Shown: piece after piece, positions 1-64,000 of the stretch | Numbering within the stretch: the first letter of the stretch is position 1 | Layout: each line of letters begins with the position of its first letter | Assembly: GCA_965200475.1 (NCBI GenBank) | Contig: CBDAUL010000007.1 | Span: 370,516 to 434,515 of the forward strand | Direction of reading: 5' to 3' | Source of the DNA: Vicinamibacterales bacterium | Lineage (GTDB): Bacteria > Acidobacteriota > Vicinamibacteria > Vicinamibacterales > UBA8438 | DNA: 64,000 nucleotides | The notes under the pieces: generated by a model | What the model was told of the DNA's origin: nothing | Databases searched by the model: none | The model's input: the letters and a program-made list of their open reading frames with translations, nothing else | Made by a program: the position numbers and the translations under genes

Positions 1-680
1 GGGCCGACGGAGAGCTGCAGCAGCGCTCGCTCGGTCGAGACCCCTACCTCGACCCCGTAGACCTGATCGTCCTGGGCGAGGTCCAGGCCCTCGCGCGTGA
101 ACGAGGTGTGATCGGCGAACCGCACGCCGTAGGCCGGCAGGAAGCGCCCTCCCCGCACGCTCAGCGCGTCGCTGATCTGGTAGGCGACCCAGTGTTCGTA
201 GGAGACGAGCTCACCGCCCCCGGTCGGCTTGCGTCCGACGCTGCCGTAGGCTGTCCATCGCTCCCGCTGCCAGGCGGCCTGCAGGTCGAGGTTCATCAGG
301 AAGTTGCGAGCGTCCAGGGCGCGGCCGGGCACGTCCACGTCCAGGTGCGAGGGCCGAATGTCGAGGCCGAGCTGCAGGGGGTTGTCGCTTCCCAGGGCAC
401 CGAACAGAAAGGACTCCTCGCTCCGGGAGGCTTCCGTCGACGAGGCGCCGGCCGCGCCGCGCCGGCCGAACGTCGAGATCTCCTCTCGCGACAGCGATCG
501 TCCGTACGACGTGAGCAGCCCGCCGCCCGACGGCGAGTAGTGGCAGGCCGTGCACCGTGGATACTGCTTGGAGAGGAACATGGGCTCGGCGGACGCGGGC
601 GCCGCGCCCCAGCCGCCCGCGAGCGCGGCGCCCGCGAGGACGGTTCCCAGGCAGCGGCGCAACGTTCCTGGGCGGCTCAT
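1..680 (-). CDS. Exported hypothetical protein with one CxxCH heme-binding motif; its 3' end lies outside the window
   Basis: Absent from the ORF track because it runs off the window edge. My minus-strand translation from the ATG at 680 reads MSRPGTLRRCLGTVLAGAALAGGWGAAPASAEPMFLSKQYPRCTACHYSPSGGGLLTSYGRSL... It has a signal-like N-terminus and a CTACH motif. Its ATG overlaps the stop of the upstream YceI gene (ATGA at 677-680). Confidence 0.5.
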   Translation of the reverse strand, partial: MSRPGTLRRCLGTVLAGAALAGGWGAAPASAEPMFLSKQYPRCTACHYSPSGGGLLTSYGRSLSREEISTFGRRGAAGASSTEASRSEESFLFGALGSDNPLQLGLDIRPSHLDVDVPGRALDARNFLMNLDLQAAWQRERWTAYGSVGRKPTGGGELVSYEHWVAYQISDALSVRGGRFLPAYGVRFADHTSFTREGLDLAQDDQVYGVEVGVSTERALLQLSVG

Positions 681-1306
681 CGGGAATCACCCGCGGACGG
701 GTTGGCGCTCACGGCGTCGAAAGTGACGCGGATGACGACCTCGTCGCGCACGCCGACGCCCAGGTAGCGAGGCGGCGGGATGTCGAACGCCTCCAGACTC
801 AGCGAGAACCCTGCCTGCACGCGAATCCGCCCGTCGCGCCGGCTCAGCTCCGCTTCGCCCGCGATGGCCCGTTCCACCCCATGCAGGGACAGCGTGCCCG
901 AGAACACCGTCTCGTGGCGCGCGGCGTCCGCCGGGAACGGGGCCGCCAGCGCGATGCGGGTCAGGACGGCGTGGCGAAACCGCTCGCCGCGGGCTACCTC
1001 GAGATAGCGCTCCCGCAGGTGGGCGTTGCGCAGTTCGATGCCGGTGTCGAGAGGCGCGAGGTCGACGCGGAGTGCGCCCGCGTAGGACGCGTCCGAGCCG
1101 GCTCGACGCAGGGTGCCGGCAATCGCCGACGTGACGGCATCGAAGCTGCCGCCCACGGTAAGACGGCAGCGCACCCGTACGTTCCCGGCAGTCAGGCGCC
1201 AGGATTCCCCGGCAGTCGCCGGCTGCGCGCCGACCGGGCCGAGCGCGGCCAGCAGCGTCGCGGCGGCAGCGGCGAGCGCGGCGACCCGCCGCGGCGCTCT
1301 CCTCAT
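677..1306 (-). CDS. YceI-like periplasmic polyisoprenoid-binding protein
   Basis: Internal ATG at 1306 (MRRAPRRVAALAAAAATLLAALGPVGAQ, a signal peptide), in frame with ORF 677..1681. The body is typical of the YceI family (...RVDLAPLDTGIELRNAHLRERYLEVARGERF...FSGTLSLHGVE...). The rest of the 334-aa ORF upstream is Arg-rich read-through. Confidence 0.75.
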   Translation of the reverse strand: MRRAPRRVAALAAAAATLLAALGPVGAQPATAGESWRLTAGNVRVRCRLTVGGSFDAVTSAIAGTLRRAGSDASYAGALRVDLAPLDTGIELRNAHLRERYLEVARGERFRHAVLTRIALAAPFPADAARHETVFSGTLSLHGVERAIAGEAELSRRDGRIRVQAGFSLSLEAFDIPPPRYLGVGVRDEVVIRVTFDAVSANPSAGDSR

Positions 1307-1320
1307 GGTCGGCTCCCGGC

Positions 1321-1806
1321 TCAATTGTTCCGGGCGCCGTCGTTGATCCACTGCTCTATGACGTCGACCTGTGCGGCTGTCAGGAACGGGCCGTTCGTTG
1401 GCATCCGGTCGCCGACGATGCCGGCGCGGCCATCGAGCTTGTGAATCAGGTAGCTGTTCTCCGCATCGCCCGGCGTCACCCGATCGAGCGCCACCTGCAC
1501 GCTGGGCGCGTTCACCAGGTTGGCGAAGGCGTTGCCGGCGGTCAGGTCCAGACCCGCCTCCGTCGCGTGGTCGCCGTGATGCTCGATGCACGAGGCGTTG
1601 AAGATGACGGTCTGAATGCTCGACAGCCGCGGCATCAGCCCGCCCGGGGCCGTCGGCGTCGGACTCGTCGGCGAGTCGCACGCCGCGGCACTCGCGACGA
1701 GCAGGACCAGCGAGAGGCGAATCGAAGCGCTCACTTGCTGTACGGATCGTTGAACCCGCGGCGGATTCGTCTGCAGGTGATGAATGCCCATTGCTACGTC
1801 ACTCAT
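1321..1806 (-). CDS. Lipoprotein with a Planctomycete-type cytochrome-c-like domain whose heme motif is degenerate
   Basis: Lipobox LLVASAAAC. C-terminal pattern LVNAPS...RVTPGDAENSYLIHKL...MP..GPFLTAAQVDVIEQWINDGA is typical of this domain, but the heme site reads SCIEHH rather than CxxCH. The start is uncertain: ATG at 1806 or in-frame GTG at 1734. Confidence 0.55.
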   Translation of the reverse strand: MSDVAMGIHHLQTNPPRVQRSVQQVSASIRLSLVLLVASAAACDSPTSPTPTAPGGLMPRLSSIQTVIFNASCIEHHGDHATEAGLDLTAGNAFANLVNAPSVQVALDRVTPGDAENSYLIHKLDGRAGIVGDRMPTNGPFLTAAQVDVIEQWINDGARNN

Positions 1807-1853
1807 AGACTGTATCGCACAGCACTGGACGCCTCAGGTGTGCTGCTCGCTAT

Positions 1854-3917
1854 TCAAGGCAGGGTGAAGGCGACCAGCTCGGCGACTCTCTCCTCGTCGA
1901 GAGCCGCGACGACGAGGTGCTGCCGGCCGTCCGCCAGGTACGTGATCGGGAATCCCGTGGTCGGTCCGCCCGGCAGCGGGATTTCGTGGATGACGCCGCC
2001 CGTCCGCTTGTCGAAGGCACGGAGGACCGGAGCCCCGCGCTGTCCCTCGCCCGCGAACAGCAGGGTGGAGGTCGCCAGCAGTCCCGAGCTCTGCGTGAGG
2101 GTTCCGGTCGGCGGCACGTCCACGCCCTGCAGGTCCGGATGCCGGCGGATGTACTCGGGCGTGTCGCCGTGCGGGACCTGCCACAGCATCTCGCCCGCGG
2201 TCAGGTCGATCGCGGTGATGCGGCCGTAGGGCGGCTTCAGGAGGGGCAGGTCGCGGACGGTCGGCACGCCCCGCGAGAACGAGATGTGGTAGCGGACGCC
2301 GGTCCCCGCGGTGCCGTCCGTCAGCCCGAACAGCGTCGGCCTGGTCTGCGACGGCACGAAGAGAAGGCCCGCCTCGACGTCCACCGCGCCGCCCGGCCAG
2401 TTGACGCCGCCGCCCGCGCCGGGCGCCCCGAGCGTCCCGAGATTGACGCCCGGCTCAATCAGGGAGGGCGGCGTGTAGAGGGGCCCGAGCCGGATCTGCT
2501 CCACGATGCGCAGCGCCTCGGCCCGCAGCTCCGGCGTGAAGTCGATCAGGTCGTCCTCGCCGACGCCCTGCTGGTCGAACGCGGGCGGTCTGGTCGGAAA
2601 GGGCTGCGTGGGGGAGGCCCGCTCGCCCGGGACGTCCGACGGCGGCACGGGGCGCTCCTCGATGGGCCACACGGGCTCGCCAGTCTCGCGGTCGAGCACG
2701 TAGGCGAACCCCTGCTTCGAGAGCTGCACCAGCGCCTTGACCGGGACCCCGTCGACCTCGATGTCCGCGAGGATGGGGGCCGTGGGGATGTCGTAGTCCC
2801 AGAGCTCGTGGTGGGTGAGCTGGAAGTGCCACGCCCGCTCGCCGGTCGCGGCGTCGAGCGCCAGCACCGAGTTGCCGAAGAGGTTGTCCCCGGGCCGGTA
2901 GCCGCCGTAGTAGTCGTTCGTGGGCGTCTCGGTGGCTACGTAGAACAGGCCCAGCTCGGGGTCCGCCGTCACGGGGGCCCAGTGCCCGACGTTGCCGGTG
3001 TACTTCCAGGAGGCGTCGAGGAGCTCCGGACGTTCCCGCACCCAATCGTGCGTGCCGGTCGGCACGTCCCAGAGGGCCTCGTCCGCCTTCAGCCAGGTCT
3101 CGACCCCGAACTCGCCCGCTTTCGGGACGGTGTGGAAGCGCCACAGCATCCGGCCCGTCCGCGCGTCGTACGCCACCACGTCGCCGGGCATGTTCATGGG
3201 CCAGACTTCATTGGGCGAAGCCCGGGTGGGAATGCTGCCCGTATGCAGCGAGATGGACGCCACGAGCGCGTTGCCGAGAATGGCCGGCGGCGACGTGTTG
3301 GCCACCCGGCCGGCTCGCTCCGCGGCCGGCCGCTCGCTCCAGCGCAGGTCGTCCATCATGTCGACCACGCCGGCCGCACCGAAGTCCTCCACGAGCGTTC
3401 CCGTCCGGGCGTCGAGGGCCGCCAACTGAAAGCTCGGCGTCACCACGAAGATGCGCGCGTCGCCCGCACCGTCCGTCCAGTAGCTCACCCCGCGGCCGGC
3501 GCTCCGGGCCACCGGCTCGATGATGTCGCCCCACCTGCGCTCGTTGTCGCCCGGGTGCCAGTTCCAGACGGGCTCGCCGGTCGCGGCGTCGAGGGCGATC
3601 ACGCTGCGCTGGTTGCCGATGGTCGTATAGAGCACCCCGTCGACCACGATGGGGCTGATCTGCGTCCGGCCGGACGGCGGAGGCGTGCCCTGGTCGCGTG
3701 CGCTCCAGCGCCACGCCACCTCCAGGTTCGCGACGTTGCCGGCATGGATCTCGTCGAGCGGCGAATAGCGGGTCGCGCCGGCGTCCGCCCCGAACACGCG
3801 CCATTCCCCATCGGCGGCGCCGTTCTGGGCGCTCACGGCGGCGGCTCCCAGACAGGCGGCCGCCGCGACGGCCGCACAACGGATTGCCGGATGCCGACCG
3901 GAACGCGTCTGGTGCAT
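1854..3917 (-). CDS. PQQ-dependent dehydrogenase (quinoprotein alcohol/glucose dehydrogenase family), periplasmic
   Basis: N-terminus after the signal peptide reads GEWRVFGADAGATRYSPLDEIHAGNVANLEVAWRW, followed by beta-propeller repeats. It is a paralog of 14629..16614. The track ORF starts at TTG 3929; the ATG at 3917 (MHQTRSG...) is the more likely start. Confidence 0.85.
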   Translation of the reverse strand: MHQTRSGRHPAIRCAAVAAAACLGAAAVSAQNGAADGEWRVFGADAGATRYSPLDEIHAGNVANLEVAWRWSARDQGTPPPSGRTQISPIVVDGVLYTTIGNQRSVIALDAATGEPVWNWHPGDNERRWGDIIEPVARSAGRGVSYWTDGAGDARIFVVTPSFQLAALDARTGTLVEDFGAAGVVDMMDDLRWSERPAAERAGRVANTSPPAILGNALVASISLHTGSIPTRASPNEVWPMNMPGDVVAYDARTGRMLWRFHTVPKAGEFGVETWLKADEALWDVPTGTHDWVRERPELLDASWKYTGNVGHWAPVTADPELGLFYVATETPTNDYYGGYRPGDNLFGNSVLALDAATGERAWHFQLTHHELWDYDIPTAPILADIEVDGVPVKALVQLSKQGFAYVLDRETGEPVWPIEERPVPPSDVPGERASPTQPFPTRPPAFDQQGVGEDDLIDFTPELRAEALRIVEQIRLGPLYTPPSLIEPGVNLGTLGAPGAGGGVNWPGGAVDVEAGLLFVPSQTRPTLFGLTDGTAGTGVRYHISFSRGVPTVRDLPLLKPPYGRITAIDLTAGEMLWQVPHGDTPEYIRRHPDLQGVDVPPTGTLTQSSGLLATSTLLFAGEGQRGAPVLRAFDKRTGGVIHEIPLPGGPTTGFPITYLADGRQHLVVAALDEERVAELVAFTLP

Positions 3918-3995
3918 GGCTGGCTTCAATCCAGGCCGAGCAGCTCTTCTCGGTGCAGGACGGAGTCCGGCTACCCGGCCGGGGCAGCAGGGCTC

Positions 3996-4871
3996 CTATG
4001 GATTTGCGACCTGGTTGTCGGTACGGTTCTCGGCGCTGCTGGCGGCGGCCTCCCGCCGGGCAGCCCGTTGCCTGAGCTCCGCCATGCGCTCGGTGGCGTC
4101 TTCGATGAACTCGGACTCGGGGAACTCCTCCAGCAGCCGCTCGAACATCGGGAGCGCCTCGTCGACGCGCGCCGTGCGGCTCAGCGAGTCGGCGAGATGG
4201 TAGTAGACGGCGTCGCGCGCAGTGTAGCCGGGATCCTCGGCCAGGATGGTCTCGAGCCGGTCGATGGCGCCCGGGTACCACTTCCTGTCGTGGTAGTACT
4301 TGCCGACGACGTAGTTGTTCTCCGACAGCCGGTCGAAGGCCTCGCGCAGCTTCTCGCGCACGTCGTTGATCAGCCGGCTGCCCGGGTAGCGCTGCAGGAA
4401 CAGCTCGAACTCGGTCACGGCGTTGTGCGTCTCGGTCTGGTCCCGCTCGGGCCGGCGCATCTGGCTGTAATAGACCATGGCCAGCTTGTACTGCGCGTAG
4501 TCCGCGCGCGGATGGGTGGGGTAGAGGGCCAGGAAGTCGCGGTACTCCGACAGCGCGGAGATGTACGACTCGATGGTCCCTTCCGCCTCCAGGGTGTCGC
4601 CGATGGCCAGGCGCGTCTCGGCGCGCAGCGCGCTCTGCGGGTAGTTGTCGCGGATCTGCAGGAAGTACTCGCGGGCCGTTCGCCAGTCGCCTTCCTCCAG
4701 CGCCCGGTTGCCGCGGTCGAAGAGCAGGTTGTCGGCCCCGACCGTCGCCAGCGGGATCTCCACCGGCTCCTCGCCGCACGCGCCGGCGAGCAGAGCGCAC
4801 GCCAGAACCGTCGCGAGCGACCGCCTCAGCCGCCGGCGTTGCCGTCCCGTCCCGTTGCTCCGCATAGCCAT
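3996..4871 (-). CDS. bamD: Outer membrane protein assembly factor BamD (TPR lipoprotein)
   Basis: Internal ATG at 4871 of ORF 3996..6293: MAMRSNG...LACALLAGACGEEP (lipobox). The body shows TPR-like repeats (...DWRTAREYFLQIRDNYPQSALRAETRLAIGD...YAQYKLAMVYYSQM...). It overlaps the upstream epimerase gene by 46 nt. Confidence 0.8.
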   Translation of the reverse strand: MAMRSNGTGRQRRRLRRSLATVLACALLAGACGEEPVEIPLATVGADNLLFDRGNRALEEGDWRTAREYFLQIRDNYPQSALRAETRLAIGDTLEAEGTIESYISALSEYRDFLALYPTHPRADYAQYKLAMVYYSQMRRPERDQTETHNAVTEFELFLQRYPGSRLINDVREKLREAFDRLSENNYVVGKYYHDRKWYPGAIDRLETILAEDPGYTARDAVYYHLADSLSRTARVDEALPMFERLLEEFPESEFIEDATERMAELRQRAARREAAASSAENRTDNQVANP

Positions 4872-5785
4872 TCGTACTCCGCCGCGATCCCCTGTTCCAG
4901 CGTAACAGATGGAGCATACCGCAGGTCCCGCCGGGCGCGGTCCGTGTCGGCGTACGTGTCGCGCATGTCGCCCTTCGGGGGCGCCGTCCGGCGGACGCGC
5001 GGCTCGCGCCCCGTGCAGCGGGCCATCAACGCCAGCACGTCGTTCAGGGATACCTGCGCGCCCCCGCCCACGTTGTAGACGCCGCCGGGCCTGCCCCGCA
5101 GGCCGGCCGAGATCGTCGCGGCCACGGCGTCGTCGACGTACGTGAAGTCGCGGGTCTGGGCGCCGTCGCCGTACAGCTCGATGGGCGCGCCGGCCAGGAC
5201 CGCCGCGAGAAAACGGTGGAAGGCCATGTCGGGACGCTGGCGCGGGCCGTACACCGTGAAGTAGCGCAGCGACACGGCGGGCAGGCCGTAGCCGGCCCAG
5301 TACAGGTGGCACAGGTGTTCCGCGGCCAGCTTCGTGACGCCGTAGGGAGACACGGGCTGCAGGCGCGCGTCCTCGCGCATCGGGAGCTCGCTGGCGCCGT
5401 AGACCGACGAGCTCGAGGCGTAGACGATGCGCTCGAGCGCCGCGGAACGGCAGGCTTCCAGCAGCACCTGCGTCGCCTCGACGTTGCAGGCGGTGTAGGC
5501 GCCGAAGTCGCGCCCCCAGCTCCCGCGGACGCCGGCCCGGGCCGCGAGATGGAAGACGTGGGTCGTGCCGGCCAGCAGCGCGGGCCAGTCCGCCGCCTGG
5601 ATGGGCGTCTCCACGAAGCGGAAGCCGCGCCGCGCACGCAGGGCGGCGACGTTGGCTTCCTTGAGCTCGCGCGCGTAGTGGTCGGTGAAGCAGTCGAGGC
5701 CGACGACCCTGGCTCCCTCGGCCAGCAGCCGTTCGGCGAGGTGCGACCCGATGAAGCCCGCGGCGCCGGTCACGAGTGCGTTCAC
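4826..5785 (-). CDS. NAD-dependent sugar-nucleotide epimerase/dehydratase (SDR family)
   Basis: N-terminal Rossmann motif VTGAAGFIGSHLAERLL, and a YxxxK region (PVSPYGVTKLAAEHL). GTG start overlaps the stop of the upstream gene (GTGA). Confidence 0.85.
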   Translation of the reverse strand: MNALVTGAAGFIGSHLAERLLAEGARVVGLDCFTDHYARELKEANVAALRARRGFRFVETPIQAADWPALLAGTTHVFHLAARAGVRGSWGRDFGAYTACNVEATQVLLEACRSAALERIVYASSSSVYGASELPMREDARLQPVSPYGVTKLAAEHLCHLYWAGYGLPAVSLRYFTVYGPRQRPDMAFHRFLAAVLAGAPIELYGDGAQTRDFTYVDDAVAATISAGLRGRPGGVYNVGGGAQVSLNDVLALMARCTGREPRVRRTAPPKGDMRDTYADTDRARRDLRYAPSVTLEQGIAAEYEWLCGATGRDGNAGG

Positions 5786-6177
5786 GCCAGCGCTTCCCGT
5801 ACGTCGGCCGGCAGGCGCCGCGGCCGGCCCCGGCCGTCGACGGCCGCGTGGACCGTACGTCCGGTGGCGAGCAGCGCGCGATCGGCCCGGCGCACGATCT
5901 CGTGCCGGAACTCGACCCGCACGGGCGAGAGCAGGGCCCCGGTGGTGGCGATCTCCAGCTCGTCGTCGTAGCGCGCCGAGCTCCGGTACTCGCAGTGCGC
6001 CTCGATGATGGGCAGCAGCACCCCGCGCGCCTCCAACTCGCGGTAGGTGGTTCCGACGGCCCGCAGCAGATCGCAGCGGGCCACCTCGAACCAGACGAAG
6101 TAGTTGGCGTAGTACACGACGCCCATCGTGTCGGTCTCGGCGTACCGTACCCGCACCGTGGACGAGGAGGCTGGCAC
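5782..6177 (-). CDS. Acyl-CoA thioesterase, YbgC/4-hydroxybenzoyl-CoA thioesterase (hotdog) family
   Basis: VRVRYAETDTMGVVYYANYFVWFEVARCDLLRAVG is the signature N-terminus of this family. 131 aa. Confidence 0.8.
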   Translation of the reverse strand: MPASSSTVRVRYAETDTMGVVYYANYFVWFEVARCDLLRAVGTTYRELEARGVLLPIIEAHCEYRSSARYDDELEIATTGALLSPVRVEFRHEIVRRADRALLATGRTVHAAVDGRGRPRRLPADVREALA

Positions 6178-6183
6178 GGACTG

Positions 6184-6855
6184 CTAGGCGGGAGCCGCCG
6201 CCTGGGCCGCCGCGCGCAGGCGGCGCGTGGCGGCCGCGGGATCGTCGGCGCCGAAGATGGCCGACGCGGCCACCAGGATGTCGGCGCCGGCACGGACGAC
6301 CTGCGCGGCGTTGTCCGGCTGGATGCCGCCGTCGACCGCGATGCTGGCGCGGCTCCCGGCGCGCTCGAGCACGGCCTGCACGGCCTGGACCTTCGCCGGA
6401 CTGCGCGGGATGAACCGCTGGCCGGAGAAGCCGGGGTTCACGGACATGACCAGGACGAAGTCCAGCAGCTCGGCCACCGGCGCCAGCGTCTCCGCGGGGG
6501 TCGCGGGGTTGAGCACGGCCCCGGCTTGGGCGCCCAGCTCGCGGATGGCGGTCAGCGTGCGGTCGAGATGGGGCGATACCTCGACATGCACCGAGATCAG
6601 CGAGGCGCCGGCCCGTGCGAACGCCTCGATGTGGCGCTCCGGCTCCACGATCATGAGGTGGACGTCGAGCGGCAGCCGCGTGACGCGGGCGAGCGCCTCC
6701 ACGACCGGCACCCCGATGGTCAGGTTGGGAACGAACCGGCCGTCCATGACGTCCACGTGCAGCAGGTCGGCGCCGCCGGCCTCGACCGCGGCCACGGCGT
6801 CCCGCAGGCAGGCGAAGTCGGCGGACAGGATGGAGGGCGCGATGCGCAGCGTCAC
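6184..6855 (-). CDS. rpe: Ribulose-phosphate 3-epimerase
   Basis: IAPSILSADFACLRDAV...GADLLHVDVMDGRFVPNLTIG...DVHLMIVEPE...VMSVNPGFSGQ. GTGA overlap with the upstream PASTA gene. Confidence 0.92.
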   Translation of the reverse strand: MTLRIAPSILSADFACLRDAVAAVEAGGADLLHVDVMDGRFVPNLTIGVPVVEALARVTRLPLDVHLMIVEPERHIEAFARAGASLISVHVEVSPHLDRTLTAIRELGAQAGAVLNPATPAETLAPVAELLDFVLVMSVNPGFSGQRFIPRSPAKVQAVQAVLERAGSRASIAVDGGIQPDNAAQVVRAGADILVAASAIFGADDPAAATRRLRAAAQAAAPA

Positions 6856-7559
6856 TGGCTGACCTCGAGCGAGATCGGCTCGCCGGGCGCGATCTGGAAC
6901 CCCGCCTGGGGCGACTGGCGCAGCACGGTCCCGGGGGGCAGGCCGGGGTACGGGTGGTCGCCGACGACCGTCACCCGGAAGCCCCGTGTCCGCAGCGTCT
7001 CGGCCGCGGCGTCGGCCGCCACGCCGATCAGATCGGGCATGACGTACGTGCGGCCGCGCTCGCCCCGGTTGACGAGCAGACGCACCGCCTGTCCGTCCCT
7101 GCCCGGCGGCGGGTCCTGGGCGACGACGGCGTCGGTGGGGTAGCGGCGGGAGCGGATCTCGGATAGCCCGCGCAGGGTGAACGCGGCCTCTTCGAGGCGC
7201 CGGCGGGCCGCGCCCTCGGAGGCGCCGACCAGGGCCGGCACGGAGCCCGGGGTGCGGCCCGAGCTGAGCCAGACCTTCACGCTCCGGCCGCGCCGGGTCG
7301 CGATCGACCCGTCCGGCTCCTGCTCGGCGATGCGCCCCTCGGCTATCGTCGGATCCACGCGCCGCAGGGGTTCGACGCGGAGCTCGAGGTCGAGGTCCGC
7401 CAGCGCCGCCCGCGCCTCCTCCGGCGTCAGGTTGCCGAGCTCGGGAACGGGCACCTCGCGGCTCTGAAGCGCGAGCCGCAGGCCGCCGACGGCGGAGAGC
7501 CCGAAGGTCAACCCCAGGGCGCCCAACACGATCACGGCCTTGCCGATTTTCAGGGCCAT
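6852..7559 (-). CDS. Membrane-anchored protein with PASTA repeats and no kinase or transpeptidase domain
   Basis: Internal ATG at 7559 (MALKIGKAVIVLGALGLTFGLSAV, a TM helix), followed by three PASTA-like repeats (VPELGNLTPEEARAAL..., VPALVGASEGAARRRLEE..., MPDLIGVAADAAAETLR...). The upstream part of the 369-aa track ORF overlaps rsmB and is not coding. Confidence 0.75.
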   Translation of the reverse strand: MALKIGKAVIVLGALGLTFGLSAVGGLRLALQSREVPVPELGNLTPEEARAALADLDLELRVEPLRRVDPTIAEGRIAEQEPDGSIATRRGRSVKVWLSSGRTPGSVPALVGASEGAARRRLEEAAFTLRGLSEIRSRRYPTDAVVAQDPPPGRDGQAVRLLVNRGERGRTYVMPDLIGVAADAAAETLRTRGFRVTVVGDHPYPGLPPGTVLRQSPQAGFQIAPGEPISLEVSQ

Positions 7560-7591
7560 CTCGAGGCGGTGTCCGCGGGCGGCATCGACGC

Positions 7592-8983
7592 TCAAGTGTA
7601 CCGCATGTCGTGCGCCGGCCGGCTGTCGCGGCGCAGGACGGCGGCGAAGAACGCCTCGAGCGAATCCCGATGCGGCAGCGTCTGCACGCACCCGGCGGCG
7701 TCGAGCAGCGGCGCCAGGTGCGGCGCCCGCGGCGGGTCCACGGTGAAGCCGGGGGCGCGGCCGAGGAAGGCCTCGACCACGTGCCGGTTCTCCTCCGGCT
7801 CGCTCGAGCAGGTGGCGTAGACGAGCCGCCCGCCCGGCGCCACGACCTTCGCCGCCGCGTCGAGCAGCGCCGACTGCGCGCGGGCCAGCGCCGGCAGCTC
7901 GTCCGGCGTGCGGCGCCAGCGGATGTCGGGGTCCCGCCGCAGCGTCCCGAGACCGGAGCACGGGGCGTCGACCAGCACCCAGTCGAACGCGGGCCCGAAG
8001 GGCAGCGGCGCGCGTGCGTCGAGGCGCACGATCCGCGCGCTGCGGCAGCCGCAGCCGGCCAGCGTATCCGCCAGGAGCGCGAGCCGCGCCGGCCGCAGGT
8101 CGCCGGCGACCTGCAGGCCGCGGTCGGCCATGGCCCCGGCGATCGCCACCGTCTTGCCGCCGGGCGCCGCGCAGGCGTCGAGCACGCGGTCTCCGGGCCG
8201 CGCCCGCACCAGCTCGGCGACCAACTGCGATGCCTCGTCCTGGACCAGGAACAGCCCGCGCCGGGCCAGGGCCGTGGCCAGCGGGTTGCCGCGGGTCACG
8301 ACCAGCGTCGCGGGCGACCAGCGCCCGGCCGCCACCTCGACGCCCTGCTCGGCGAGCTGCGCGGTCAGCTCCGCGGGCGTGGACCGCAGCCGGTTGACGC
8401 GGAGCGCGATCGGCGCCGGCGCGTTGTTGAACGACGTCCAGCGCTCGGCGGCCGCGAAGCCGTGGCGGTCCAGCCAGCGCGCCACCAGCCAGCGCGGGTG
8501 GGACTGGGTCGTGGCGAGGTACGCCAGCGCCTGCTGCCGGTCGAGCCTGCCGCCGGACGCCTCCGCGCCGCCGGGGCGGGGCGGCAGCGCCGCCGCCGGA
8601 CGGGCGGCCAGCGCCCGCAGCACCGCGTTGACGTAGCCCGCGGCGCGCGCGCTGGCCACGGTGCGGGTCAGCGCCACCGCGTCGTCGACCACGGCGTGCG
8701 CGGGGACCCGTTGCAGGTGCCGGAGCTGGTACGCCGCCGCACGCAGCAGGTCGAGCACCTCCGGATCCACCGTGTCGAGTCCCCGCGACGATACCTGCCG
8801 GAGCAGGTGATCGAGCGCCGCGCGCCGGCGCAGGGTGCCGAGGACAATCTCGGCCGCGAGCGCCCGGTCGCGCGGATCGGCAAGCGAGCGGCGCGCGCGG
8901 TCCTGCGCGCGGGCGAGGTCCCGGCGGCCGGTCCGGACGTCGCGCAGCACGCGATGGGCGGCGGCGCGCGCCGGGGCGGTCAT
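7592..8983 (-). CDS. rsmB: 16S rRNA (cytosine967-C5)-methyltransferase RsmB
   Basis: NusB-like N-terminal domain plus SAM methyltransferase motifs (VLDACAAPGGKT..., DAPCSGLGTLRRDPDIRW..., YATCS). ATGA overlap with the fmt stop. Confidence 0.88.
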   Translation of the reverse strand: MTAPARAAAHRVLRDVRTGRRDLARAQDRARRSLADPRDRALAAEIVLGTLRRRAALDHLLRQVSSRGLDTVDPEVLDLLRAAAYQLRHLQRVPAHAVVDDAVALTRTVASARAAGYVNAVLRALAARPAAALPPRPGGAEASGGRLDRQQALAYLATTQSHPRWLVARWLDRHGFAAAERWTSFNNAPAPIALRVNRLRSTPAELTAQLAEQGVEVAAGRWSPATLVVTRGNPLATALARRGLFLVQDEASQLVAELVRARPGDRVLDACAAPGGKTVAIAGAMADRGLQVAGDLRPARLALLADTLAGCGCRSARIVRLDARAPLPFGPAFDWVLVDAPCSGLGTLRRDPDIRWRRTPDELPALARAQSALLDAAAKVVAPGGRLVYATCSSEPEENRHVVEAFLGRAPGFTVDPPRAPHLAPLLDAAGCVQTLPHRDSLEAFFAAVLRRDSRPAHDMRYT

Positions 8984-9930
8984 GCGGGCGTCTCGAAGAC
9001 CGTCCCCGCCGCGATCGGGCGCCCCGCCAGAAACGCGCGCGCCGGCAGTGCGCGCCGGCCCTCCGGCTGGATCTCGAGCAGCGCCAGGGCCGTGCCGGAC
9101 CCGGCCGCGACGACGAGGCGGTCGCCGGCGGCCTCGAGCACCTGTCCCGGCACGGCCGGGGCGCCGCCCGGCGCCTCGACCACGGCGGTGCGATGGATCA
9201 GGTACCGCGCGCCGCCGAGGTGGCTGAAGGCGCGCGGCCAGGGGTGCAGGCCGCGGACCTGATCGTGCACCTGCCCGGCCGTGCGGCGCCAGTCGATGGC
9301 CCCGTCGGCGCGCGTCAGCCGCGGCGCGAACGTGGCCCGCGCGTGGTCCTGCTCCTCCTCCGCGGCGCGCCCGCTCTCGAGATCGTCCACGGCCTGCAGC
9401 AGCGTCACCGCGCCCAGCGCGGCCAGCGCGCGCTCGAGCGTCTCGGCGTCGTCGTCGGGGTCGATGGGCAGCGCCGCGCGGCGCAGCATGGGGCCGGCGT
9501 CCATCTCGCGCACGAGGCGGATGATGGTGATGCCGGTCTCGGTCTCGCCGGCCATCACCGCGCGGTGGATCGGCGCAGCCCCCCGGTAGGCCGGCAGCAG
9601 CGACGCGTGCACGTTGATCATGCCGCGGCGCGGCAGCGCCAGCAACTGGTCGGGGAGCATCTTCCCGTAGGCGGCGACCACGCCGAGGTCGGGGGCCAGC
9701 GCGCCCAGCGCCTCGACGAACGCGGGGTCCTTCATCCGCTCGGGCTGCAGCACCGGCAGCCCGCGGGCGGCGGCGAGGCGCTTGACCGGCGACTCCGAGA
9801 CGCGCTGGCCGCGGCCCCGCGGCCGATCGGGCTGCGTCACGACCGCCGCGACCTGGTGCGGCGACGCCAGCAGCCGCTCCAGCGTCGGCACGGCAAACGC
9901 CGGGGTGCCGAGAAAGACGATCCTCACCAC
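8980..9930 (-). CDS. fmt: Methionyl-tRNA formyltransferase
   Basis: VVRIVFLGTPAFAVPTLERL...VVTQPDRPRGRG...INVHASLLPAYRGAAPI. GTG start at 9930 or 9927, overlapping the def stop (GTGGTGA). The longer track ORF (to 10077) overlaps def and is unlikely. Confidence 0.9.
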   Translation of the reverse strand: MVRIVFLGTPAFAVPTLERLLASPHQVAAVVTQPDRPRGRGQRVSESPVKRLAAARGLPVLQPERMKDPAFVEALGALAPDLGVVAAYGKMLPDQLLALPRRGMINVHASLLPAYRGAAPIHRAVMAGETETGITIIRLVREMDAGPMLRRAALPIDPDDDAETLERALAALGAVTLLQAVDDLESGRAAEEEQDHARATFAPRLTRADGAIDWRRTAGQVHDQVRGLHPWPRAFSHLGGARYLIHRTAVVEAPGGAPAVPGQVLEAAGDRLVVAAGSGTALALLEIQPEGRRALPARAFLAGRPIAAGTVFETPA

Positions 9931-10433
9931 TTGCCGGTCCGCCTCAGCTTCCGGATCCGACGCACGATGAGGTCGCGCCGGATGCCGCGCAGCCGGTCCG
10001 GGAACAGGCTGCCGTCCAGGTGGTCGAGCTCGTGCTGGAACGCGCGCGCGGCGAGGCCGACGCCCGTGGTCTCGCACGGGCGCCCCTCGCCGTCCAGGCC
10101 GCGCACGACCGCGCGTTCGGGCCGGGGCACGACCGCCTCGAATCCGGGCAGGCTCAGGCAGCCTTCCTCCTCGCGCTGTAGGCCCTCCTGGCTCGCCAGC
10201 TCCGGGTTGATCATGACGACCAGGTCGTCCGGGTTGCGGCCCGCGGAGACATCCGTGACGAAGATGCGCAGGCCGACGCCGATCTGCGGCGCGGCCAGGC
10301 CGATGCCCGAGGCGGCGTACATCGTCTCGATCATGTCGTCGATGAGGGTCCTGATGTCCGCCGTGACCGTTTCGACGTCGCGCGCCGCACGGTGCAGCAC
10401 CGGATCGCCGTAGTGGACGATGGGTCGGATCAC
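9924..10433 (-). CDS. def: Peptide deformylase
   Basis: All three motifs are present: GIGLAAPQIG, EGCLSLPG, HELDHLDG. GTG start. Confidence 0.93.
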   Translation of the reverse strand: MIRPIVHYGDPVLHRAARDVETVTADIRTLIDDMIETMYAASGIGLAAPQIGVGLRIFVTDVSAGRNPDDLVVMINPELASQEGLQREEEGCLSLPGFEAVVPRPERAVVRGLDGEGRPCETTGVGLAARAFQHELDHLDGSLFPDRLRGIRRDLIVRRIRKLRRTGKW

Positions 10434-10479
10434 GGCAAACGATTCCCGCCCTGGGCGGCCCCGGGAGCGCCGCCGCCGG

Positions 10480-10944
10480 CTACTCGACCACGAACCGCCC
10501 GCGGGCGACCCGCCCCGCGCCGCCCCGCCGCCGCGTCTCCGACGGCGTGTCGCCGACCGTGAACGCGAAGGCGCCGGGACGGACCGGCGTGAAGCTGAAC
10601 TGCACCGTGCCCGCCACGTCGAACTCGATGGCGCGGAAGGCGAGGGCCTGCAGATGGACCTCGATCTCGCTGATCGTCACCAGCCGCAGATGCGAGTTGC
10701 GGAGCAGCTCGTCCACCTCCAGGCGCCACGTCTCCACGCCGTCGCTGGTCACGTTGAGCCGGTAGTACTCGCCGGTGACCAGCTCGAACTCGGTGACGGA
10801 GAGCTGCGGTCCGTCGGAGCCCGTCGTGAGCTCGAGGTGGAGCTCGACCGGGGGACCCGCCGTGAGGCTGCCGCCCACCTGCGCCAGCGCGGCGGCGGGT
10901 GCGAGCGTCAGTGCCAGCGTCGTGAGCGCGAGCAGTCGAAGCAT
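10480..10944 (-). CDS. Hypothetical exported protein (beta-rich, possibly cupredoxin-like)
   Basis: Internal ATG at 10944 (MLRLLALTTLALTLAPAAALAQ, a signal peptide), in frame with ORF 10480..11337. I recognise no motif. Confidence 0.5.
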   Translation of the reverse strand: MLRLLALTTLALTLAPAAALAQVGGSLTAGPPVELHLELTTGSDGPQLSVTEFELVTGEYYRLNVTSDGVETWRLEVDELLRNSHLRLVTISEIEVHLQALAFRAIEFDVAGTVQFSFTPVRPGAFAFTVGDTPSETRRRGGAGRVARGRFVVE

Positions 10945-11059
10945 GCGCCAATGGTAACAGGCCGCGGTCCGCCGGGGCCCCGCGCCGCTGCCGCCGAGGC
11001 GCGCCGTGCGCGCGCCTTGCGGCGTCTGCAGCCGTTTCCGGGGGCAGGCTCCCGGGCGG

Positions 11060-11065
11060 TATAAT
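11060..11065 (+). promoter_or_regulatory. Candidate -10 hexamer (TATAAT) upstream of the 11099 gene
   Basis: A perfect TATAAT lies 34 nt upstream of the ATG in an otherwise very GC-rich intergenic region. No convincing -35 box. Confidence 0.25.
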
Positions 11066-11098
11066 CCGGGTATTCCGACCGGGAGAAACGGGGGCGTC

Positions 11099-12901
11099 AT
11101 GACGACACGACAGGGGCACTCGCGGCGGTCGTTCGTGCAGCGGGTGGGGGCCGCGGCCGGCGGGCTGGCGTTCGCGCCGGCGGCGGCCGAGGCGGCCGCG
11201 CAGGCGCCGGCGCTGCCGGTCGAGACGCCGCGCTCCGTCCATCCGACCCTCAACCGGCGGGCGCGCGGCTGGCTGCGTTTCCTGTGGGAGAAGACGACGA
11301 CCCCGGACGACTGGAGCGCGGACGGCGTGCCGCACATGTGGTGGGACCGCTACTCGAACCCGGTGGTGACCAGCTATCCGCGCTTCGACCTGCAGACTTC
11401 CTCCTACGCGCTGCTGGTCATGGCGGACCAGACGCCGGCCTGGCGCGAGGCGTACACGCGCATCGCCGACGGGCTGGCGAGCCGCTACCCGACGCACTGG
11501 GGCGCCGTGGACTGGCTGACCCAGATCGGCGAGGACCCGCGGCGCGAGAACTATCCGCCGCACGTGATGGCGGCGATTCCCGAGCACCTGCGCGGACGCT
11601 ACAACCGGATTGGCTGGACGGCCAACGGGGTGGATCCGTGGGGCCTGGCGGCGGATCCAATCGGCGCGGAGGGGAACCTCTTCTTCCGCGGCTGGTTCAA
11701 CCTGCTGCTGTCCATCTACAAGTACGTCTCGGGCGACGACAAGTACGAGCGGCCGTTCAACGTGACCGGCTACGGCGACGAGGTGTTCGAGTGGGACCAC
11801 CACCGCATCGCGGCCTTCCTGTCCGAGCAGTACCGCGAGCGCCCGGAGGGCCCGCAGTGCGAGAACACGAAGATCTGGTTCGTCTGCAACAGCGCCGCTG
11901 CCCTCGGGCTGTATCTCTATGACCGGGTGTACGGTCGCGAAACCCATCGGCCGGTCCGGGGCTGGCTCGAGTACTCGCGCGACAACTACATGGAGGTCGG
12001 TGGCGACGGCAGGCTGCAGTGGGTGACCCGGTACTACGACCCCATCGTCAACCACAAGGTCAACCTCGGTCCGGCCGGGGGCGTCGGCATAGCGCAGCTG
12101 CTGCTGCCCCAGGATCCGGAGCTCGCCGAATTCCTGTACGAATCCGCGGCGAACGCGCTCGGCTGGAACGATCCGCGCGTGGAGATCGAGCCGTCCGCCG
12201 CCGGGCTCGTGCTGGCGCGCGAGCTCGGCGACCACACCTCGCTGGCACGGTTGCGGGCGGCCGCGGAGCGCGACTACGAGCCGCGCTTCTTCGGCGACCA
12301 CGACGAGAAGTTCGGGTGGTGGTTCGGCCTGAACGAGGCGTATCCGCGGGGCCAGCAGAGCGCCGGCATGATGGTGGCCGAGGTCGGCACGGGCGACGCC
12401 TGGCGCCGCGCGCTCGACGCGCCCCACATGGACAAGTTCGAGGCGCCGACCGTCGAGGGGGTCGACTTCCCGTCGCTGGGCATCTACCAGGCCTGGAACG
12501 ACACCGCGAGCGGCGCGCTGCACGTGGGCACGTACGCGGCGGCCCCCGACCGGCGCGGGCTGGAGACGAGCTGGCGGGTGACGAACCTGCCGAACACCGA
12601 CGACGCGTTCGTGCTGTGCGACGGGGCGCCGTTCACGCGGTTCGAGGTCGAGGGCGACAGCACCATCCGCATCGACGGCACGATCGACCTGCGCCACTAT
12701 CAGATCTTCACCGGCTACCGGGGCCCCGGCACGCGCGGCGCCAACGCGGCGCGCCGACCCGCCCCCGGCCGGGCGGCGGCACCCGGTCCAGGCCGCGCGG
12801 GCCGCCCGCTCGCCGCCCGCCGCCAGCCGGCGAATGTTCGCCAGGCGACCACCAGCCTGACCGCGGTCGACGCGCCAGGCTGCGCCTGCTGCCTGGCCTA
12901 G
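11099..12901 (+). CDS. Tat-exported linalool dehydratase/isomerase (Ldi)-like (alpha/alpha)6-barrel protein with an extra C-terminal domain
   Basis: Twin-arginine leader [27 protein letters not shown], preceded by GGGAGAAACGGGGG. Two core blocks resemble my recollection of Castellaniella Ldi. [25 protein letters not shown] matches [58 protein letters not shown] matches [32 protein letters not shown]. The last ~60 aa are an Arg/Ala-rich tail of doubtful reality. Confidence 0.55.
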   Translation: [600 protein letters not shown]

Positions 12902-12930
12902 GTGTCGGTGTCATTGAAGGAGCGAATCCG

Positions 12931-14559
12931 ATGAGCATGAAGCCGAGTGCGTGGGTGGGACTGCTCGCCGTCCTGGCGATCACGGTTGCCTGCGGCGGCG
13001 CCGAGCCGCCGGTTGCGGCTGCCGGCGGCGGCGCCGCGACCGTCGACGGGGGCAGCATCGCCGGCGCGCCGGCCGGTGACGGCGGCGTGTGGCGCTACGC
13101 GGGAATACCGTACGCCGCGCCGCCGGTGGGCGCGCTGCGCTGGCGTCCGCCGCAGCCGGTGGAGCCCTGGGCCGACGTCCGCCAGGCCGACCAGCTTCCG
13201 CCAGGCTGTCCGCAGCCCACGCTGCCCGTGCCGCCGGACGCGGAGCCGTTCTTCGGACCCGGCGCCACCCGGCTGGAAGAGGACTGCCTCTACCTGAACG
13301 TCTGGTCGGCCGCCGGGCCGGACGAGCGCGTCCCGGTCATGGTCTGGATTCACGGGGGCGGACTGTTCGTCGGCGACGGCGCGACGGCGGCCTACGACGG
13401 GGCGGCGCTGGCCCGCCGCGGCGTCGTCGTGGTGACCATCAACTACCGGCTCGGCGCGCTGGGCTACCTCGCGCATCCGCTCCTGCGCGAGGAGTCGGCG
13501 CACGGCGCGTCCGGCAACTACGGCCTCCTCGATCAGATCGCCGCGCTCGAGTGGGTGCAGCGGAACATCGCGGCGTTCGGGGGCGATCCGGACCGCGTCA
13601 CCATCTTCGGCGAGTCCGCGGGCTCGTGGAGCGTCAACTACCTGCTGGCGACGCCGCTGGCGGCGGGTCTGTTCGCGGGCGCCATCGGCCAGAGCGGGGG
13701 CGGGTTCAGCCCCCTGGCCAGCCTGGCGGAGAGGGACGCTGCCGAGGCGGAGGGCGAACGCTTCGCGGAGGCGCTGCTAGGCGCGGAGACGGCGGTCTCG
13801 CTCGACGCGCTGCGGTCGGCTGCGGCCGCGGACGTGCTGGCCGCGGACGCCGCCGCGCCCCGGCCGAACGTGGACGGCTGGGCCCTGACCGAGGGCATCC
13901 ACGACGTCTTCGCGGCCGGCCGGCAGCACGACGTGCCGGTCATCGTGGGCGCCAACGCCGACGAGGGGACCGCGCTGAGAGCGCTCGCCGGCGGTCAGGA
14001 GATCACGACGGTCGAGGAGTACCGGGCGTGGGCGCGCGGCGAGTACGGCGACCTCGCCGACGCCTATCTCGCGGCGTACCCCGCCGCGAGCGACGCGGAC
14101 GCGGCGGCGGGCCGCGTCGCCAGCAGCGGCGACGGCCGCTTCGTGTGGGAGATGCGGACCTGGGCGCGGATGATGGAGCAGGTCTCGTCGCCGGCCTATC
14201 TCTACTTCTTCACCCGCGTGCCGCCCGCCGCCAACGCCGACCGCTACGGCGCGTATCACACGGCCGAGATCCCGTACGTCTTCAACAACCTCGGCGGCGG
14301 CGGCCGGTACTGGTTCGCGAACCGCGACTACGGCGATACGGACCGGCAGCTCTCCGACGTGATGGCCTCCTACTGGGTGAACTTCGCCGCGACCGGGAAT
14401 CCGAACGGCGACGGCCTGCCGGAATGGCCGGCCTACACCCGGACCGACGAGTCCGCGATGGAGCTCGGCGACGTCGTGCAGGTACGGCAGGGCGTGCGGG
14501 CCGAGCGCCTCGACTTCTTCGAGCGCCACTACGCCGCCCTCCGCGCCGCCTCCAACTGA
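12931..14559 (+). CDS. Carboxylesterase type B (para-nitrobenzyl-esterase-like), lipoprotein
   Basis: ATG at 12931 after GAAGGAG. Lipobox LAITVACGG. Motifs YAGIPYAAPPVGALRWRPP, EDCLYLNVW, the nucleophile elbow FGESAGS, and YGAYHTAEIPYVF. Confidence 0.88.
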   Translation: MSMKPSAWVGLLAVLAITVACGGAEPPVAAAGGGAATVDGGSIAGAPAGDGGVWRYAGIPYAAPPVGALRWRPPQPVEPWADVRQADQLPPGCPQPTLPVPPDAEPFFGPGATRLEEDCLYLNVWSAAGPDERVPVMVWIHGGGLFVGDGATAAYDGAALARRGVVVVTINYRLGALGYLAHPLLREESAHGASGNYGLLDQIAALEWVQRNIAAFGGDPDRVTIFGESAGSWSVNYLLATPLAAGLFAGAIGQSGGGFSPLASLAERDAAEAEGERFAEALLGAETAVSLDALRSAAAADVLAADAAAPRPNVDGWALTEGIHDVFAAGRQHDVPVIVGANADEGTALRALAGGQEITTVEEYRAWARGEYGDLADAYLAAYPAASDADAAAGRVASSGDGRFVWEMRTWARMMEQVSSPAYLYFFTRVPPAANADRYGAYHTAEIPYVFNNLGGGGRYWFANRDYGDTDRQLSDVMASYWVNFAATGNPNGDGLPEWPAYTRTDESAMELGDVVQVRQGVRAERLDFFERHYAALRAASN

Positions 14560-14570
14560 AGCGGGGCGAA

Positions 14571-14613
14571 GGGGTCCCCGCAAGCGGACGCCGGGGGCTT
14601 GGGGCGCAGCCCC
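14571..14613. repeat. 43-nt repeat, copy 1 (GGGGTCCCCGCAAGCGGACGCCGGGGGCTTGGGGCGCAGCCCC)
   Basis: Identical at 42/43 positions to 30838..30880. Both copies lie just downstream of a carboxylesterase gene. It contains two short hairpins (GTCCcCGC-AA-GCGGAC and GGGGCT-N8-AGCCCC). Confidence 0.85.
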
Positions 14614-14628
14614 CCATCCGGAGGACGC

Positions 14629-16614
14629 CTAATCGGCGCTCAGCGCCAGCGCGATCAGCTCCGGGACGTCCCCCCCAATGGTCAGCGCGATGTACTGCCT
14701 GCCCTCGTGCAGGTAGGTCATCGGCGTGCCGATGGCGCCGGCCGGCAGATCGAGCGAGCCGACAATCTCGCCCGTCGCCTTGTCGCGCGCCACCAGGCGC
14801 GGGCCGCCGTCCGAGCCGCCCGCCGTGAGCGCGCTCACCAGCAGAGTCCTGGTCAGCAGCGGTCCGCCGTGGCCTTCGCCGCCCAGCGGCGGCAGGTCGA
14901 GGTGACGCAGCCGCGGGTGGTTGCGGAAGCGGTTGCCGTCGCCGTTGGGCTGCATCCAGGCGTGGTCGCCCGCGTTCAGATCGATCGCCGTCATCCGCGA
15001 ATACGGCGGCTTGAGCAGCGGGAGGCCCTGCGGCATGAGCGGCTGCGTGCCGCTGTCGAAGTCCGCCTGCGTGTAGCGCAGGTTGCCGCCCTCCGCAGGA
15101 TCGGGCGTGTAGTACTTGATGACCGAGAAGCGGTTCTCCGACGGCACGTAGAGCAGGCCGGTCTCCGGGTCGGCCGCCGCGCCGCTCCAGCTCGCGCCGC
15201 CGGCGATGTGCGGGCGCTGAATGGTTCCCTGCAGGCCGCCTTCCACGCTCAGCATCGGCGGCGTGAAGAGCGGGCCGAGACGGAAGTTGCTGACGGCCTC
15301 GACCGCCAGCGCGCGAATCTCGGGCGTGAAGTCGACCAGGTCGTCGATGGTGATGCCCTGGTACTCGAACGGCGGCGGCTTGGTCGGGAACGGCTGGGTC
15401 GGCGACAGCACCTCGCCCTCGAGGTCGGTGTCGGTCTCCACCGGGCGCTCCTCGATCGGCCACACCGGCTCGCCGGTCGCGCGGTCGAAGACGTACGTGA
15501 ACCCCTGCTTGCTGACCTGCGCCAGCGCCCTGATCGGACGCCCGTCGACGTTGATGTCGATCAGCGTCGGCGCGGCCGGGAAGTCGTAGTCCCAGACGCC
15601 GTGGTGGACCGCCTGGAAGTGCCAGGCGCGCTGGCCGGTCTCGGCGTCTACGGCGACGATGCTCTCGGCGAAGAGGTTGTCGCCCAGCCGGTGGCCGCCG
15701 TAGTAGTCGCTCGTGGGGGTGCCGGTCGGCAGGTAGACGTAGCCCAGCTCGTCGTCGGCGCTCAGCGGCGGCCAGATGTTGGCGTTGCCCGAGTAGCGCC
15801 ACGACTCGTTCAGCCAGGTGTCGGCGCCGAAGTCGTCGCCCTGCGGCACGGTCCGGAACACCCAGCGGACGTCCCCGGTGCGCGCGTCCACACCTTTCAC
15901 CCAGCCCGGCGGGGCTTCCCTGCGGATCACGAAGTCCGAGATGATCGTCGGCGTCACGACCACGTCGCGCGTGATGACCGGCGGCGAGGCCACGCCCACC
16001 AGGTTGCGGTCGAGGTAGTTGGTCTCCCCGCGCACGGCGCGCGGCACGCCCTCCATCAGGTCGACGCGGCCGTTGTCGCCGAAGTCGCGCACCGGCTCGC
16101 CCGTGCGCGCGTCGACGGCGACGAGGTACGCCTCCATCGTGCCCCAGAAGATGCGCGCGTCGTCGCCGTCCTCCCAGTAGGCCAGGCCGCGCGAGCGGTA
16201 GAAGTGCGTGGGGCGGCCGCCCAGGTAGGCCTGCGGATCGTGCACCCAGAGGGTCTCCCCGGTGCCGGCGTCGATGGCGGCCGCCTGGTGGAGCGCCGTC
16301 GTCAGGTACAGGACGCCGTCGACCATGAGCGGCGTGGCCTGCAGGCCGTTGATCGAGACCGGCCGGTTCATCACGCCGGGCTGCAGCACGGACGTGTCGA
16401 TCGCGCTGTCGGCCGACTGCCAGCGCCAGGCGATGCGGAGGTCGTCGAAGTTGTCGGCGTCGATCTGGTCCAGCGGCGAGTACTTGGTGCTGCCGTTGTC
16501 GCCCGCGTAGCTGCGCCATTCCCCGTCGACCGCGCCGTACTGCGCCCGGGCGGGCTGCGGCGCGGCGACGAGCGCGGCGGCGACGACGGCCAGGATTGCG
16601 TGTCGAGCGTGCAT
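14629..16614 (-). CDS. PQQ-dependent dehydrogenase (quinoprotein alcohol dehydrogenase family), periplasmic
   Basis: Internal ATG at 16614 preceded by GGAGG. Begins MHARHAILAVVAAALVAAPQPARAQYGAVDGEWRSYAGDNGSTKYSPLDQIDADNFDDLRIAWRW. Collinear with 1854..3917 over its whole length. Confidence 0.85.
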   Translation of the reverse strand: MHARHAILAVVAAALVAAPQPARAQYGAVDGEWRSYAGDNGSTKYSPLDQIDADNFDDLRIAWRWQSADSAIDTSVLQPGVMNRPVSINGLQATPLMVDGVLYLTTALHQAAAIDAGTGETLWVHDPQAYLGGRPTHFYRSRGLAYWEDGDDARIFWGTMEAYLVAVDARTGEPVRDFGDNGRVDLMEGVPRAVRGETNYLDRNLVGVASPPVITRDVVVTPTIISDFVIRREAPPGWVKGVDARTGDVRWVFRTVPQGDDFGADTWLNESWRYSGNANIWPPLSADDELGYVYLPTGTPTSDYYGGHRLGDNLFAESIVAVDAETGQRAWHFQAVHHGVWDYDFPAAPTLIDINVDGRPIRALAQVSKQGFTYVFDRATGEPVWPIEERPVETDTDLEGEVLSPTQPFPTKPPPFEYQGITIDDLVDFTPEIRALAVEAVSNFRLGPLFTPPMLSVEGGLQGTIQRPHIAGGASWSGAAADPETGLLYVPSENRFSVIKYYTPDPAEGGNLRYTQADFDSGTQPLMPQGLPLLKPPYSRMTAIDLNAGDHAWMQPNGDGNRFRNHPRLRHLDLPPLGGEGHGGPLLTRTLLVSALTAGGSDGGPRLVARDKATGEIVGSLDLPAGAIGTPMTYLHEGRQYIALTIGGDVPELIALALSAD

Positions 16615-16738
16615 GCCATACCTCCAGTGTTCGACGGCCGGGTGACCCATCGTAGCAGCCCGCGGCAAGAGACCCCATTGCATTCGACGGGCGATGCATC
16701 CCGCCAGGGACCGCGCCGGACCGTTTCTCGGCGGGGTC

Positions 16739-16757
16739 GAGCATGCCCGACATGCTC
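16739..16757. promoter_or_regulatory. Perfect inverted repeat GAGCATG-N5-CATGCTC in the divergent intergenic region
   Basis: Read directly from the sequence. It lies 125-143 nt upstream of the PQQ-dehydrogenase start and 171 nt upstream of the sigma-54 activator start. This position suits an activator binding site, but no -24/-12 promoter was found. Confidence 0.3.
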
Positions 16758-16927
16758 CCTCGTCGCGCCTTCTCGGGGTGCCGGCGATCGACAAACCCGC
16801 ACGCCGGCCGGGGCGGTCCGGCCGAGGAATCTCCCATCCGTGGGTCCATTGACCCCGGCCGCGGTCGGGCTGGGAACGCCCGGCGCCGGCCCCGGCCTCC
16901 GGGCCGGATTCTTGCACGTCGCCGCTC

Positions 16928-18715
16928 GTGGCCACGAGGCGGCCGGGCGGCCGCGCGGACGAGGATGACGGGCGGGTGGTGCGTGCCCGGGCGCGCATCG
17001 CCGATGCCCTGGCCGTGGCCCGCGGCGGCCGCTACGCATCGGCCGAGCGCATGCTGCGGGACGCCCTCGGTGTGCTCGAGCGCAGGCAGCGCTATGCGGG
17101 CGCGGCGCGCGCCGCCGCGACGCTGGGCGAGCTGCTGCGCGAGCGGGGCGAGAGCGAGCGGGCCGGAGCCGCGCTCGAGCAGGCTCGCCTCCTCTTCGAT
17201 ACGGCTCAGGCGGACGCCGCCGGCGTCCGCCACTCGCTTGCCGGCAGCGAGCACGAAGACTACCTGGAGGTGCAGGCGCTGCTGAGCAGGCGCCCGGACG
17301 CGGCGCCTCCCGGGCCGGCGCCCGGCCGGCAGGCCGGCGTCGCGCTGGACCGTCTGGCCGGCGACCTGGCAACGCTGCTGCGGGCGAGCCTGCCGGCGGC
17401 CGGCCGCGACGTCCTCGAGCAGGTCTGCTCGGCGTTGCAGCAGCAGACGGAAGCCCGCGCCGTGGCGGTGTATCGGCTCGGCGACCGCGGCGACCTGCTG
17501 GCGTCGGCCGGCGATGTCGAGCGCCAGATGCAGGCGACCGTCCGGGACATGGTGAGCGGCGGCCGGCTCGCACCGCTGGTCGTGTGCGGCCGCGAGTACC
17601 GGACGGCGCTGCCGATCCGGGACGGCGACAACTGGCCGGCCGCGCTCGTCGTCCGTTGGACGCGTGCGCCAGAGTCGCTCGATCGGCTGATGGTGCTGGC
17701 GCGGGTCGCGGCCGCTGTCTGCGAGCCCGAGGTGCAGGAGCGCGCGCGGTGGACGGACGACGCCACGGCGGGGAGCGGCCCCGATGCGCTGCTGGGACGC
17801 AGTCCCGAGATGGTCGGTCTGCGCGCGGCGATCGCCCGCGCCGCGGCGGCGCCCTATCCCGTTCTGATCGAGGGCGAAACGGGCGTGGGCAAGGAGCTGG
17901 TCGCCCGCGCGCTCCACCGCGGCGGGCCGCGGCACGCGCGCGCGTTCTGCGCGGTCAACTGCGCGGCCGTGACCGACGACCTGTTCGAGGCCGAGCTGTT
18001 CGGGCACAGCCGCGGCGCGTTCACGGGCGCCGTGGGCGAGCGCACGGGCCTGGTGGAGGCCGCTGACGGCGGCACGCTGTTCCTCGACGAGGTGGGCGAG
18101 CTGTCGGCGCGCGCGCAGGCCAAGCTGCTGCGGGTGATCCAGGACGGCGAGATCCGCCGGCTCGGGGAGAACGCCGTGCGGAAGGTCGACGTCCAGTTGA
18201 TCGCCGCGACGAACCGTGGCCTGGCGGCCGAGGTGGCTGCCGGCCGCTTTCGCCAGGACCTCCTGTTCCGGTTGGCCGTCGTCAGCCTGCAGGTACCCGC
18301 GTTGCGCGAGCGGGCGGGTGACGTGGAGCTGCTGGCGCGGCACTTCTGGGCGCGCGAGCTGAAGCGCGCCGGCAAACGCGCCACGTTGGGCGACGCGACC
18401 ATCGAGATCCTGGTCCGGTACCCCTGGCCGGGCAACGTCCGGGAGCTGCAGAACGTCGTCGCACGGCTCATCGTGGCGGCCCCGCGCCGCGGTCAGGTCG
18501 GCCCGGACCTGCTGCCCGCCGCCGTTCGCGAACGGCCCGCCGACGCCCGGCCGACGCTGGCGGCGGCGCGCGAGGCGTTCGAGCGCGGTTTCGTGCGCGC
18601 GGCGTTGACCCGCAACAACGGGCGGCCGACCGCCGCGGCCCGCGAGCTGGGCATCTCGCGCCAGGGACTGGCCAAGCTGGTCAAGCGGCTCGGGATCGAC
18701 GGGGACTTGCCGTGA
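16928..18715 (+). CDS. Sigma-54-dependent transcriptional activator (AAA+ enhancer-binding protein) with a non-receiver sensory N-terminus
   Basis: Central domain motifs [36 protein letters not shown] and [13 protein letters not shown]-terminal Fis-type HTH ([22 protein letters not shown]). The ~270-aa N-terminal region has no receiver aspartate pocket and may be TPR/GAF-like. GTG start. Confidence 0.88.
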
Positions 18716-18799
18716 CGCGGTGGCCCTGCCGTGACCGGCTGGGCCTGCGGCGAGCGGAGGCGCCGCCACACCGCGGGGCGCGGCGTGGCGGCAACGTGG

Positions 18800-19279
18800 C
18801 TACTGATCGCCGGCGGGCATCTGGTCGGCCGTGAACACGCGCTCCTGGAAGCGCCAGCCGGCGGGCGTCTTGACGAGCTTGTCCTCGTAGATGCCCGCGA
18901 CCGTCAGCCCGGCGGGCTGGGTCCGCGTGTCGACGAGCAGCAGGTAGCAGCCGCCGTCCGCGCCCTCGGCCGTCGGCGTGACGATCAACTGGCTGTTCCA
19001 GTGGCGCGCGGCGCCGTCGAAGTTGGTGAAGAACCCCGCGGCGAACGCCTTCAACGCCTCGTGACCGACGGTCTCGCCGAAGACGCCGTCGGGCGTGAAC
19101 GTGTTGGCCCAGCCCTCCGGGTCGCCGAGGTCGAGGGTCTGCGCGTACTTGGCGTAGAGCTGCTGGATCTCGATGTAGTCCTGCGCGGTGAACGTGCCGC
19201 CGTCGCCCTGGGCGGCGCCGACGGATGCCACGGACAGAAGGCACACGGCCGCGAGGGCGATTCTCAGGGTGCGCTGCAT
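18800..19279 (-). CDS. Secreted SnoaL-like (NTF2-fold) protein
   Basis: Internal ATG at 19279 (MQRTLRIALAAVCLLSVASVGAAQ). TAQDYIEIQQLYAKYA...ARHWNSQLIV...GIYEDKLVKTPAGWRFQER is the same architecture as 48652, 49192 and 49759. Confidence 0.7.
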   Translation of the reverse strand: MQRTLRIALAAVCLLSVASVGAAQGDGGTFTAQDYIEIQQLYAKYAQTLDLGDPEGWANTFTPDGVFGETVGHEALKAFAAGFFTNFDGAARHWNSQLIVTPTAEGADGGCYLLLVDTRTQPAGLTVAGIYEDKLVKTPAGWRFQERVFTADQMPAGDQ

Positions 19280-19433
19280 GGTCTCGTCTTCCTCTCTTCT
19301 TTCGCTCCGCCGACTGCCGGCGGCACTGCGCATCTTACCTGCGGGCCCGGCGGCCGTTCAACGGCCCGCGCCGACACGGTGCGCCGGGGGGTGTACAATC
19401 GCGGCGTGCCGCGCAGGCGGCGCGCACGTGGCG

Positions 19434-20306
19434 ATGGGTGAGCGACTGATGCGCAGAGAGCTGGCACCGGCCGTCGTCGCGGTGGCGGCGGTCGCGATGG
19501 TCCTGAGCGCGGTCGTCCCGGCCGCCGGCGCCGCGCCGGCGCAGGACACGCGTCTGGACGCGCCGCGTCCGCACGCGCGGGGCCAGAGCGTGACGCCCTC
19601 GTTCGAGGGCTGGTATCCGAACCCGGACGGCAGCTTCAGCATGCTGTTCGGCTACCTCAACCGCAACTACGAAGAGCATCTGGACATTCCGGTCGGCCCG
19701 GACAACCGGATGGAGCCGGGCCCGGCGGACCGCGGGCAGCCCACGCACTTTCTGCCCCGGCGCCAGACCGGCGTCTTCGCCGTGGTCGTGCCGGCGGACT
19801 TCGGCGAGCAGGAGCTCACTTGGTCGCTGACGGCGCACGGCGAGACGATCGCGATTCCCGGCCACCTGCGCGCCGAGTGGCGGATCGACGCGCTGGAGGA
19901 AGTGACGAACGGGAACACGCCGCCGGTGCTGCGGTTCGCGCCGGACGGGGAGGCGGGGCAGGGGCCGGGCGGCGTCGCGGCCCGCACCCGGGCCACGCCG
20001 TCGCAGCCCGTGGCGCTGTCGGTCTGGACGAGCGACGACGGCATCTCGCGCGCCCGCGGCGGCATGCCCTGGCAGCGCGGGGTGGGCTGGAGCAAGTACC
20101 GCGGTCCCGGACCGGTGGCCTTCAGCGAGCCGCAGCCGGCGCTCGACGCGGCCGGCAGCGCGACGACGACCGCGACGTTCGAGGAGCCGGGCGAGTACGT
20201 GCTGCGCGCCCTCGTCTGGGACGAGTCGGGCGGCCAGCGCGCGGTGATGGCCGGCGGCTTCTTCTGCTGCTGGACCAACGGGTACGTCACGGTCGAGGTG
20301 AGGTAG
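19434..20306 (+). CDS. Hypothetical secreted protein, first gene of the cytochrome/DUF1592 cluster
   Basis: ATG at 19434, or 19449 (MRRELAPAVVAVAAVAMVLSAVVPAAGA, a signal peptide). No recognised domain. Its stop is 3 nt before the next gene. Confidence 0.55.
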   Translation: MGERLMRRELAPAVVAVAAVAMVLSAVVPAAGAAPAQDTRLDAPRPHARGQSVTPSFEGWYPNPDGSFSMLFGYLNRNYEEHLDIPVGPDNRMEPGPADRGQPTHFLPRRQTGVFAVVVPADFGEQELTWSLTAHGETIAIPGHLRAEWRIDALEEVTNGNTPPVLRFAPDGEAGQGPGGVAARTRATPSQPVALSVWTSDDGISRARGGMPWQRGVGWSKYRGPGPVAFSEPQPALDAAGSATTTATFEEPGEYVLRALVWDESGGQRAVMAGGFFCCWTNGYVTVEVR

Positions 20307-20309
20307 GAG

Positions 20310-21650
20310 ATGGTGATGAGCAAGACGGCGCTCGGTTGGACAGTCGCAATCGGCCTCGTGGTCGGCCTGGTTCCGCTCTCGCCCGCGCCGGCGGCCGCCC
20401 AGGCGGCGCCGACGTTCAGCGCGGACGTCGCGCCGATTCTGCAGCAGCGCTGCCAGACGTGCCACCGGCGAGGCCAGATGGCGCCAATGTCGCTGGTGAC
20501 CTACGAGGAAGTTCGCCCGTGGGCGCGGTCAATCCGCACCAAGGTGGCCGAGCGCTCGATGCCGCCGTGGCACATCGACAAGACGATCGGCATCCAGGAG
20601 TTCGAGAACGACATCTCGCTGACCGAGGCGGAGATCGACACGATCGCGGCCTGGGTCGACGGCGGCGCGCCGCGGGGCAATCCCGCGGACATGCCGCCGC
20701 CGGTCGAGTGGCCCGCCGACGACATCTGGCGCCTCGAAGCGCGCTACGGCCGCCCGCCGGACCTGATCGTGACCTCGCCGCCCTGGACCCAGAGCGCCGA
20801 GGGGCAGGACCAGTGGTGGCAGCCGGTCGTCGAGACCGGGCTCACGGAGGACCGCTGGGCCACCGGCATCGAGATCCGCCCGACGATCGAAGCGCGGCGC
20901 GTGACGCACCACTCCAACGTGTACCTGCTGCAGGAGGAGGCGCCCGGGGACCACGTCGCCGCCGTCGACGTCACCCCGCGGGGCAGCTACTTCAGCGAGT
21001 TCGCCATCGGCAAGATCGGCGACGTGTTCCGCGAGAACACCGGGAAGCTGCTGAAGGCGGGGGCGCGGTTCACGTTCGACAACCACTACCACTCCGTCGG
21101 CGAGGAGGTGGTGGCGCAGACGGACGTGGGCGTCTGGTTCTATCCGCGGGGCTTCGTGCCCAAGTACCGCGTCTACGGCCAGGCCATGGGCGCGCAGCAG
21201 TCGCAGCAGGCCATGGACCTGCCGCCCGGCAAGGTGACCGTGCACCACGCCTACATCCCGCTGCCCGCCCCGGCGCGGCTCGAGAACTACCAGCCGCACA
21301 TGCACATCCGCGGCAAGTCGATGTCGATGACGGCGATCCTGCCGGACGGCCGCGTGGAGACGCTGAGCCACGTCGAGAACTTCGACTTCAACTGGCACGT
21401 CAACTACGTCTACACGGACGACTCGGCGCCGGTGCTGCCGGCGGGCACCGTGGTCCGCATCACCGCGTGGCACGACAACACGGCCGCCAACCGCAACAAC
21501 CCCGATCCGCGGCAGTGGGTGGGCTGGGGCCAGCGCAGCTACGACGACATGTACCACGCCCACGTGAACGTCACCTACCTGACCCAGGAGGACTACGAGC
21601 AGATCGTCGCCGAGCGGGAGGCCAGGCGGCGGACGAACGATCAGCAGTAG
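20310..21650 (+). CDS. Secreted fusion of a c-type heme domain and a PHM/DBH-like copper monooxygenase-fold domain
   Basis: FSADVAPILQQRCQTCHRRGQMAPMSL carries a CxxCH motif, and PPWHIDK follows. The C-terminal half has His-rich motifs (VTHHSNVY, FDNHYHSVG, YQPHMHIRGKSMSM) that resemble the CuH/CuM sites of copper type II ascorbate-dependent monooxygenases. The ATG at 20316 has the better spacing from GGAG. Confidence 0.6.
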   Translation: MVMSKTALGWTVAIGLVVGLVPLSPAPAAAQAAPTFSADVAPILQQRCQTCHRRGQMAPMSLVTYEEVRPWARSIRTKVAERSMPPWHIDKTIGIQEFENDISLTEAEIDTIAAWVDGGAPRGNPADMPPPVEWPADDIWRLEARYGRPPDLIVTSPPWTQSAEGQDQWWQPVVETGLTEDRWATGIEIRPTIEARRVTHHSNVYLLQEEAPGDHVAAVDVTPRGSYFSEFAIGKIGDVFRENTGKLLKAGARFTFDNHYHSVGEEVVAQTDVGVWFYPRGFVPKYRVYGQAMGAQQSQQAMDLPPGKVTVHHAYIPLPAPARLENYQPHMHIRGKSMSMTAILPDGRVETLSHVENFDFNWHVNYVYTDDSAPVLPAGTVVRITAWHDNTAANRNNPDPRQWVGWGQRSYDDMYHAHVNVTYLTQEDYEQIVAEREARRRTNDQQ

Positions 21651-21779
21651 GCCGTCGTGCGCACCGACGCCCGGCGCGCGGACGCTCGCGCGACGCCTCC
21701 GGGAGAATCCGAACAATAGGTCCGGGCGGCCGGACCCGCGATGTTAAGATCCGTCCGGCAGCGAAAGCCGGAGGTGGGC

Positions 21780-24134
21780 ATGGATACGCGTTGGCTGACT
21801 GGCGGCGCGGCTGCGGCGGCGGTTCTGTGCCTGGCAGCGCCGGCGGCGGCTGCACCGGCCGCGTCGTCCGCGCGCGAGCTGCTGGACCGGTACTGCGTCC
21901 GCTGCCACAACGACCGGCTGCAGACTGCCGGGGTGGCGCTGGACGCCGCCGACGTCGAGCAGGTGGCCCACGACGCGGCGCTGTGGGAGCGGGCCATCCG
22001 CAAGCTGCGCGCCCGGGCCATGCCGCCGGCCGGGTCGCCCCGGCCCGACGAGGCCGCCTACGTCGACCTCGTCTCGTACCTGGAGGGCGAGCTCGACCGG
22101 CTGGCGCTGGCGGCGCCCGATCCCGGCCGCACCGACACCTTCCGGCGCCTCAACCGCACCGAGTATCGGAACGCGATCCGCGATCTGCTGGCCCTCGACG
22201 TCGACGTGACCGAGCTGCTGCCGCGCGACGACGCCAGCTATGGCTTCGACAACGTCGGCGCCGTCAACCTCTCGCCGGCGCTGCTGGAGCGCTATCTGTC
22301 GGCGGCGAGCAAGGTCAGCCGTCTGGCCGTCGGCAGCGCCGCGCCGGCGCCGGGCAGCCGCGTGGTCGTGCTGCCCGCGGATCTCACGCAGGAAGACCAC
22401 TTCGACGGGCTGCCGTTCGGCACGCGCGGCGGCACGGCCGTGAGCCACAACTTTCCGGCGGACGGCGAGTACGAGATCCAGGTCCGCCTGTCGCGCAACC
22501 GGAACGAGAACGTCGAGGGCCTGTACGACCCCCACGACCTCGAGATCACCCTGGACGGCGAGCGGCTGCAGGTGTTCGAGATCCGGCCGAACCGGATGGT
22601 GGTGGCCGGCTACTACGCCGACGCCGACATCGACAAGCATCTGCAGGTGCGGGTGACCGTCGGCGCGGGCCCGCACGAGGTGGGCGCCGCGTTCCTGAAG
22701 AAGAGCTCGGCGCTGGTCGAGACCGAGCGGCAGCCGTACGACGCCCACTTCAACATGGATCGCCACCCGCGCACGCAGCCCGGCGTGCGCTCGGTGGCCA
22801 TCGCGGGTCCGTTCGGCTCGGCGGGGGCGGGCGATACGCCCAGCCGCCGGCGCATCTTCGTCTGCCGTCCCGCGCGCGCGGCCGACGAGGCGGCGTGCGC
22901 CCGGACGATCATCGGCACGCTGGCGCGCCGCGCGTACCGCCGGCCCGTGAGCGACGCGGACCTGGCCGGGCCGCTGGCGTTCTACGCGCGCGGCCGCGCG
23001 CGCGGCGGGTTCGAGGACGGCATCGAGCTGGCGCTGCGGGCGCTGCTCACGAGCACGGAGTTCCTGTTCCGCATCGAGCAGGACCCCGCCGGGCTGCCCC
23101 CGGGCGCGCCCTACCGGCTGAGCGACGTCGAGCTGGCCTCACGGCTGTCGTTCTTTCTGTGGAGCAGCCTGCCGGACGACGAGCTGCTCGGCCTCGCCGA
23201 GCGCGGCGCGCTGGGCGACCCCGCGGTGCTCGACGCGCAGGTGACCCGCATGCTCGCCGATCCGCGCGCCCACTCGCTGGCGACCAACTTCGCCGGGCAG
23301 TGGCTGTACCTGCGCAACCTGGACGCGGCCAGGCCGAACCTGCGGCTGTACCCGGACTTCGACGACAACCTGCGGCGCGCGATGCGCCGCGAGACCGAGC
23401 TGCTGTTCGCAAGCATCGTCGAGGAGGATCGCGACGTCCTCGACCTGCTGCGCGCCGACTACACCTTCCTCAACGAGCGGCTCGCCCGGCACTACGACGT
23501 GCCGAACGTGTACGGCGACCACTTCCGGCGCGTGGCGCTGGGCCCCGACGGCCGGCGGGCTGGCCTGCTGGGCCACGGCAGCATCCTGACGGTCACGTCG
23601 TACGCGACCCGCACGTCGCCGGTGCTGCGCGGCAAGTGGGTGCTCGACAACATCCTGGGCATGCCGCCGCCGCCGCCGCCGCCCGACGTGCCGCCGCTCG
23701 ACGAGGGCGCGGCGGGCGGGGAGGCGCCGTCCATGCGCGAGCGGATGGCGCAGCACCGGCGGAACCCCGCGTGCGCCGCCTGCCACCAGTTGATGGACCC
23801 GGCCGGCCTCGCCATGGAGAACTTCGACGCGGTCGGCCGCTGGCGCGAGCGCGACGAGGGGTGGCGGGCCATCGACGCCGCGGGCAGCCTGCCGGGGAGC
23901 GCGGAGTTCGACGGGGTCGCCGGCCTGCGGCGGGTGCTGCTGGCGCGTCCCGACCTGTTCGTCCGGACGCTGGCGGAGAAGCTGCTGACGTTCGCGCTGG
24001 GGCGCGGCGTGGATCACGCCGACGCGCCGGCGGTGCGGCAGGTCCTGCGCGAGGCCGCCCGGGACGACAATCGCTTCTCGTCGCTCGTGCTGGCCATCGT
24101 CAAGAGTACGCCGTTCCAGATGCGGAGGTCGTGA
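21780..24134 (+). CDS. DUF1592/DUF1588/DUF1587/DUF1585/DUF1595 family protein with an N-terminal Planctomycete-type cytochrome c motif
   Basis: ATG at 21780 after GGAGGTGGG. Signal peptide, then LLDRYCVRCHNDRLQTAGVALD (CxxCH). Family-typical blocks FLWSSLPDDELL, NFAGQWLYLRNL, LRRAMRRETELLF, RGKWVLDNILG and a second CAACH. Confidence 0.85.
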   Translation: MDTRWLTGGAAAAAVLCLAAPAAAAPAASSARELLDRYCVRCHNDRLQTAGVALDAADVEQVAHDAALWERAIRKLRARAMPPAGSPRPDEAAYVDLVSYLEGELDRLALAAPDPGRTDTFRRLNRTEYRNAIRDLLALDVDVTELLPRDDASYGFDNVGAVNLSPALLERYLSAASKVSRLAVGSAAPAPGSRVVVLPADLTQEDHFDGLPFGTRGGTAVSHNFPADGEYEIQVRLSRNRNENVEGLYDPHDLEITLDGERLQVFEIRPNRMVVAGYYADADIDKHLQVRVTVGAGPHEVGAAFLKKSSALVETERQPYDAHFNMDRHPRTQPGVRSVAIAGPFGSAGAGDTPSRRRIFVCRPARAADEAACARTIIGTLARRAYRRPVSDADLAGPLAFYARGRARGGFEDGIELALRALLTSTEFLFRIEQDPAGLPPGAPYRLSDVELASRLSFFLWSSLPDDELLGLAERGALGDPAVLDAQVTRMLADPRAHSLATNFAGQWLYLRNLDAARPNLRLYPDFDDNLRRAMRRETELLFASIVEEDRDVLDLLRADYTFLNERLARHYDVPNVYGDHFRRVALGPDGRRAGLLGHGSILTVTSYATRTSPVLRGKWVLDNILGMPPPPPPPDVPPLDEGAAGGEAPSMRERMAQHRRNPACAACHQLMDPAGLAMENFDAVGRWRERDEGWRAIDAAGSLPGSAEFDGVAGLRRVLLARPDLFVRTLAEKLLTFALGRGVDHADAPAVRQVLREAARDDNRFSSLVLAIVKSTPFQMRRS

Positions 24135-25468
24135 TGATCCTTACGAAGATGGCGTTGCCGCGGCGGACGTTCCTGCGAGGCCTCGGTGCGGCGTTCGCGC
24201 TGCCGTTGCTCGATGCCATGGTGCCGGCGCTGAGCGCGGCGCCCCGGCCGGTCCGCCGCCTGGGCTACGTCTTCATCCCCATGGGGATGAACCCCGCGCC
24301 CTGGATTCCGGAGACCGACGGCCGTCTCACGGCGCTGTCCCCGTCGCTGGCGGCCCTGACGCCGCACCTCGACGACCTGACCGTCGTGACCAACCTGGAG
24401 ATCCGCAACGCCTACAGCGCCGGCAACCACGCGTCGTCGAACGCGGCGTTCCTGAGCTGCGTGCGCGGCAAGCGCACGGAAGGCAGCGACTACGAGCTGG
24501 GCACGACGGTGGACCAGATCGTGGCAAAGGCGGTGGGCGGCGAGACCGTGATCCCCTCGCTGGAGCTCGGCACCGACCTGATCGCGCAGGTGGGCAACTG
24601 CGACAACGGCTTTGCCTGCGTCTACATGAACTGCCTGTCGTGGTCGTCCCCGACGACGCCGCTGCCGCCGGAGGCCGATCCGCGCGCCGTGTTCGAGCGT
24701 CTGTTCGGCGACGGCGGCACGCCGCAGGAGCGGCAGGCCGAGCTGCGGGCCAACGCCAGCATTCTCGACTGGGTGCTCGGCGACATGGCCCGCCTCCGGT
24801 CGCGCCTCGGGGCCGGCGACCGCACCCGGGTCAGCAACTACCTGGACACGGTGCGCGAGGTGGAGCGCCGCATCCAGCGCGCCGAGCAGCATGCCGCCGC
24901 GTCGCCGCTCCCGGCGCTGGAGCGGCCGACCAGCGTCCCGGATGCGTGGGAGGAGCACGTCAAGCTGATGTTCGACCTGCAGGTGCTGGCGCTGCAGACC
25001 GACCTCACCCGGGTCATCACGTTCCAACTGGCCCGCGAGGCGAGCACCCGCACCTATCCCCAGATCGGCGTGCCCGAGCCGCACCATCCGGTGTCGCACC
25101 ACGTCAACGATCCCGAGAAGCTGACCAAGCTGGCGAAGATCAACGCCTATCACGTGTCGTTGTTCGCCTACCTCCTCGGGCGGCTGCGCGCCACCGAGGA
25201 CGGCGACGGGTCGCTGCTGGACCACACGACCTACCTGTACGGCAGCGGCATGGGGAACCCGAACGTGCACGACCACAGCAACCTGCCGATCGTGGTCGCG
25301 CGCGGCGGGGCGGGGGACTCGAAGGGCGGCTGGCACCTCCGCTACGCCGAGCCGACGCCGCTGGCCAACCTGCATCTGACGCTGCTCGACTACATGGGCG
25401 TGCACCTGGACAACTTCGTGGACAGCACCGGCCGGGCCGGCGCGGTCCTCGAGCCGCTGACGTTGTAG
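24134..25468 (+). CDS. DUF1552 family protein (Tat signal)
   Basis: MILTKMALPRRTFLRGLGAAFALPLLDAM. The start overlaps the upstream stop (TGATG). Blocks typical of DUF1552, the usual partner of DUF1592, are present (SLELG..., DRTRVSNYLDTVREVERRI, HHPVSHH, SLLDHTTYLYGSGMGNPNVHDHSNLP). Confidence 0.85.
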   Translation: MILTKMALPRRTFLRGLGAAFALPLLDAMVPALSAAPRPVRRLGYVFIPMGMNPAPWIPETDGRLTALSPSLAALTPHLDDLTVVTNLEIRNAYSAGNHASSNAAFLSCVRGKRTEGSDYELGTTVDQIVAKAVGGETVIPSLELGTDLIAQVGNCDNGFACVYMNCLSWSSPTTPLPPEADPRAVFERLFGDGGTPQERQAELRANASILDWVLGDMARLRSRLGAGDRTRVSNYLDTVREVERRIQRAEQHAAASPLPALERPTSVPDAWEEHVKLMFDLQVLALQTDLTRVITFQLAREASTRTYPQIGVPEPHHPVSHHVNDPEKLTKLAKINAYHVSLFAYLLGRLRATEDGDGSLLDHTTYLYGSGMGNPNVHDHSNLPIVVARGGAGDSKGGWHLRYAEPTPLANLHLTLLDYMGVHLDNFVDSTGRAGAVLEPLTL

Positions 25469-25487
25469 CCGACCGCGGAGGTCATCC

Positions 25488-26972
25488 ATGAGGTGGAGGG
25501 TGCGGCTGATCGCGGCCGTAGCGCTGGCGCTGCTGGCCGGCGGCGGGTTGGACGCGGCGGTGGACGCGCGCCTGGTCGACGCCGTCAAGCGGGCCGACGA
25601 GACTGCCGTGCGCGCGTTGCTCGCGGAGCGGGTCGACCCCGACGCGCCCGCGACCGACGGCAGCACGCCGCTCCACTGGGCGGTGCACCGCGACCAGCTC
25701 GGCATCGCCGAGCTGCTGATCCGCGCCGGCGCGCGGCCCACGGCCGCCAACCGCTACGGGGTTCGTCCGCTGTCGCTGGCGTGCGTCAACGGCAACGCCG
25801 CCATGATCGAGCTGCTGCTCGACGCCGGGGCCGATCCGGACACGGTGCTGGCGGAGGGCGAGACCGCGCTGATGACGGCGGCGCGCACCGGGATCGTCGA
25901 GGCCGTCGAGCTGCTGCTGGCGCGCGGCGCCGACGTGAATGCCGCCGAGTCGTGGCGGGGACAGACGGCGCTGATGTGGGCGGCGGCGGAGGGCAACACG
26001 GAGGTCGTCGCGGCGCTGCTCGCCAGCGGCGCGGACGTTGGCGCCGCTTCGCAGAACGGCTTCACGCCGCTGCTGTTCGCCGCACGGGAGGGGCGGTTCG
26101 AGGTGGCCGATCTGCTGCTCGACGCGGGCGCGAGTCTGGACGATTCGCTGTCGATCAACGCCGACCGGACGGCGGGCGGCGTCGAGATGCGGCGGGCATC
26201 CAGCGAGGGTCTCGACGCCTTCCTGCTGGCGGTGGGGAGCGGGCACTTCGAGCTGGCGGCGCGGCTGCTGGAACGGGGGGCCGATCCCAACGCGGCGCCG
26301 CGCGGGTGGACCGCGCTGCACCAGGTGTCGTGGGTGCGCAAGACCGGGGACTCCGGCAGCAACGATCCCGCGCCCGAGGGCTCGGGCGACATGGACAGCC
26401 TCGAGTTCGTTCGCGTGCTGGCGGCGAAGGGCGCGGATCTGAACGCCCGCGTCACGCTGAAGCCGCCCGCCGGGATCACGGTGCTGAACATGATCGGCGG
26501 CACGCCGTTCCTGCTCGCAGCCCGCACCGCGGATGCCGCGCTGATGAGCCTGCTGGCCGAGCTGGGCGCCGATCCCCTGCTCGCGAACGAGGACAACACC
26601 ACGCCGCTGATGGTGGCCGCCGGCGTGGGCACCCAGTCGCCCGGGGAAGACCCCGGCACCGAGCCGGAGGTGCTCGAGGCCGTGAAGGTGGCGCTGGCGC
26701 TGGGCGGTGAGCTGGACGCCGTGGACGACAACGGCGAGACCGCCATGCACGGGGCCGCCTACAAGCACCTGCCCGGCGTGGTGACCTTCCTGGCCGACCA
26801 GGGCGCGCGGGTCGAGGTCTGGAATCGGGAGAACGCCAGGGGCTGGACCCCGTGGCGGATCGTGGCGGGCGTCCAGCGCGGAGCCAACATCGTCAGCTCG
26901 CCCGAGACGGAGGCGGCGGTGCGCGCCGTGATGGCGCGCGCCGGCGTCGCGCCGCCCGACCACCTGCCCTGA
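25488..26972 (+). CDS. Secreted ankyrin-repeat protein (about 10 repeats)
   Basis: Signal peptide, then repeated G.TPLH.A......ELLL..GADPN units (e.g. DGSTPLHWAVHRDQLGIAELLIRAGARP and GQTALMWAAAEGNTEVVAALLASGADV). Confidence 0.85.
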   Translation: MRWRVRLIAAVALALLAGGGLDAAVDARLVDAVKRADETAVRALLAERVDPDAPATDGSTPLHWAVHRDQLGIAELLIRAGARPTAANRYGVRPLSLACVNGNAAMIELLLDAGADPDTVLAEGETALMTAARTGIVEAVELLLARGADVNAAESWRGQTALMWAAAEGNTEVVAALLASGADVGAASQNGFTPLLFAAREGRFEVADLLLDAGASLDDSLSINADRTAGGVEMRRASSEGLDAFLLAVGSGHFELAARLLERGADPNAAPRGWTALHQVSWVRKTGDSGSNDPAPEGSGDMDSLEFVRVLAAKGADLNARVTLKPPAGITVLNMIGGTPFLLAARTADAALMSLLAELGADPLLANEDNTTPLMVAAGVGTQSPGEDPGTEPEVLEAVKVALALGGELDAVDDNGETAMHGAAYKHLPGVVTFLADQGARVEVWNRENARGWTPWRIVAGVQRGANIVSSPETEAAVRAVMARAGVAPPDHLP

Positions 26973-27008
26973 CGCCGGGCGGCGTCGATTGCCGGGCTAT
27001 AGTGCCGC

Positions 27009-27764
27009 ATGCCGGCGCCGCGCATCCTCCTGATCTTCGCGCATCCGGACGACGAGAGCTTCATTGCCGGGGGGCTGGTCCGCCGTCATGCCGACCGGGG
27101 CGCCGAGACCGCGCTCGTGACGGCCACGCGCGGCGACGCTGGCCGCGTCGGAGAGCCGCCGCTGTGCCGCCGGGAGGAGCTGCCGGCGGTGCGCGAGGCC
27201 GAGTTGCGGCGGGCTGCGGACATCCTCGGCATCGCGGACGTGCACCTGCTCGACTATCGCGACAAGCACCTCGCGGAGGCGCCGGCCGCCGACATGCGCG
27301 AGGCGCTGGTGCGGCGCATCCGCGAGCACCGGCCGCACGTGGTGATCAGCTTCGATCCCGCCGGGATGAACGGCCATGCCGACCATGTGGCCATCGCGGG
27401 CTTCGCGGTCGATGCCGTCGCGGCGGCGGCCGATTCGCGCTGGTCCGGCGGGGCGGGCCGACCCTACCGCGTGCCGCGCCTGCTCTGGAACGCGCCGCTC
27501 CCGCCGTGGGAGGTGACGCGGCCGCGCAGCCTGGGCAGGGAGCCGGGCGTCGACTTCGTGATCGACGTTGCGGCGCAGCGGGCGGCGAAGGCGGCCGCGC
27601 TGCGGGCGCATCGCACGCAGCAGGTGCCCATCGACCGCTGCTTCTTCAGCAAGCCGGACGTCGATCGGATCCTGAGCGTCGAGGCGTTCAGGCAGGCGTG
27701 GGGTCCGGCTCTGCCGTGCGTCCCCGCGGACGACGTGCTGGCCGGCATCGATCTGTCGGAGTGA
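27009..27764 (+). CDS. PIG-L/LmbE family N-acetylglucosaminyl deacetylase
   Basis: ILLIFAHPDDESFIAGG (the AHPDDE zinc motif), GMNGHADHVAIA, and AALRAHRTQ. Confidence 0.85.
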   Translation: MPAPRILLIFAHPDDESFIAGGLVRRHADRGAETALVTATRGDAGRVGEPPLCRREELPAVREAELRRAADILGIADVHLLDYRDKHLAEAPAADMREALVRRIREHRPHVVISFDPAGMNGHADHVAIAGFAVDAVAAAADSRWSGGAGRPYRVPRLLWNAPLPPWEVTRPRSLGREPGVDFVIDVAAQRAAKAAALRAHRTQQVPIDRCFFSKPDVDRILSVEAFRQAWGPALPCVPADDVLAGIDLSE

Positions 27765-27766
27765 CG

Positions 27767-27862
27767 ACATGCACTATCGCCCTCATCGCCATCTTCGGGC
27801 TGCTCGTCCACGGGCAGAAGCTGGATGGCCCCGCGGTCGCGGGCATGGGGCTGATTGCACTG
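27767..27862 (+). pseudogene. Remnant of the last transmembrane helix of an SMR (EmrE/SugE-type) transporter
   Basis: The 32 codons TCTIALIAIFGLLVHGQKLDGPAVAGMGLIAL resemble EmrE TM4 (GIVLISLLSWGFFGQRLDLPAIIGMMLI, recalled from memory). There is no upstream remainder and no start codon. Confidence 0.3.
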
Positions 27863-27991
27863 AGGCGCGCCCGTTGCGGACAGGGCTGGATGGCCCGGAC
27901 GACGCACCGGGACGCCGGGTCAAGGGGGGATGCGCCGCGGTATGATCTGCCGGACACTCGGGCGGCGGCAGGTCGCGGCGGGAGGAGAGGT

Positions 27992-28942
27992 GTGAGGACA
28001 GGCCCGTGTGCCGTGCTGGCGGGCGGCCTGCTGGCGCTGGCCCCCGGATGGGCGGCGGCGCAGCCGGCGGAATCCGCGGACATGCCGCGCACATCCTGGG
28101 ACCGGCCCGACCTGGGCGGCGTGTGGGTCAACGGCAGCACCACGCCGCTGGAGCGTCCGGAATCGTTTGGCGATCGGGAATTCCTGAGGGCAGGCGAGGC
28201 AGAGGAGCTGCCGCGGCAGTTGTTCACGGACCGGCTCGGACCGCTCACCCCGCAGGAGCGTGCGCTGTCGGTCGAGGGCGGCCCGGCGCGGGCCGGGGGC
28301 GGGCCGCTGAGCCGGCGGACGTCGCTCGTCACGGGGCCGACCGGCAGGATCCCGCCGTTCACGCCGGCGGCGCAGGAGCGCCTGGCCGACGGCCTCAACC
28401 AGTTCATCACCGAGCGGGCCGACTCGCACGAGGACCGGGGCTACAGCGAGCGCTGCCTGCGCTTCGTCAGCGGCGGGCCGCCGATGATGGCGTTCGGGGT
28501 CGCGAACGTCCACCACATCTTCCAGACTCCGGACCTGGTCGCGTTCCTCCACGAGGAGGGCCACGTCGTGCGCATCATCCACCTCGACGCGCGGCCGCGC
28601 ATCGACGCCCGCATCAGGCTCTGGAGCGGCGACTCGCGGGGCCGCTGGGAGGGCGACACCCTGGTCGTCGAGACGACGAACTTCAACGGCATCGACGGGT
28701 TCCGGGGATCGGGCCCGGGACTGCACCTCATCGAGCGGCTGACCCGCGTCGACGACGAGACGATCCTGTACGAATTCACGGTCGATGACCCGGAGACGTG
28801 GACGGAGCCGTGGTCGGTCGAGATGCCCCTGCTGGTGTCGGCGGGGCGGCTCTACGAGCACGCGTGCCACGAAGGCAACTACAGCCTGGTGAACATTCTG
28901 CGCGGCGCCCGGGTGCAGGAGCGCGAGGCGGGGGCCCGCTGA
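27992..28942 (+). CDS. Secreted protein of an uncharacterised family with a C-terminal ACHEGNY motif (paralog 1 of 5)
   Basis: GTG at 27992 after GGAGGAGAGG. Signal peptide. Shared blocks WDRPDLGGVWVN..TTPLERP, TSLVTGPTGRIPP, IFQTPDLVA, ARIRLWSGDSRGRWEGDTLVVETTNF, LIERLTRVDD and LYEHACHEGNYSLVNILRGAR. Confidence 0.8.
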   Translation: MRTGPCAVLAGGLLALAPGWAAAQPAESADMPRTSWDRPDLGGVWVNGSTTPLERPESFGDREFLRAGEAEELPRQLFTDRLGPLTPQERALSVEGGPARAGGGPLSRRTSLVTGPTGRIPPFTPAAQERLADGLNQFITERADSHEDRGYSERCLRFVSGGPPMMAFGVANVHHIFQTPDLVAFLHEEGHVVRIIHLDARPRIDARIRLWSGDSRGRWEGDTLVVETTNFNGIDGFRGSGPGLHLIERLTRVDDETILYEFTVDDPETWTEPWSVEMPLLVSAGRLYEHACHEGNYSLVNILRGARVQEREAGAR

Positions 28943-28976
28943 AGCCTGGGCGGGGATTCGGACCACGGGAGGCGCG

Positions 28977-30767
28977 ATGGGGATTGGCGCGTGCATCCGC
29001 GCACGTGCGTCGCGCGTCGTGCTGCTCGCCGCGATGATCGCTTTCGCGGCCGCATGCGGGCAGCCGGAGGTCGGGACGGCGCCGCCGGTCGCCGCGCTCG
29101 ACCCGGACGTTCCCGTGACCGTCACGGGCGGCGAGGTGCGCGGCGCGGCCGCCGACGGCAACCCGGGCATCGTCGCGTTCCGGGGCGTGCCCTATGCCGC
29201 ACCCCCGGTCGGCGATCTCCGCTGGAGGCCGCCGCAACCGGTGGTCGCGTGGGACGGGGTCCGGGATGCCGCCGCGCCGGGCCCGATCTGCATGCAGACC
29301 GGCCCGGCCTGGGTGCGCGCGCCGGACGCGGGCGAGGATGACGCGGAGAGCGAGGATTGCCTCTTCCTCAACATCTGGGCGCCGCGGAAGAGCCGGGAGC
29401 CGCGCCCCGTGATGGTGTGGATCCATGGCGGCGGCTTCTTCAACGGCGCCGGGTCGCTCCCGATCTACGACGGCACCCGCATCGCGGAGCGCGGCGTCGT
29501 GCTCGTGAGCATCAACTACCGGCTCAACGTCTTCGGCTTCTTCGCGCATCCCGCCCTGTCCGCCGAATCGCCGCACGGCGCGTCGGGTAACTACGGTCTG
29601 ATGGACATGGTGGCCGCGCTCGAGTGGGTGCGGGACAACATCGAGACGTTCGGCGGCGACCCGCGGCGGGTCACGATATTCGGGGAATCGGCCGGCGGCG
29701 GCGCGGTGATGGCGCTGCTGCTGGTCCCGCAGTCCAGGGACCTGTTCCACCGCGCCATCTCCGAGAGCACGTGGGTGTACGGGTGGGACCGGGAGTTGCG
29801 CGAGGGTGCCGGCGATTCGGTCACGGCCGAAGCCCAGGGCCTGCAGATTGCCGACTGGCTCGGTGCGTCCGGTGCCTCGGCCCTGACCACGCTGCGCGCC
29901 GCGACGGCCCGCGAGGTGCAGGCGGCGGCCAACGCCGATGCAGGCAGCCTGCTCATGCGGACCGGGTACATCTGGGCGCCGAACGTGGACGGCTGGATGG
30001 TGCCGAGCGACCCGCTCGGCATGTATGACGCGGGGCTTCAGCACGACGTACCGCTGATCACGGGCATGAACGCCGACGAGGGCGTGTCGGTCGCCCGCCG
30101 CGCGAACGTGGAGGACCGCGAGGCGTTCGAAGCGCACGTGCGGACCGTCTACCCCGGCGTCGCGGACGAGCTGATCACCCACTACGGCGTCGACTCGCCG
30201 GAGGCGGCGAGGTCGCAGATGGCCCACCTGGTTCACGACATGTCGTTCGCGGGCCCGGTGCGCGTGCAGGCCGAGGCCCACGCGAAGGTCTCGGCGCCGG
30301 TCTGGCTGTACCACTTCACGCGCGTGCCGCCCACCGCCCTGGGCGCCGCCGTGGGAGGTGCCTACCACGGCGGCGAGCTCGTGTACGTGTTCGGCACGAT
30401 GGCCGCCGGGCCGGGGCCGCCGGGAGCACGTCCCCACCCGATGGCGGTCCACGGCGACTGGACCGGGACCGACCGGCAGCTCTCGCAGACCATGATCGCC
30501 TACTGGACGCAGTTCGCCGCCACCGGCAATCCGAATCGGGACGATCTGCCGCCGTGGCCGGCATTCGATCCGCCCGCCGCGATGCACCTCGACCTCGGCG
30601 AGACCGTGGTCGCCGGCCAAGGGTTGCACGAGGCGGCCGGCCGGTTGTTCAGGCGCTTCGCGGCGAGCCGCCGGGCCGGGACCTGGCCCGCAGGCCCCGC
30701 ATTGACCTCGGTCTCGCTGACGCATGCGGACCGAACTGGCTCAGCCCGAACTGGACCCGCCTGCTAA
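28977..30767 (+). CDS. Carboxylesterase type B, lipoprotein (second copy)
   Basis: Lipobox AFAAACGQ. Motifs FRGVPYAAPPVGDLRWRPP, EDCLFLNIW, FGESAGGG and GGAYHGGELVYVF. The ~35-aa C-terminal tail looks like read-through beyond the position where the paralog at 12931 ends. Confidence 0.85.
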   Translation: MGIGACIRARASRVVLLAAMIAFAAACGQPEVGTAPPVAALDPDVPVTVTGGEVRGAAADGNPGIVAFRGVPYAAPPVGDLRWRPPQPVVAWDGVRDAAAPGPICMQTGPAWVRAPDAGEDDAESEDCLFLNIWAPRKSREPRPVMVWIHGGGFFNGAGSLPIYDGTRIAERGVVLVSINYRLNVFGFFAHPALSAESPHGASGNYGLMDMVAALEWVRDNIETFGGDPRRVTIFGESAGGGAVMALLLVPQSRDLFHRAISESTWVYGWDRELREGAGDSVTAEAQGLQIADWLGASGASALTTLRAATAREVQAAANADAGSLLMRTGYIWAPNVDGWMVPSDPLGMYDAGLQHDVPLITGMNADEGVSVARRANVEDREAFEAHVRTVYPGVADELITHYGVDSPEAARSQMAHLVHDMSFAGPVRVQAEAHAKVSAPVWLYHFTRVPPTALGAAVGGAYHGGELVYVFGTMAAGPGPPGARPHPMAVHGDWTGTDRQLSQTMIAYWTQFAATGNPNRDDLPPWPAFDPPAAMHLDLGETVVAGQGLHEAAGRLFRRFAASRRAGTWPAGPALTSVSLTHADRTGSARTGPAC

Positions 30768-30837
30768 GCTGTGCCTAGCGTTGCGCGGCGCCGGACGGGT
30801 CCGGTGGATTTTGTCGGCGGCAGCGGCGCGGCGCGCA

Positions 30838-30880
30838 GGGGTCCCCGCAAGCGGACGCCGGGGGCTCGGGGCGCAGCCCC
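30838..30880. repeat. 43-nt repeat, copy 2
   Basis: GGGGTCCCCGCAAGCGGACGCCGGGGGCTCGGGGCGCAGCCCC, with one mismatch to 14571..14613. It lies between carboxylesterase 2 and the RBS of ACHEGNY paralog 2. Confidence 0.85.
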
Positions 30881-30901
30881 GTCTGAAGGAGGAGGAGTGC
30901 G

Positions 30902-31867
30902 ATGACACGTGCGATTGCAGCGTTGGCGGGTGTTCTGCTGGTGCTCGCGCCAGCCGCGGCGGCGGCGCAGGGCGACGGGGAGACGTGGCGGACCGCATGG
31001 GGCGACCCCGACCTGCAGGGTACGTGGACGAACACCACCACGACGCCGATGGAGCGTCCGAGCGAGTACGAGGGGCGGACGGCGCTGACCGACGAGGAGC
31101 GCGCCGAGCTGGACGCGCTGGCCGCGAGCCGCCGGGATCGCGAGCCGCCGCCCGGCAGCACCGGCGCGTACAACAGCTTCTGGGTCGAGAGCGGGCAACG
31201 CTCCAGCCAGACCTCGCTCGTGATCGATCCGCCCGACGGCCAGCTTCCCGCCCTGACCGACCGGGTGCGCGAGCGGGACGCCGCGGTGGCCGCGTCGCGC
31301 AACGCCGCGCCCGACTCGTACACCGACCTGAACCTCTACGATCGGTGCATCACGCGCGGCCTGCCGGGCGCGATGATTCCCGGCTTCTACAACCACAACT
31401 ACCAGATCTTCCAGACGCCCGACCACGTCGTGATCCTGGTCGAGATGATCCACGACGCACGCATCATCCCGCTGGACGGTCGGGCGCCCGCGCCCGGGGG
31501 CCTTGGCCAGTGGCTGGGCCATTCGCGCGCCCGCTGGGAGGGCGAGACCCTGGTGGTCGAGACCACCAGCTTCAGCCCCGGGGCAGACGAGCGGGCGGTC
31601 AGCGGGCGGCTGCACCTCGTGCTGGCCGCGGGCGAGCAGCTCCACCTCGTCGAGCGCTTCACGCGCGTGGACGCCGACACCATCGACTACCGGTTCACCG
31701 TCAACGACCCGCAGACGTACGCGCAGCCGTGGACGGCGTCCATCCCGATGAGCCGCATCGACGGGCCGCTGTTCGAGTACGCCTGCCACGAGGGCAACTA
31801 CGGCCTGGAAAACATCCTGCGCGGCGCGCGCAACCAGGAGCGGGCCGCCGCGGCGGGCGGGAGGTAG
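30902..31867 (+). CDS. ACHEGNY-motif secreted protein (paralog 2)
   Basis: ATG after GGAGGAGGAG. Blocks WGDPDLQGTWTNTTTTPMERP, TSLVIDPPDGQLP, IFQTPDHVVILVEMIHDARIIPLDG, RWEGETLVVETTSF and LFEYACHEGNYGLENILRGAR. Confidence 0.85.
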   Translation: MTRAIAALAGVLLVLAPAAAAAQGDGETWRTAWGDPDLQGTWTNTTTTPMERPSEYEGRTALTDEERAELDALAASRRDREPPPGSTGAYNSFWVESGQRSSQTSLVIDPPDGQLPALTDRVRERDAAVAASRNAAPDSYTDLNLYDRCITRGLPGAMIPGFYNHNYQIFQTPDHVVILVEMIHDARIIPLDGRAPAPGGLGQWLGHSRARWEGETLVVETTSFSPGADERAVSGRLHLVLAAGEQLHLVERFTRVDADTIDYRFTVNDPQTYAQPWTASIPMSRIDGPLFEYACHEGNYGLENILRGARNQERAAAAGGR

Positions 31868-31956
31868 GATCCCGCGCGGCACGCGGCGGTCGCCGGTGTA
31901 AACCCGGCGCGAACGCCGTGCGGGGCGGACCCTCTCGGTAGCTTGGAGACGTATCG

Positions 31957-32901
31957 ATGCGTCGCATCTCTCTTGTGCTGCTCGTCTTGTTCTGCCCGCT
32001 CCCGGGCGCGGCCCAGCCGCCGGAAGCGGTCGACATACCGCGCACGCCGTGGGGCCGGCCGGCCCTCACCGGTGTGTGGACCAACTCGAGCCTGACGCCG
32101 CTCGAACGCCCGGACGAGTACGGCGACCGGGAGCTCCACACGGCGGACGAGCTGGTCGAGCTGCAGCGGACCGCCGTCCAGCGGCGCATCGACGCGCTCC
32201 GCGGGCCGGAAGCCATCCTGGCCGTCGAGTTCAGCGAGATCTGGATGGAGCCGGGAGCGCTGAGCGGGCGGACCTCGCTGATCACGGGACCGACCGGGAA
32301 GATTCCGCCCTACACGCCCGAGGCGGAAGAACGGCTGGCCGACGGTCTCCGGCAGCCGATGACCCAGCGGGCCGACTCGCACGACGATCGGGGCTACAGC
32401 GAGCGCTGCCTGCGCTTCGTCACCGGCGGCCCGCCGATGATGGCGTTCCCGTTCGCCCCCCTGGTTCAGATCGTTCAGACCCCGGACCACGTGGTGATCC
32501 AGACCGAGGAGAACCACGAGACCCGGATCGTGCACCTCGACGATCGACCCCACGTGGACCCGCGGATACGGCTCTGGCGCGGCGACTCCCGGGGACGCTG
32601 GGAGGGCGACACCCTGGTGATCGAGACCACGAACTTCAACGGCACGGGCGGGTTCCGGAACTCCGGTCCCGAGCTGCACCTCACCGAACGTCTGACGCGG
32701 GTGGACGCCGACACCATCCTGTACGGCTTCACGGCTGACGATCCGGGGACCTGGACCGAGCCGTGGTCGGCCGAGATGCCGTTACGGGTGTCTCCGGCGC
32801 CGACCTACGAACACGCCTGCCACGAGGGCAACTACACCCTGCCGCTCGTCCTGAGCGGCGCCCGCGCGCAGGAGCGCCGGGCGGAGGAGGGGGCGAGGTA
32901 G
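31957..32901 (+). CDS. ACHEGNY-motif secreted protein (paralog 3)
   Basis: Blocks WGRPALTGVWTNSSLTPLERP, TSLITGPTGKIPP, IVQTPDHVVIQ, RWEGDTLVIETTNF and TYEHACHEGNYTLPLVLSGAR. Closest to paralog 1. Confidence 0.85.
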   Translation: MRRISLVLLVLFCPLPGAAQPPEAVDIPRTPWGRPALTGVWTNSSLTPLERPDEYGDRELHTADELVELQRTAVQRRIDALRGPEAILAVEFSEIWMEPGALSGRTSLITGPTGKIPPYTPEAEERLADGLRQPMTQRADSHDDRGYSERCLRFVTGGPPMMAFPFAPLVQIVQTPDHVVIQTEENHETRIVHLDDRPHVDPRIRLWRGDSRGRWEGDTLVIETTNFNGTGGFRNSGPELHLTERLTRVDADTILYGFTADDPGTWTEPWSAEMPLRVSPAPTYEHACHEGNYTLPLVLSGARAQERRAEEGAR

Positions 32902-33877
32902 TCGCCTGGACCGAGGCGGCGGTATCGACCCGGAATCCTCTGCTGCGCCACCCGGGCTTCGCTGCTCGGGACGCCCGGAAACGGCAACGTAATGTCCGTC
33001 AGCATCCAGGATGTGTCTGTGCTCCACCGCGTCGCGTTGCCCGGCCAGGCAGCCTGCCACGTGCGGCCGCGTGCGAGAACCGCTCGCCGCGAGGGCTTCG
33101 GCAGCGCCTGCCCGAGGGTGGCTTGCGATCTTTTTTCGCCCCGCATGCATTTTTCTGTTGACAGCCCGTTTCGAGGCCGGCGGCCCAGGATGCGGACTGA
33201 CGTGAGACATGCCGCTCGGACGACCCTGGCCGGCCGCTGGGGGGGCTGCCGGCGTCCGGGAAGACAACGCAGCCGCACCGCGGCCCGATCGGTCCGCCTG
33301 AGGCCGTACAAGCCGTTGAAAAACAGGGGGTTATGATGGAGTCATGGTGCGTCGTGACGATGCGGACGGGAAGCCGCCCGTATCACGCTGTTCTTCTCCA
33401 GCGGGTGCAAGTCCCGTCTCGGTAAGCGCCGGAGCGCCGAGTAGCAGACCCCAGGCACGGCCGGAGACGGCCGTGGCCCGAGCGGGGTGTCAAGAGCCTC
33501 TTCGGAGGGAGCAAGTCCGCGGGCCGCAACATGAAGTGAAGCCTGCAGCCTCGACACATCTACAGTCCGAGAGCCGAGCCGCTCATGTCACGGCGAAGGC
33601 CATGTCTCCCGCGCCCCGGTCCGGCGGCGCACGTGCGGGAGGTCTCGGCGGGGTAGGGGGCGCAGCACGCGGACACGGAGGGGGACGGAACACGAGAGGC
33701 CCGTCTGCGCGGCCCGGGTCGGGGCAACGCGGTCCGCATAAGCCGAAGGTGAAAGCGGGCACGGCGCAGCGGGAGTCCGAGGGGGCCATAGTACCGGTGA
33801 GGGCCGTGCAGCAGAACGCGGCCGGAGGGAAGGGCCCCTGCGGTGGGCACGGCGTTGGCGCGAGGACGCGCGAGGGC

Positions 33878-34676
33878 ATGATCGGCGAGACCGGACCCAA
33901 CTCCCCCGAGAGGCGTGCGCCTCTCGACAAAGTGCGCCAATTGCAACGACGCCTGTGGGCCGCGGCCAAGCGGTCCCCGGAACGGCGCTTCCACGCCCTG
34001 ATGGACCGGATTTGGAGGGATGACGTCCTCTGGGAGGCGTGGCGGCGGGTGCAGCGGAATCGTGGCTCTGCCGGGGTCGACAGGGAGACACTGGCGGAGA
34101 TTGAGCAGCGCGGTGTCGACGCGTTCCTCGCGGAACTCGGCGCGGCGCGACGGGCGGGGACGTATCGGCCGCAGCCGGTCCTGCGGCACTACATCCCCAA
34201 GGCCGATGGCCGACGGCGACCGCTCGGGATACCGACGGTCCGCGACCGGGTGGCGCAGATGGCCGCGACGCTGGTGTTGAGCCCCATCTTCGAGGCGGAC
34301 TTCCGGTCCTCGTCGTACGGGTTTCGACCGAAGCGGAGCGCGACGCAGGCGCTGGAGTTCCTTCGCGTCCGCGGGGCGCGTGGGGGCAACCACGTGCTGG
34401 ACGCAGACATCTGCGACTACTTCAGCCGCATCGACCGAACGAAGCTGCTGACGCTGGTTCGCCAGCGCGTTTCGGACCGGCGTGTCCTTCGGCTGCTGCG
34501 GATGTGGCTCGCGGCGGGGGTGATGGAGGAGGGGCAGGTGCATCGCACCCTGGCGGGGACTCCGCAGGGGGGTGTCATCTCGCCGCTGCTGTCGAACATC
34601 TACCTGCACGTGCTCGACCGGGTCTGGGAGGACCGGTGGGCGCACCTCGGTACGCTGGTGCGTTACGCGGACGACT
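33878..34676 (+). CDS. Outer-intron reverse transcriptase/maturase, 5' portion (RT domains 0-5, ending at YADD)
   Basis: [46 protein letters not shown]...[10 protein letters not shown]...[17 protein letters not shown]...[10 protein letters not shown]...[21 protein letters not shown]...LVRYADD. RT similarity ends abruptly after codon D at 34675. Confidence 0.8.
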
Positions 34677-35141
34677 GTGCGCCACGAAGGCGCAGAAAGG
34701 AGGCCGCGATGGCCGCCTAGCTGCAGCCATGCTGCACGAGGGATGAGGGCAGGCCCCTCGGAGCCGCCCGGCAGGGGGAGGCTCCAAACCGCCGTGCGCT
34801 GCCTCGGTCAAGAGCCGAGGTGGTAAGCGTCACGGAAACGGCGCGGCGCGACCGCGTCAGGTAGGGTGCAGGGAGACGAAGTGAATGAACCACCGGCAAC
34901 GTGTCGAAAGCGTAGGGACGGTGTCGAAACCGGGGCGAGTCGTTAACCCGGGACAGGTCCAGCGGGAGCCTGCAGCTTGGCTGGTCGGCACCCGGCATAA
35001 AGGTGGCGTGACCCTGCACCAGGCCCTTGTGTGGAACGTGGGAACCTGTCGCCTCGATGTGAAGGGAGAAATCCAAGGGGCCGACCCCCGAGGATGAGAA
35101 GCCCGATGCGAGGCACAGGGGCGGAGCGACCCGTACGAGCG

Positions 35142-36476
35142 ATGAAGTCGAGGAAACTCGATGGAGCAAAGGGGTCGCGTCATCCAGTGTGTCCTGACGG
35201 TCAACCGCGCGGGCGGGAGGAGCCGTCGAGCCACGCGAAGCCGTTTCGTATTTCCAAGTGGGTGGTTTGGGAGGCCTACACTCGAGTCAAGGCGAACCAC
35301 GGAGCAGCTGGTGTCGACGCCGAATCTGTCGAGATGTTCGAGCAGGACCTGAAGAACAATCTCTACCGGATTTGGAATCGGATGTCGTCGGGCACGTACT
35401 TCCCGCCTCCGGTCCGTTCGGTTGGAATACCGAAGAAGGACGGAAGCGAGCGCCGCTTGGGCGTACCCACTGTCGCCGACAGAATTGCCCAAACGGTGGT
35501 CAAGATGTACCTGGAACCGGAGGTAGAGCCGCAGTTCCACCCCGATTCGTATGGGTACCGCCCGCGGAAGTCAGCGGTCGACGCACTCACGGCAACCCGG
35601 CAGCGATGCTGGCGTTACGACTGGGTGATCGACCTTGACGTCCGCGGCTTCTTCGACAACCTGGACCACTCGCTCGTCATGCGAGCGGTCAGGAAGTACA
35701 CACGGTGCCAGTGGATTCTGCTCTATGTGCAGCGGTGGCTGACCGCTCCCATGCAGCAGGACGACGGAACCCTGGTGCCGCGCACGACGGGGACGCCCCA
35801 AGGGGGCGTCGCGAGCCCACTCCTGGCCAACATCTTCCTGCACCTCGCGTTCGACGACTGGATGCGGACCACGCACCCGGACGTTCCGTTCGAGAGGTAC
35901 GCGGACGATATCGTCGCGCACTGTCGGACGGAGGCGCAGGCGCAGCAGGTCCTGTCGCACATCCAACGTCGTCTGGCGCAATGCCGGCTGGAGGTGCATC
36001 CGGAGAAGACGCGTATCGTCTACTGCAAGGATGACGACCGGCCGGGGCAGTATCCCACGGAGCAGTTCACCTTCTTGGGCTACACGTTTCGTTCACGTCG
36101 GGCGAAGAATCGATGGGGTCGGTACTTCATCAGCTTCATCCCGGCGGTGAGCAATGCGGCGGCGACGCGGATGCGGCAGACGATGCGGCGTTGGCACCTC
36201 CCTCGGCGCAGCGACAAGGCCATCGACGACTTGGCCCGCATGTGGAATCCGGTCCTTCGCGGCTGGATTCAGTACTACGGCCGCTTCTACAAGTCGGCCC
36301 TGTATTCGGTCTTTCGCCACCTCAACGGTCTGTTGGTTCGATGGGCCATGCGGAAATACAAGAGGCTCCGGCGCCATCGCCGCCGCGCCACACATTGGCT
36401 CGGGGGTCTTGCGCGTCGCGAGCCCCGGCTGTTCGCCCACTGGCATCTGCTGGGGCTGACGCCGGCGGCTGGATGA
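35142..36476 (+). CDS. Inner-intron reverse transcriptase/maturase (RT + X domain, no endonuclease domain)
   Basis: ...WEAYTRVKANHGAAGVDAESV...ERRLGVPTVADRIAQTVV...YGYRPRKSAVDA...GTPQGGVASPLLANIFLH...ERYADDIVAHC...EVHPEKTRIVYC...FTFLGYTF...LRGWIQYYGRFYKS. The start could also lie upstream, since the track ORF begins at 35031. Confidence 0.88.
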   Translation: MKSRKLDGAKGSRHPVCPDGQPRGREEPSSHAKPFRISKWVVWEAYTRVKANHGAAGVDAESVEMFEQDLKNNLYRIWNRMSSGTYFPPPVRSVGIPKKDGSERRLGVPTVADRIAQTVVKMYLEPEVEPQFHPDSYGYRPRKSAVDALTATRQRCWRYDWVIDLDVRGFFDNLDHSLVMRAVRKYTRCQWILLYVQRWLTAPMQQDDGTLVPRTTGTPQGGVASPLLANIFLHLAFDDWMRTTHPDVPFERYADDIVAHCRTEAQAQQVLSHIQRRLAQCRLEVHPEKTRIVYCKDDDRPGQYPTEQFTFLGYTFRSRRAKNRWGRYFISFIPAVSNAAATRMRQTMRRWHLPRRSDKAIDDLARMWNPVLRGWIQYYGRFYKSALYSVFRHLNGLLVRWAMRKYKRLRRHRRRATHWLGGLARREPRLFAHWHLLGLTPAAG

Positions 36477-36479
36477 TGG

Positions 36480-36513
36480 GAGCTGTATGAGCGGAGACGT
36501 TCACGTACAGTTC
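36480..36513 (+). ncRNA. Group II intron domain V (inner intron)
   Basis: GAGCTGTATGAGCGGAGACGTTCACGTACAGTTC. This is a 34-nt hairpin with the AGC catalytic triad, a 2-nt CG bulge on the 3' strand and a GAGA (GNRA) tetraloop. Confidence 0.85.
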
Positions 36514-36553
36514 TGCGAGCGCCCGGGGGTGCGATTCCCCCGGGCGACTCACC

Positions 36554-37101
36554 TCGTGGTGATGTGCAACACGAAGGCGGCGCGAGAGCGGGTGGGCCTG
36601 GTGCTCGCCCGGCTCGGGCTGGAGCTGCATCCGGAGAAGACGCGGGTGGTCGACCTGACGGACGGTCGTGAGGGCTTCGACTTCCTGGGGTGTCATCTGC
36701 ACAAGCGCCTGAGCGGACCCATCTGGGCCCGCCAGCGGCAACGGGTGTATTTCCTGCACCGTTGGCCGTCTCGGCATGCGATGCAGCAGGTGCGCGCCCG
36801 CGTGCGGGCGCTCACCCCGAGGGGCCGTTGCCACACGGACCTGCGTCTGGTCATCGCGGATGTGAACCGGGTGCTTCGCGGGTGGGGGCAGTATTTCCGG
36901 ACGGGGAATGCGGCGACCCACTTCGTGCAGCTCGACCAGTACGTGGAACGGCGCCTGCGCGGCTTGCTCCTCAAGCGCGCGGGGTCGCGTCTGGCGGCTG
37001 GTCGGGCGCAAGCCTGGAAACGTTCGTTCTTCGAGGCCTTGGGGCTCGTCCGCCTGCGCGGCACGATTCGGTATCCGGGGGTGGTGCATGCTGCGACCTG
37101 A
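36554..37101 (+). CDS. Outer-intron reverse transcriptase/maturase, 3' portion (RT domains 6-7 + X)
   Basis: (F)VVMCNTKAARERVGLVLARLGLELHPEKTRVVDLTDGREGFDFLGCHL...VNRVLRGWGQYFRTGNAA... continues exactly where the 5' portion stops. The track ORF 36487..37101 begins inside inner-intron domain V, so its first 22 codons are not IEP sequence. Confidence 0.8.
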
Positions 37102-37113
37102 AGTCCACCTGGA

Positions 37114-37147
37114 AAGCCGTGTGCGGGAAATCCGCATGCACGGTTTG
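37114..37147 (+). ncRNA. Group II intron domain V (outer intron)
   Basis: AAGCCGTGTGCGGGAAATCCGCATGCACGGTTTG. A 34-nt hairpin with the AGC triad, a 2-nt bulge and a GAAA-type loop, 13 nt after the IEP stop. Confidence 0.8.
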
Positions 37148-37207
37148 AACGGGGGTCTTGCTCTCAGCCGGTCGGTTGTCTCGACCGACGCCAAGTAGGA
37201 TCTACCA

Positions 37208-39139
37208 ATGCCTGTCGAGCCCCGCAGCTTGCCCGTCGCGTCCGTCCCGCCTGCCCCGCCTGCCCCGTCGGCCGCTCCGCCTGCCGAGGCCGACGTCCCA
37301 GTCGTGCCGCCTGCGCGAGCCGACGAGGCCGCGCCCGGCGTCGAGGCGCTCGGCAACCGGATAGCCGACCTCGCCGCCCGCATCCAGGCCGCCACCTACG
37401 AGCTGCTCGTCCTCATCCGGCACTTCGACGAGCGCGGCGGCTGGGAGAGCTTCGCCTCCTGCGCGCACTGGCTGAGCTGGCGCATCGGCCTCGCGCCGGG
37501 CGCCGCCCGCGAGAAGGTGCGCGTCGCCCACGCCCTGGCGAAGCTGCCGCGGCTGAGCGAGGCGCTGCGGCGCGGCGCCGTCTCCTACTCGAAGGTACGC
37601 GCCGTCACCCGCGTGGCAACTCCCGCGACCGAGCAGGCGCTCCTCGACGTTGCCCTCGCCGGCACCGCCGCGCACGTCGAGCAGGTGGTCCGCACCTGGC
37701 GCCGGGTCGACCGCTCGGCCGAGCAGGCGGAGGACCGGCGGCGGCACGAGTCGCGCGCCCTCCACACCTGGGTGGACGACGACGGGATGGTCGTGGTCCG
37801 CGGCAGGCTGACGCCGGAGGTGGGCGCCGTGCTGCGGCGGGCGCTGGAGGCGGCGCTCGATGCCGGGGCGAAGACGGCGGGGCCGGCGGCGGGAGCAGAT
37901 GCGGCAGCAGGTGGGGAGCCGCGCGCGGTGGGCCCCGACGCGACGGCGCGGGACGCGGCGGCGCCGGACGCCGTAGTGCTGGACGCAACGGCGCCGGACG
38001 CAACCGCGCCGGAGGCCCCGGCCTCGGACGCAGCGGTGCCGGACGCCGCGGAGACCGCTGGCGCGATGGCCCCCACCATCGCGCAGCGGCGGGCTGATGC
38101 GCTGGCGATGCTGGCCGAGTGCGCGCTGGCCGGCGGGCTCGACAAGGGGACGGCCGGCGACCGCTACCAGGTGGTCGTGCACGTCGACGCCGACACCCTG
38201 GCGGACGGCGGTGAGCAGGGCGAGGACCCTGCGGCCGCCGCCCGGCCTGGCGACTCCGCCGTCGTCGATGGCGTCGCTGTCGATAGTGCCGACGTCGATA
38301 GCGCCGCCGTCGATGGCGCGGCGGCCAGCCGGCCCGGCGAGTCGCCCGTCGTCGGGGCCGCCGCCGCAGGCCCCGGCCCCGAGAGGCCGGCGCCGTACGT
38401 TCCAGCGGGAACGTACCCGCGGCGCGCGGGGGAGGTCTCCCCCGCCGCGGACGAGACGTCCCCCGCGTTGCCGGACGGCCCCTCCCGGCCCCTCCCCGAC
38501 GTTGACGGACCGCCCCGGCGGCGCCGCACCGCCGGCCCCGGCCCCGCCGGCGGCCAGTCGGCCCTCGACGAGGCGGGCGGCATCCACGTCTCCGCGGAGA
38601 CGGCCCGGCGGCTGGCCTGCGACGCCGCGACCGTGACCATGCGGCACGGGCCGACCGGCGAGGTCCTGGACGTCGGCCGCCGCACGCGCACCATCTCGCC
38701 CGCCCTGCGCCGGGCGCTGGCCGCCCGCGACCGGCACTGCCGCTTCCCCGGGTGCGCGGCAACCCGCTGCGATGCGCACCACATCGAGCACTGGGCGCAG
38801 GGCGGGGCGACCGCGCTCGGCAACCTCGTGCTGCTCTGCCGGCGGCATCACCGGGCCGTGCACGAGGAAGGGTTCCGGGTGGCGCTCGACGCGGCGGGCG
38901 AGGCGCGCTTCCTACGGCCGGACGGCCGGCCGCTGCCCGAGGCGCCGGCGTTGCCGGCCGTGACCGACGCCCCGCTGGCGCCGGTGACGGCGCGGCTCGA
39001 CCGGGCGGGCATCCGCATCGGCCCGCACACGGCCGCGCCGGCCTGGCGCGGCGAGCGGCTCGACGTCGACTGGGCCGTCAGCGTGCTGTGGCGGCCGCGC
39101 GGGGACGGCGCGGGCGACGTGCTCCCCGAGGCGCCGTAG
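37208..39139 (+). CDS. DUF222 + HNH endonuclease protein (actinobacterial REP13E12-type architecture)
   Basis: DUF222-like N-terminal half (IADLAARIQAATYELLVLIRHFDERGGW...CAHWLSWRIGLAPGAAREKVRVAHAL..LPRLSEALRRGAVSYSKVRAVTRVAT). HNH motif near the C-terminus (RDRHCRFPGCAATRCDAHHIEHWAQGGATALGNLVLLCRRHHRAVHE). The true start may lie in the upstream exon at 33333/33336 (see findings). Confidence 0.85.
   Translation: MPVEPRSLPVASVPPAPPAPSAAPPAEADVPVVPPARADEAAPGVEALGNRIADLAARIQAATYELLVLIRHFDERGGWESFASCAHWLSWRIGLAPGAAREKVRVAHALAKLPRLSEALRRGAVSYSKVRAVTRVATPATEQALLDVALAGTAAHVEQVVRTWRRVDRSAEQAEDRRRHESRALHTWVDDDGMVVVRGRLTPEVGAVLRRALEAALDAGAKTAGPAAGADAAAGGEPRAVGPDATARDAAAPDAVVLDATAPDATAPEAPASDAAVPDAAETAGAMAPTIAQRRADALAMLAECALAGGLDKGTAGDRYQVVVHVDADTLADGGEQGEDPAAAARPGDSAVVDGVAVDSADVDSAAVDGAAASRPGESPVVGAAAAGPGPERPAPYVPAGTYPRRAGEVSPAADETSPALPDGPSRPLPDVDGPPRRRRTAGPGPAGGQSALDEAGGIHVSAETARRLACDAATVTMRHGPTGEVLDVGRRTRTISPALRRALAARDRHCRFPGCAATRCDAHHIEHWAQGGATALGNLVLLCRRHHRAVHEEGFRVALDAAGEARFLRPDGRPLPEAPALPAVTDAPLAPVTARLDRAGIRIGPHTAAPAWRGERLDVDWAVSVLWRPRGDGAGDVLPEAP
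37937..38056 (+). repeat. Eight tandem 15-nt units (GACGCnnCGGCGCCG) encoding D-A-x-A-P pentapeptides
   Basis: Read directly: DATAR DAAAP DAVVL DATAP DATAP EAPAS DAAVP DAAET. Located in the linker between the DUF222 and HNH parts. Confidence 0.8.
38255..38314 (+). repeat. Four tandem 15-nt units (nGnGCCGnCGTCGAT) encoding x-A-x-V-D pentapeptides
   Basis: TCCGCCGTCGTCGAT GGCGTCGCTGTCGAT AGTGCCGACGTCGAT AGCGCCGCCGTCGAT, read directly. Confidence 0.8.
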
Positions 39140-39537
39140 GCGCCTCGCACTGCCTGTCGCGCTGTCGACCGCTCCGTCAGCCGGTCCGGGCCTTGTCTGC
39201 GCCCGGGTCGCCTGCCGGTGACGGCGGGCGGAGCCGTTCCGCCATGCCCTACCTGAGGGTGGCCCATGCCGGTTCGGCAGGCGTCGCGGAGTGCTTCGCG
39301 GATGCGGCTCGCACCGCAGGCGCTGGCGCCGAGGTAGTGGCCGACGCCGCTCTCGTCGAGCGTGGGGGTCGCGCCGGGCTGCGACGCCACCTGCCGGGAG
39401 CGGCGCCCGGTTCTGGACCCGCTCGATCCGAGTGCGGCTGGTAGCGGACCCATGCAAATCACCAGACTCCGTGCGAAGGACCAGATCACCCTGCCAGTCA
39501 GCGACCATCATCGCGTGGCTATGGGCGCGGACGGTGA

Positions 39538-39858
39538 AGAGTCCCAACCCGGCCCTTCGCCGACGTGGACGTGCCGCTCGTGTCGACGTTCATGCTGTCG
39601 ACGAAGAAAGGCAAGGAGGCTTACGTCGAGCCGGTGATCGAGGGACGGAGGTATCGGTTCGAGGTGAAGGTCGGTGCGCCGCCGAACAGTGCGGCGACCA
39701 AGCTTGGTACAACAGCAGGTAAGCGAAGCGCGTTCCGATGCCTGATGTCCGGCGTGCCTGTGACGTATGACCATGTTCGGACCAGTGGACAGCGAGGAAT
39801 GATGGGTGCACGGTTGATGGCGTTTGTGGCGGCGGGCGACCGTGGTCGCATTTACCTG
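39538..39858 (+). pseudogene. Internal fragment of a DUF1156-type DNA methylase (defence-locus remnant)
   Basis: ...[39 protein letters not shown]...[47 protein letters not shown] matches my recollection of the mid-region of DUF1156 proteins. There is no start codon, no N-terminal domain and no C-terminal remainder. Local GC content is lower. Confidence 0.5.
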
Positions 39859-39924
39859 ATCCTCGACGTCGTCCGGGTCCAGCTCGGGCGCGGTGAGCGC
39901 CATGGCAGGGGAGTGCTGGGCGCC

Positions 39925-40408
39925 GATGAGGCACCGCTGGAGGTCGCCGCGCGCTATCAACTCCTTGATGAGCAACCCGGCCATGATGGTCTTGCCTGCG
40001 CCCGGATCGTCGGCCCCACGGATCGTCGGCCAGGAGGAAGCGCAGCGGCTGGCGCGGCAGCATCGCTTCGTAGACGGCCGTTATCTGGTGCGGCAGCGGC
40101 TCGACCACGGACGTATGGACGGCCGGGTGCGGATCGAAGAGGTGGGCGAGGCGAATGCGCTGGGCCTCGGAGACCAGCCGGAACAGGCTCCCGTCGCCGT
40201 CGAAGCTCCAGGGTCGCCCGTGGGAGACGATCTCGAGGCGCGCTTCGTCGTCGCGATAGAGCAGTTCGTTGGCGACCTGACCGTCCGGTTTCTTGTAGGT
40301 CAGCTCGACCGCTTCCGAGCCGAACCACTGCAGGCTGACGACCGACACCGGGCCGTCGGGGTGCACACCTCGGACGGTACCGTGGGGTCGAAGGTCCTCG
40401 AGCTGCAT
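39925..40408 (-). pseudogene. N-terminal fragment of an SNF2/RapA-like superfamily-2 helicase, frameshifted in the Walker A motif and truncated
   Basis: MQLEDLRPHGTV...[26 protein letters not shown], then a 16-nt tandem duplication: CGGATCGTCGGC at 40003..40014 and again at 40019..40030. The motif resumes in another frame as [26 protein letters not shown], and similarity ends near 39925. Confidence 0.6.
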
Positions 40409-40476
40409 GCCCGCAGCGGGCCGCCCGCCGGGCCGCACCGCCGACTGCGAGGGCGCAGTCGGCGGCCGCCCGCGGC

Positions 40477-41649
40477 TCAGGCGATGCGCACGGTGCGCGG
40501 GAACTGCTGGTGGTTCTCCAGGCCCGTCTGCTTGTACTCCAGCTCCTCGGCGGTCGGCTGCACCCGGCCCTCGGCGTCGGTGGCGCGGGAGACGAGCGTG
40601 TGCTCGCCGGGGGTGGCGCCGTCCCAGTCGTAGCGGAACAGCTTCCAGGAGTAGGTGTCGGAGGCCGTGGCCGCGTCCAGCTCCGCAGGCTGCCAGGCGC
40701 CGCCGTCCACGCTGACCTCGACGGACTGCAGCGGGGTGCCGTCGTGGAGCACGAAGCCGTGGACCGTGTGGCGGCCGCCCGAGCGCGTCACGCGCGCGAT
40801 GACCGACTTGACCCGCAGGCGGGTGATCTCGGTCTCGTGGTAGCTCACCTCGCCGTCGATCTCCTCGGCCCACAGCGTGCGGTACCAGCGGGCCTGCCAC
40901 TTGCCCAGGAAGCGGTCCTGCTGCGCGCGGATGTGGGTCAGCCACTTGACGTTGGAGACGCCGTACCAGCCGGGCACGACGAGGCGCAGGGGGAAGCCCT
41001 GGTCGCGGGTGAGCGGCTCGCCGTTGAGCGCGTAGGCCAGCAGCGGGTCGGGTCCCAGCGCGTCGGTGCGCGACATGCTGCGGGCGAACGGCTGATCGAC
41101 CGCGTGGGTCTGCCCGCGGAAGTCGACCATCTCCTCGCCGTGGTCCGCGCCGAAGAAGACCACCTCGCGGGCCAGATCGCGCAGGCCGACGTGCTCGAGC
41201 ACCGTGCGCAGGGGGACGCCGGTCCAGTGGCCGTTGCTGGCCAGCCCCTGAATCATGCGGGGGCTGTTGCCGGAGCATTCGAAGCCGGCGACGGTCTCGT
41301 CGCTGGCCATGCCGCGCAGGTCGGCGAGCGACAGCTCCGCCGGCCGCTCGACCAGGCCGCTCACCTTCAGGCTGAACGCGCCGGGGTCGATCTCCGGCTT
41401 GTCGAAGTGCTGGATGGTGTAGAAGTCGTCGCGGGACGTGAGCGGTCCGGCGATGGTCCGGATGTCGAGGACCCGCCGCGTCGGTCCGAGCGCCGCGCTG
41501 CCGAACTCGTCCGGCACGTCGGCGAACGGCACGAGCTCCTCGCCCTGGGCCAGGGCCGGCAGGGCCAGCTCCGGCCATCCGAACATGCCCAGGCCGGCGG
41601 CGGCGAGGCCGCCCTTCAGTAGCGTTCGACGGGTCGTCTGGTTGGCCAT
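40477..41649 (-). CDS. Sulfite-oxidase-family molybdopterin oxidoreductase (Tat-exported, with Moco dimerisation domain)
   Basis: ATG at 41649 after GGAAG. Begins MANQTTRRTLLKGGLAAAGL. Motifs FECSGNS, HWTGVPLRTVLE, GFPLRLVVPGWYGVSNVKWL, and a C-terminal Ig-like dimerisation domain. Confidence 0.85.
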   Translation of the reverse strand: MANQTTRRTLLKGGLAAAGLGMFGWPELALPALAQGEELVPFADVPDEFGSAALGPTRRVLDIRTIAGPLTSRDDFYTIQHFDKPEIDPGAFSLKVSGLVERPAELSLADLRGMASDETVAGFECSGNSPRMIQGLASNGHWTGVPLRTVLEHVGLRDLAREVVFFGADHGEEMVDFRGQTHAVDQPFARSMSRTDALGPDPLLAYALNGEPLTRDQGFPLRLVVPGWYGVSNVKWLTHIRAQQDRFLGKWQARWYRTLWAEEIDGEVSYHETEITRLRVKSVIARVTRSGGRHTVHGFVLHDGTPLQSVEVSVDGGAWQPAELDAATASDTYSWKLFRYDWDGATPGEHTLVSRATDAEGRVQPTAEELEYKQTGLENHQQFPRTVRIA

Positions 41650-41721
41650 CGTTCTTCCTTCCGCTCGGATCGGTCGCTGCAACTCCACGGCGTGCAGATT
41701 ACCACAGTCCGGGAGGGCGCC

Positions 41722-42564
41722 TCAGAACGCGTAGCGCAGCGCGACCGAGAGCCCGTGGCCGGCGAGAGGGGCCGTCGTCTCGGCCAGGGCAATCTCCAGC
41801 GGCTCGCGGCTCCCGTCGCGCCACACGATGCGGCCCGCGCCGCGTCCGGTGTCGACCGTGCCCAGGTGCGTGTAGCGCCAGGCGGCGTCGAGCGTCAGCC
41901 GCGGCCCGAGCGTCGTCGCGACGCCCGCCGCCGCCATCCAGGCCAGACCGACCCGGCGTCCGCCGGGCACGACCGTCGTGGTCCGCGGGAATTCCATGCG
42001 GGTCTCGCCAATCTCCACGCGGGACACGCCGGCGCCGCCGCCGACGAACGGGGCGAAGGGACCGAGACGGGGCAGGCCAAGCGCCGGGAGGTCCAGATAC
42101 GCGGCCAGCATGCCGGAGACCACGGAGACGTCGGCGGAGACGGCCTGCCGGCCGCTGGTCTGGACGAAGTTCGCGCGCCCCTCGAACGGGGCCCGCGGGC
42201 GATGCGCGACCAGGGCCTCGATCCGCAGCGCGGATCCCGCCGCGTAGCCGACGCCGAGCTCGTAGCCCGCCGTCGTCCCGAAATCGCCCAGGGTGCTCAG
42301 CGGCGCGCCGTCGAGCCCAGCGCCGCAGCCATAGAGGGCGGCCGGCGACTCGCTGGCGCAGTTGCGGTCCGTGAACCGCGCGCGGGCCGGCCGGTCGAGC
42401 ACGGCTCCCGCGCGGAGATAGAGCTCGCCGGGCGCCGGGACCGACTGCGCCGACACGGCCGCGGTCCCGGCCGTCACGAGCGCCGCGGCCGCCGTTGCGG
42501 CCAGCGCAGGCCATGGCCGTGCCGTACCGCCGCGGCCGTCCTTCAGATTGCGCGCCATGGGCAT
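41722..42564 (-). CDS. Outer-membrane beta-barrel protein (OmpA-like/OmpW-like porin family)
   Basis: Signal peptide, alternating hydrophobic beta-strand pattern, and a terminal ...LSVALRYAF aromatic residue typical of BAM substrates. Confidence 0.65.
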   Translation of the reverse strand: MPMARNLKDGRGGTARPWPALAATAAAALVTAGTAAVSAQSVPAPGELYLRAGAVLDRPARARFTDRNCASESPAALYGCGAGLDGAPLSTLGDFGTTAGYELGVGYAAGSALRIEALVAHRPRAPFEGRANFVQTSGRQAVSADVSVVSGMLAAYLDLPALGLPRLGPFAPFVGGGAGVSRVEIGETRMEFPRTTTVVPGGRRVGLAWMAAAGVATTLGPRLTLDAAWRYTHLGTVDTGRGAGRIVWRDGSREPLEIALAETTAPLAGHGLSVALRYAF

Positions 42565-42641
42565 CTCCCGTTGCCGCCTGAGCGGCGGCCGGCGGCGCTA
42601 TAATGCCTGTTCCGGCTCGATTCCGCACGAGGGGGGACCTG

Positions 42642-43328
42642 ATGACGGCGGCCAGACTCGCGCGCGCGGCAACGTTGGCCGCTCTGCTCTCGGTGCCGGG
42701 CACGGCCTGGTCGCAGGCTGCCGGCGGGGGCGGGCTCCCGCCGACGATCCCGCTCTTCCCCTTGCAGGACGTCGTCCTGTTTCCGGACATGTCGCGCCCC
42801 CTGCACATCTTCGAGCAGCGCTACCGCGACATGGTGACCGAGGCGGTCCAGGGCGACGGGCTGATCGGGATGGTGCTGCTGCGGCCCGGCTACGAAGCCG
42901 ACTACGAGGGCAATCCGCCCATCTTCGAGGTCGGCTGCGCGGGCGAGATCGTGCAGGCCGAGGAGCTCGACGACGGCCGCTGGCTGATCCTCCTGGAGGG
43001 CACGGTCCGCTTCCGCGTGCTCGGCGAGGACCACAGCCGGTCGTACCGCGTGGCCGACGTCGAGGCGCTGGCGGAGCAGAACGACCCGGACGACCGGCGA
43101 GTGCTGCGCGGCTATCGCGAGCAGCTCGCCGAGGTGTTCACCGCCCTGGCGCCCAGCCGCGACACGCCGCCCCAGGACGTGACCGACGCGGATCTGGTCA
43201 ACGCGCTGTCGCAGTTCCTGCCGCTCGCTCCGGAGGACCGCCAGGCGCTGCTCGAGGCGGCCGGTCCGCGGGCGCGTGCGGAGGCGCTGTTCGAGCTGGT
43301 CGACGACCCGGCCAGGAGGCCGCGGTGA
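42642..43328 (+). CDS. LON N-terminal substrate-binding domain protein
   Basis: IPLFPLQDVVLFPDMSRPLHIFEQRYRDMV...GLIGMVLL...EVGCAGEIV...DGRWLILLEGTVRFRV. The ATG at 42642 is preceded by GAGGGGGG; the track start at 42603 is less likely. Confidence 0.75.
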   Translation: MTAARLARAATLAALLSVPGTAWSQAAGGGGLPPTIPLFPLQDVVLFPDMSRPLHIFEQRYRDMVTEAVQGDGLIGMVLLRPGYEADYEGNPPIFEVGCAGEIVQAEELDDGRWLILLEGTVRFRVLGEDHSRSYRVADVEALAEQNDPDDRRVLRGYREQLAEVFTALAPSRDTPPQDVTDADLVNALSQFLPLAPEDRQALLEAAGPRARAEALFELVDDPARRPR

Positions 43329-44374
43329 CGCGCCGCCGCCTCGCCGCGCGCGGCGCCGCCCCGGCGGTGTTGCTCACCGCCCTGGCGCTGGCGCCGCTCG
43401 CGGCGGGCGCCCGGACCGCAGCGCCGGGACCGCAGCGAACCGCCTGGGGCGATCCGGATCTGCAGGGCGTCTGGGACTTCCGCACGATCACGCCGATGGA
43501 GCGGCCGGCGGAGCTGGCCGGGAGGGCGCGGCTGACCGCGGAGGAGGCCGCCGGCTTCGAGGCGCGGGAGAACCGCCGCCAGAACCGCGATCTGGTCGAT
43601 CCGGAGCAGGGCGGGGCCATCTATCCGCCGGCCTCGGAAGGCGGAGTCGTGCCGTACAACGAGTTCTGGTACGACCGCGGCTCGTCGCTCGCGGCGGGCG
43701 GCCGGACGTCGCTCATCGTCGACCCGCCGGACGGACGGCTTCCGCCGCTGGTGCCGGGCGCCCCGCGGCAGGGACGCGCGGTCAGCGCCGACGTGGCCGG
43801 CCAGCGCCCGGTCCGGTTCCGCAGCGGCGGGATCGGGGCGGACGGGCCGGAGGACCGCGCGCTCGGCGAACGCTGCCTGCTCGGCTTCAACGCCGGTCCG
43901 CCGGTCATTCCCAGCGCCTACAACAACACGCTGCAGGTGCTGCAGACGCCGGATCACGTGGTGATCCTGCACGAGATGATCCACGACGCCCGCATCGTGC
44001 CCCTCGACGGGCGGAGGCGCCTGCCGCGGTCGATCCGACAGTGGCTGGGTGACGCCCGCGGACGCTGGGAAGGCGACACGCTGGTGATCGAGACCGCCAA
44101 CTTCACCGACAAGACGGCGAGCTTCAATCCGACCATCCAGAGCGCCGCCGGCACGGGCGCGACATTGCATCTGGTGGAGAGACTGACGCGGACCGGTCCG
44201 CGCGCGTTGCGCTACGAGTTCACTGTCGACGATCCTCACACCTTCACGCGGCCGTTCACGGGCGTCATCCCCATGACGACCGCCGACGGACCGCTTTTCG
44301 AGTACGCCTGCCACGAGGGCAACTACGGGATGTTCAACGTCCTCGCGGGCGCCCGCGCGCAGGAAGCACGGTGA
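43325..44374 (+). CDS. ACHEGNY-motif secreted protein (paralog 4)
   Basis: GTG at 43325 overlaps the upstream stop (GTGA). Blocks WGDPDLQGVWDFRTITPMERP, TSLIVDPPDGRLPP, VLQTPDHVVILHEMIHDARIVPLDG, RWEGDTLVIETANF and LFEYACHEGNYGMFNVLAGAR. Confidence 0.8.
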   Translation: MTRRRLAARGAAPAVLLTALALAPLAAGARTAAPGPQRTAWGDPDLQGVWDFRTITPMERPAELAGRARLTAEEAAGFEARENRRQNRDLVDPEQGGAIYPPASEGGVVPYNEFWYDRGSSLAAGGRTSLIVDPPDGRLPPLVPGAPRQGRAVSADVAGQRPVRFRSGGIGADGPEDRALGERCLLGFNAGPPVIPSAYNNTLQVLQTPDHVVILHEMIHDARIVPLDGRRRLPRSIRQWLGDARGRWEGDTLVIETANFTDKTASFNPTIQSAAGTGATLHLVERLTRTGPRALRYEFTVDDPHTFTRPFTGVIPMTTADGPLFEYACHEGNYGMFNVLAGARAQEAR

Positions 44375-44453
44375 CGCGCGGCCGGCGCGCAGCGCGCGCG
44401 CGCGACGGGTTGCCGGCAAGGGAGAAGCCGGCGACAGGCCGGCGGGGGAGAGG

Positions 44454-45734
44454 ATGGATGCGATGAGGACGTCAACGATGCGCCGGGTGGCCGTGGCGCT
44501 TCCGCTGCTGGCGGCGCTCGGACTGCTCGGCCCCCGCCAGCTCGGTCCCGCGGTCGTCGCAGGCCAGTCGGGCGCCGCCGATGCGACCCCGTTCACCATC
44601 GACGTGCCGGACACGGCGCTCGACGACCTGCAGCGGCGGCTGGATCGCGCCCGCTTTCCGGACGAGCTCGACGGGTCGGGCTGGACGCACGGCACCGACC
44701 TGACCTACCTGCAGCAGCTCGTCGAGTACTGGCGGGACGGCTACGACTGGCGCGCGCAGGAGCGCACGCTGAACGAGTTCCCGCATTTCACCATGAACGT
44801 CGACGGGCTGGACGTGCACTTCATCCATCGCCGTTCGCCGGAGCCGGACGCGCTGCCGCTCATGCTGATCCACGGCTGGCCCGGCACCTTCTTCGAGTTC
44901 TGGAAGACGGTCGACCGGCTCGCCGATCCGGTCAGCCACGGCGGCAGCGCCGAGGACGCCTTCCACGTGGTCGTCCCGTCGCTGCCCGGCTACGGGTTCT
45001 CGGAGCGCCCGCACCGGATGGGGCACTCGCGGCGGCGGACGGCCCGGATGTTCATGGAGGTGATGGCGCGGCTGGGCTACGACCGCTACGGCGTGCAGGC
45101 CGGCGACGTCGGCGCGAGCGTGGCGCACAACATGGCCGTGTACGACGCCGGCCGCGTGGCGGGGCTGCACCTCAACAGTTGCGGCGGCGCGCCGCCCGAC
45201 CCGGAGAACCCGCACGCCGGCCTGACGGACGCGGAAATCGAGCGGCTGCGCGAGCGGCGCGAGTACTTCAGCGACGAGGAGCGGGGCTATCAGCGCATCC
45301 AGGCGACGCGACCGCAGACGCTCGGCTACGGACTGAACGATTCGCCCGTGGGTCTGGCCGCCTGGATCGTCGAGAAGTACCGCACCTGGTGCGACTGCGG
45401 CGGCGATCCGGAGGCGATCTTCACGAAGGACGAGCTGCTGACCACGGTGATGATCTACTGGGTGACCGAAACCGCCACCTCGGCGGCCCGCTACTACTAC
45501 GAGGGCCAGCACATTCCCGAGCCGCCGTACGTGCCGCCGACCGACAGGGTGGAGGTGCCGACCGGCTGCACCGTCTTCCCCGGGGAGCTCGGCTTCAGCC
45601 CGCGGAGCTGGGCCGAGACGCGCTACAACGTCCGGCGGTTCACGTACATGGAGCGCGGCGGGCACTTCGCCGCGCTGGAGCAACCGGAGCTGTTCAGCGA
45701 GGAACTGCGGGCGTTCTACCGGGATCTCCGCTAA
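44454..45734 (+). CDS. Epoxide hydrolase (microsomal-type N-terminal domain + alpha/beta hydrolase)
   Basis: FTIDVPDTALDDLQRRLDRARFPDEL...YDWRAQERTLNEFPHFT..VDGLDVHFIH...PLMLIHGWPGTFFEF...GDVGA...ERGGHFAALEQPELF. Confidence 0.85.
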   Translation: MDAMRTSTMRRVAVALPLLAALGLLGPRQLGPAVVAGQSGAADATPFTIDVPDTALDDLQRRLDRARFPDELDGSGWTHGTDLTYLQQLVEYWRDGYDWRAQERTLNEFPHFTMNVDGLDVHFIHRRSPEPDALPLMLIHGWPGTFFEFWKTVDRLADPVSHGGSAEDAFHVVVPSLPGYGFSERPHRMGHSRRRTARMFMEVMARLGYDRYGVQAGDVGASVAHNMAVYDAGRVAGLHLNSCGGAPPDPENPHAGLTDAEIERLRERREYFSDEERGYQRIQATRPQTLGYGLNDSPVGLAAWIVEKYRTWCDCGGDPEAIFTKDELLTTVMIYWVTETATSAARYYYEGQHIPEPPYVPPTDRVEVPTGCTVFPGELGFSPRSWAETRYNVRRFTYMERGGHFAALEQPELFSEELRAFYRDLR

Positions 45735-45740
45735 CCGCCC

Positions 45741-48107
45741 GTGGCGAAACCCCGCGGCGCGACGCAACCCCTCCGTCCCGAACCCGGCGGCGTGCGGCGC
45801 CGTCGCCGGCACCCGGCCCGCGGGTGGCTGCCCCTGGCCCTGGTGCTGCCGTGGGCGGCGGCGCAGGCGGCCGCCGCGCAGCCTCCCGCCGGATTCGCGG
45901 GCACTGATCTGCCGGTCGTCATCCAGGGGCCGCCGCCGCCCGAGCCGCCGGCCGTGTTCACGCGCGACGCCGCCGGCCGCATGACCATCCGGGCCATCCG
46001 CCTCGCCGAGCCCCTCGACATCGACGGGGAGCTGGACGAACCCTACTACCGGGACGTGCCGGGGATGACCGACTTCGTGCAGGTCGAGCCCATCGAAGGC
46101 GCCCCCGCCACCGAGCAGACCGAGGTGTGGCTGGCGTTCGACGACGACAACGTCTACATCAGCGGCCGTTGCTGGGACTCGGCGCCGGAGTCGCGCTGGG
46201 TCGCCAACGAGCTGCGCCGCGACAGCTTCAACATCGGCCAGAACGAGTACATCGACATCGTGCTCGACACCTTCTACGACCGCCGCAACGGCATCAACCT
46301 GACGGTCAATCCGCTCGGCGGCCGGATGGACGGGCAGATCACCGACGAGCGCGACTACAGCGCCGACTGGAATCCCATCTGGTCCGTGCGGGCGGGGCGG
46401 TTCCCCGGCGGGTGGACGTTCGAGTCGGCCATTCCGTTCAAGTCGCTGCGCTACCGCTCGGGCCGGGCGCAGGTGTGGGGGTTCAGCCTCACCCGCAAGG
46501 TCCGCTGGAAGAACGAGCTGTCGTCGCTCGTGCCGCTGCCGATCTCGCAAGGCATCATGCTGATATCGCAGGCCGCGACCGTGGTCGGCATCGAGGCCCC
46601 CGCCGGCGGCGGGCGCACGCTCGAGATCAAGCCGTACGCCATCGGGGACGTGACGACCGATCGCGCCGCGTCGCCGGCGCTCTCGAACGCGCTGCACGCC
46701 GAGGCCGGGCTCGACGTGAAGTACGCGCTGACGCAGAACCTGGTGGCGGACGCCACCGTCAACACCGACTTCGCCCAAGTGGAGGTGGACGAGCAGCAGG
46801 TCAACCTCACCCGCTTCGGCCTGTTCTATCCCGAAAAGCGGGAGTTCTTTCTGGAGAACCAGGGGGTCTTCGCGTTCGGCGGGACGGCGAACAACCTGTA
46901 CGGGGATGTCAGCCCCAACGTGCCGATCCTGTTCTACAGCCGCCGTATCGGCCTGGAGGAGCACGGCGGCGTCACGGCCGAGGTGCCGATGGAGGCGGGC
47001 GGGCGGCTGACCGGCCGGCTGGGCGCGTTCAGCGTCGGGGCGCTGCACATCCGGACCGGGAATCAGCCCCGCACCGACACGGTCGCGACGGACTTCTCGG
47101 TGATGCGCGTCAAGCGCGACGTGCTGCGGCGCAGCAGCATCGGGGCGCTGGTGGCCCGGCGCTCGGTCTCGCGGCGGGGCGCGGGGGGCAACGACACGTA
47201 CGGCCTGGACGGCACGTTCTCGTTCTACGACGACCTGAACATCAACACCTACTGGGCGCGCACCGCCACCGCCGGGATGCAGGACGAGCTCAGCTACCGG
47301 GCGCAGCTCGACTACGCCGGCGACCGCTACGGCGTGCAGCTCGAGCGGCTCGTGGTCGGGCGCGGCTTCAATCCGGAGATCGGGTTCCTGCGGCGGGACG
47401 ACTTCGAGGGCAGCTTCGCCGCGCTGCGCTTCAGCCCGCGGCCCGCGGCCATCGAGGCGATCCGGCAGGTGACCTGGGAAGGCAGCGTCGACCACATCGA
47501 GGATCGCGCCGGCCTGCTCGAGACGCGCGAGCAGATCGCCCACTTCGGCATCGAGTTCGAGAGCAGCGACCTGTTCGACGTCTTCTACACGCGCAGCTAC
47601 GAGTTTCTGAAGGAGCCGTTCCCCATCGCGCCGGGCGTCGTGCTGCCGGTCGACGGCTACGACTTCCAGCAGGTGGAGGTCTCGTTCGCCCTCGGCCAGC
47701 AGCGGCCGTTCGCGGGCGCGGTGGGCGTCGTGCAGGGTTCGTTCTACGGCGGGGACAAGACCACCGTCAATCTGTCGCAGGGCCGGCTCGAGATCACGCC
47801 GCAGTTGTCGCTCGAGCCCAGCGTCTCGTTCAACTGGATCGATCTGCCGCAGGGCCGGTTCTCGACCGAGCTGGTGACGACCCGGACCACGTACACGCTG
47901 TCGCCGTTGATGTTCGTCAGCGCGCTCGTGCAATATAACTCCAGCAACGCGTCGCTCGGCGCGAACGTGCGCCTGCGCTGGGAGTACCAGCCGGGCAGCG
48001 AGCTGTTCGTCGTGTACAACGAGGCGCGCGACACGCTGCGGCCGGGACGTCCCGAGTTGCGCGACCGCGCGTTCATCATCAAGATCAACCGGTTGTTCCG
48101 GCTGTGA
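45741..48107 (+). CDS. DUF5916 / carbohydrate-binding-family-9-like outer-membrane protein
   Basis: IDGELDEPYYRDV...VWLAFDDDNVYISGRCWDS...DIVLDTFYDRRNG..L.VNPLGGRMDGQ...DWNPIWSVRAGRFPGGWTFESAIPFKSLRY, followed by a long beta-strand-rich region ending in INRLFRL. GTG start. Confidence 0.7.
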   Translation: MAKPRGATQPLRPEPGGVRRRRRHPARGWLPLALVLPWAAAQAAAAQPPAGFAGTDLPVVIQGPPPPEPPAVFTRDAAGRMTIRAIRLAEPLDIDGELDEPYYRDVPGMTDFVQVEPIEGAPATEQTEVWLAFDDDNVYISGRCWDSAPESRWVANELRRDSFNIGQNEYIDIVLDTFYDRRNGINLTVNPLGGRMDGQITDERDYSADWNPIWSVRAGRFPGGWTFESAIPFKSLRYRSGRAQVWGFSLTRKVRWKNELSSLVPLPISQGIMLISQAATVVGIEAPAGGGRTLEIKPYAIGDVTTDRAASPALSNALHAEAGLDVKYALTQNLVADATVNTDFAQVEVDEQQVNLTRFGLFYPEKREFFLENQGVFAFGGTANNLYGDVSPNVPILFYSRRIGLEEHGGVTAEVPMEAGGRLTGRLGAFSVGALHIRTGNQPRTDTVATDFSVMRVKRDVLRRSSIGALVARRSVSRRGAGGNDTYGLDGTFSFYDDLNINTYWARTATAGMQDELSYRAQLDYAGDRYGVQLERLVVGRGFNPEIGFLRRDDFEGSFAALRFSPRPAAIEAIRQVTWEGSVDHIEDRAGLLETREQIAHFGIEFESSDLFDVFYTRSYEFLKEPFPIAPGVVLPVDGYDFQQVEVSFALGQQRPFAGAVGVVQGSFYGGDKTTVNLSQGRLEITPQLSLEPSVSFNWIDLPQGRFSTELVTTRTTYTLSPLMFVSALVQYNSSNASLGANVRLRWEYQPGSELFVVYNEARDTLRPGRPELRDRAFIIKINRLFRL

Positions 48108-48125
48108 ATGGGCAGGGAGGTCGAG

Positions 48126-48629
48126 ATGCAACGCACGTTGGGATGTCTGGCGCTGGCGCTCGCGGCCGCGGCAGCGGTCGTCGCGGCACAGGAGGGCGAG
48201 CAGGGATCGGACCCGTTCAACGGGACCTGGCGCCTCAACATCGAGAAGACGAAGGAGCTGTCGGGCGGGACATCGCCGGTGCACGAGATCATCACCTTCC
48301 GGATCGGCGACGACGGCGTGCAGCACTACCAGGTCGAGATCCAGAGCAGCGCGGACGAGCCGCTGCGCCAGGGCTGGTACGACTCGAAGTACAACGAGGC
48401 GAAGTTCGTGCCCTACAACGGCACGATCTATCCGGAAGACGCCGGCATGGAGGTCATGACGGTCAAGGTCGACGAGCGGACGCACTACCGCATCGCCCGG
48501 ACGCGCGCCGGCGAGGCGCGCTACGTCATGATGCGGCGGCTTGCCGAGGACGGGCAGTCGTACATCTCGGCCGGCCTGCGGATAGACGGCTCGCCGGGCC
48601 TGTACCGCTGGATGGAACGGGTGGAGTAG
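48126..48629 (+). CDS. Hypothetical secreted protein (lipocalin-like size)
   Basis: ATG at 48126 after AGGGAGG (MQRTLGCLALALAAAAAVVAAQ). I recognise no motif. Confidence 0.55.
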   Translation: MQRTLGCLALALAAAAAVVAAQEGEQGSDPFNGTWRLNIEKTKELSGGTSPVHEIITFRIGDDGVQHYQVEIQSSADEPLRQGWYDSKYNEAKFVPYNGTIYPEDAGMEVMTVKVDERTHYRIARTRAGEARYVMMRRLAEDGQSYISAGLRIDGSPGLYRWMERVE

Positions 48630-48651
48630 CGCCCCGGGGAGGAACCGAACC

Positions 48652-49149
48652 GTGCGGATACGAAATCTCGTAGCGGCGGCAGCGCTCGTGGGAATGGGTG
48701 TGGCGATCGGTTGGAGCTCGGCGCCCGGCGATGCCGCGGCGGCCGGCGGCGCGCTCACGGCACAGGACTACGCCGAGATCCAGCAGCTCTACTGGCGCTA
48801 CAACCACGGCGGCGACTTTCGGGACAGCGAGCTGTGGCTGTCGGCCTTCACGGACGATGCCGTCTTCAGCGTGGGCGAGCGGACGCTCCGCGGCAGGGAG
48901 GAGCTCGTCGCGATGCGCGCCGAGCGGGACGCGGGTCAGGGCGACCGGGGCCGGCGCCACTGGAACAACGGGTGGCGCATCGTGCCCACGCCCGACGGCG
49001 CGGAGGCCCGCGTCTACTGGATCGTGGTGGACGTCGGCACCGGGACGCCCTTCACCGACCGGTCCGGCTACTACGACGACAAGTACGTCAAGACAGCGGA
49101 CGGCTGGCGCATCAAGGAACGGGCCATCACCTTCGACAGCGCCGGATAG
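48652..49149 (+). CDS. Secreted SnoaL-like (NTF2-fold) protein
   Basis: LTAQDYAEIQQLYWRYNHGGDF...RRHWNNGWRIVPTPDGAEARVYWIVVDV...GYYDDKYVKTADGWRIKER. Tandem paralog of the protein at 49192. Confidence 0.75.
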   Translation: MRIRNLVAAAALVGMGVAIGWSSAPGDAAAAGGALTAQDYAEIQQLYWRYNHGGDFRDSELWLSAFTDDAVFSVGERTLRGREELVAMRAERDAGQGDRGRRHWNNGWRIVPTPDGAEARVYWIVVDVGTGTPFTDRSGYYDDKYVKTADGWRIKERAITFDSAG

Positions 49150-49191
49150 CGCTCCGGGCGCCATGGCCGCAGGCAAGCAAGGGAGGGAATC

Positions 49192-49692
49192 GTGAAGACA
49201 AGGCACTTGTTGGCAGCAGCGGCGCTGGTCGCGGTCGGCGTCGTGATCGGTTGGGTCTCGGCGCCGGGGACGACCGCCGCCGCGGCCGGTACGCTCACGG
49301 CGCAGGATTACGCCGAGATCGAGCAGCTCTACTGGCGCTACAACCACGGCGCCGACTTCCGGGACGGCGACCTCTTCGTGTCGGCGTTCGCCGACGACGC
49401 GGTATTCGAGGCGGGCGGGCAGAAGATCACCGGCCGGGAGGAGCTCACCGCCTACCGCGTCGAGCGGCACGCGGGGCAGACCGGCGACACCGGGCGCCGC
49501 CACTGGAACAACAGTTGGCGCATCGTCCCGACCGCCGACGGCGCCGAGGCGCGCGTCTACTGGATCCTGGTGGACGTCAGCGGCGGCGCGCCGAATACGG
49601 TCGCATCCGGCTACTACGACGACACGTACGTCAAGACCGCCGGGGGCTGGCGGTTCAAGACCCGCACCATCACCGCCGACCGCGCCGGCTAG
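49192..49692 (+). CDS. Secreted SnoaL-like (NTF2-fold) protein
   Basis: LTAQDYAEIEQLYWRYNHGADF...RRHWNNSWRIVPTADGAEARVYWILVDV...GYYDDTYVKTAGGWRFKTR. Confidence 0.75.
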   Translation: MKTRHLLAAAALVAVGVVIGWVSAPGTTAAAAGTLTAQDYAEIEQLYWRYNHGADFRDGDLFVSAFADDAVFEAGGQKITGREELTAYRVERHAGQTGDTGRRHWNNSWRIVPTADGAEARVYWILVDVSGGAPNTVASGYYDDTYVKTAGGWRFKTRTITADRAG

Positions 49693-49758
49693 GAAGACCG
49701 GGAGTCTGCACCGCAGGACGGTGCAGACTCCCCACGGCGCGCCCCATCTGATGGACGC

Positions 49759-50286
49759 TCACCAGGGCGTCGACTTCGACTCCGTTGCCCAGCGGGTCTC
49801 GCTCCAGCCCCGCATGGACCCGCGCGTCTTGATCCGCCAGCCGTCAGGGGTGCGCACGAACGTGTCGAAGTAGTGGCCGTGCCCCACGATCGCGGGCGGT
49901 GACTGGAGGGTGTCGACCACGATCCAGTAGCCCCTGCCCTTGGCGCCCTCCGGGGTTCCCTTGACGAGGATGTTGGTGGTCACGTGCGTGATCCCCCTCC
50001 CCTCGGCGCCGGGTCGATCCCTGAAACGTCCACGCAGTCCCTCCGTTCCCTCCCAGACCTCGCCGGCGCCGCTCGTGAAGACGGCGTCGTCGGCCCAGGC
50101 CGAGAGCCACAGCTCCTCGTCCTGAAAATCGAAGCCCTGGGCGTAGCGGTAGTAGAGCCGCTCGATTTCCGCGATGTCCTGCCCGGTCAGCTCGCCCGAG
50201 CCGCCCCGCCCCTGGGCGTACGCCCAGCCCACGGCCGCCACGACACCGATCAGCACGACCGCAACCAACAGACGCCGATTCCGCAT
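49759..50286 (-). CDS. Secreted SnoaL-like (NTF2-fold) protein
   Basis: Internal ATG at 50286 after GGAGG. MRNRRLLVAVVLIGVVAAVGWAYAQ...LTGQDIAEIERLYYRYAQGFDF...HYFDTFVRTPDGWRIKTR. Confidence 0.7.
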   Translation of the reverse strand: MRNRRLLVAVVLIGVVAAVGWAYAQGRGGSGELTGQDIAEIERLYYRYAQGFDFQDEELWLSAWADDAVFTSGAGEVWEGTEGLRGRFRDRPGAEGRGITHVTTNILVKGTPEGAKGRGYWIVVDTLQSPPAIVGHGHYFDTFVRTPDGWRIKTRGSMRGWSETRWATESKSTPW

Positions 50287-50445
50287 GACCAATCCTCCTG
50301 TGATGCCGGATGTTCGAGCCGGAGCCGCGCCGCGCGCGGGCTCGCCGGAAGCTACGTGAGACACGGGGAGAATGCTTGCACGAAACGGGCGGCCGGGACC
50401 ACTGCGCCGGGCCTGCACCGGGGCCGTCATGCTATCGTTCTGCGC

Positions 50446-51498
50446 ATGCGGGAACCTCGGCGCCGCTGGCTGCGGCCTGTTTTCTGTGGCGTTGCGCTGC
50501 TCGCGGCGGCGGCCGCCGCGCCCGGTTCGAGCGCGGGACAGGTCGACTCGCGCGCTTCCGAAGACTGGGTGGCGCCGCGCACGCCGGACGGACAGCCGGA
50601 CATCCAGGGCGTCTGGACGAACGCCACGATGACGCCGCTGGAGCGGCCGAGCAGGCTCGCCGACAAGCCGTTCTACAGCGAGACGGAGGCGGCCGAGTTG
50701 GAGCGCGCCGCGCGCCGGCAGCGGGAGCGCGCGTTCGCGCCGGGCGCCGTCCGTGTCGAGCGCCTGCCGCCCGGCAGCAGCTTTGCGGGCTACAACGCCG
50801 CCATCTGGTCCGGCACGCGCTCGATCGCGCCTACGCGCCGGACGTCGATAGTCGTGGATCCGCCGAGCGGCCGCGTCCCGCTGCGCCCGGAGGCGGTGGC
50901 TCGGCGCAACTACCTGGCGGCGCATCGCACCGATAGCTACGAGAACATGAGCGTCTACACGCGCTGCATCACGCGGGGCGTGCCGGGGGCGCTGATCCCG
51001 AACTTCTACAACGCCGGCAACCTGATTCTGCAGACCCCGGGCTACGTCGTGATTCTAACCGAGATGATCGGCGAGGCGCGCATCATCCCGCTGGACGACG
51101 GGCCGGCACTCGATCCCGCCATCGGCCTCTGGATGGGCGACTCGCGCGGGCGGTGGGAAGGGGAGACGCTGGTCGTCGAGACCACCAACTTCACGGAGAA
51201 GGGCTGGATCACGCCGAACCAGAACGCCGGCCGGATGCATGGCGTGCCGGTCACGCGCGGCCTGCGGGTGATCGAGCGATTCACCCGCGTGAGCGAGGAC
51301 ATCCTCGACTGGCGCGCCACGGTCGAGGACCCGTCCCTCTACACCGCGCCCTGGACCCTGGAGCTGCCCCTCACGCGCGACCCGGCCTACGATCTCTACG
51401 AGTACGCCTGCCACGAGGGCAACTACGCCGTGCCCAACATCCTGCGCGGCGCCCGCGTCCAGGAGCGGAGAGCCGCTGCGGAGGATGGCGCCGGCTAG
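50446..51498 (+). CDS. ACHEGNY-motif secreted protein (paralog 5)
   Basis: MREPRRRWLRPVFCGVALLAAAAAAPGSSA. Blocks PDGQPDIQGVWTNATMTPLERP, TSIVVDPPSGRVP, ILQTPGYVVILTEMIGEARIIPLDD, RWEGETLVVETTNF and LYEYACHEGNYAVPNILRGAR. Confidence 0.8.
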   Translation: MREPRRRWLRPVFCGVALLAAAAAAPGSSAGQVDSRASEDWVAPRTPDGQPDIQGVWTNATMTPLERPSRLADKPFYSETEAAELERAARRQRERAFAPGAVRVERLPPGSSFAGYNAAIWSGTRSIAPTRRTSIVVDPPSGRVPLRPEAVARRNYLAAHRTDSYENMSVYTRCITRGVPGALIPNFYNAGNLILQTPGYVVILTEMIGEARIIPLDDGPALDPAIGLWMGDSRGRWEGETLVVETTNFTEKGWITPNQNAGRMHGVPVTRGLRVIERFTRVSEDILDWRATVEDPSLYTAPWTLELPLTRDPAYDLYEYACHEGNYAVPNILRGARVQERRAAAEDGAG

Positions 51499-51518
51499 GC
51501 GCGCTTCGGGCAGGCTGC

Positions 51519-52733
51519 TCAAGCGATGGGTATCGTCTGGAGGTGCGCTGCGATGGCCTGCGCGGCTTCGGCAGCAAGCGGCAGATGCCGCCATTCGCCG
51601 CGCCAATGCTGGTGGAACAGGGCGACGGTTTCGCGGGCGGCATCGAGCACGAGCTTTTCCGGTAGCAGGGCCTTGGCGGCCAGATGGGCCAGCTCGTCCT
51701 CGGAGAACTCGGAGAAGCGTCGCGTCCGGCTGAATTTCAGGGCCGCGCTGTCGTCCGGGAGGTAGGCGATCGTCGACACGAGGTCGTAGGCCGGCGCCAG
51801 GGCGGCGTGCCGCCGGTCAGGGTAGATCAGCGACCAGTTCTTCAGGTGCATGTCGGCGTTGCCGATCAGGGTGTTGAAGGTCAGCCGCCTGATGAACTCG
51901 ACGATGTCGTCGCCGCGGCACTCGGCGCCGATGACAGCGCCGATACTGCGGGCGCTGGCGCGCCGGTACTTGTCCTCCGGATAGACGCCGAATACCTGGG
52001 CGAAATCCTCGACGTGCACGGCGCCGCCCGCGGGAGACCGGTCGAAACGCTCGATCGCGAGCGCCTGGCCGTCGACCGTGCCGATACCGTCCGGCAGATT
52101 CCGGATGGCAGCGACATCGACCAGCCTGAACGCGGGTACGTCCATGCCGCTCAGCCTGGCAAGTGTCAACATCGAGAATTCGTTTTCGGGAACGCGCGCG
52201 AATCGGCGCGACGGCAGCTTGACGATCCACGACCCGCCGATTCCGCGGGCCGGGATGGTGAGGCCTCCGCTGGCCTCCATCACGGCGGAGAGCTTGAGTT
52301 GCATGCCGGCCAGGGAGAACCTCAGCGCGTTGTCACGTCGATGGTCGTCGTCGGCGGCGCCGGACTCGTCGGGAGGCCACGCATCGTGGTGGGCCGGACG
52401 GATCGTAACGGCGCCCGGCAGATCGGCGCCGAGCACCCAGAGCAGGAAGAACTCGCGTACGGGGTTGACGCCTGCGCGCTGCGCAACATAGGTCCGCAGG
52501 TGCCCTTCGGGCAGCAGGTTCGAGAAGAACGGCATGAGCCGCGTCCTGGTGGGCCTGAAGACAGTGAGCAGCCCACCGAGCTGCTCCTTGAAGCTCAGCC
52601 CTAGTACAGGCCGGTCCTCGTCCGCAACGTAGGCGTCGTTGAAGGCGAAGAGCGTCTGGTCGCCGCCGACACGGGTGAGCGTCCCAATCGGTTCGTGATG
52701 CAGCAGGACGTCGAGGATATCGACGTCAGCCAT
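51519..52733 (-). CDS. hipA: HipA-family serine/threonine kinase toxin
   Basis: Internal ATG at 52733. N-terminal coupling domain (LDVLLHHEPIGTLTRVG...FAFNDAYV...PVLGLSF...FFSNLLPEG). Kinase core (AGMQLKLS, ...IVKLP, FNTLIGNADMHLKNWSLIY). Confidence 0.85.
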   Translation of the reverse strand: MADVDILDVLLHHEPIGTLTRVGGDQTLFAFNDAYVADEDRPVLGLSFKEQLGGLLTVFRPTRTRLMPFFSNLLPEGHLRTYVAQRAGVNPVREFFLLWVLGADLPGAVTIRPAHHDAWPPDESGAADDDHRRDNALRFSLAGMQLKLSAVMEASGGLTIPARGIGGSWIVKLPSRRFARVPENEFSMLTLARLSGMDVPAFRLVDVAAIRNLPDGIGTVDGQALAIERFDRSPAGGAVHVEDFAQVFGVYPEDKYRRASARSIGAVIGAECRGDDIVEFIRRLTFNTLIGNADMHLKNWSLIYPDRRHAALAPAYDLVSTIAYLPDDSAALKFSRTRRFSEFSEDELAHLAAKALLPEKLVLDAARETVALFHQHWRGEWRHLPLAAEAAQAIAAHLQTIPIA

Positions 52734-53334
52734 CGTCTGCGAGGCTGTAGGCCGGCCGTGCGGGCTCGGTTTCGTCGCGCGCGATCCGATTGTGGGCCAG
52801 CGCGTTGCGAAGTTCCTGGAGCCGGGCCAGCGGGCGCCGGATGGCGGCCGGGTCGCCTTCGCCCCGGACAAGTGCGTCGAGCGCCTGGTTCACGTCCCGG
52901 ATGACCTCGATGTCGAGGAGCGCGGGCGCAAAGTGCGACAATTCGCGTACGTGGCGCCGAAGTCGCCCCACGTCGTTCCGTGACTGGAGCCGGGGCGGCA
53001 GATTGCCCAGCGCCTCCTGCATCAGCGCCAGCTCCCTGCGGACCCGGCGCCCTGCCTTGCCCTGTCCCGCGGTACCGGCTGCGACGGTTCGTGCAACCGA
53101 TCGAACTGCCGGGACGGACTGACGGGGTACGAGCATCAGCTCCAGATCGAGGGCTCGGGCCAGTGCGACCAGGTTCGAGAGCCTGAGATCGACGCTGCCG
53201 TTCTCGATCCTCGAGATATGGCCCTGCGGCACGGCCGAGTTGACGCTCAATTCACGCTGGCTGAGGCCTCGTGCTGCACGGGTAGCCCGCAGGGTGCTGG
53301 TGACATGCTCGGTCGCGTAGCTCGTTTTATTCAT
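52726..53334 (-). CDS. hipB: XRE-family HTH protein in the HipB position, with a ~120-aa C-terminal extension
   Basis: HTH LRATRAARGLSQRELSVNSAVPQGHISRIENGSVDLRLSNLVALARALDLEL. It overlaps hipA by 8 nt. At 201 aa it is more than twice the length of the ~88-aa E. coli HipB. Confidence 0.7.
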   Translation of the reverse strand: MNKTSYATEHVTSTLRATRAARGLSQRELSVNSAVPQGHISRIENGSVDLRLSNLVALARALDLELMLVPRQSVPAVRSVARTVAAGTAGQGKAGRRVRRELALMQEALGNLPPRLQSRNDVGRLRRHVRELSHFAPALLDIEVIRDVNQALDALVRGEGDPAAIRRPLARLQELRNALAHNRIARDETEPARPAYSLADDG

Positions 53335-53350
53335 ATAAATGAATCAAATA

Positions 53351-53372
53351 CACTATACTATTCAGCATAGTG
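53351..53372. promoter_or_regulatory. Inverted repeat CACTAT-N10-ATAGTG in the AT-rich hipBA leader (candidate operator)
   Basis: Read directly. It lies 17-38 nt upstream of the hipB ATG, within a ~65-nt AT-rich patch that is exceptional for this genome. Confidence 0.35.
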
Positions 53373-53414
53373 AAACGTCACGGTACCCAACCACCCAGGA
53401 ATCCTGCGACGTCC

Positions 53415-53915
53415 CTACGGCGCAGACACCTGGCTTTCCGGCCAGACGCCCAGCGCCTTCCGCAACGCCACGATCTGCCCGGCGTGGTAGCCGTTGTGAT
53501 CCAGCAGGATCAGCGCCGCCCGCAACGCGTGATGGTCCTCCTTCTCGGCCGCGGGCACCCTGGAGAACAGGTCCAGGTCGGTATCCTCGACGAGGCGCGC
53601 CATCTGCTCGGTGGCTTCCAGCGCGCTCCGGCAGCTCGCCGACCACGCCTCCGCGGAGGGCGGCTCCGGGGTTGCGGGCCAGTAGCCCGCGGGCCAGTCC
53701 CGCGCCGCGTACGCCGGATCGCGGCAGTAATCGACGAGGTCCTCCGCCGCCAGCCGCAGGTGCTCGACCTGCTGCCAAGCGGTATGCGGGTGCCCCGCAA
53801 CCGCCTTGCCGGCGAGCTCCGCGGGAAAACCGTCGAGCGCAGCGGCCAGCCCGGCATGGGCATGGCTGCGCCGCAACTGCTTCGCGACCATCTCTCTCAA
53901 CTGGGCAATGCTCAT
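53415..53915 (-). CDS. DinB-family (DinB_2-like) four-helix-bundle metalloprotein
   Basis: Internal ATG at 53915 (MSIAQLREMV...). Histidine pattern (...HTAWQQVEHLRLAAEDL..., ...LLDHNGYHAGQIVALR) is typical of the DinB family. Confidence 0.6.
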   Translation of the reverse strand: MSIAQLREMVAKQLRRSHAHAGLAAALDGFPAELAGKAVAGHPHTAWQQVEHLRLAAEDLVDYCRDPAYAARDWPAGYWPATPEPPSAEAWSASCRSALEATEQMARLVEDTDLDLFSRVPAAEKEDHHALRAALILLDHNGYHAGQIVALRKALGVWPESQVSAP

Positions 53916-54031
53916 GCCCGAGGATATCTCACCGGCATCCCGCGGCCAGGCCGCACCACCGGCGAACGGGTTGCTGATCCGCGTTGGCCATATAATCGGG
54001 CGGTCGAACGGCAACCAGCAAGGAGAGCGCC

Positions 54032-54928
54032 ATGACATCCCGCCACCTGCTTCGCACGCTCGGGCTCTTCTGCCTCGCCGGCGTCGTCTCCAGCTACCCG
54101 CAGGCCGCGTGGGCGCAGGATCGCCAGCTCTTCATGCTCGTGACGGACTTCTCCGACCAGCCGCTGCTGGATGTCCGCGCCGACGAGGTGGATCTGCAGA
54201 TGGTGGGAGCCGATTGCACGATCAAGGACATGCACCTCGACGCGGGGCCGATGAAGGTGGCGCTGCTGGTCGACAACAGCGACGCTGCCGCGCAGTCGCT
54301 CAACCCGCTGCGCGACGGGCTGAGCGCCTTCCTGGACGCGCTGCCTCCGGAGCACGAGGTAGGTCTGTTCACCATCGCCGGCCAGGTCCGCCGGCGCGTC
54401 GATTTCACGACCGACCGCGATGAGCTGAAGGAGCGGGCAAGCGGTCTCTTCGTCGACCGCAACACCGGCGTCATCTATATCGACGGCCTCGTCGAGACGT
54501 GGGAGCGGCGCTTCGACGACGACGACGCCTGGCCGGTCTTCGTCGCGCTGGTCTACGACGGCGCCGAGGGCAGCCGCAGCACCCAGCAGGACGAGTTCAA
54601 CGAGTTCGCGTTCGAGTTGCAGATGCGCGCCGCCACCGTTCACGCCGTGCTGGTTTCCACGCGGGGCGGCAACGTGCAGACGGAAGTGTCCACGTTTCTG
54701 ACGCGGAACACCGGCGGCACCTACCGGGCGCTGGCGGCGCCGACGGCGCTGGCGGACGTCTTCACGGAACTGGGGACGCTGATGGGCGAGCACCATCGCG
54801 CGGTGCAGGACCGGTATCGCGTCGTGTACGAGTGCGAGCCGGGCGACGCGGGCGGCTCGATCAGCGCCGGCGTGTTGCGCCCCAACGTGCTGGTGCGGCT
54901 GTATCCCGACCGCCGCCTCCGGCAGTAG
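54032..54928 (+). CDS. Secreted von Willebrand factor type A (VWA)-like protein
   Basis: Signal peptide. VALLVDNSDAA (a DxSxS-like MIDAS start), ...VGLFTIAGQ..., ...PVFVALVYDGAEGS. Confidence 0.55.
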   Translation: MTSRHLLRTLGLFCLAGVVSSYPQAAWAQDRQLFMLVTDFSDQPLLDVRADEVDLQMVGADCTIKDMHLDAGPMKVALLVDNSDAAAQSLNPLRDGLSAFLDALPPEHEVGLFTIAGQVRRRVDFTTDRDELKERASGLFVDRNTGVIYIDGLVETWERRFDDDDAWPVFVALVYDGAEGSRSTQQDEFNEFAFELQMRAATVHAVLVSTRGGNVQTEVSTFLTRNTGGTYRALAAPTALADVFTELGTLMGEHHRAVQDRYRVVYECEPGDAGGSISAGVLRPNVLVRLYPDRRLRQ

Positions 54929-54991
54929 GCGGGGGAGTCGACGGCGGACGGATCGGTGCTCGAGCTGCCCTGGGCGCGGGGGGGATGGGTC

Positions 54992-55449
54992 ATGAGACAG
55001 TGGATCGCAATCGGGCTGCTCGCCGCGCTGGCGGCGGCATGCGGCGGAGGCGGGCCGGAAGGCCGGGGGAGGCGGCGGAGCCCCCCGCAGCGGCCGTCGA
55101 AGCCTGCGCTCCGGTCGGCGAGCTCCAGTTCATCTGCGACGTCGTCAGCCCGGAGGACCTGGCCGTCGTGCCGGATTCCGACTGGGTGATCGCCTCCGGG
55201 AACCAGGAAGGCGGGCGGATTCAGCTCGTCAGCGTGAGCGGCAGGACGGCGCGCGTCCTGTTTCCCGCCGCGGCGGCGGGCGAGCGGCTCGACGACGAGG
55301 CGTACCCGACCTGTCCGGGACCGATCGACCCGGCCGAGGGCGACGGCTTCAGGGCGCACGGTCTGTACCTGAAGCCGGGTCCGGCAGCCGTGCACACGCT
55401 GTTCGTCGTGCACCACGGGTTGCGCGAGTCGATCCGATCCCGGAGCTGA
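54992..55449 (+). pseudogene. Lipoprotein (arylesterase/SMP-30-like beta-propeller N-terminus), frameshifted and 3'-truncated
   Basis: MRQWIAIGLLAALAAACGGG in one frame. The continuation ...EAAEPPAAAVEACAPVGELQFICDVVSPEDLAVVPDSDWVIASGNQEGGRIQLV...FRAHGLYLKPG...LFVVHHGLRESI is in another frame, with the switch in a G-run near 55060. The homology stops at about 55440, where the insertion-sequence region begins. Confidence 0.5.
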
Positions 55450-55756
55450 CGTACTGCAGAGGGCTGCGGCGCGTCGATGTAATGGGCGGGACCGTGGCCG
55501 CGCTGTCTCGCATGTCAGGATCGGGGACGCTGGGTGGGGGCTGGCGCGCCGCTGGAGACGGAAACGCCGGCTCCGGCGACGTTAGCCCATGTTTACCAAG
55601 TTGATGGGTGATTTTGCCTATTTGGACGGTATTTTGAGGCGTGTGCGCCTGCAACTTGTTGATTCTAAATGATCGGGGTTTGGCAGGACGCGATGTAGTG
55701 CCATAATCGTATCGGCGCCCTTGCGCCACGGTAGTACGCCCCGCTATCGTGGCAGC

Positions 55757-57245
55757 ATGTTCATTCGGCGCACCCAGACCCGCCGGACCGCGGACGGCAA
55801 GCCCTATTTCTCACACCGCCTGGTCCACACCGAACGCCTCGGTCACACCGTGCGTCAGCGCACGCTGCTCAACCTCGGGCGCCACTTCGACATTGCCCAG
55901 GCTGACTGGCCGCTGCTGTGCACCCGCATCACCGACGTGCTCAACGGCCAGACCCCGCTGATGGCCGAGTGTCCGCCCGCCGTCGAGGAGGAAGCGCAGC
56001 GCATCGCCGCGCAGTTGCTCGCCCGCGGCGCCCAGGCGAGCATGCCGACCGGCGCAGCGGCCGACATCCAGCGGGTCGACGTCGACTCGTTGCGCCTGGT
56101 CCGCCCCCGTAGCGTCGGCGTCGAGCAGTTGGGTCTGTGGGCGCTCGACCAGGTCGGCCTGCCGGACTTGTTGGCCCGCCTGGGTGTCAACGGCGCGCTG
56201 CGCACGGCGGCGGCCGGCCTCATCGTCGGGCGCCTGGCCACCCGGCCTCCGAGCGCGAGACGCATCGCTGGCTGCAGCACCAGAGCGGCCTCGGCGAGTT
56301 GCTCGGCGTCGACTTCGAGACCGTCGGCGCCATGCAGCTCTACCGCGCCTCGGACCAGCTGGTGAAGCATCGCGACGCGATCGAGACGCACCTGTTCGAA
56401 CGAGCCCTCGGGCTCTTCGACCTGCAGCCGACCGTCACCCTCTACGACCTGACCAACACGTATTTCGAAGGCGAGGCGAGCGAGCAGCCGCAGGCCAAGC
56501 GCGGGCACTCGAAAGAGAGGCGCAGCGATTGCCCCTTGCTGACCCTCGGCTTGATGCTCGATGCTAGCGGCTTCGTCCGCCGCTCGAAGGTCTTCGCCGG
56601 CAACGTCCGCGAACACCGCACCCTGGCCGGCATGCTCGACGCGCTCGACGCGCCGGCCGGCGCCCTCGTGGTCGTCGACCGCGGCATCGCCACCGAGGCC
56701 GCCATCAGCTGGCTCCGCGAGAATCACTATCGCTACCTGGTCGTCAGCCGCGAGCGGCACCGCCAGTTCGACGCCGACGCCGCCGTGTCGATCCAGACGC
56801 AATCCCAACAGACCGTGCATCTGCACAAGGTCGTCGCCACCGACCCCGACGAAGTTCGCCTCTACTGCTACTCGGAGGAGCGGGCCGAGAAGGAACGCGG
56901 CATCGTCGAGCGCTTCGCCACCCGCTTCGAGGCCGCCCTGACCAAGCTCAACAACGGGCTGTCACGGCCGCGCGCCCACAAGCGCGTCGAACAGGTCTGG
57001 CAACGCATCGGGCGCCTCAAGGCCCGGCATACCCGCGTCGCCGCCCACTACCAGATCGACGTCACCGCCGACGAGACCGGCAACCAAGCGTCGCCGTCAC
57101 CTGGACCCGACGCCCCCAGGACGGCTCGATGCTCACCCATCCGGGCGTCTACTGCCTGCGCAGCAGCGAGACCGACTGGGACGAAGACACCCTCTGGCGC
57201 ACCTACACCACGCTCACCGACGTCGAAGCCGTCTTCCGTTCGCTC
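55757..57245 (+). pseudogene. IS1634-family (IS4-superfamily DDE) transposase gene with two frameshifts and a 3' truncation
   Basis: MFIRRTQTRRTADGKPYFSHRLVHTERLGHTVRQRTLLNLG... There is a 1-nt deletion near 56240 (GRLA|HPASERETHRWLQ). Then ...LYDLTNTYFEGE...KRGHSKERRSDCPLL...VVVDRGI..., followed by a second frameshift near 57090. It ends at ...TLTDVEAVFRSL (57245), where the family normally continues. Confidence 0.7.
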
Positions 57246-57558
57246 ATGTTCGGCGTCAACTACTCTTGCCGGTGGACGACAACTATTTTTGCCGGTTGAG
57301 AAGATCGGAGATCTGTCTCAAGGAAGATGATGGCCTGTGCAGCCTGTGGGCGGCGCTCGCGCCGTCCAAAGCGGGGTGGGAAACGCGCTTGTTCGCCGGT
57401 CCCACGTTCTCTCAGCTCGTTGGCGCGCGTTTTCCACGCCGCTGGCAGGATGCACAGGCCCTCGGGAATCGAACCGACATCGAGAGGGTGCTCGACGAGC
57501 TCGGTCACGGACCGGAGCAAGAGCGCGGAGTGAGCCGCCGCGGTGCTCGGTTGACAGT

Positions 57559-58380
57559 TCAGGAGGTCGGGGGTCGACGACGGCGCGGCAGCAGCGGACC
57601 TGGCGGACGTCCACGCGGCGCGGGCGGTGGCGATGGAGCCGGCGCTGCCGGCCGCGACCGTTCCGTTCGAAAGCTCGGCACGTCGAACTCGAGCACCACC
57701 GAGTGGTGCACCAAGCGGTCGATCGCCGCAGCGGTGGCCATCTGGTCGTGGAAGATCCGGGCCCACTGGCTGAAGACGAGGTTGCTGGTCACCATCACCG
57801 AGCGGCGCTCGTAGCGCTCGGCGAGCAACGTGAACAGCACCTCCGCCTCGTCGGGACTCTGCTGCACGTAGCCGAGGTCGTCGAGCAGGATCGCTTCGAA
57901 GAGGTCGAGCTTTCGCAGCGCCCGCGGCAAGTCGAGGTCGCGTTTCGCGCCGAGCAGTTCCTGGACCAGGGCGTAGGCCGGCATGCACAACACGCTGCGG
58001 CCCGCCTCGACCAGCGTGTGCCCGACAGCGCACAGCGCGTGGCTCTTGCCGACGCCAGGTAAACCGAAGGCCAGCACGTTGGTCGCCGTCTCGAGGAACG
58101 CGCCGGTCGCCAGCGTCTCGAGCTGCTGGACGAGCGGCGCCGGGAGCCGGCCGGTGTCGAGCGTCTCGAACGTCTTGCCGGGCGGCAGACGCGATGCCCG
58201 CCGCAGTCGGGCGATCCGCCGCTGGCGGCGGGCCTCGGCTTCGGCCTCGAACACTTCCACCAGCACTGGCAGCGCGTCGTGGTGGCCGGCCTGCGTCAGT
58301 CGCGGCACCAGCTCCTCGGCTGCCGTCGTCAGGCCGAACTGCTGGAGCAACGTCGTCGACGCCGTGCTCGCCGGCGTCAT
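57559..58380 (-). CDS. istB: IS21 helper ATPase IstB
   Basis: Internal ATG at 58380 overlaps the istA stop. Walker A GLPGVGKSH, Walker B AILLDDLGY, and ...ERYERRSVMVTSNLVFSQW. Confidence 0.88.
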   Translation of the reverse strand: MTPASTASTTLLQQFGLTTAAEELVPRLTQAGHHDALPVLVEVFEAEAEARRQRRIARLRRASRLPPGKTFETLDTGRLPAPLVQQLETLATGAFLETATNVLAFGLPGVGKSHALCAVGHTLVEAGRSVLCMPAYALVQELLGAKRDLDLPRALRKLDLFEAILLDDLGYVQQSPDEAEVLFTLLAERYERRSVMVTSNLVFSQWARIFHDQMATAAAIDRLVHHSVVLEFDVPSFRTERSRPAAPAPSPPPAPRGRPPGPLLPRRRRPPTS

Positions 58381-59897
58381 CCGTGCAGACCTCCGCTCAA
58401 CAGCGCGTCGTAGTGCGACAGGTCCGGCCGGGGGATGTGCACCACGGGAATGGTCGGGACCGGCGGCTGCACCTCGGCCTGGACGCTGGCGTAGTCGCAC
58501 GCGGCGCCAGCGGCGAGTCGAGCGCCAAGCGTCGCCTCGACCTGCCGCTCGCTGGTCGTCGCCGCCAGATGCAACAGCCGCACATACTCGACGTCGGCCC
58601 GCTCGCCGTGCGTCCGACCGAGCGCGTCATACGCTGCCCGGAACACGAGCGACGGGAACAGCTCCTCGCGGAAGCGGTAGCGGGCGAAGGCACCCGGCTT
58701 GCGGACCAGGCTCGCAATGATGTGCCGATAGTCGATCCGGTGGTCGGCCGCGCCCCGCAACCGCGGCATCGTGCACACCACCCGGCCGCCGTAGAGGGCC
58801 TCGACCGTCGACGGATGCTGACGCGCCTCGACCGTGTGACCGATCAACCGCGACGGCACCGAGTAGATCCGGCCGCCGACGCGGATCGTGCTCCACTTGC
58901 GCACCCGGCACCGAAACGTCGTGTACTCCGGCACCCGCGCCGACGGCAACGGTCGCAGAAACGCCCGCTCCTCGGCCAGCCGAGACGCCGCCGGCCGATT
59001 GCGCTCCTCGTCGACAACCGCTCGCACGAACCGCAGATACGCCGACTCGTCGTCGAAGTCTCTCGCGCCCCGCAACAGCAGCGCCTGCTCGAGGGCCGTC
59101 TTCGTCCGGAAGTGCGACTGCTCGGCCACGCCGTTCTCGTGCGGCTTGCCCGGCTGGATCCGTGACGAGCCCAGTCCGTAGTGGTCCAGCACCTGCTGGA
59201 ACCGCGCCGTCAACTGGCGCCCGCCGCTCCGCTTCAGCTCGTGCGTCGCCGCCGACAGATTGTCATGACGAAGCACCGCCGGCACCGCGCCCAGCGTCCA
59301 CAGCGCACCCTGCAGGCCCGCCACCAGCGCCTCGAACGTCTCGCTCACGGCCAGTGCCACATACGTCCACCGGCTGTAGCTCAGCACCCACTCGAAGAGC
59401 AGGTGCGGGAACGGCGTCCCCTGGATCGTCACCCCCAAGTCGCTCGCGTCGGTGAAGTCGAACGCCGCTTCCCGACCCGGCACCGCAACTTGCTCGAAGT
59501 AGACCTCACGATCGGCACCATACTGCGCCCGCCACGCGCGGACCCGCCGCTGCAACGTGCGTAGCTGCCCCGCCCGAAAGCGACCCGGATGCCGCCGGCA
59601 CAGCCACGCGAACAGCTTCAGCACCTGCAAGCGTCCCCTCGTATCGGCTACCAACTGCGGTACCACCTCCAACTGCCACACGTCGGCGAACGGGTCCTCC
59701 CGCGTCCGCCACCACCGCGGCGACTTCACCGTCGACGGCAACGCGCCGCGCTGCCAGTCTCGCGCCGTCCGCTCGCTCATGCCTGCCGCCGCGGCCGCCG
59801 CCGCCAGCGTCTTCCCAGACAGCCGTTTCTCGCGCAATCGCCGTACCTGCGCGTCCGTGACCAACCCGCCCTCCACGAGGAAAACGGGCAGTTTCAC
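58377..59897 (-). CDS. istA: IS21 transposase IstA
   Basis: HTH N-terminus. DDE core (...AFDFTD...LFEWVLSYSRWTYVAL..., ...LRHDNLSAA..., ...GKPHENGVAEQSH). GTG start. Confidence 0.88.
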   Translation of the reverse strand: MKLPVFLVEGGLVTDAQVRRLREKRLSGKTLAAAAAAAGMSERTARDWQRGALPSTVKSPRWWRTREDPFADVWQLEVVPQLVADTRGRLQVLKLFAWLCRRHPGRFRAGQLRTLQRRVRAWRAQYGADREVYFEQVAVPGREAAFDFTDASDLGVTIQGTPFPHLLFEWVLSYSRWTYVALAVSETFEALVAGLQGALWTLGAVPAVLRHDNLSAATHELKRSGGRQLTARFQQVLDHYGLGSSRIQPGKPHENGVAEQSHFRTKTALEQALLLRGARDFDDESAYLRFVRAVVDEERNRPAASRLAEERAFLRPLPSARVPEYTTFRCRVRKWSTIRVGGRIYSVPSRLIGHTVEARQHPSTVEALYGGRVVCTMPRLRGAADHRIDYRHIIASLVRKPGAFARYRFREELFPSLVFRAAYDALGRTHGERADVEYVRLLHLAATTSERQVEATLGARLAAGAACDYASVQAEVQPPVPTIPVVHIPRPDLSHYDALLSGGLHG

Positions 59898-59966
59898 ACG
59901 ACGCTGAGCGCGTTCACCAACCGGCCGGTCGCGTCCGCGGCGACCGGCAGAAATAATTGTCGTTGA

Positions 59967-60670
59967 TCATCCCCGCGGCGGCGTTGAAGACGACGACCTC
60001 GGTTGCCACGAATGCGACGGCGGTTTCCGTACAATGCCTTCTGCGCAGCACGCTTCTGCGGCGGCGTCGTCAGCGTCTCCGGCAACGTCGTTGAATCACC
60101 CGCCGACGCATCCTGCACACTCACCGAGAGAATGGCGCCCGTCTCCAGGTCGACCCCGTGCTCGGCCTTGTGGGCCAAGTGCGTCCGACCGTCCTTCATC
60201 TTCGTGATCTTCGCGTCCGGATCCTGGGGAGACTGCCAGTCCTTGTTCGACGTCTTCTTGCCCTTTCGGGACCGGTCGAAACGCGCCAACTCCGCGCGCG
60301 TCGGCGTCGCAAGCCCCGAGGCTTCCGCCAGACGCTGCAGAAACGCCTCGTACGATTCGCCCGTGTCCCGACGCTCGATGCTCCGCATCGCCGCGTTCGC
60401 TTCCAGCGTCGTCGCATCGACGCCGACCGTCTTGCCCCGAACCAGACCCGCTTCCGACAGCCGCTCGAGAACCCACGTGAACACGGCTCCGTGCGTCTCC
60501 ACATCGATCAGCCGACGCGTCCGAGACAGCGGTCGAGTGGTTCGGCGCCGCCTCGGTCACATCCAGGTCCAGGAACGACCGCAGGCTCAGCGAGTCGGCC
60601 ACCCGCCACGCAATCCCACGCTCCGACGACAGGCCCTCGAAATGCAGAGCATCTTTCGGTCGGCGGCGCG
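59967..60670 (-). pseudogene. IS5/IS1182-superfamily (DUF772-type) transposase fragment, contiguous copy
   Basis: ...RRRPKDALHFEGLSSERGIAWRVADSLSLRSFLDLDVTEAAPNHST, then a +1 frameshift, then LSRTRRLIDVETHGAVFTWVLERLSEAGLVRGKTVGVDATTLEANAAMRSIERRDTGESYEAFL...DPDAKITKMKDGRTHLAHKAEHGVDLETGAI...NRRRIRGNRGRRLQRRRG. It is cut at its C-terminal end by the IS21 terminus. Confidence 0.65.
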
Positions 60671-60708
60671 GTGTACCGCACCCGTTTCTTGGACACAAGT
60701 TTGTGCTA

Positions 60709-61215
60709 CGCCCGTGTCCCGACGCTCGATGCTCCGCATCGCCGCGTTCGCTTCCAGCGTCGTCGCATCGACGCCGACCGTCTTCGAGCAAGCCGAAGCT
60801 GGGGCGGATGCCCCAGTAGCGGACCTTGCGTGGTGTCGAGCCCTTGCGCGACCGGCTCGAGGGCCGCGAAACGGCTCCCAACCTTGCACACGTGCCAACC
60901 CACGCACTCGGCGTTCCAGTGGTCGACCAGACCCGCTTCCGACAGCCGCTCGAGAACCCACGTGAACACGGCTCCGTGCGTCTCCACATCGATCAGCCGA
61001 CGCGTCCGAGACAGCGGTCGAGTGGTTCGGCGCCGCCTCGGTCACATCCAGGTCGAGACCGTAGCGCCGCCCCGTCGTCGCGGAGGTCGTTTGGCTCATC
61101 GTCGCGACCTCCGCAGGAACGACCGCAGGCTCAGCGAGTCGGCCACCCGCCACGCAATCCCACGCTCCGACGACAGGCCCTCGAAATGCAGAGCATCTTT
61201 CGGTCGGCGGCGCGG
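60709..61215 (-). repeat. Second, interrupted copy of three segments of the same transposase gene, interleaved with rve-type transposase fragments
   Basis: Three exact repeats: 60358..60435 = 60709..60785, 60441..60570 = 60927..61056, and 60571..60670 = 61117..61215. In this copy they are separated by 141 nt and 60 nt of unrelated coding-like sequence (HWNAECVGWHVCKVGSRFAALEPVAQGL; VRYWGIRPSFG; GGAGG-N8-ATG MSQTTSATTGRRYGL). Confidence 0.75.
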
Positions 61216-61522
61216 CGCCCAGCGGTGCGGCAGAAGGTTCACGATCGCTCGCCGCGCCGGTGAGCGACAGATAGATTGAACTAAGCCGCTGCCCCCTGGA
61301 CGCTATGGGGATTGAATCGGCCCGGCTGTCGACCGAGGACGCAGGCGGTGGCGTGGCTTGGGCTCGGCGGGCGCCGCTGCGCAGCTCCTGGAGGCCTGCG
61401 ACGAGCGAAGTCGGAGGGCTGGAGAACACGAGGGCCGTCGAGGCGTCGTGAGAGAGGGACGCGAGACAGACTTCTCCCGTCATGTGCGGCGCGCAGTGTT
61501 GCGGTGGAAGCGGTCGGTCGTG

Positions 61523-62719
61523 TCATGACGTATCAATGATGTCTGGCCGCGGGTACGCACGTGGCACGGTCTCGACCACCGTCATGTGTCCGTCGCCGCA
61601 GCTCGGACACGTGCGCAGCGACTCTTCGGTGAGCACTTCGTGGTGATCGCGATAGTCGGGTGGCGGGTCGGCGGGGCGCGGCGGCGCCATTCCGAGCAGT
61701 TCCCGGCAGCGGGCCAGCTTCGCAGTCCGGTGGCGATTGCCGAACAGGCCGTAGTAGCGAATGCGGTGGAAGCCGGTCGGCAGCACGTGCAGCAGAAACC
61801 GCCGGATGAACTCCGGTGCGCTGAGCGTGGCCGTGGCGACCGAGGGGGGTTCGGTCCGGGAGTTCCGATACCGGAAGCGGACCTGGCCGGCCTCGACATC
61901 GACCAGTCGATCGTCGGAGATGGCCACGCGGTGCGTGTAGCGACCCACGTAGTCGAGCACCTGCTGCGGGCCGCCGAATGGAGGTTTGGCGTAGACCACC
62001 CACTCGGTCTCACGCGCGGGCGCCAGGTGCGCGACGAACGCGCGACGCTCGGTCAGGGTGCTCAGCGTTCCGCCGAAGCGCAGCCGCCCGGTGTCGAAGG
62101 CTTCTTCGAGGTGCCTGAGAAAGAGGCGGCGGAATAGGCGGGAGAGCACACGCACCGGCAAGAAGAATCCCGGCCGGCACGCGACCCAGCGCGCCCCGTC
62201 GCTGGAGAGCCCGCCCCCGGGAACCACGCAATGCAGGTGCGGGTGCAGACCGAGGGTCTGGTCCCACGTGTGCAGCACCGCGATGAAGCCGATCTCGGCG
62301 CCCAAGTGTTCCGGATCGGCGGCGATCGTGCGCAGCGTCTCGGCGGTGGCCCGGAACAGGATCCCGTAGACGGCGGCGGGATTCTGCAGGGCGATCGCCG
62401 CCACCACCTGCGGTACGGTGAAGACGACGTGGAAGTACTCGCAGTCGAGCAGCTCCGCGGTGCGGGCATCGACCCATCGCGCCCGCGCCAACGATTGACA
62501 CGAGGGGCAATGCCGGTTGCGGCAGCTGTTGTACCAGACCCGCTTGTGACCGCAGCGGTCGCACGCCTCGACATGGCCGCCGAGCGCCGCGGTCCGACAC
62601 TGCTCGATGGCAGCCATCACGCGCAGGTGCGCGGTCGACAACGCGGCCCCGGCCCGGGCACGATACACGTCGCCGTAGCGGCGGAAGACCTCCGCCACGC
62701 GAAGGAGCGAACGAGCCAC
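61523..62719 (-). CDS. IS91-family (HUH Y2 rolling-circle) transposase
   Basis: N-terminal zinc-binding region (CRTAALGGHVEACDRCGH..VWYNSCRNRHCPSC). HUH region (HTWDQTLGLHPHLHCVV). Y2 region (VLDYVGRYTHRVAISDDRL). C-terminal CPSCG. Confidence 0.88.
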   Translation of the reverse strand: MARSLLRVAEVFRRYGDVYRARAGAALSTAHLRVMAAIEQCRTAALGGHVEACDRCGHKRVWYNSCRNRHCPSCQSLARARWVDARTAELLDCEYFHVVFTVPQVVAAIALQNPAAVYGILFRATAETLRTIAADPEHLGAEIGFIAVLHTWDQTLGLHPHLHCVVPGGGLSSDGARWVACRPGFFLPVRVLSRLFRRLFLRHLEEAFDTGRLRFGGTLSTLTERRAFVAHLAPARETEWVVYAKPPFGGPQQVLDYVGRYTHRVAISDDRLVDVEAGQVRFRYRNSRTEPPSVATATLSAPEFIRRFLLHVLPTGFHRIRYYGLFGNRHRTAKLARCRELLGMAPPRPADPPPDYRDHHEVLTEESLRTCPSCGDGHMTVVETVPRAYPRPDIIDTS

Positions 62720-62731
62720 GGCGGCCCCCGA

Positions 62732-63803
62732 TCAGTGCGTGGGGACCGACGCGGTCTCCGGCCGGGGCAGCAAGTCGAGCGGGCTGGTCGCCGAACAGAC
62801 CTTGGTCGTCGCCAAGCGGAGGTAGCGCGCCGTGGTCTCCAGCCGCCGATGACCGAGCAGCAGCTGAATGGTGCGGACGTCGGTGCCGACTTCCAGCAGG
62901 TGAACGGCGAACGCGTGGCGGAGCGAGTGCGGCGTCACCGGCTTGCCTAGTCGCCGCTTCCCCAACAGCTCCCGGAATCTACGCAAGCGCCCTGTCGGCG
63001 AAGCTGTCCGCGTCTGGCGCCTCGTACACCCCGCAACCACGCCATACCGCTCCACCACGCTGCCACCTGCCCCGTGTGGCAACCGAAGACCTCCTTCGCT
63101 CAACGATCAGGGCTCGGCCAGCGACCGATTCGACGACGTCAAGAATTTTCCGGGCTAGCCGACTGCGATACCGGGCGAGGCGACACGCCCACTGGACGGT
63201 CCCCTTCTGCATCGGCTGCTCCGGATTTCGCCCCGGGAAGAGCCACCGGGCCGGCCGCTCGACCCGCCACCAGGCCCGCAACTGCTGGAGCAGCGTCGGC
63301 GAGAGCATGACATAGCGATCTCGAGCGCCCTTGCCCTGTGCGACATGCAGGACCATCCGGTTGCTGTCGACGTTGGCAACCTGGAGCCGCAGCGCCTCGC
63401 CGAGTCGCAACCCCGCGGCGTAGCACGTGGTGAGGATCATGCGGTGCTTGGGACGCGCCACGCCGGCGAGAAACCGAACGACCTCTTCGGGGCTCAGGAT
63501 GACCGGCAGCGTCTCGCCGCGCTTCGGCAACGGTAGGGCCTCGACCGCCCAGTCCCGCTTGAGCGTGACCTGATAGAGGAAACGCAGCGCTGCCACGGTG
63601 CCCGCCACTGACGTCGGCGCGAGCTGCCGGTCATCGATCAAGTGCAACTGGTAGGTCCGGATGTCCTCGGGACCCAGCAGCTCGGGAGATTGCCCGTGGT
63701 AACGCGCGAATTTCGCAACCTGCCGAAGGTACGAGGTTTGCGTCTCGGCCGCCAGGTTCCGGATCCGCATGTCGTCGAGCATCCGTTGGCGAAGCACGGT
63801 CAT
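62732..63803 (-). pseudogene. Phage-integrase-family tyrosine recombinase interrupted by a 208-bp insertion
   Basis: SAM-like N-terminal domain (MLDDMRIRNLAAETQTSYLRQVAKFARY...) and catalytic R (AGLRLGEALRLQVANVD). The frame is lost after ...VQWACRLARYRSRL and resumes as [43 protein letters not shown]. Removing 62951..63158 restores the frame and the normal spacing. Confidence 0.8.
62951..63158. other. 208-bp insertion flanked by CTAG direct repeats inside the recombinase gene
   Basis: CTAG at 62947..62950 and at 63155..63158. The length is not a multiple of 3. Excision gives cgc agt cgg cta ggc aag ccg gtg acg (RSRLGKPVT) in frame. No clear terminal inverted repeats. Confidence 0.6.
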
Positions 63804-64000
63804 GGTGAGACTCCTCCGTGAACAGCACCGGCCTGGTCCATCCAGGCGGTCGTGCAGAGGAGCCTACGGAGGACGACGAGGAGCGAAAGGGATCAGGAAG
63901 CAGTCGGATGGAGACCGACCGATCCGGTCGGCGTGTGCCTGGCTCCCGCGAAGCGGGTTAGTTCAATACCCGATCAACAGCATCCGGAAATACCGCCCGG

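Follow-up and report, generated by a model that had tools for sequence, protein, structure and literature searches.

The window analysed here, a 64,000-nucleotide stretch from the genome of a sponge-associated Acidobacteriota, carries five genes that are old paralogs of one very large, widespread and unnamed exported-protein family. All five are intact and lie on the plus strand, and their products are 43-63% identical in pairwise comparisons: paralog 1 (27992..28942, 316 aa), paralog 2 (30902..31867, 321 aa), paralog 3 (31957..32901, 314 aa), paralog 4 (43325..44374, 349 aa) and paralog 5 (50446..51498, 350 aa, equal in length to the public protein P0002). A profile HMM of the five sequences, searched against the six-frame translation of the window, recovered exactly these copies, with E values of 1e-154 to 1e-159, and no sixth copy or any other match appeared below E = 0.9, which rules out chance for the five-copy set. 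The GTG start of paralog 1 at 27992 is backed by 316-aa orthologues (P0006, P0008 and P0016, 90-91% identical), and a public gene call (P0003, 393 aa) starts 231 nt upstream of it.

All five proteins begin with a hydrophobic, signal-like segment ending in A-x-A/Q (read by eye), mostly not of the twin-arginine type, and they look exported, as had been proposed in the initial annotation of this DNA. The genes are also transcribed: RNA contigs from sponge metatranscriptomes cover the paralogs, including paralog 2; one contig (31781-32418) bridges the 90-nt spacer between paralogs 2 and 3, and another (42629-43473) runs from the gene preceding paralog 4 into paralog 4 itself.

Family size and spread

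Homologues amount to 28,396 clusters at 50% identity when E <= 1e-3 is accepted, and to 3,477 at E <= 1e-30. They come mostly from Acidobacteriota (Vicinamibacterales and Bryobacterales), and also from Gemmatimonadota and Proteobacteria. The suggestion that these proteins belong to no characterised family held throughout the database searches: with all five sequences, Pfam gave only two noise matches of about 11 bits at E <= 1 and NCBIfam gave none at that threshold; sequence searches of the PDB found no relative; the precomputed Pfam field reads '-' for 240 of the 240 listed homologues, and every public name is "hypothetical protein". Fusions of the family domain to others include one with Lipocalin_5 (P0195) and one with a terpenoid-cyclase-like repeat (P0130).

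At 55% identity or more, every paralog of the window falls into a separate orthologue group. This finding, together with the loss or disruption, in two syntenic genomes, of the esterase gene lying between paralogs 1 and 2, speaks against the idea that the five genes make up one system.

Conserved motifs and the cysteine pair

The alignment of the five proteins has 71 invariant columns, which include every one of the blocks listed when the genes were first described, and all five translate as stated there. On the N-terminal side and in the middle these are R-T-x-W-G-x-P-D-L-x-G-x-W, T-P-[LM]-E-R-P, T-S-[LI], Q-T-P and A-R-I, followed towards the C-terminus by R-W-E-G-[DE]-T-L-V-[VI]-E-T, E-R-[LF]-T-R, A-C-H-E-G-N-Y and L-x-G-A-R. 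In paralog 1 the N-terminal motif is encoded at 28088-28126, the first Cys (within E-R-C) at 28454-28456 and ACHEGNY at 28862-28882; the corresponding positions in paralog 2 are 30989-31027, 31346-31348 (Cys149) and 31781-31801. ACHEGNY lies at 32815-32835 in paralog 3, 44306-44326 in paralog 4 and 51406-51426 in paralog 5.

A lack of CHEGN conservation outside this genome had been named beforehand as one outcome that would refute the proposal; this did not occur, E-x-A-C-H-E-G-N being 95-100% conserved among 149 diverse representatives. In paralog 2 numbering, C149 and E292 are present in all 149, R148, C295 and E297 in 148, N299 in 147 and H296 in 142. The first-strand G-x-W retains its Gly in 143 of the 149 and its Trp in 126, with Tyr or Phe in 18 more. 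The family has about 30 invariant residues, largely charged; the barrel and motifs are conserved, and most of the variation falls in an insert and one loop.

The Cys-His-Glu cluster of the motif had been read as a metal or catalytic site, and this is unlikely as stated. Exactly two Cys are present in the mature region of all five window proteins, as they are in 255 of 272 homologues; both are invariant, one in E-R-C and its partner in A-C-H-E-G-N. Such a pattern fits most simply a predicted disulfide and, for this reason, the motif Cys is probably not catalytic. Moreover, H296 is the only His that is invariant or nearly so in sets of 61, 122 and 149 sequences. The C-x-x-C-H haem attachment motif is absent, since the sequence reads E-[YF]-A-C-H with an invariant Glu (149/149) in place of the first Cys, and this excludes a c-type cytochrome. 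The ligand set of a cupredoxin or type 1 copper protein (Cys, two His and Met) was not found either, and with a single near-invariant His this class was also discarded.

Predicted structure and comparison with known barrels

AF2 models of paralog 2 (pLDDT 78.7, pTM 0.76) and of mature paralog 1 (pLDDT 77.8, pTM 0.79) independently gave one architecture: a signal peptide, a first strand carrying G-x-W (G40-x-W42 on strand 40-43 of paralog 2), a variable insert, partly helical and some 110 residues long, a beta-barrel and a C-terminal helix (residues 300-319 in the paralog 2 model and 270-292 in that of mature paralog 1). The top Foldseek matches of these models were calycin barrels only, weak and at the level of the fold. 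One list contained SAHS, UnaG, streptavidin and NanoLuc at E >= 2e-3; the other had 23 matches at E < 1e-3, all of them CRABP-II, with SAHS, FABP and CRBP just above that threshold. The best E value was 2.5e-4, and target-normalised TM scores were 0.41-0.51 over some 115 aligned columns. The fold is predicted to be a calycin-type barrel, nearest to retinoic-acid and fatty-acid binding proteins, to which its similarity is weak. A barrel of this kind would suit small hydrophobic or amphipathic compounds, in line with the role with hydrophobic compounds proposed for these genes at the outset.

The intracellular lipid-binding proteins (iLBPs: CRABP-II, FABPs, CRBP) of the calycin superfamily were the best and only consistent structural matches of both models. 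Like them, the family is predicted to form an antiparallel barrel in which an additional element follows strand one, and it has Arg residues on the barrel strands, invariant here; buried Arg residues of iLBPs bind the carboxylate of the ligand. However, the family has no sequence relationship with iLBPs, is more than twice as long, appears exported, and has the 110-residue insert where iLBPs have a short helix-turn-helix, as well as a long C-terminal helix, the Cys pair and its set of invariant residues including E-x-A-C-H-E-G-N. Members of the FABP/iLBP family (PF00061) are cytosolic ten-strand barrels, about 130 aa long, whose strands A and B are separated by a helix-turn-helix, and membership in this family is ruled out by the length of 314-350 aa, the signal peptides, the insert and the lack of any PF00061 match.

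Lipocalins are secreted, carry G-x-W on their first strand and place a C-terminal helix after the barrel, and a disulfide fastens their C-terminal part to the body. The family resembles them, bacterial Blc included, in its first-strand G-x-W and predicted C-terminal helix, and probably also in its export and disulfide. In contrast, lipocalin structures were not among the top Foldseek matches, and neither the Pfam scan nor hhalign (0.3% probability against the Lipocalin_5 domain) found a sequence link to lipocalins or FABPs, so that membership in the Pfam lipocalin families is excluded in spite of the predicted C-terminal helix. Lipocalin-fold enzymes such as prostaglandin D synthase and violaxanthin de-epoxidase set a precedent for a cofactor-less calycin enzyme acting on hydrophobic substrates, but their catalytic residues have no alignable counterpart in the family.

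Genomic neighbourhood

Upstream of paralog 1, Pfam identified, all on the plus strand, a DUF1592-type PSD/PSCyt protein (21933-24134), a DUF1552/HXXSHH protein (24131-25468), an ankyrin-repeat protein (25488-26972) and a PIG-L deacetylase (27009-27764). The order of this block (21933..27764) is kept upstream of the paralog 1 orthologues in the two syntenic genomes found (L081 and L082), and the order DUF1552-ankyrin-family gene occurs twice in another locus (L039). Between paralogs 1 and 2 lies a plus-strand carboxylesterase gene (COesterase, Pfam; 28977..30767), which is missing from L082 and broken into fragments in L081; here RNA reads reach a depth of about 0-2 where DNA reads reach 27-37. 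It is a variable neighbour and no fixed part of the array.

Paralog 4 is preceded by a plus-strand gene (42603..43328) for a putatively exported protein that has a LON substrate-binding (N-terminal) domain (PF02190, E = 5.6e-36) and a signal-like N-terminus in its translation. Its stop and the paralog 4 start overlap by 4 nt, a translationally coupled arrangement that recurs, with the gene order, in L081 and L082. Further downstream, between paralogs 4 and 5, the plus strand carries an epoxide hydrolase (44454-45734) and a DUF5916 protein (45741-48107), whose order is likewise kept in both genomes, and an ORF without assigned family (48108-48629); three SnoaL_4 genes follow at 48652-49149 (plus), 49192-49692 (plus) and 49759-50241 (minus), these families being Pfam assignments. 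A linalool-dehydratase-like gene is also present in the window. Two PQQ dehydrogenases are encoded on the minus strand (1857-3797 and 14632-16614); they match best the membrane glucose/quinate/shikimate family but are devoid of its anchor. The paralogs are therefore interleaved with an esterase, an epoxide hydrolase and SnoaL_4 genes, as initially described, but not with PQQ dehydrogenases, which sit 11-26 kb upstream of the first paralog and outside the five-gene stretch.

The 104 flanking genes surveyed encode mostly exported hydrolases and oxidoreductases. Esterases, SnoaL_4 proteins, PQQ dehydrogenases and lactonases recur near homologues in other phyla, gammaproteobacteria included. The neighbourhoods around alphaproteobacterial homologues were uninformative. 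PQQ dehydrogenases represent 45 of the 617 called genes in family loci and are found within 10 kb in 36 of 79 loci, but they adjoin family genes no more often than they do other genes of the same loci: the link is regional, at the level of the island, and not operonic. Overall, the original observation is confirmed and its interpretation partly supported.

Proposed function and alternative explanations

Tentatively, and with somewhat less than even confidence, the family is proposed to form a periplasmic barrel that binds a small molecule or acts as a cofactor-less enzyme. Each gene would encode a Sec-exported periplasmic protein whose predicted antiparallel, calycin-type (FABP/lipocalin-like) barrel is built from the N-terminal G-x-W strand and the C-terminal 150 or so residues, followed by the long helix. 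The insert would separate the first strand from the remainder of the barrel, at the position of the FABP helix-turn-helix portal. The putative disulfide from E-R-C in the insert to A-C-H-E-G-N after the last strand would pin the His-Glu-x-Asn loop onto the insert, and this loop, with the invariant R187, R209, E181, Q171, E251 and E292 of the barrel strands (paralog 2 numbering), may create a fixed polar site, on an assumed placing of the motif with respect to the mouth of the barrel. A small amphipathic molecule would be held, or acted on, at its polar head by this site, with its hydrophobic part taken up by barrel and insert. The protein could thus be a ligand carrier or a cofactor-less acid/base enzyme, the latter agreeing better with the number of invariant residues. 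In a diverged sister subfamily, B, the Cys pair and the barrel residues persist and (by eye) both Glu are kept in about half of twelve sequences, but the His, Gly and Asn are lost, so that His and Asn are specific to the function and not to the fold. Since differences among the paralogs lie chiefly in the insert, their ligands probably differ as well, and substrate diversification is plausible. The periplasmic setting would be that of islands with anchorless glucose/quinate-type PQQ dehydrogenases, carboxylesterases, lactonases, epoxide hydrolase and SnoaL-like proteins. Several features count against this proposal. Invariant residues this numerous and mostly charged are not typical of proteins that carry hydrophobic ligands, and the resemblance to known folds is weak (TM about 0.45, E values of roughly 1e-4 to 1e-3), with no sequence link to any lipocalin or FABP family. 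The PQQ dehydrogenase link is no stronger for family genes than for other genes of their loci, and the low pLDDT of the motif loop and, in one model, of the E-R-C loop could point to a missing cofactor or partner.

A rather unlikely alternative is that of a cofactor or metal protein, in which a metal, haem, PQQ or a quinone is bound by the His-Glu-Asn loop, alone or together with a redox-active Cys pair. The protein would then work for the anchorless PQQ dehydrogenases as an electron acceptor, a quinone shuttle or a cofactor chaperone, partnered where present by subfamily B (the window's own type being A) and by DUF6152. The frequency of PQQ dehydrogenases in family loci favours it, as does their make-up: being anchorless in the window and mostly lacking CxxCH, they need an external acceptor. 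In the gammaproteobacterial locus L049, moreover, DUF1592, DUF1552, PQQ dehydrogenase and family genes follow one another in one operon. The models assign low pLDDT precisely to the invariant loops of paralog 2 (below 50 at the motif; 55-59 in paralog 1, with the E-R-C loop also low in one model), which could reflect a missing cofactor or partner instead of a simple ligand site.

Further support comes from the tight module B-A-DUF6152: in 20 of 79 loci (Acidobacteriota, Gemmatimonadales and Longimicrobiales) the three genes are direct neighbours sharing a strand. DUF6152 (PF19649), on which a literature search found nothing, almost always adjoins a family gene, and the mature protein is predicted to start with H-H-[AS]-F, a candidate metal-binding sequence; in three loci two DUF6644 membrane-protein genes follow. 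Subfamily B shares with A the N-terminal P-R-T-x-D-G-x-P-D-L-N-G-I-W, the Cys pair, the barrel strands and V-V-E-R-Y-T, but it is about 260 aa long and ends in L-E-F-K-C-V-E-F instead of Y-E-Y-A-C-H-E-G-N. 

Against this alternative stand the single invariant His with no CxxCH or cupredoxin-like ligand set, the two Cys that most simply make a disulfide, signal peptides mostly not twin-arginine, and the regional character of the PQQ dehydrogenase link. In addition, the DUF1592 proteins of family loci carry a cytochrome-c-like domain of their own that could be the acceptor, and neither B nor DUF6152 is present in the window. The recognised partners of PQQ dehydrogenases (XoxJ/MxaJ, cytochrome cL/c550, the NCBIfam "PQQ-dependent catabolism-associated" proteins) are likewise periplasmic and occupy the same genomic regions, but the family has another fold class and matches none of them in NCBIfam at E <= 1.

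Some calycins are protease inhibitors, and a non-enzymatic protein-binding barrel, acting as a periplasmic hydrolase inhibitor or as an obligate homo- or hetero-oligomeric scaffold with the invariant surface as its interface, would agree with the tandem arrays (at least two full family copies within about 20 kb in 37 of 79 loci), the natural A-A tandem fusion P0001, the conserved B-A gene pairs, the frequent hydrolase neighbours and the many invariant charged residues. It is nevertheless very unlikely, given that the neighbours are heterogeneous, with no recurrent single hydrolase partner, and that inhibitors usually evolve fast at their interface, whereas this motif is near-invariant across phyla. 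Least probable of all is a periplasmic envelope carrier for membrane lipids, isoprenoids or lipoproteins bound for the outer membrane, comparable in function to LolA, LptA or YceI: the fold has hydrophobic-ligand precedent, and OMP_b-brl and DUF5916 neighbours occur in the window and in L081 and L082 (of 123 family genes, 7 have a DUF5916 gene no more than 1.5 kb away), but LolA reached only rank 30 in one Foldseek list (probability 0.21), YceI-type structures were in neither list of the best 50 matches, Pfam matched none of the three families, and dozens of diverged paralogs suit a housekeeping carrier poorly.

Finally, there is a slim chance that A, B and DUF6152 constitute an unrecognised periplasmic hetero-oligomeric metallo- or cofactor module serving anchorless glucose/quinate-type PQQ dehydrogenases. 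If so, the disulfide-pinned His-Glu-Asn loop of A would be the active or cofactor site and B a non-catalytic partner, while DUF6152 would contribute a metal site through its His-His N-terminus; the module would act as electron acceptor, quinone shuttle or cofactor loader, and stand-alone A paralogs, such as the five of this window, would be its diversified derivatives.

A probably exported family with five old paralogs

The window, whose G+C content is about 72%, carries five related genes on the + strand, par1 (27992-28942), par2 (30902-31867), par3 (31957-32901), par4 (43325-44374) and par5 (50446-51498), whose translation gives proteins of 316, 321, 314, 349 and 350 residues, respectively. 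The paralogs are 43-63% identical to par1, and a five-way alignment revealed 71 invariant columns, among which are all the sequence blocks listed in the initial annotation, through A-C-H-E-G-N-Y and L-x-G-A-R. The number of copies was also borne out: an HMM built from par1-par5 retrieved, from all six reading frames of the window, exactly those five genes (E-values of 1e-154 to 1e-159) and no sixth copy. The N-termini, inspected by eye, are basic and continue into a hydrophobic stretch with small residues before Q/P, and they were read as putative Sec signal peptides. For par1, the GTG start at 27992 agrees with 316-residue orthologues that are 90-91% identical; a public gene call begins 231 nt earlier. 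Among 274 homologues, each paralog has its own orthologue group at 55% identity or above (12 to 43 members), indicating that these are old paralogs and not a recent burst. P0001, a 611-residue public metagenome protein, is a head-to-tail fusion of two such domains, both with C-H-E-G-N and the second without a signal peptide, hinting that members of the family may work as dimers.

At E ≤ 1, no Pfam or NCBIfam model matched any of the five proteins, and sequence searches of the PDB with family profiles of 5 and 122 sequences matched no chain, in keeping with the earlier statement that they fit no characterised family. A diverged sister subfamily (B; the proteins with A-C-H-E-G-N-Y being subfamily A) likewise matched nothing in Pfam and NCBIfam. 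Literature searches on DUF6152, on DUF1552 together with DUF1592, on the motif string and on sponge Acidobacteria found nothing relevant, the hypothetical proteins of a paper on XoxF clusters being other, smaller ones (PMC10875860). The family is thus undescribed in the profile libraries, PDB sequences and literature searched.

It is also very large. A word-indexed search gave at least 8,000 matches, and an exhaustive profile search over 1.84 billion 50%-identity representatives gave 28,396 at E ≤ 1e-3, 16,486 at E ≤ 1e-10 and 3,477 at E ≤ 1e-30; the names recorded by NCBI, UniRef and JGI were all "hypothetical protein". Genome matches fall mainly in Acidobacteriota (Vicinamibacterales, Bryobacterales), with others in Gemmatimonadales, Longimicrobiales, marine Gammaproteobacteria (OM182) and a large Phenylobacterium/Caulobacteraceae clade. 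In 149 representatives of less than 50% mutual identity (par2 numbering), C149 and E292 are present in all, R148, C295 and E297 in 148, N299 in 147 and H296 in 142. The motif, whose restriction to this genome would have refuted the original proposal, is therefore conserved well beyond it, with 142-149 of 149 sequences retaining each residue.

Predicted fold and conserved residues

Two AlphaFold2 models were obtained, one of full-length par2 from a 61-sequence alignment (pLDDT 78.7, pTM 0.76) and one of mature par1 from a 122-sequence alignment (pLDDT 77.8, pTM 0.79). Both share the same architecture: a signal helix, a short first strand with G-x-W, a variable insert of about 110 residues that is partly helical and partly of low confidence, eight more strands and a long C-terminal helix. 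Foldseek searches of the PDB with either model gave calycin-type (FABP/lipocalin-like) barrels alone among the top matches listed, and these weakly. The par2 model matched SAHS, UnaG, streptavidin, NanoLuc and CRABP, all at E ≥ 2e-3, and the par1 model gave 23 matches at E < 1e-3, every one CRABP-II, with SAHS, FABP and CRBP slightly above 1e-3 and TM-scores of 0.41-0.51 (relative to the target) over about 115 columns. The calycin-type barrel is accordingly taken as a model-based assignment of fold class, not of membership. Remote homology to Lipocalin_5 was rejected (hhalign probability of 0.3%). Domain fusions were also considered as a pointer to function and dropped, the partners being too heterogeneous (Lipocalin_5, a terpenoid-cyclase-like repeat domain and a weak PCMT match); two further apparent fusions, to UbiD and to a glyoxalase domain, may stem from crude gene calls.

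Confidence in the par2 model is lowest, below 50, in the two invariant loops, E-R-C (the first invariant Cys site, in the insert) and A-C-H-E-G-N-Y, and the par1 model is likewise of low confidence in the motif loop (pLDDT 55-59). Each of the five mature window proteins contains exactly two Cys, as do 255 of 272 homologues, both positions being invariant. In an exported protein, such a pair is most simply predicted from sequence to form a single disulfide that links the motif loop with the insert, although it may instead be redox-active. The Cys-His-Glu catalytic or metal site suggested initially is disfavoured by this pattern. Subfamily B, of about 260 residues, shares with A the N-terminal motif, both Cys and the barrel residues, and both Glu are kept in about half of twelve sequences examined by eye; the H-E-G-N of subfamily A is replaced by V-E-F-A. 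This argues that His296 and Asn299 are tied to the function of subfamily A and are not required for the fold.

Gene neighbourhood in the window and its relatives

Pfam assignments place upstream of par1, in order, a DUF1592-type PSD/PSCyt protein, DUF1552, an ankyrin-repeat protein and a PIG-L deacetylase. A carboxylesterase gene lies between par1 and par2, and par3 is followed by mobile DNA, a molybdopterin oxidoreductase and an outer membrane protein (both - strand), an exported LON-N-domain protein and par4. Then come an epoxide hydrolase, DUF5916, an unknown ORF, three SnoaL_4 genes, par5 and HipA. The last, at 51519-52871 on the - strand, directly downstream of par5, encodes a HipA-like toxin kinase (HipA_C, Couple_hipA). 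In two related syntenic genomes (L081 and L082), with par1 orthologues of 90% and 81% identity, this order is kept and the entire stretch 32902-40479, from par3 to the molybdopterin oxidoreductase, is missing, which identifies it as an insertion of mobile DNA. The esterase is absent in one relative and in pieces, with an extra DAO gene, in the other, so it is a variable neighbour. The tandem array and the pair formed by par4 and the LON-N-domain gene are conserved in the three close relatives compared. The latter gene (42603-43328) encodes a LON protease N-terminal (substrate-binding) domain with an apparent signal peptide, from which a periplasmic location is predicted, and its stop overlaps the par4 start by 4 nt in all three genomes; the two genes are translationally coupled.

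Several other features of the window were recorded. The DUF1592 (PSD/PSCyt domains, weak cytochrome c signal)-DUF1552 (HXXSHH)-ankyrin arrangement (21933-27764) recurs beside family genes in Acidobacteriota (L081, L082 and a third locus, L039). A 430-residue ORF with a C-Q-T-C-H haem-c motif (20358-21650) recurs in 8 fetched loci and had no match in Pfam or NCBIfam. One group of genes combines a linalool dehydratase/isomerase-like gene at 11135-12898 with a second carboxylesterase at 13126-14556 and, on the - strand, a PQQ dehydrogenase at 14632-16614. This grouping hints at periplasmic terpenoid-alcohol metabolism, and a sigma-54 activator follows at 16928-18715.

Within the insertion, two nested group II introns occupy 33344-37191. 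The outer intron comprises D1-D4 (33399-33534), domain V/VI (37112-37191) and a reverse-transcriptase ORF split into 33344-34720 and 36487-37101, whereas the inner one comprises D1-D4 (34745-34862), domain V/VI (36478-36553) and an intact RT/maturase ORF (35031-36476). An RNA contig joining 34676 to 36554 reflects either splicing or a copy that lacks the inner intron, whose DNA depth is about 15 times that of its flanks. A DUF222/HNH endonuclease gene (37208-39139), in a region of also raised depth, and an unassigned ORF (39565-40338) complete the insertion.

Several marine sponge metagenomes and metatranscriptomes contain sequence near-identical to 27992-32901, and the source organism is therefore probably a sponge-associated Vicinamibacterales-like acidobacterium. 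RNA contigs from sponge metatranscriptomes extend over the genes and bridge both the par2-par3 and the LON-N-domain/par4 junction. High expression of par1 and par2 was rejected, since the RNA depth peaks over them are matched in DNA runs of the same study and reflect multi-copy sequence (collapsed words). Over conserved portions of par2, short contigs have a DNA depth about 30-60 times that of the flanks, a sign of many near-identical copies in the community.

PQQ dehydrogenases and the B-A-DUF6152 module

In a survey of 79 other loci, 37 had between two and four complete copies inside about 20 kb, and clustering of neighbouring ORFs placed PQQ dehydrogenases in 36. A Pfam census of 104 immediately flanking genes counted DUF6152 (11), PQQ (10), ankyrin (5), alpha/beta hydrolase (5), SGL lactonase (4), NHL (3), metallo-beta-lactamase (3) and cytochrome c (3). 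The neighbour families first noted in the window recur in gammaproteobacterial loci: an OM182 member (L049) carries a DUF1592-DUF1552-PQQ-family gene run on one strand, and in another an esterase adjoins a family gene, in a region that also holds two PQQ dehydrogenases, SnoaL_4, a polyketide-cyclase-like gene and a cupin. Contexts in Alphaproteobacteria were uninformative.

PQQ dehydrogenases make up 45 of 617 called genes in the surveyed loci. With a control drawn from inside the same loci, they adjoin 12 of 130 family genes versus 53 of 691 other genes (p = 0.59). On this lack of excess, operon-level coupling was rejected, and it indicates that the link is one of islands of periplasmic enzymes. 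Both window enzymes (1857-3797 and 14632-16614, - strand) best match the glucose/quinate/shikimate family (TIGR03074), aligning from model position 147 onward, so the N-terminal membrane anchor is absent. A lanthanide-type assignment, raised by a W-D-Y-D motif, was dropped in view of this best match; the same D-x-D occurs in E. coli mGDH, of that family.

DUF6152 occurs in 20 of the 79 loci and in nearly all of them adjoins a family gene, usually in the order B-A-DUF6152. The one-strand module [PQQ dehydrogenase]-B-A-DUF6152 was found at 7114-13164 of locus L080 and in L079, L073, L054, L060, L016 and others, followed in three loci by two DUF6644 membrane-protein genes on the other strand; the window lacks the B-A-DUF6152 module. 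The predicted mature DUF6152 N-terminus, H-H-[AS]-F-x-A-E-F-D, begins with a His pair that is a candidate metal site.

Possible function and significance

We tentatively favour a periplasmic barrel of calycin type whose His-Glu-Asn loop is stapled by a disulfide and which binds or acts on a small amphipathic molecule. Alongside this loop, the predicted barrel would carry invariant Arg, Glu and Gln residues, the ligand would be bound or processed by acid/base chemistry, and the insert would set the specificity of each paralog. The fold class is already known, and the proposed kinds of function have precedents.

The main alternative, a cofactor or metal site serving the anchorless PQQ dehydrogenases together with B and DUF6152, would account for the module and for the low model confidence at the invariant loops. 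We consider it rather unlikely, given that there is one invariant His alone, that the Cys pair is likely a disulfide, that the signals are mostly non-Tat and that the PQQ adjacency test failed. A protein-binding or inhibitor role appears quite improbable and an envelope lipid carrier slightly more so; the remaining probability lies with explanations beyond these four.

The chief interest lies in the size of the family, its invariance and the B-A-DUF6152 module. With more than 28,000 clusters at 50% identity, it is among the larger families without profile, name or structure, and abundant Acidobacteriota of soil, sediment and sponges carry it in multiple copies. That some residues hardly vary between phyla suggests a single fixed chemistry, and the variable insert and old paralog lineages suggest many specificities. 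Under either reading, one structure together with a ligand screen would be enough to annotate tens of thousands of genes. If cofactor-binding, the family could supply the partner that anchorless PQQ dehydrogenases lack; if its members instead convert or carry hydrophobic or amphipathic compounds, they would close a gap in our picture of periplasmic substrate processing in poorly cultured bacteria, beside their many PQQ dehydrogenases and esterases.

Follow-up and report, generated by a model that had tools for sequence, protein, structure and literature searches.

Two nested group II introns, the inner inserted at the YADD codons of the outer reverse transcriptase gene

Analysis of the 64-kb window (the whole stretch of 64,000 nucleotides studied here) revealed two complete group II introns on the + strand, one inside the other. 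Very probably they form a bacterial twintron made by retrohoming, in which the outer intron would depend on excision of the inner one for its cis-encoded maturase. Both elements possess the ribozyme domains and the RT/maturase that define group II introns, in the inner element with the RT/maturase in domain IV, and removal of the inner intron returns the exact outer sequence, as expected of a twintron. The nesting claimed in a preliminary description of this DNA is borne out by Rfam matches, an exact empty site in a homologous locus (L002), the occurrence of identical inner copies at other loci, and covariation between EBS and IBS.

33347-37210, + strand: outer group II intron, holding the inner intron; from 5′ GUGCG to ..CUACCAAUG, the 3′ end being the probable one (Rfam, collinearity with L002, phase of GC3, the G+C at third codon positions, orthologue comparison)
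34677-36553, + strand: inner group II intron, 1877 nt (empty site in L002, identical copies in L166-L168, Rfam, consensus fold)
33878-34676, + strand: N-terminal part of the outer intron-encoded protein (IEP), RT motifs to YADD plus 1 nt; frame open from 33344
36554-37101, + strand: C-terminal part of the outer IEP, end of the RT domain and X/maturase domain; stop codon 37099-37101

The interrupted outer reading frame

L002 is an uninterrupted outer intron, collinear with that in the window (nucleotide identity 92% and 88% over the two parts), in which the counterparts of 34676 and 36554 stand side by side (L002 positions 4877 and 4878). About 80 homologous outer introns lack the 34677-36553 segment. 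Joining 34676 to 36554 gives gac gac t/tc gtg gtg (the slash marks the junction) and makes the outer RT/maturase reading frame complete again (..VRYADD/FVVMC..); the YADDFVVMC motif predicted earlier for this join is indeed in frame. The joined IEP of 448 aa is 88-90% identical to uninterrupted homologues with no indel at the junction, contains only RVT_1 and GIIM domains, and yields a single TIGR04416 match covering positions 2-352 of 353 (388.6 bits; cut-off 300). With the inner intron left in, the outer frame stops at 34718-34720, 14 codons into the inner intron. Because the frame ends there and excision restores it, it is sound to infer from the reading frames that the cis-encoded outer maturase needs prior inner splicing. 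A mechanism is proposed where the inner intron reverse-spliced into the outer RT gene, splitting the ORF after YADD plus 1 nt, the RT active-site coding sequence itself being the target; precise excision, aided by the inner intron's own intact RT/maturase, would then restore the outer ORF.

The arrangement could in principle be an assembly chimera from collapsed repeated intron copies, given that each intron occurs as a multicopy repeat in related metagenomes, where many homologues lie on contigs of about 2 kb that break at repeats. This is highly improbable, as the junctions are base-exact at a known homing site with the reading frame restored, and the same architecture occurs in megabase-scale MAG contigs, complete-chromosome records and complete plasmid records.

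The outer IEP is 4 aa short owing to an in-frame deletion of 12 nt (near 36582, between GGCGGCG repeats), which lies 9 codons past the inner-intron junction; all close homologues keep these residues. Since the loss falls just past YADD, the outer copy may be impaired irrespective of inner splicing, and the locus could be a dead end in which insertion and deletion inactivated the outer intron so that it no longer splices or moves, only the inner one is alive, and parasitism entails no functional dependency. A related twintron with a partly deleted outer intron (L003) and the broken hosts of many inner-family copies (L001, L005, L009) are consistent with such an outcome. We nevertheless consider it unlikely, because, this loss aside, the 626-codon outer ORF is undamaged and keeps all family-invariant residues, the outer domain I, DV and DVI motifs are intact, and the deletion preserves the frame.

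A little less unlikely, though still disfavoured, is real nesting without strict dependency. Maturase might be supplied in trans, by other outer-family copies or by the inner IEP, and outer splicing may precede inner splicing or ignore it. The ribozyme core of the outer intron is spared by the inner one, which sits in the ORF loop of domain IV, and a single IEP serves both introns of a Thermosynechococcus elongatus twintron in splicing and mobility (PMC2882425). In the window, however, the two IEPs are distant (inner-family hosts are 27-56% identical to them), and an Rfam scan found no second outer-family copy within the 64 kb. The usual restriction of group II maturases to the intron that encodes them also counts against supply in trans. 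What the sequences show directly is the anatomy, the boundaries, the target rule and recent movement of the inner intron, whereas splicing order, dependence of the outer maturase, and the use of promoter and start codon are inferred.

The inner intron and its YADD target

34664-34676, + strand: inner homing site; IBS2 TACGC (34664-34668) and IBS1 ACGACT (34671-34676), Tyr-Ala-Asp-Asp codons plus 1 nt
34910-34914, + strand: inner EBS2 GCGUA, in an internal loop within the d arm of domain I; family-conserved
34938-34944, + strand: inner EBS1 AGUCGU, plus U, terminal hairpin loop of the domain I d arm
35106-36476, + strand: inner RT/maturase ORF, 456 aa plus stop (444 aa from ATG 35142); RVT_1, GIIM; TIGR04416
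36478-36553, + strand: inner domains V and VI (RF00029, 54.7 bits); DV 36480-36513; bulged A 36547

The inner intron begins with GTGCGCC at 34677. Its best Rfam domain I model is RF01999 (34745-34862, 104.8 bits), with EBS2 in the internal loop and EBS1 in the terminal loop of the d arm; all four Rfam matches, to domain I and to DV/DVI of each intron, pass the gathering threshold in this covariance-model check. Domains I-III adopt a consensus fold with compensatory changes in 61 of 122 predicted pairs. Folding reproduced the domain V features claimed earlier, namely the AGC triad (36481-36483), a 2-nt bulge and a GAGA loop, as well as the bulged A at 36547 (DV/DVI fold z = -6.5). The proposed pairing of AGTCGT (34938-34943) with exon ACGACT was likewise located and is supported by EBS/IBS covariation. 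The inner IEP matches TIGR04416 with 422.7 bits (cut-off 300); it ends 26 aa past GIIM, matches only RVT_1 and GIIM, and has no endonuclease domain. Its assignment as an RT/maturase at 35142-36476 was correct except for the start, which is more likely ATG 35106 judging from the N-terminus of homologue P0121. Copies identical at 1877/1877 nt and with the same ends occur in L166-L168, where they interrupt a different host intron (VNYADD/LAVLG), thus indicating that the inner intron moved recently.

In the window, the 5′ exon at the inner junction reads ..CGTTACGCGGACGACT/. Insertion follows (Y/F)ADD codons plus 1 nt at 42 of 58 inner-family sites (distinct non-tandem 5′ junctions), in many unrelated RT genes, and near variants of (Y/F)ADD are encoded at 7 further sites. 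Of the 46 joined host segments, 38 are homologous to RT/maturases and share 27-56% identity with the two IEPs of the window. The partner of EBS2 GCGUA is UAYGC, which covers the Tyr codon and the first two bases (GC) of the Ala codon; that of EBS1 AGUCGU, plus U, is (G)AYGAYU, which covers Asp-Asp and one base more. G residues of the guides face the synonymous C/U positions, and no pair is formed with the third base of Ala, which is fully degenerate. This tolerance of synonymous variation makes nearly any ..YADD(F/C/W..).. gene a target. At the retargeted site in L041, EBS2 AUCCA faces exon UGGAU at -13 to -9 and EBS1 CGUUGU faces ACAACG; in L049, EBS1 UGUCGU lies opposite ACGACA and covaries at position -1. 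This position is often mismatched with EBS1 among family members, which indicates that the pairing rule is not strict there. On this sequence evidence, the nesting results from site-specific homing by a large intron family that lacks an endonuclease domain.

Introns with this specificity have been reported: M.a.I5 (Methanosarcina acetivorans), UA.I3, P.l.I2 (Photorhabdus luminescens) and B.th.I3 (Bacillus thuringiensis), described by Dai & Zimmerly 2003 as cited in Tourasse & Kolsto 2008 (PMC2504315). Intron-in-intron homing of this kind has thus been on record since 2003. The target given there is AGGTATGCTGATGACT/, RYADD codons plus one base serving as IBS1 and IBS2, and the lineage is delimited by a B-like class of RNA structure and by 58-67% nucleotide identity over the whole length with named members. 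Compared with that account, the inner intron shares the insertion point, the missing endonuclease domain, a length of about 1.8-1.9 kb, recognition of the 5′ exon only, and the formation of twintrons in other group II RT ORFs; in target, absence of the endonuclease domain and length (~1.8 kb) it therefore agrees with the published YADD lineage, and Bacillota relatives with the same target show 64-70% nucleotide identity. As YADD specificity was already published (PMC2504315), this kind of twintron was known; the preliminary description had the arrangement right but did not recognise the insertion as a known homing specificity of the inner lineage.

The host phylum differs from those of the four named introns, the nearest relatives here being Vicinamibacterales (Acidobacteriota) MAGs, and the YADD lineage now reaches into Acidobacteriota, plasmids of rhizobia and clostridia, and many further phyla. 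Relative to those introns as published, the family is also distinguished by high copy number, tandem arrays and ORF-less derivatives of 663-698 nt; such arrays and derivatives, the identical copies, and one relative retargeted to an IS3-type transposase motif reflect recent activity of the lineage. The twintron offers a base-exact natural case of a retroelement parasitising other retroelements via their most conserved codons, and of guide-sequence tolerance in which G stands opposite the C/U wobble positions and the degenerate Ala third base is skipped. At such loci, annotation pipelines now report two proteins, an 'RT domain protein' and a 'maturase-domain protein'; in the annotated records of plasmids from Sinorhizobium meliloti and Clostridium pasteurianum, the same split appears as RT fragment, ltrA and GIIM fragment.

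The closest parallel in organisation is TeI3 inside TeI4 of T. elongatus (Mohr et al. 2010; PMC2882425), where the inner intron similarly evolved to enter another intron's IEP ORF at a conserved position, outer IEP expression is tied to splicing of the inner intron, and identical inner copies within diverged outer copies point to recent independent insertions. The T. elongatus inner intron is ORF-less and lies between the first two ATGs of the ORF, the second of which permits IEP production without inner splicing (PMC2882425). In contrast, the window's inner intron carries an IEP gene and interrupts the RT active site, which leaves no such bypass. In Euglena chloroplast and Trichodesmium twintrons, inner removal must also come first for outer function, although their inner introns usually disrupt the outer ribozyme fold or sit in essential host genes (PMC4424553, PMC4649490), whereas here only the outer protein-coding loop is disrupted.

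The outer intron and start codons

33332-33337, + strand: -10-like hexamer TATGAT, separated by 6 nt from the start codon at the end of the outer 5′ exon
33344-33346, + strand: ATG, last three bases of the outer 5′ exon; presumed DUF222/HNH start codon and start of the open frame through the outer intron
33399-33534, + strand: outer domain I core, RF02003 (group-II-D1D4-4), 86.3 bits, E = 1.5e-17
33584-33587, + strand: candidate outer EBS1 CAUG in a conserved hairpin loop, GCCG-CUCAUGUCA-CGGC; pairs with CAUG ending the 5′ exon
37112-37210, + strand: outer domains V and VI; DV 37114-37146, bulged A 37204, terminal ..CCAAUG (Rfam and folding)
37211-39139, + strand: 3′ exon, codon 2 to stop of a DUF222 + HNH endonuclease-family gene (Pfam DUF222, HNH)

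Of the boundaries proposed previously, 34677-36553 for the inner intron and the outer 5′ end (GTGCG at 33347) stand, but the outer 3′ end is more likely 37210 than 37209. The frame evidence (GC3 phase and orthologue comparison) favours this position: GC3 in the 3′ exon is 0.91 in the frame of ATG 37208-37210, and the downstream GC3 phase fits a terminal ATG in 19 of 20 informative outer-family loci. Outer DV/DVI matches RF00029 at 37112-37191 (43.6 bits), and the domain V and bulged A at 37204 claimed before were seen on folding, with the AGC triad at 37115-37117. Domains I-III occupy 531 nt from the 5′ end to the IEP Met and include a variable 5′ hairpin of up to about 50 nt. In the family alignment, the fourth position of the candidate EBS1 covaries with exon position -4 in L002, L102, L123 and L149; no EBS2 partner was found in that alignment.

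Outer-family introns sit directly behind the start codon of their host genes, ahead of codon 2, and these genes have a -10 box 5-8 nt before the start codon. The 5′ exon ends in ATG or GTG at 39 of 40 sites, in agreement with an orthologue check, and TANNNT is present 5-8 nt before the junction ATG/GTG at 37 of 40 distinct sites, compared with 5.6% of control ATGG sites. A sigma-70 scan requiring a -35 box gave no match at the outer-intron site. We found no description of this habit of insertion after start codons of promoter-proximal (leaderless-type) genes, which is apparently undescribed. The RT frame is usually open from the host start codon.

We tentatively suggest, with less than even confidence, that the outer intron represents an undescribed endonuclease-less lineage that targets leaderless-type start codons through ~4-bp CAUG EBS1-IBS1 pairing plus a non-sequence cue and has an AUG-driven IEP frame. 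The cue could be an open promoter complex or the 5′ end of a leaderless mRNA, for example. With the IEP frame open through ribozyme domains I-III, the host's 5′-terminal AUG would drive IEP translation, and outer splicing would regenerate the exact leaderless mRNA. If this is true, the window holds three nested layers of selfish elements (HNH-family gene, start-codon intron and YADD intron), and the outer family provides a bacterial exon-fused IEP frame, a case relevant to the way introns live alongside the start signals of transcription and translation. The larger potential value may lie in this outer family, which, if confirmed and undescribed, would add a new target strategy for group II introns beside the sequence homing, terminator and attC strategies of a 2015 review.

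Like group IIC introns, the outer intron has a very short EBS1-IBS1 pairing (3-4 bp), no evident EBS2-IBS2, and a target apparently marked by a transcription signal and not by an extended sequence. Group IIC sites, however, follow terminator hairpins or attC, whereas outer-family sites follow promoter-proximal start codons, and the domain I of the family (RF02003) is of another type; assignment to group IIC was rejected, as the 5′ exons show a -10-like box plus start codon and no hairpin followed by a T run. A specialised IIB1/CL1 clade at start and stop codons (2007, as summarised in PMC12584367) resembles the outer intron in its association with initiation codons and in tandem integrations. 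According to that summary, the clade has a C-terminal endonuclease domain, a subdomain Ia insertion of 300-700 nt and proteobacterial housekeeping genes as hosts, whereas the outer intron lies beside -10-like boxes in high-G+C soil bacteria. Membership was considered and rejected: the start-codon site fits, but the endonuclease domain and the large insertion at the base of domain I are absent.

A further likeness concerns the reading frame, which in the outer intron is continuous with the upstream exon. In the yeast mitochondrial introns aI1 and aI2, the IEP frame also continues from the upstream exon through domains I-III, but these are organellar introns with a long coding upstream exon, whereas the upstream exon of the outer intron gives the start codon only.

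Two nested group II introns at an RT active site

At Rfam curated thresholds, the 64-kb window holds exactly two group II introns, both on the + strand, with an inner intron (34677-36553) lying inside the reverse transcriptase (RT) gene of an outer one (33347-37210).

Group II intron features in the window
33399-33534, + strand: outer intron, domain I core (RF02003, 86.3 bits)
34745-34862, + strand: inner intron, domain I core (RF01999, 104.8 bits)
36478-36553, + strand: inner intron, domains V and VI (DV/DVI; RF00029, 54.7 bits)
37112-37191, + strand: outer intron, DV/DVI (RF00029, 43.6 bits)

The preliminary description had read this locus as nested introns at the codons of the active-site motif YADD, and an exact empty site, a restored frame and identical copies elsewhere show that reading to be correct. 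The sequence does carry the predicted 5′ ends, GTGCG at 33347 and GTGCGCC at 34677, and folding reproduces the AGC triad, 2-nt bulge, GAGA loop and bulged A (36547) at the inner 3′ end as well as the bulged A at 37204 in the outer DV/DVI. Foldability of the inner element had been set beforehand as a test; when 14 family members (64-82% nt identity to the window copy) are aligned, domains I-III fold with 122 consensus pairs, 61 of which show compensatory changes. Joining 34676 to 36554 gives, as had been proposed, an in-frame protein of 448 aa reading ..LVRYADD^FVVMC.. (carets mark insertion sites), which contains RVT_1 and GIIM and yields a single full-length TIGR04416 match (2-352 of 353, 388.6 bits). 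The inner ORF is likewise an intact RT/maturase (TIGR04416, 422.7 bits), and a domain search detected no endonuclease domain in either intron-encoded protein (IEP).

Protein searches returned thousands of uninterrupted homologues of the joined outer protein, the best 88-90% identical, and the alignment to them has no indel at the junction. The outer intron without its insert was found in L002, an ENA metagenome contig whose DNA is collinear with the window: 33347-34676 corresponds to L002 3548-4877 and 36554-37209 to L002 4878-5545, so that 34676 and 36554 have adjacent counterparts in this empty site. Conversely, three loci (L166-L168) carry inner intron copies identical at 1877/1877 nt, with the same ends, in a different host intron that is ~65% identical over the sole alignable piece and has exons ..VNYADD^LAVLG... 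The inner element is thus a discrete, recently moved unit with true ends at 34677 and 36553. One detail required revision: the inner IEP had been started at 35142, but the homologue P0121 and most 456-aa homologues begin MRGTGAERPVRAMKSRK.., equivalent to ATG 35106, which lies 12 codons upstream and is probably the start. The introns are surrounded by genes of an ordinary chromosomal kind (ankyrin repeat, PIG-L, carboxylesterase, molybdopterin oxidoreductase, LON-domain and epoxide hydrolase).

Target recognition and spread of the inner intron

Two conserved unpaired segments of the inner intron match its 5′ exon. GCGUA (34910-34914), in an internal loop, complements exon positions -13 to -9 (UAYGC), and AGUCGU(U) (34938-34944), in a hairpin loop, complements positions -7 to -1 ((G)AYGAYU). 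The residue of these exon-binding segments (EBS) opposite the third position of the Tyr and both Asp codons reads as G, which pairs with C or U, and the third base of the Ala codon (-8), which is fully degenerate, lies unpaired between the two pairings. Covariation supports this assignment: at L041, an inner-intron relative at the site ..UGGAUGGACAACG^, the EBS segments AUCCA and CGUUGU are both perfect complements of the new exon, and at L049 UGUCGU stands opposite ACGACA. Judged from these pairings, L041 is a natural retargeting between two mobile-element genes. Position -1 is often mismatched in other family members and is therefore not a strict requirement. We rejected the idea that the inner intron guards its own YADD site (TACGCGGACGAT^A) by codon choice: G.U pairs are allowed, leaving -1 as the sole mismatch, several natural family sites carry A or C at -1, and at L055 an inner-family intron lies within an IEP of the same family.

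Searching one genome per species with the inner IEP gave 79 loci, and its closest relatives there (92-96% aa) were all from Vicinamibacterales MAGs, a hint at where the window comes from, although mobile elements are weak indicators of taxonomy. Three of the 61 distinct 5′ junction sequences mapped are head-to-tail tandem junctions; the other 58 include YADD (38) or FADD (4), each with one further base before the intron, and near variants in seven (YAGD, YCDD, YGDD, YDDD, DADD and SAGD). The hosts are diverse, including YADDF-VVMC, -AVLG, -VILC and -VVGC, YADDC/S/A-NIYVRS, FADDL-VILIDG and YADDW-VITC, and of the 46 joined host segments that reach 120 aa, 38 are homologous to RT/maturases and share 27-56% identity with the window's IEPs, in alignments that mostly span the junction. 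Sinorhizobium meliloti pMl3 (exon LIRYADD^) is annotated in the order 'reverse transcriptase domain protein / ltrA / ltrA / maturase-domain protein', and Clostridium pasteurianum pCLOPA01 (exon TRYADD^) has the same layout with one ltrA. That the nested structure in the window is a misassembly is very unlikely, because its junctions are exact and the arrangement recurs in complete replicons.

Further signs of activity come from tandem arrays, in several Vicinamibacterales loci and in S. meliloti, and from ORF-less derivatives. Tandem arrays are expected if the 5′ exon alone is recognized, since a resident copy leaves the exon on its upstream side unbroken. Head-to-tail arrays (..GACTCACC^GTGCGCC..) and/or ORF-less derivatives occur at L009, L013, L014, L017, L018, L024 (Vicinamibacterales MAG), L081 and L082 (S. 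meliloti pMl3); the recurrent ORF-less forms, of 663-698 nt, join intron nt 1-569 to approximately the last 95-129 nt.

YADD specificity is already published, and the twintron in the window adds one member to a known kind. Tourasse & Kolsto 2008 (PMC2504315) equate IBS1 and IBS2 (the exon partners of the EBS) of B.th.I3 with 'the RT active site (AGGTATGCTGATGACT .. RYADD)' and describe the YADD-homing introns as ~1.8 kb, B-like and without an endonuclease domain. The inner intron agrees with this lineage in every testable feature, namely target site, length and lack of an endonuclease domain, the named members (M.a.I5, UA.I3, P.l.I2 and B.th.I3) having been compared by description; B. thuringiensis B.th.I3 was not among the top matches listed in a plasmid tblastn search. 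Nests in Methanosarcina have been described as a perpetual homing site (PMC4424553) and Thermosynechococcus twintrons as a proliferation strategy (PMC2882425).

A few copies of the inner family also lie outside recognizable RT genes, at L008 4533, L015 4460, L012/L017 (CGCTGGCGACC^) and L037 4462. Some of these sites encode YADD or FADD by chance (DWYADD^YWLV, QFADD^ENE) and others match IBS1 partly; by their sequences, they look like ectopic retrotransposition events. More distant relatives (65-74% nt), at L041 287 and L046 ~380-440, have inserted into an IS3-type transposase motif (..WMDN^VFIERLWR). In L001 1-5448, a contig of ENA ERZ26167216, the site YADD^CNIYVRS holds an inner-type intron whose domain I is broken by ~3.8 kb that contains an IS66-family transposase gene and, on the opposite strand, a third group II intron (RF02005), and that is flanked by the 8-bp repeat CCCGGGAC.

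The outer intron at a start codon

A metagenome scan with the joined outer IEP gave 80 loci, and L085-L165, L002, L003 and L080 were surveyed for the insertion site. The 5′ exon ends in ATG at 36 and in GTG at three of 40 distinct junctions, and TANNNT lies 5-8 nt upstream of 37 (22 of them at 6 nt and 12 at 7 nt); among control ATGG sites from these loci, 5.6% have it at that spacing (binomial p ~5e-43, for copies that are not independent). The window junction reads TATGAT-GGAGTC-ATG^GTGCG, with the part before the intron at 33332-33346, and a scan of 32800-37600 for sigma-70 promoters, with a -35 box required, was negative. An in-frame start at 33334 (MMESW..) is possible in this window but does not generalize across the family. 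The sole conserved exon-complementary element found in the outer intron is a hairpin loop with CAUG (33584-33587), the fourth base of which covaries with exon position -4 in four family members.

At the other end, the family terminates in ..CUACCAAUG (window 37196-37210), with a terminal ..CCAATG, and of the 20 loci whose GC3 signal is clear, 19 have a downstream gene in phase with the terminal AUG; the DUF222/HNH gene that forms the 3′ exon in the window is one of these. On an Embleya plasmid the site is TACGGT-GCGTCC-ATG^..CCAATG^ACC GAA (MTETWTPA..), and the uninterrupted Streptomyces orthologue, annotated as a tyrosine-phosphatase-family CDS, begins TACGCT-CGCACC-GTG ACT ACC (VTTAWEPA..). 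This comparison puts the intron directly after the start codon, ahead of codon 2, and makes 37210 the most likely 3′ end, although the three-base ATG repeat leaves the exact cut ambiguous from sequence alone. A 3′ end at 37209, which would follow the AY rule and ligate as ATG^GCC, is disfavoured, as both the coding phase at 19 of 20 loci and the orthologue fit ATG^codon 2. The 3′ end (TAGGAT-CTACCA-ATG) was also considered as a conserved outward promoter re-expressing the downstream gene, a weak candidate with TANNNT properly spaced in 25 of 48 distinct ends.

Among 34 members (loci L085-L162), the exon start codon and the outer IEP share a frame in 25, and in 24 of these that frame stays open over 594-660 codons. 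In the window it runs through domains I-III into the outer IEP, 626 codons in all, from 33344 to 37101 with 34677-36553 removed. Across 19 such members the ribozyme part is free of stops in that frame, whereas the remaining two frames contain 107 and 86; the inner intron, taken as a control, is interrupted by stops in each of its three frames. GC3 in the outer ribozyme part is ~0.66, without periodicity, compared with 0.83 in the IEP, which points to stop avoidance rather than a protein domain. This pattern suggests that the outer IEP is translated from the host's start codon.

We found no description of the start-codon site, -10-like box or open frame in the literature covered, which did not include Michel et al. 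2007 (Biochimie), and a search on group II introns with leaderless or start-codon genes turned up the IIB1 groEL clade as the sole relevant result. In print, the closest parallel is this IIB1/CL1 clade at start/stop codons; unlike the outer intron, its members possess an endonuclease domain and a large subdomain Ia. The association with start codon and -10-like box, together with the exon-fused frame, are the parts most worth pursuing.

Proposed expression of the nested pair, and the interrupted gene

Beyond the anatomy, the two target rules and the inner intron's recent mobility, which the sequences show, a mechanism is proposed in which the -10-like box would set the transcription start at A33344 or close by. 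The resulting precursor would have a 5′ exon of 3 nt, and ribosomes initiating on its AUG would read through domains I-III into the outer IEP. The unspliced inner intron would cut the outer product short 14 codons after YADD; its excision by the inner IEP would restore the outer ORF, and the outer IEP could then aid outer splicing, regenerating AUG + CCU GUC.., the DUF222/HNH message. Alternatively, the outer maturase may be supplied in trans. If the outer intron moved after inner splicing, it would provide a fresh YADD target, and if it moved before, the twintron would move as a unit.

The outer IEP is intact except for the in-frame loss of 12 nt between two direct repeats of GGCGGCG (window ~36576-36582), nine codons past the inner insertion site, which leaves NTK----AARERV versus DTKAAVEAARERV in all close homologues. 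This deletion may impair the outer RT, and because of it the outer intron in the window may already be inactive.

The gene interrupted at its start codon (37208-39139) encodes a 643-aa DUF222 and HNH endonuclease-family protein with a Pro/Ala-rich N-terminus. The DUF222 and HNH family comprises repeated, possibly selfish genes in actinobacteria, and the locus may therefore carry three nested layers of selfish elements.
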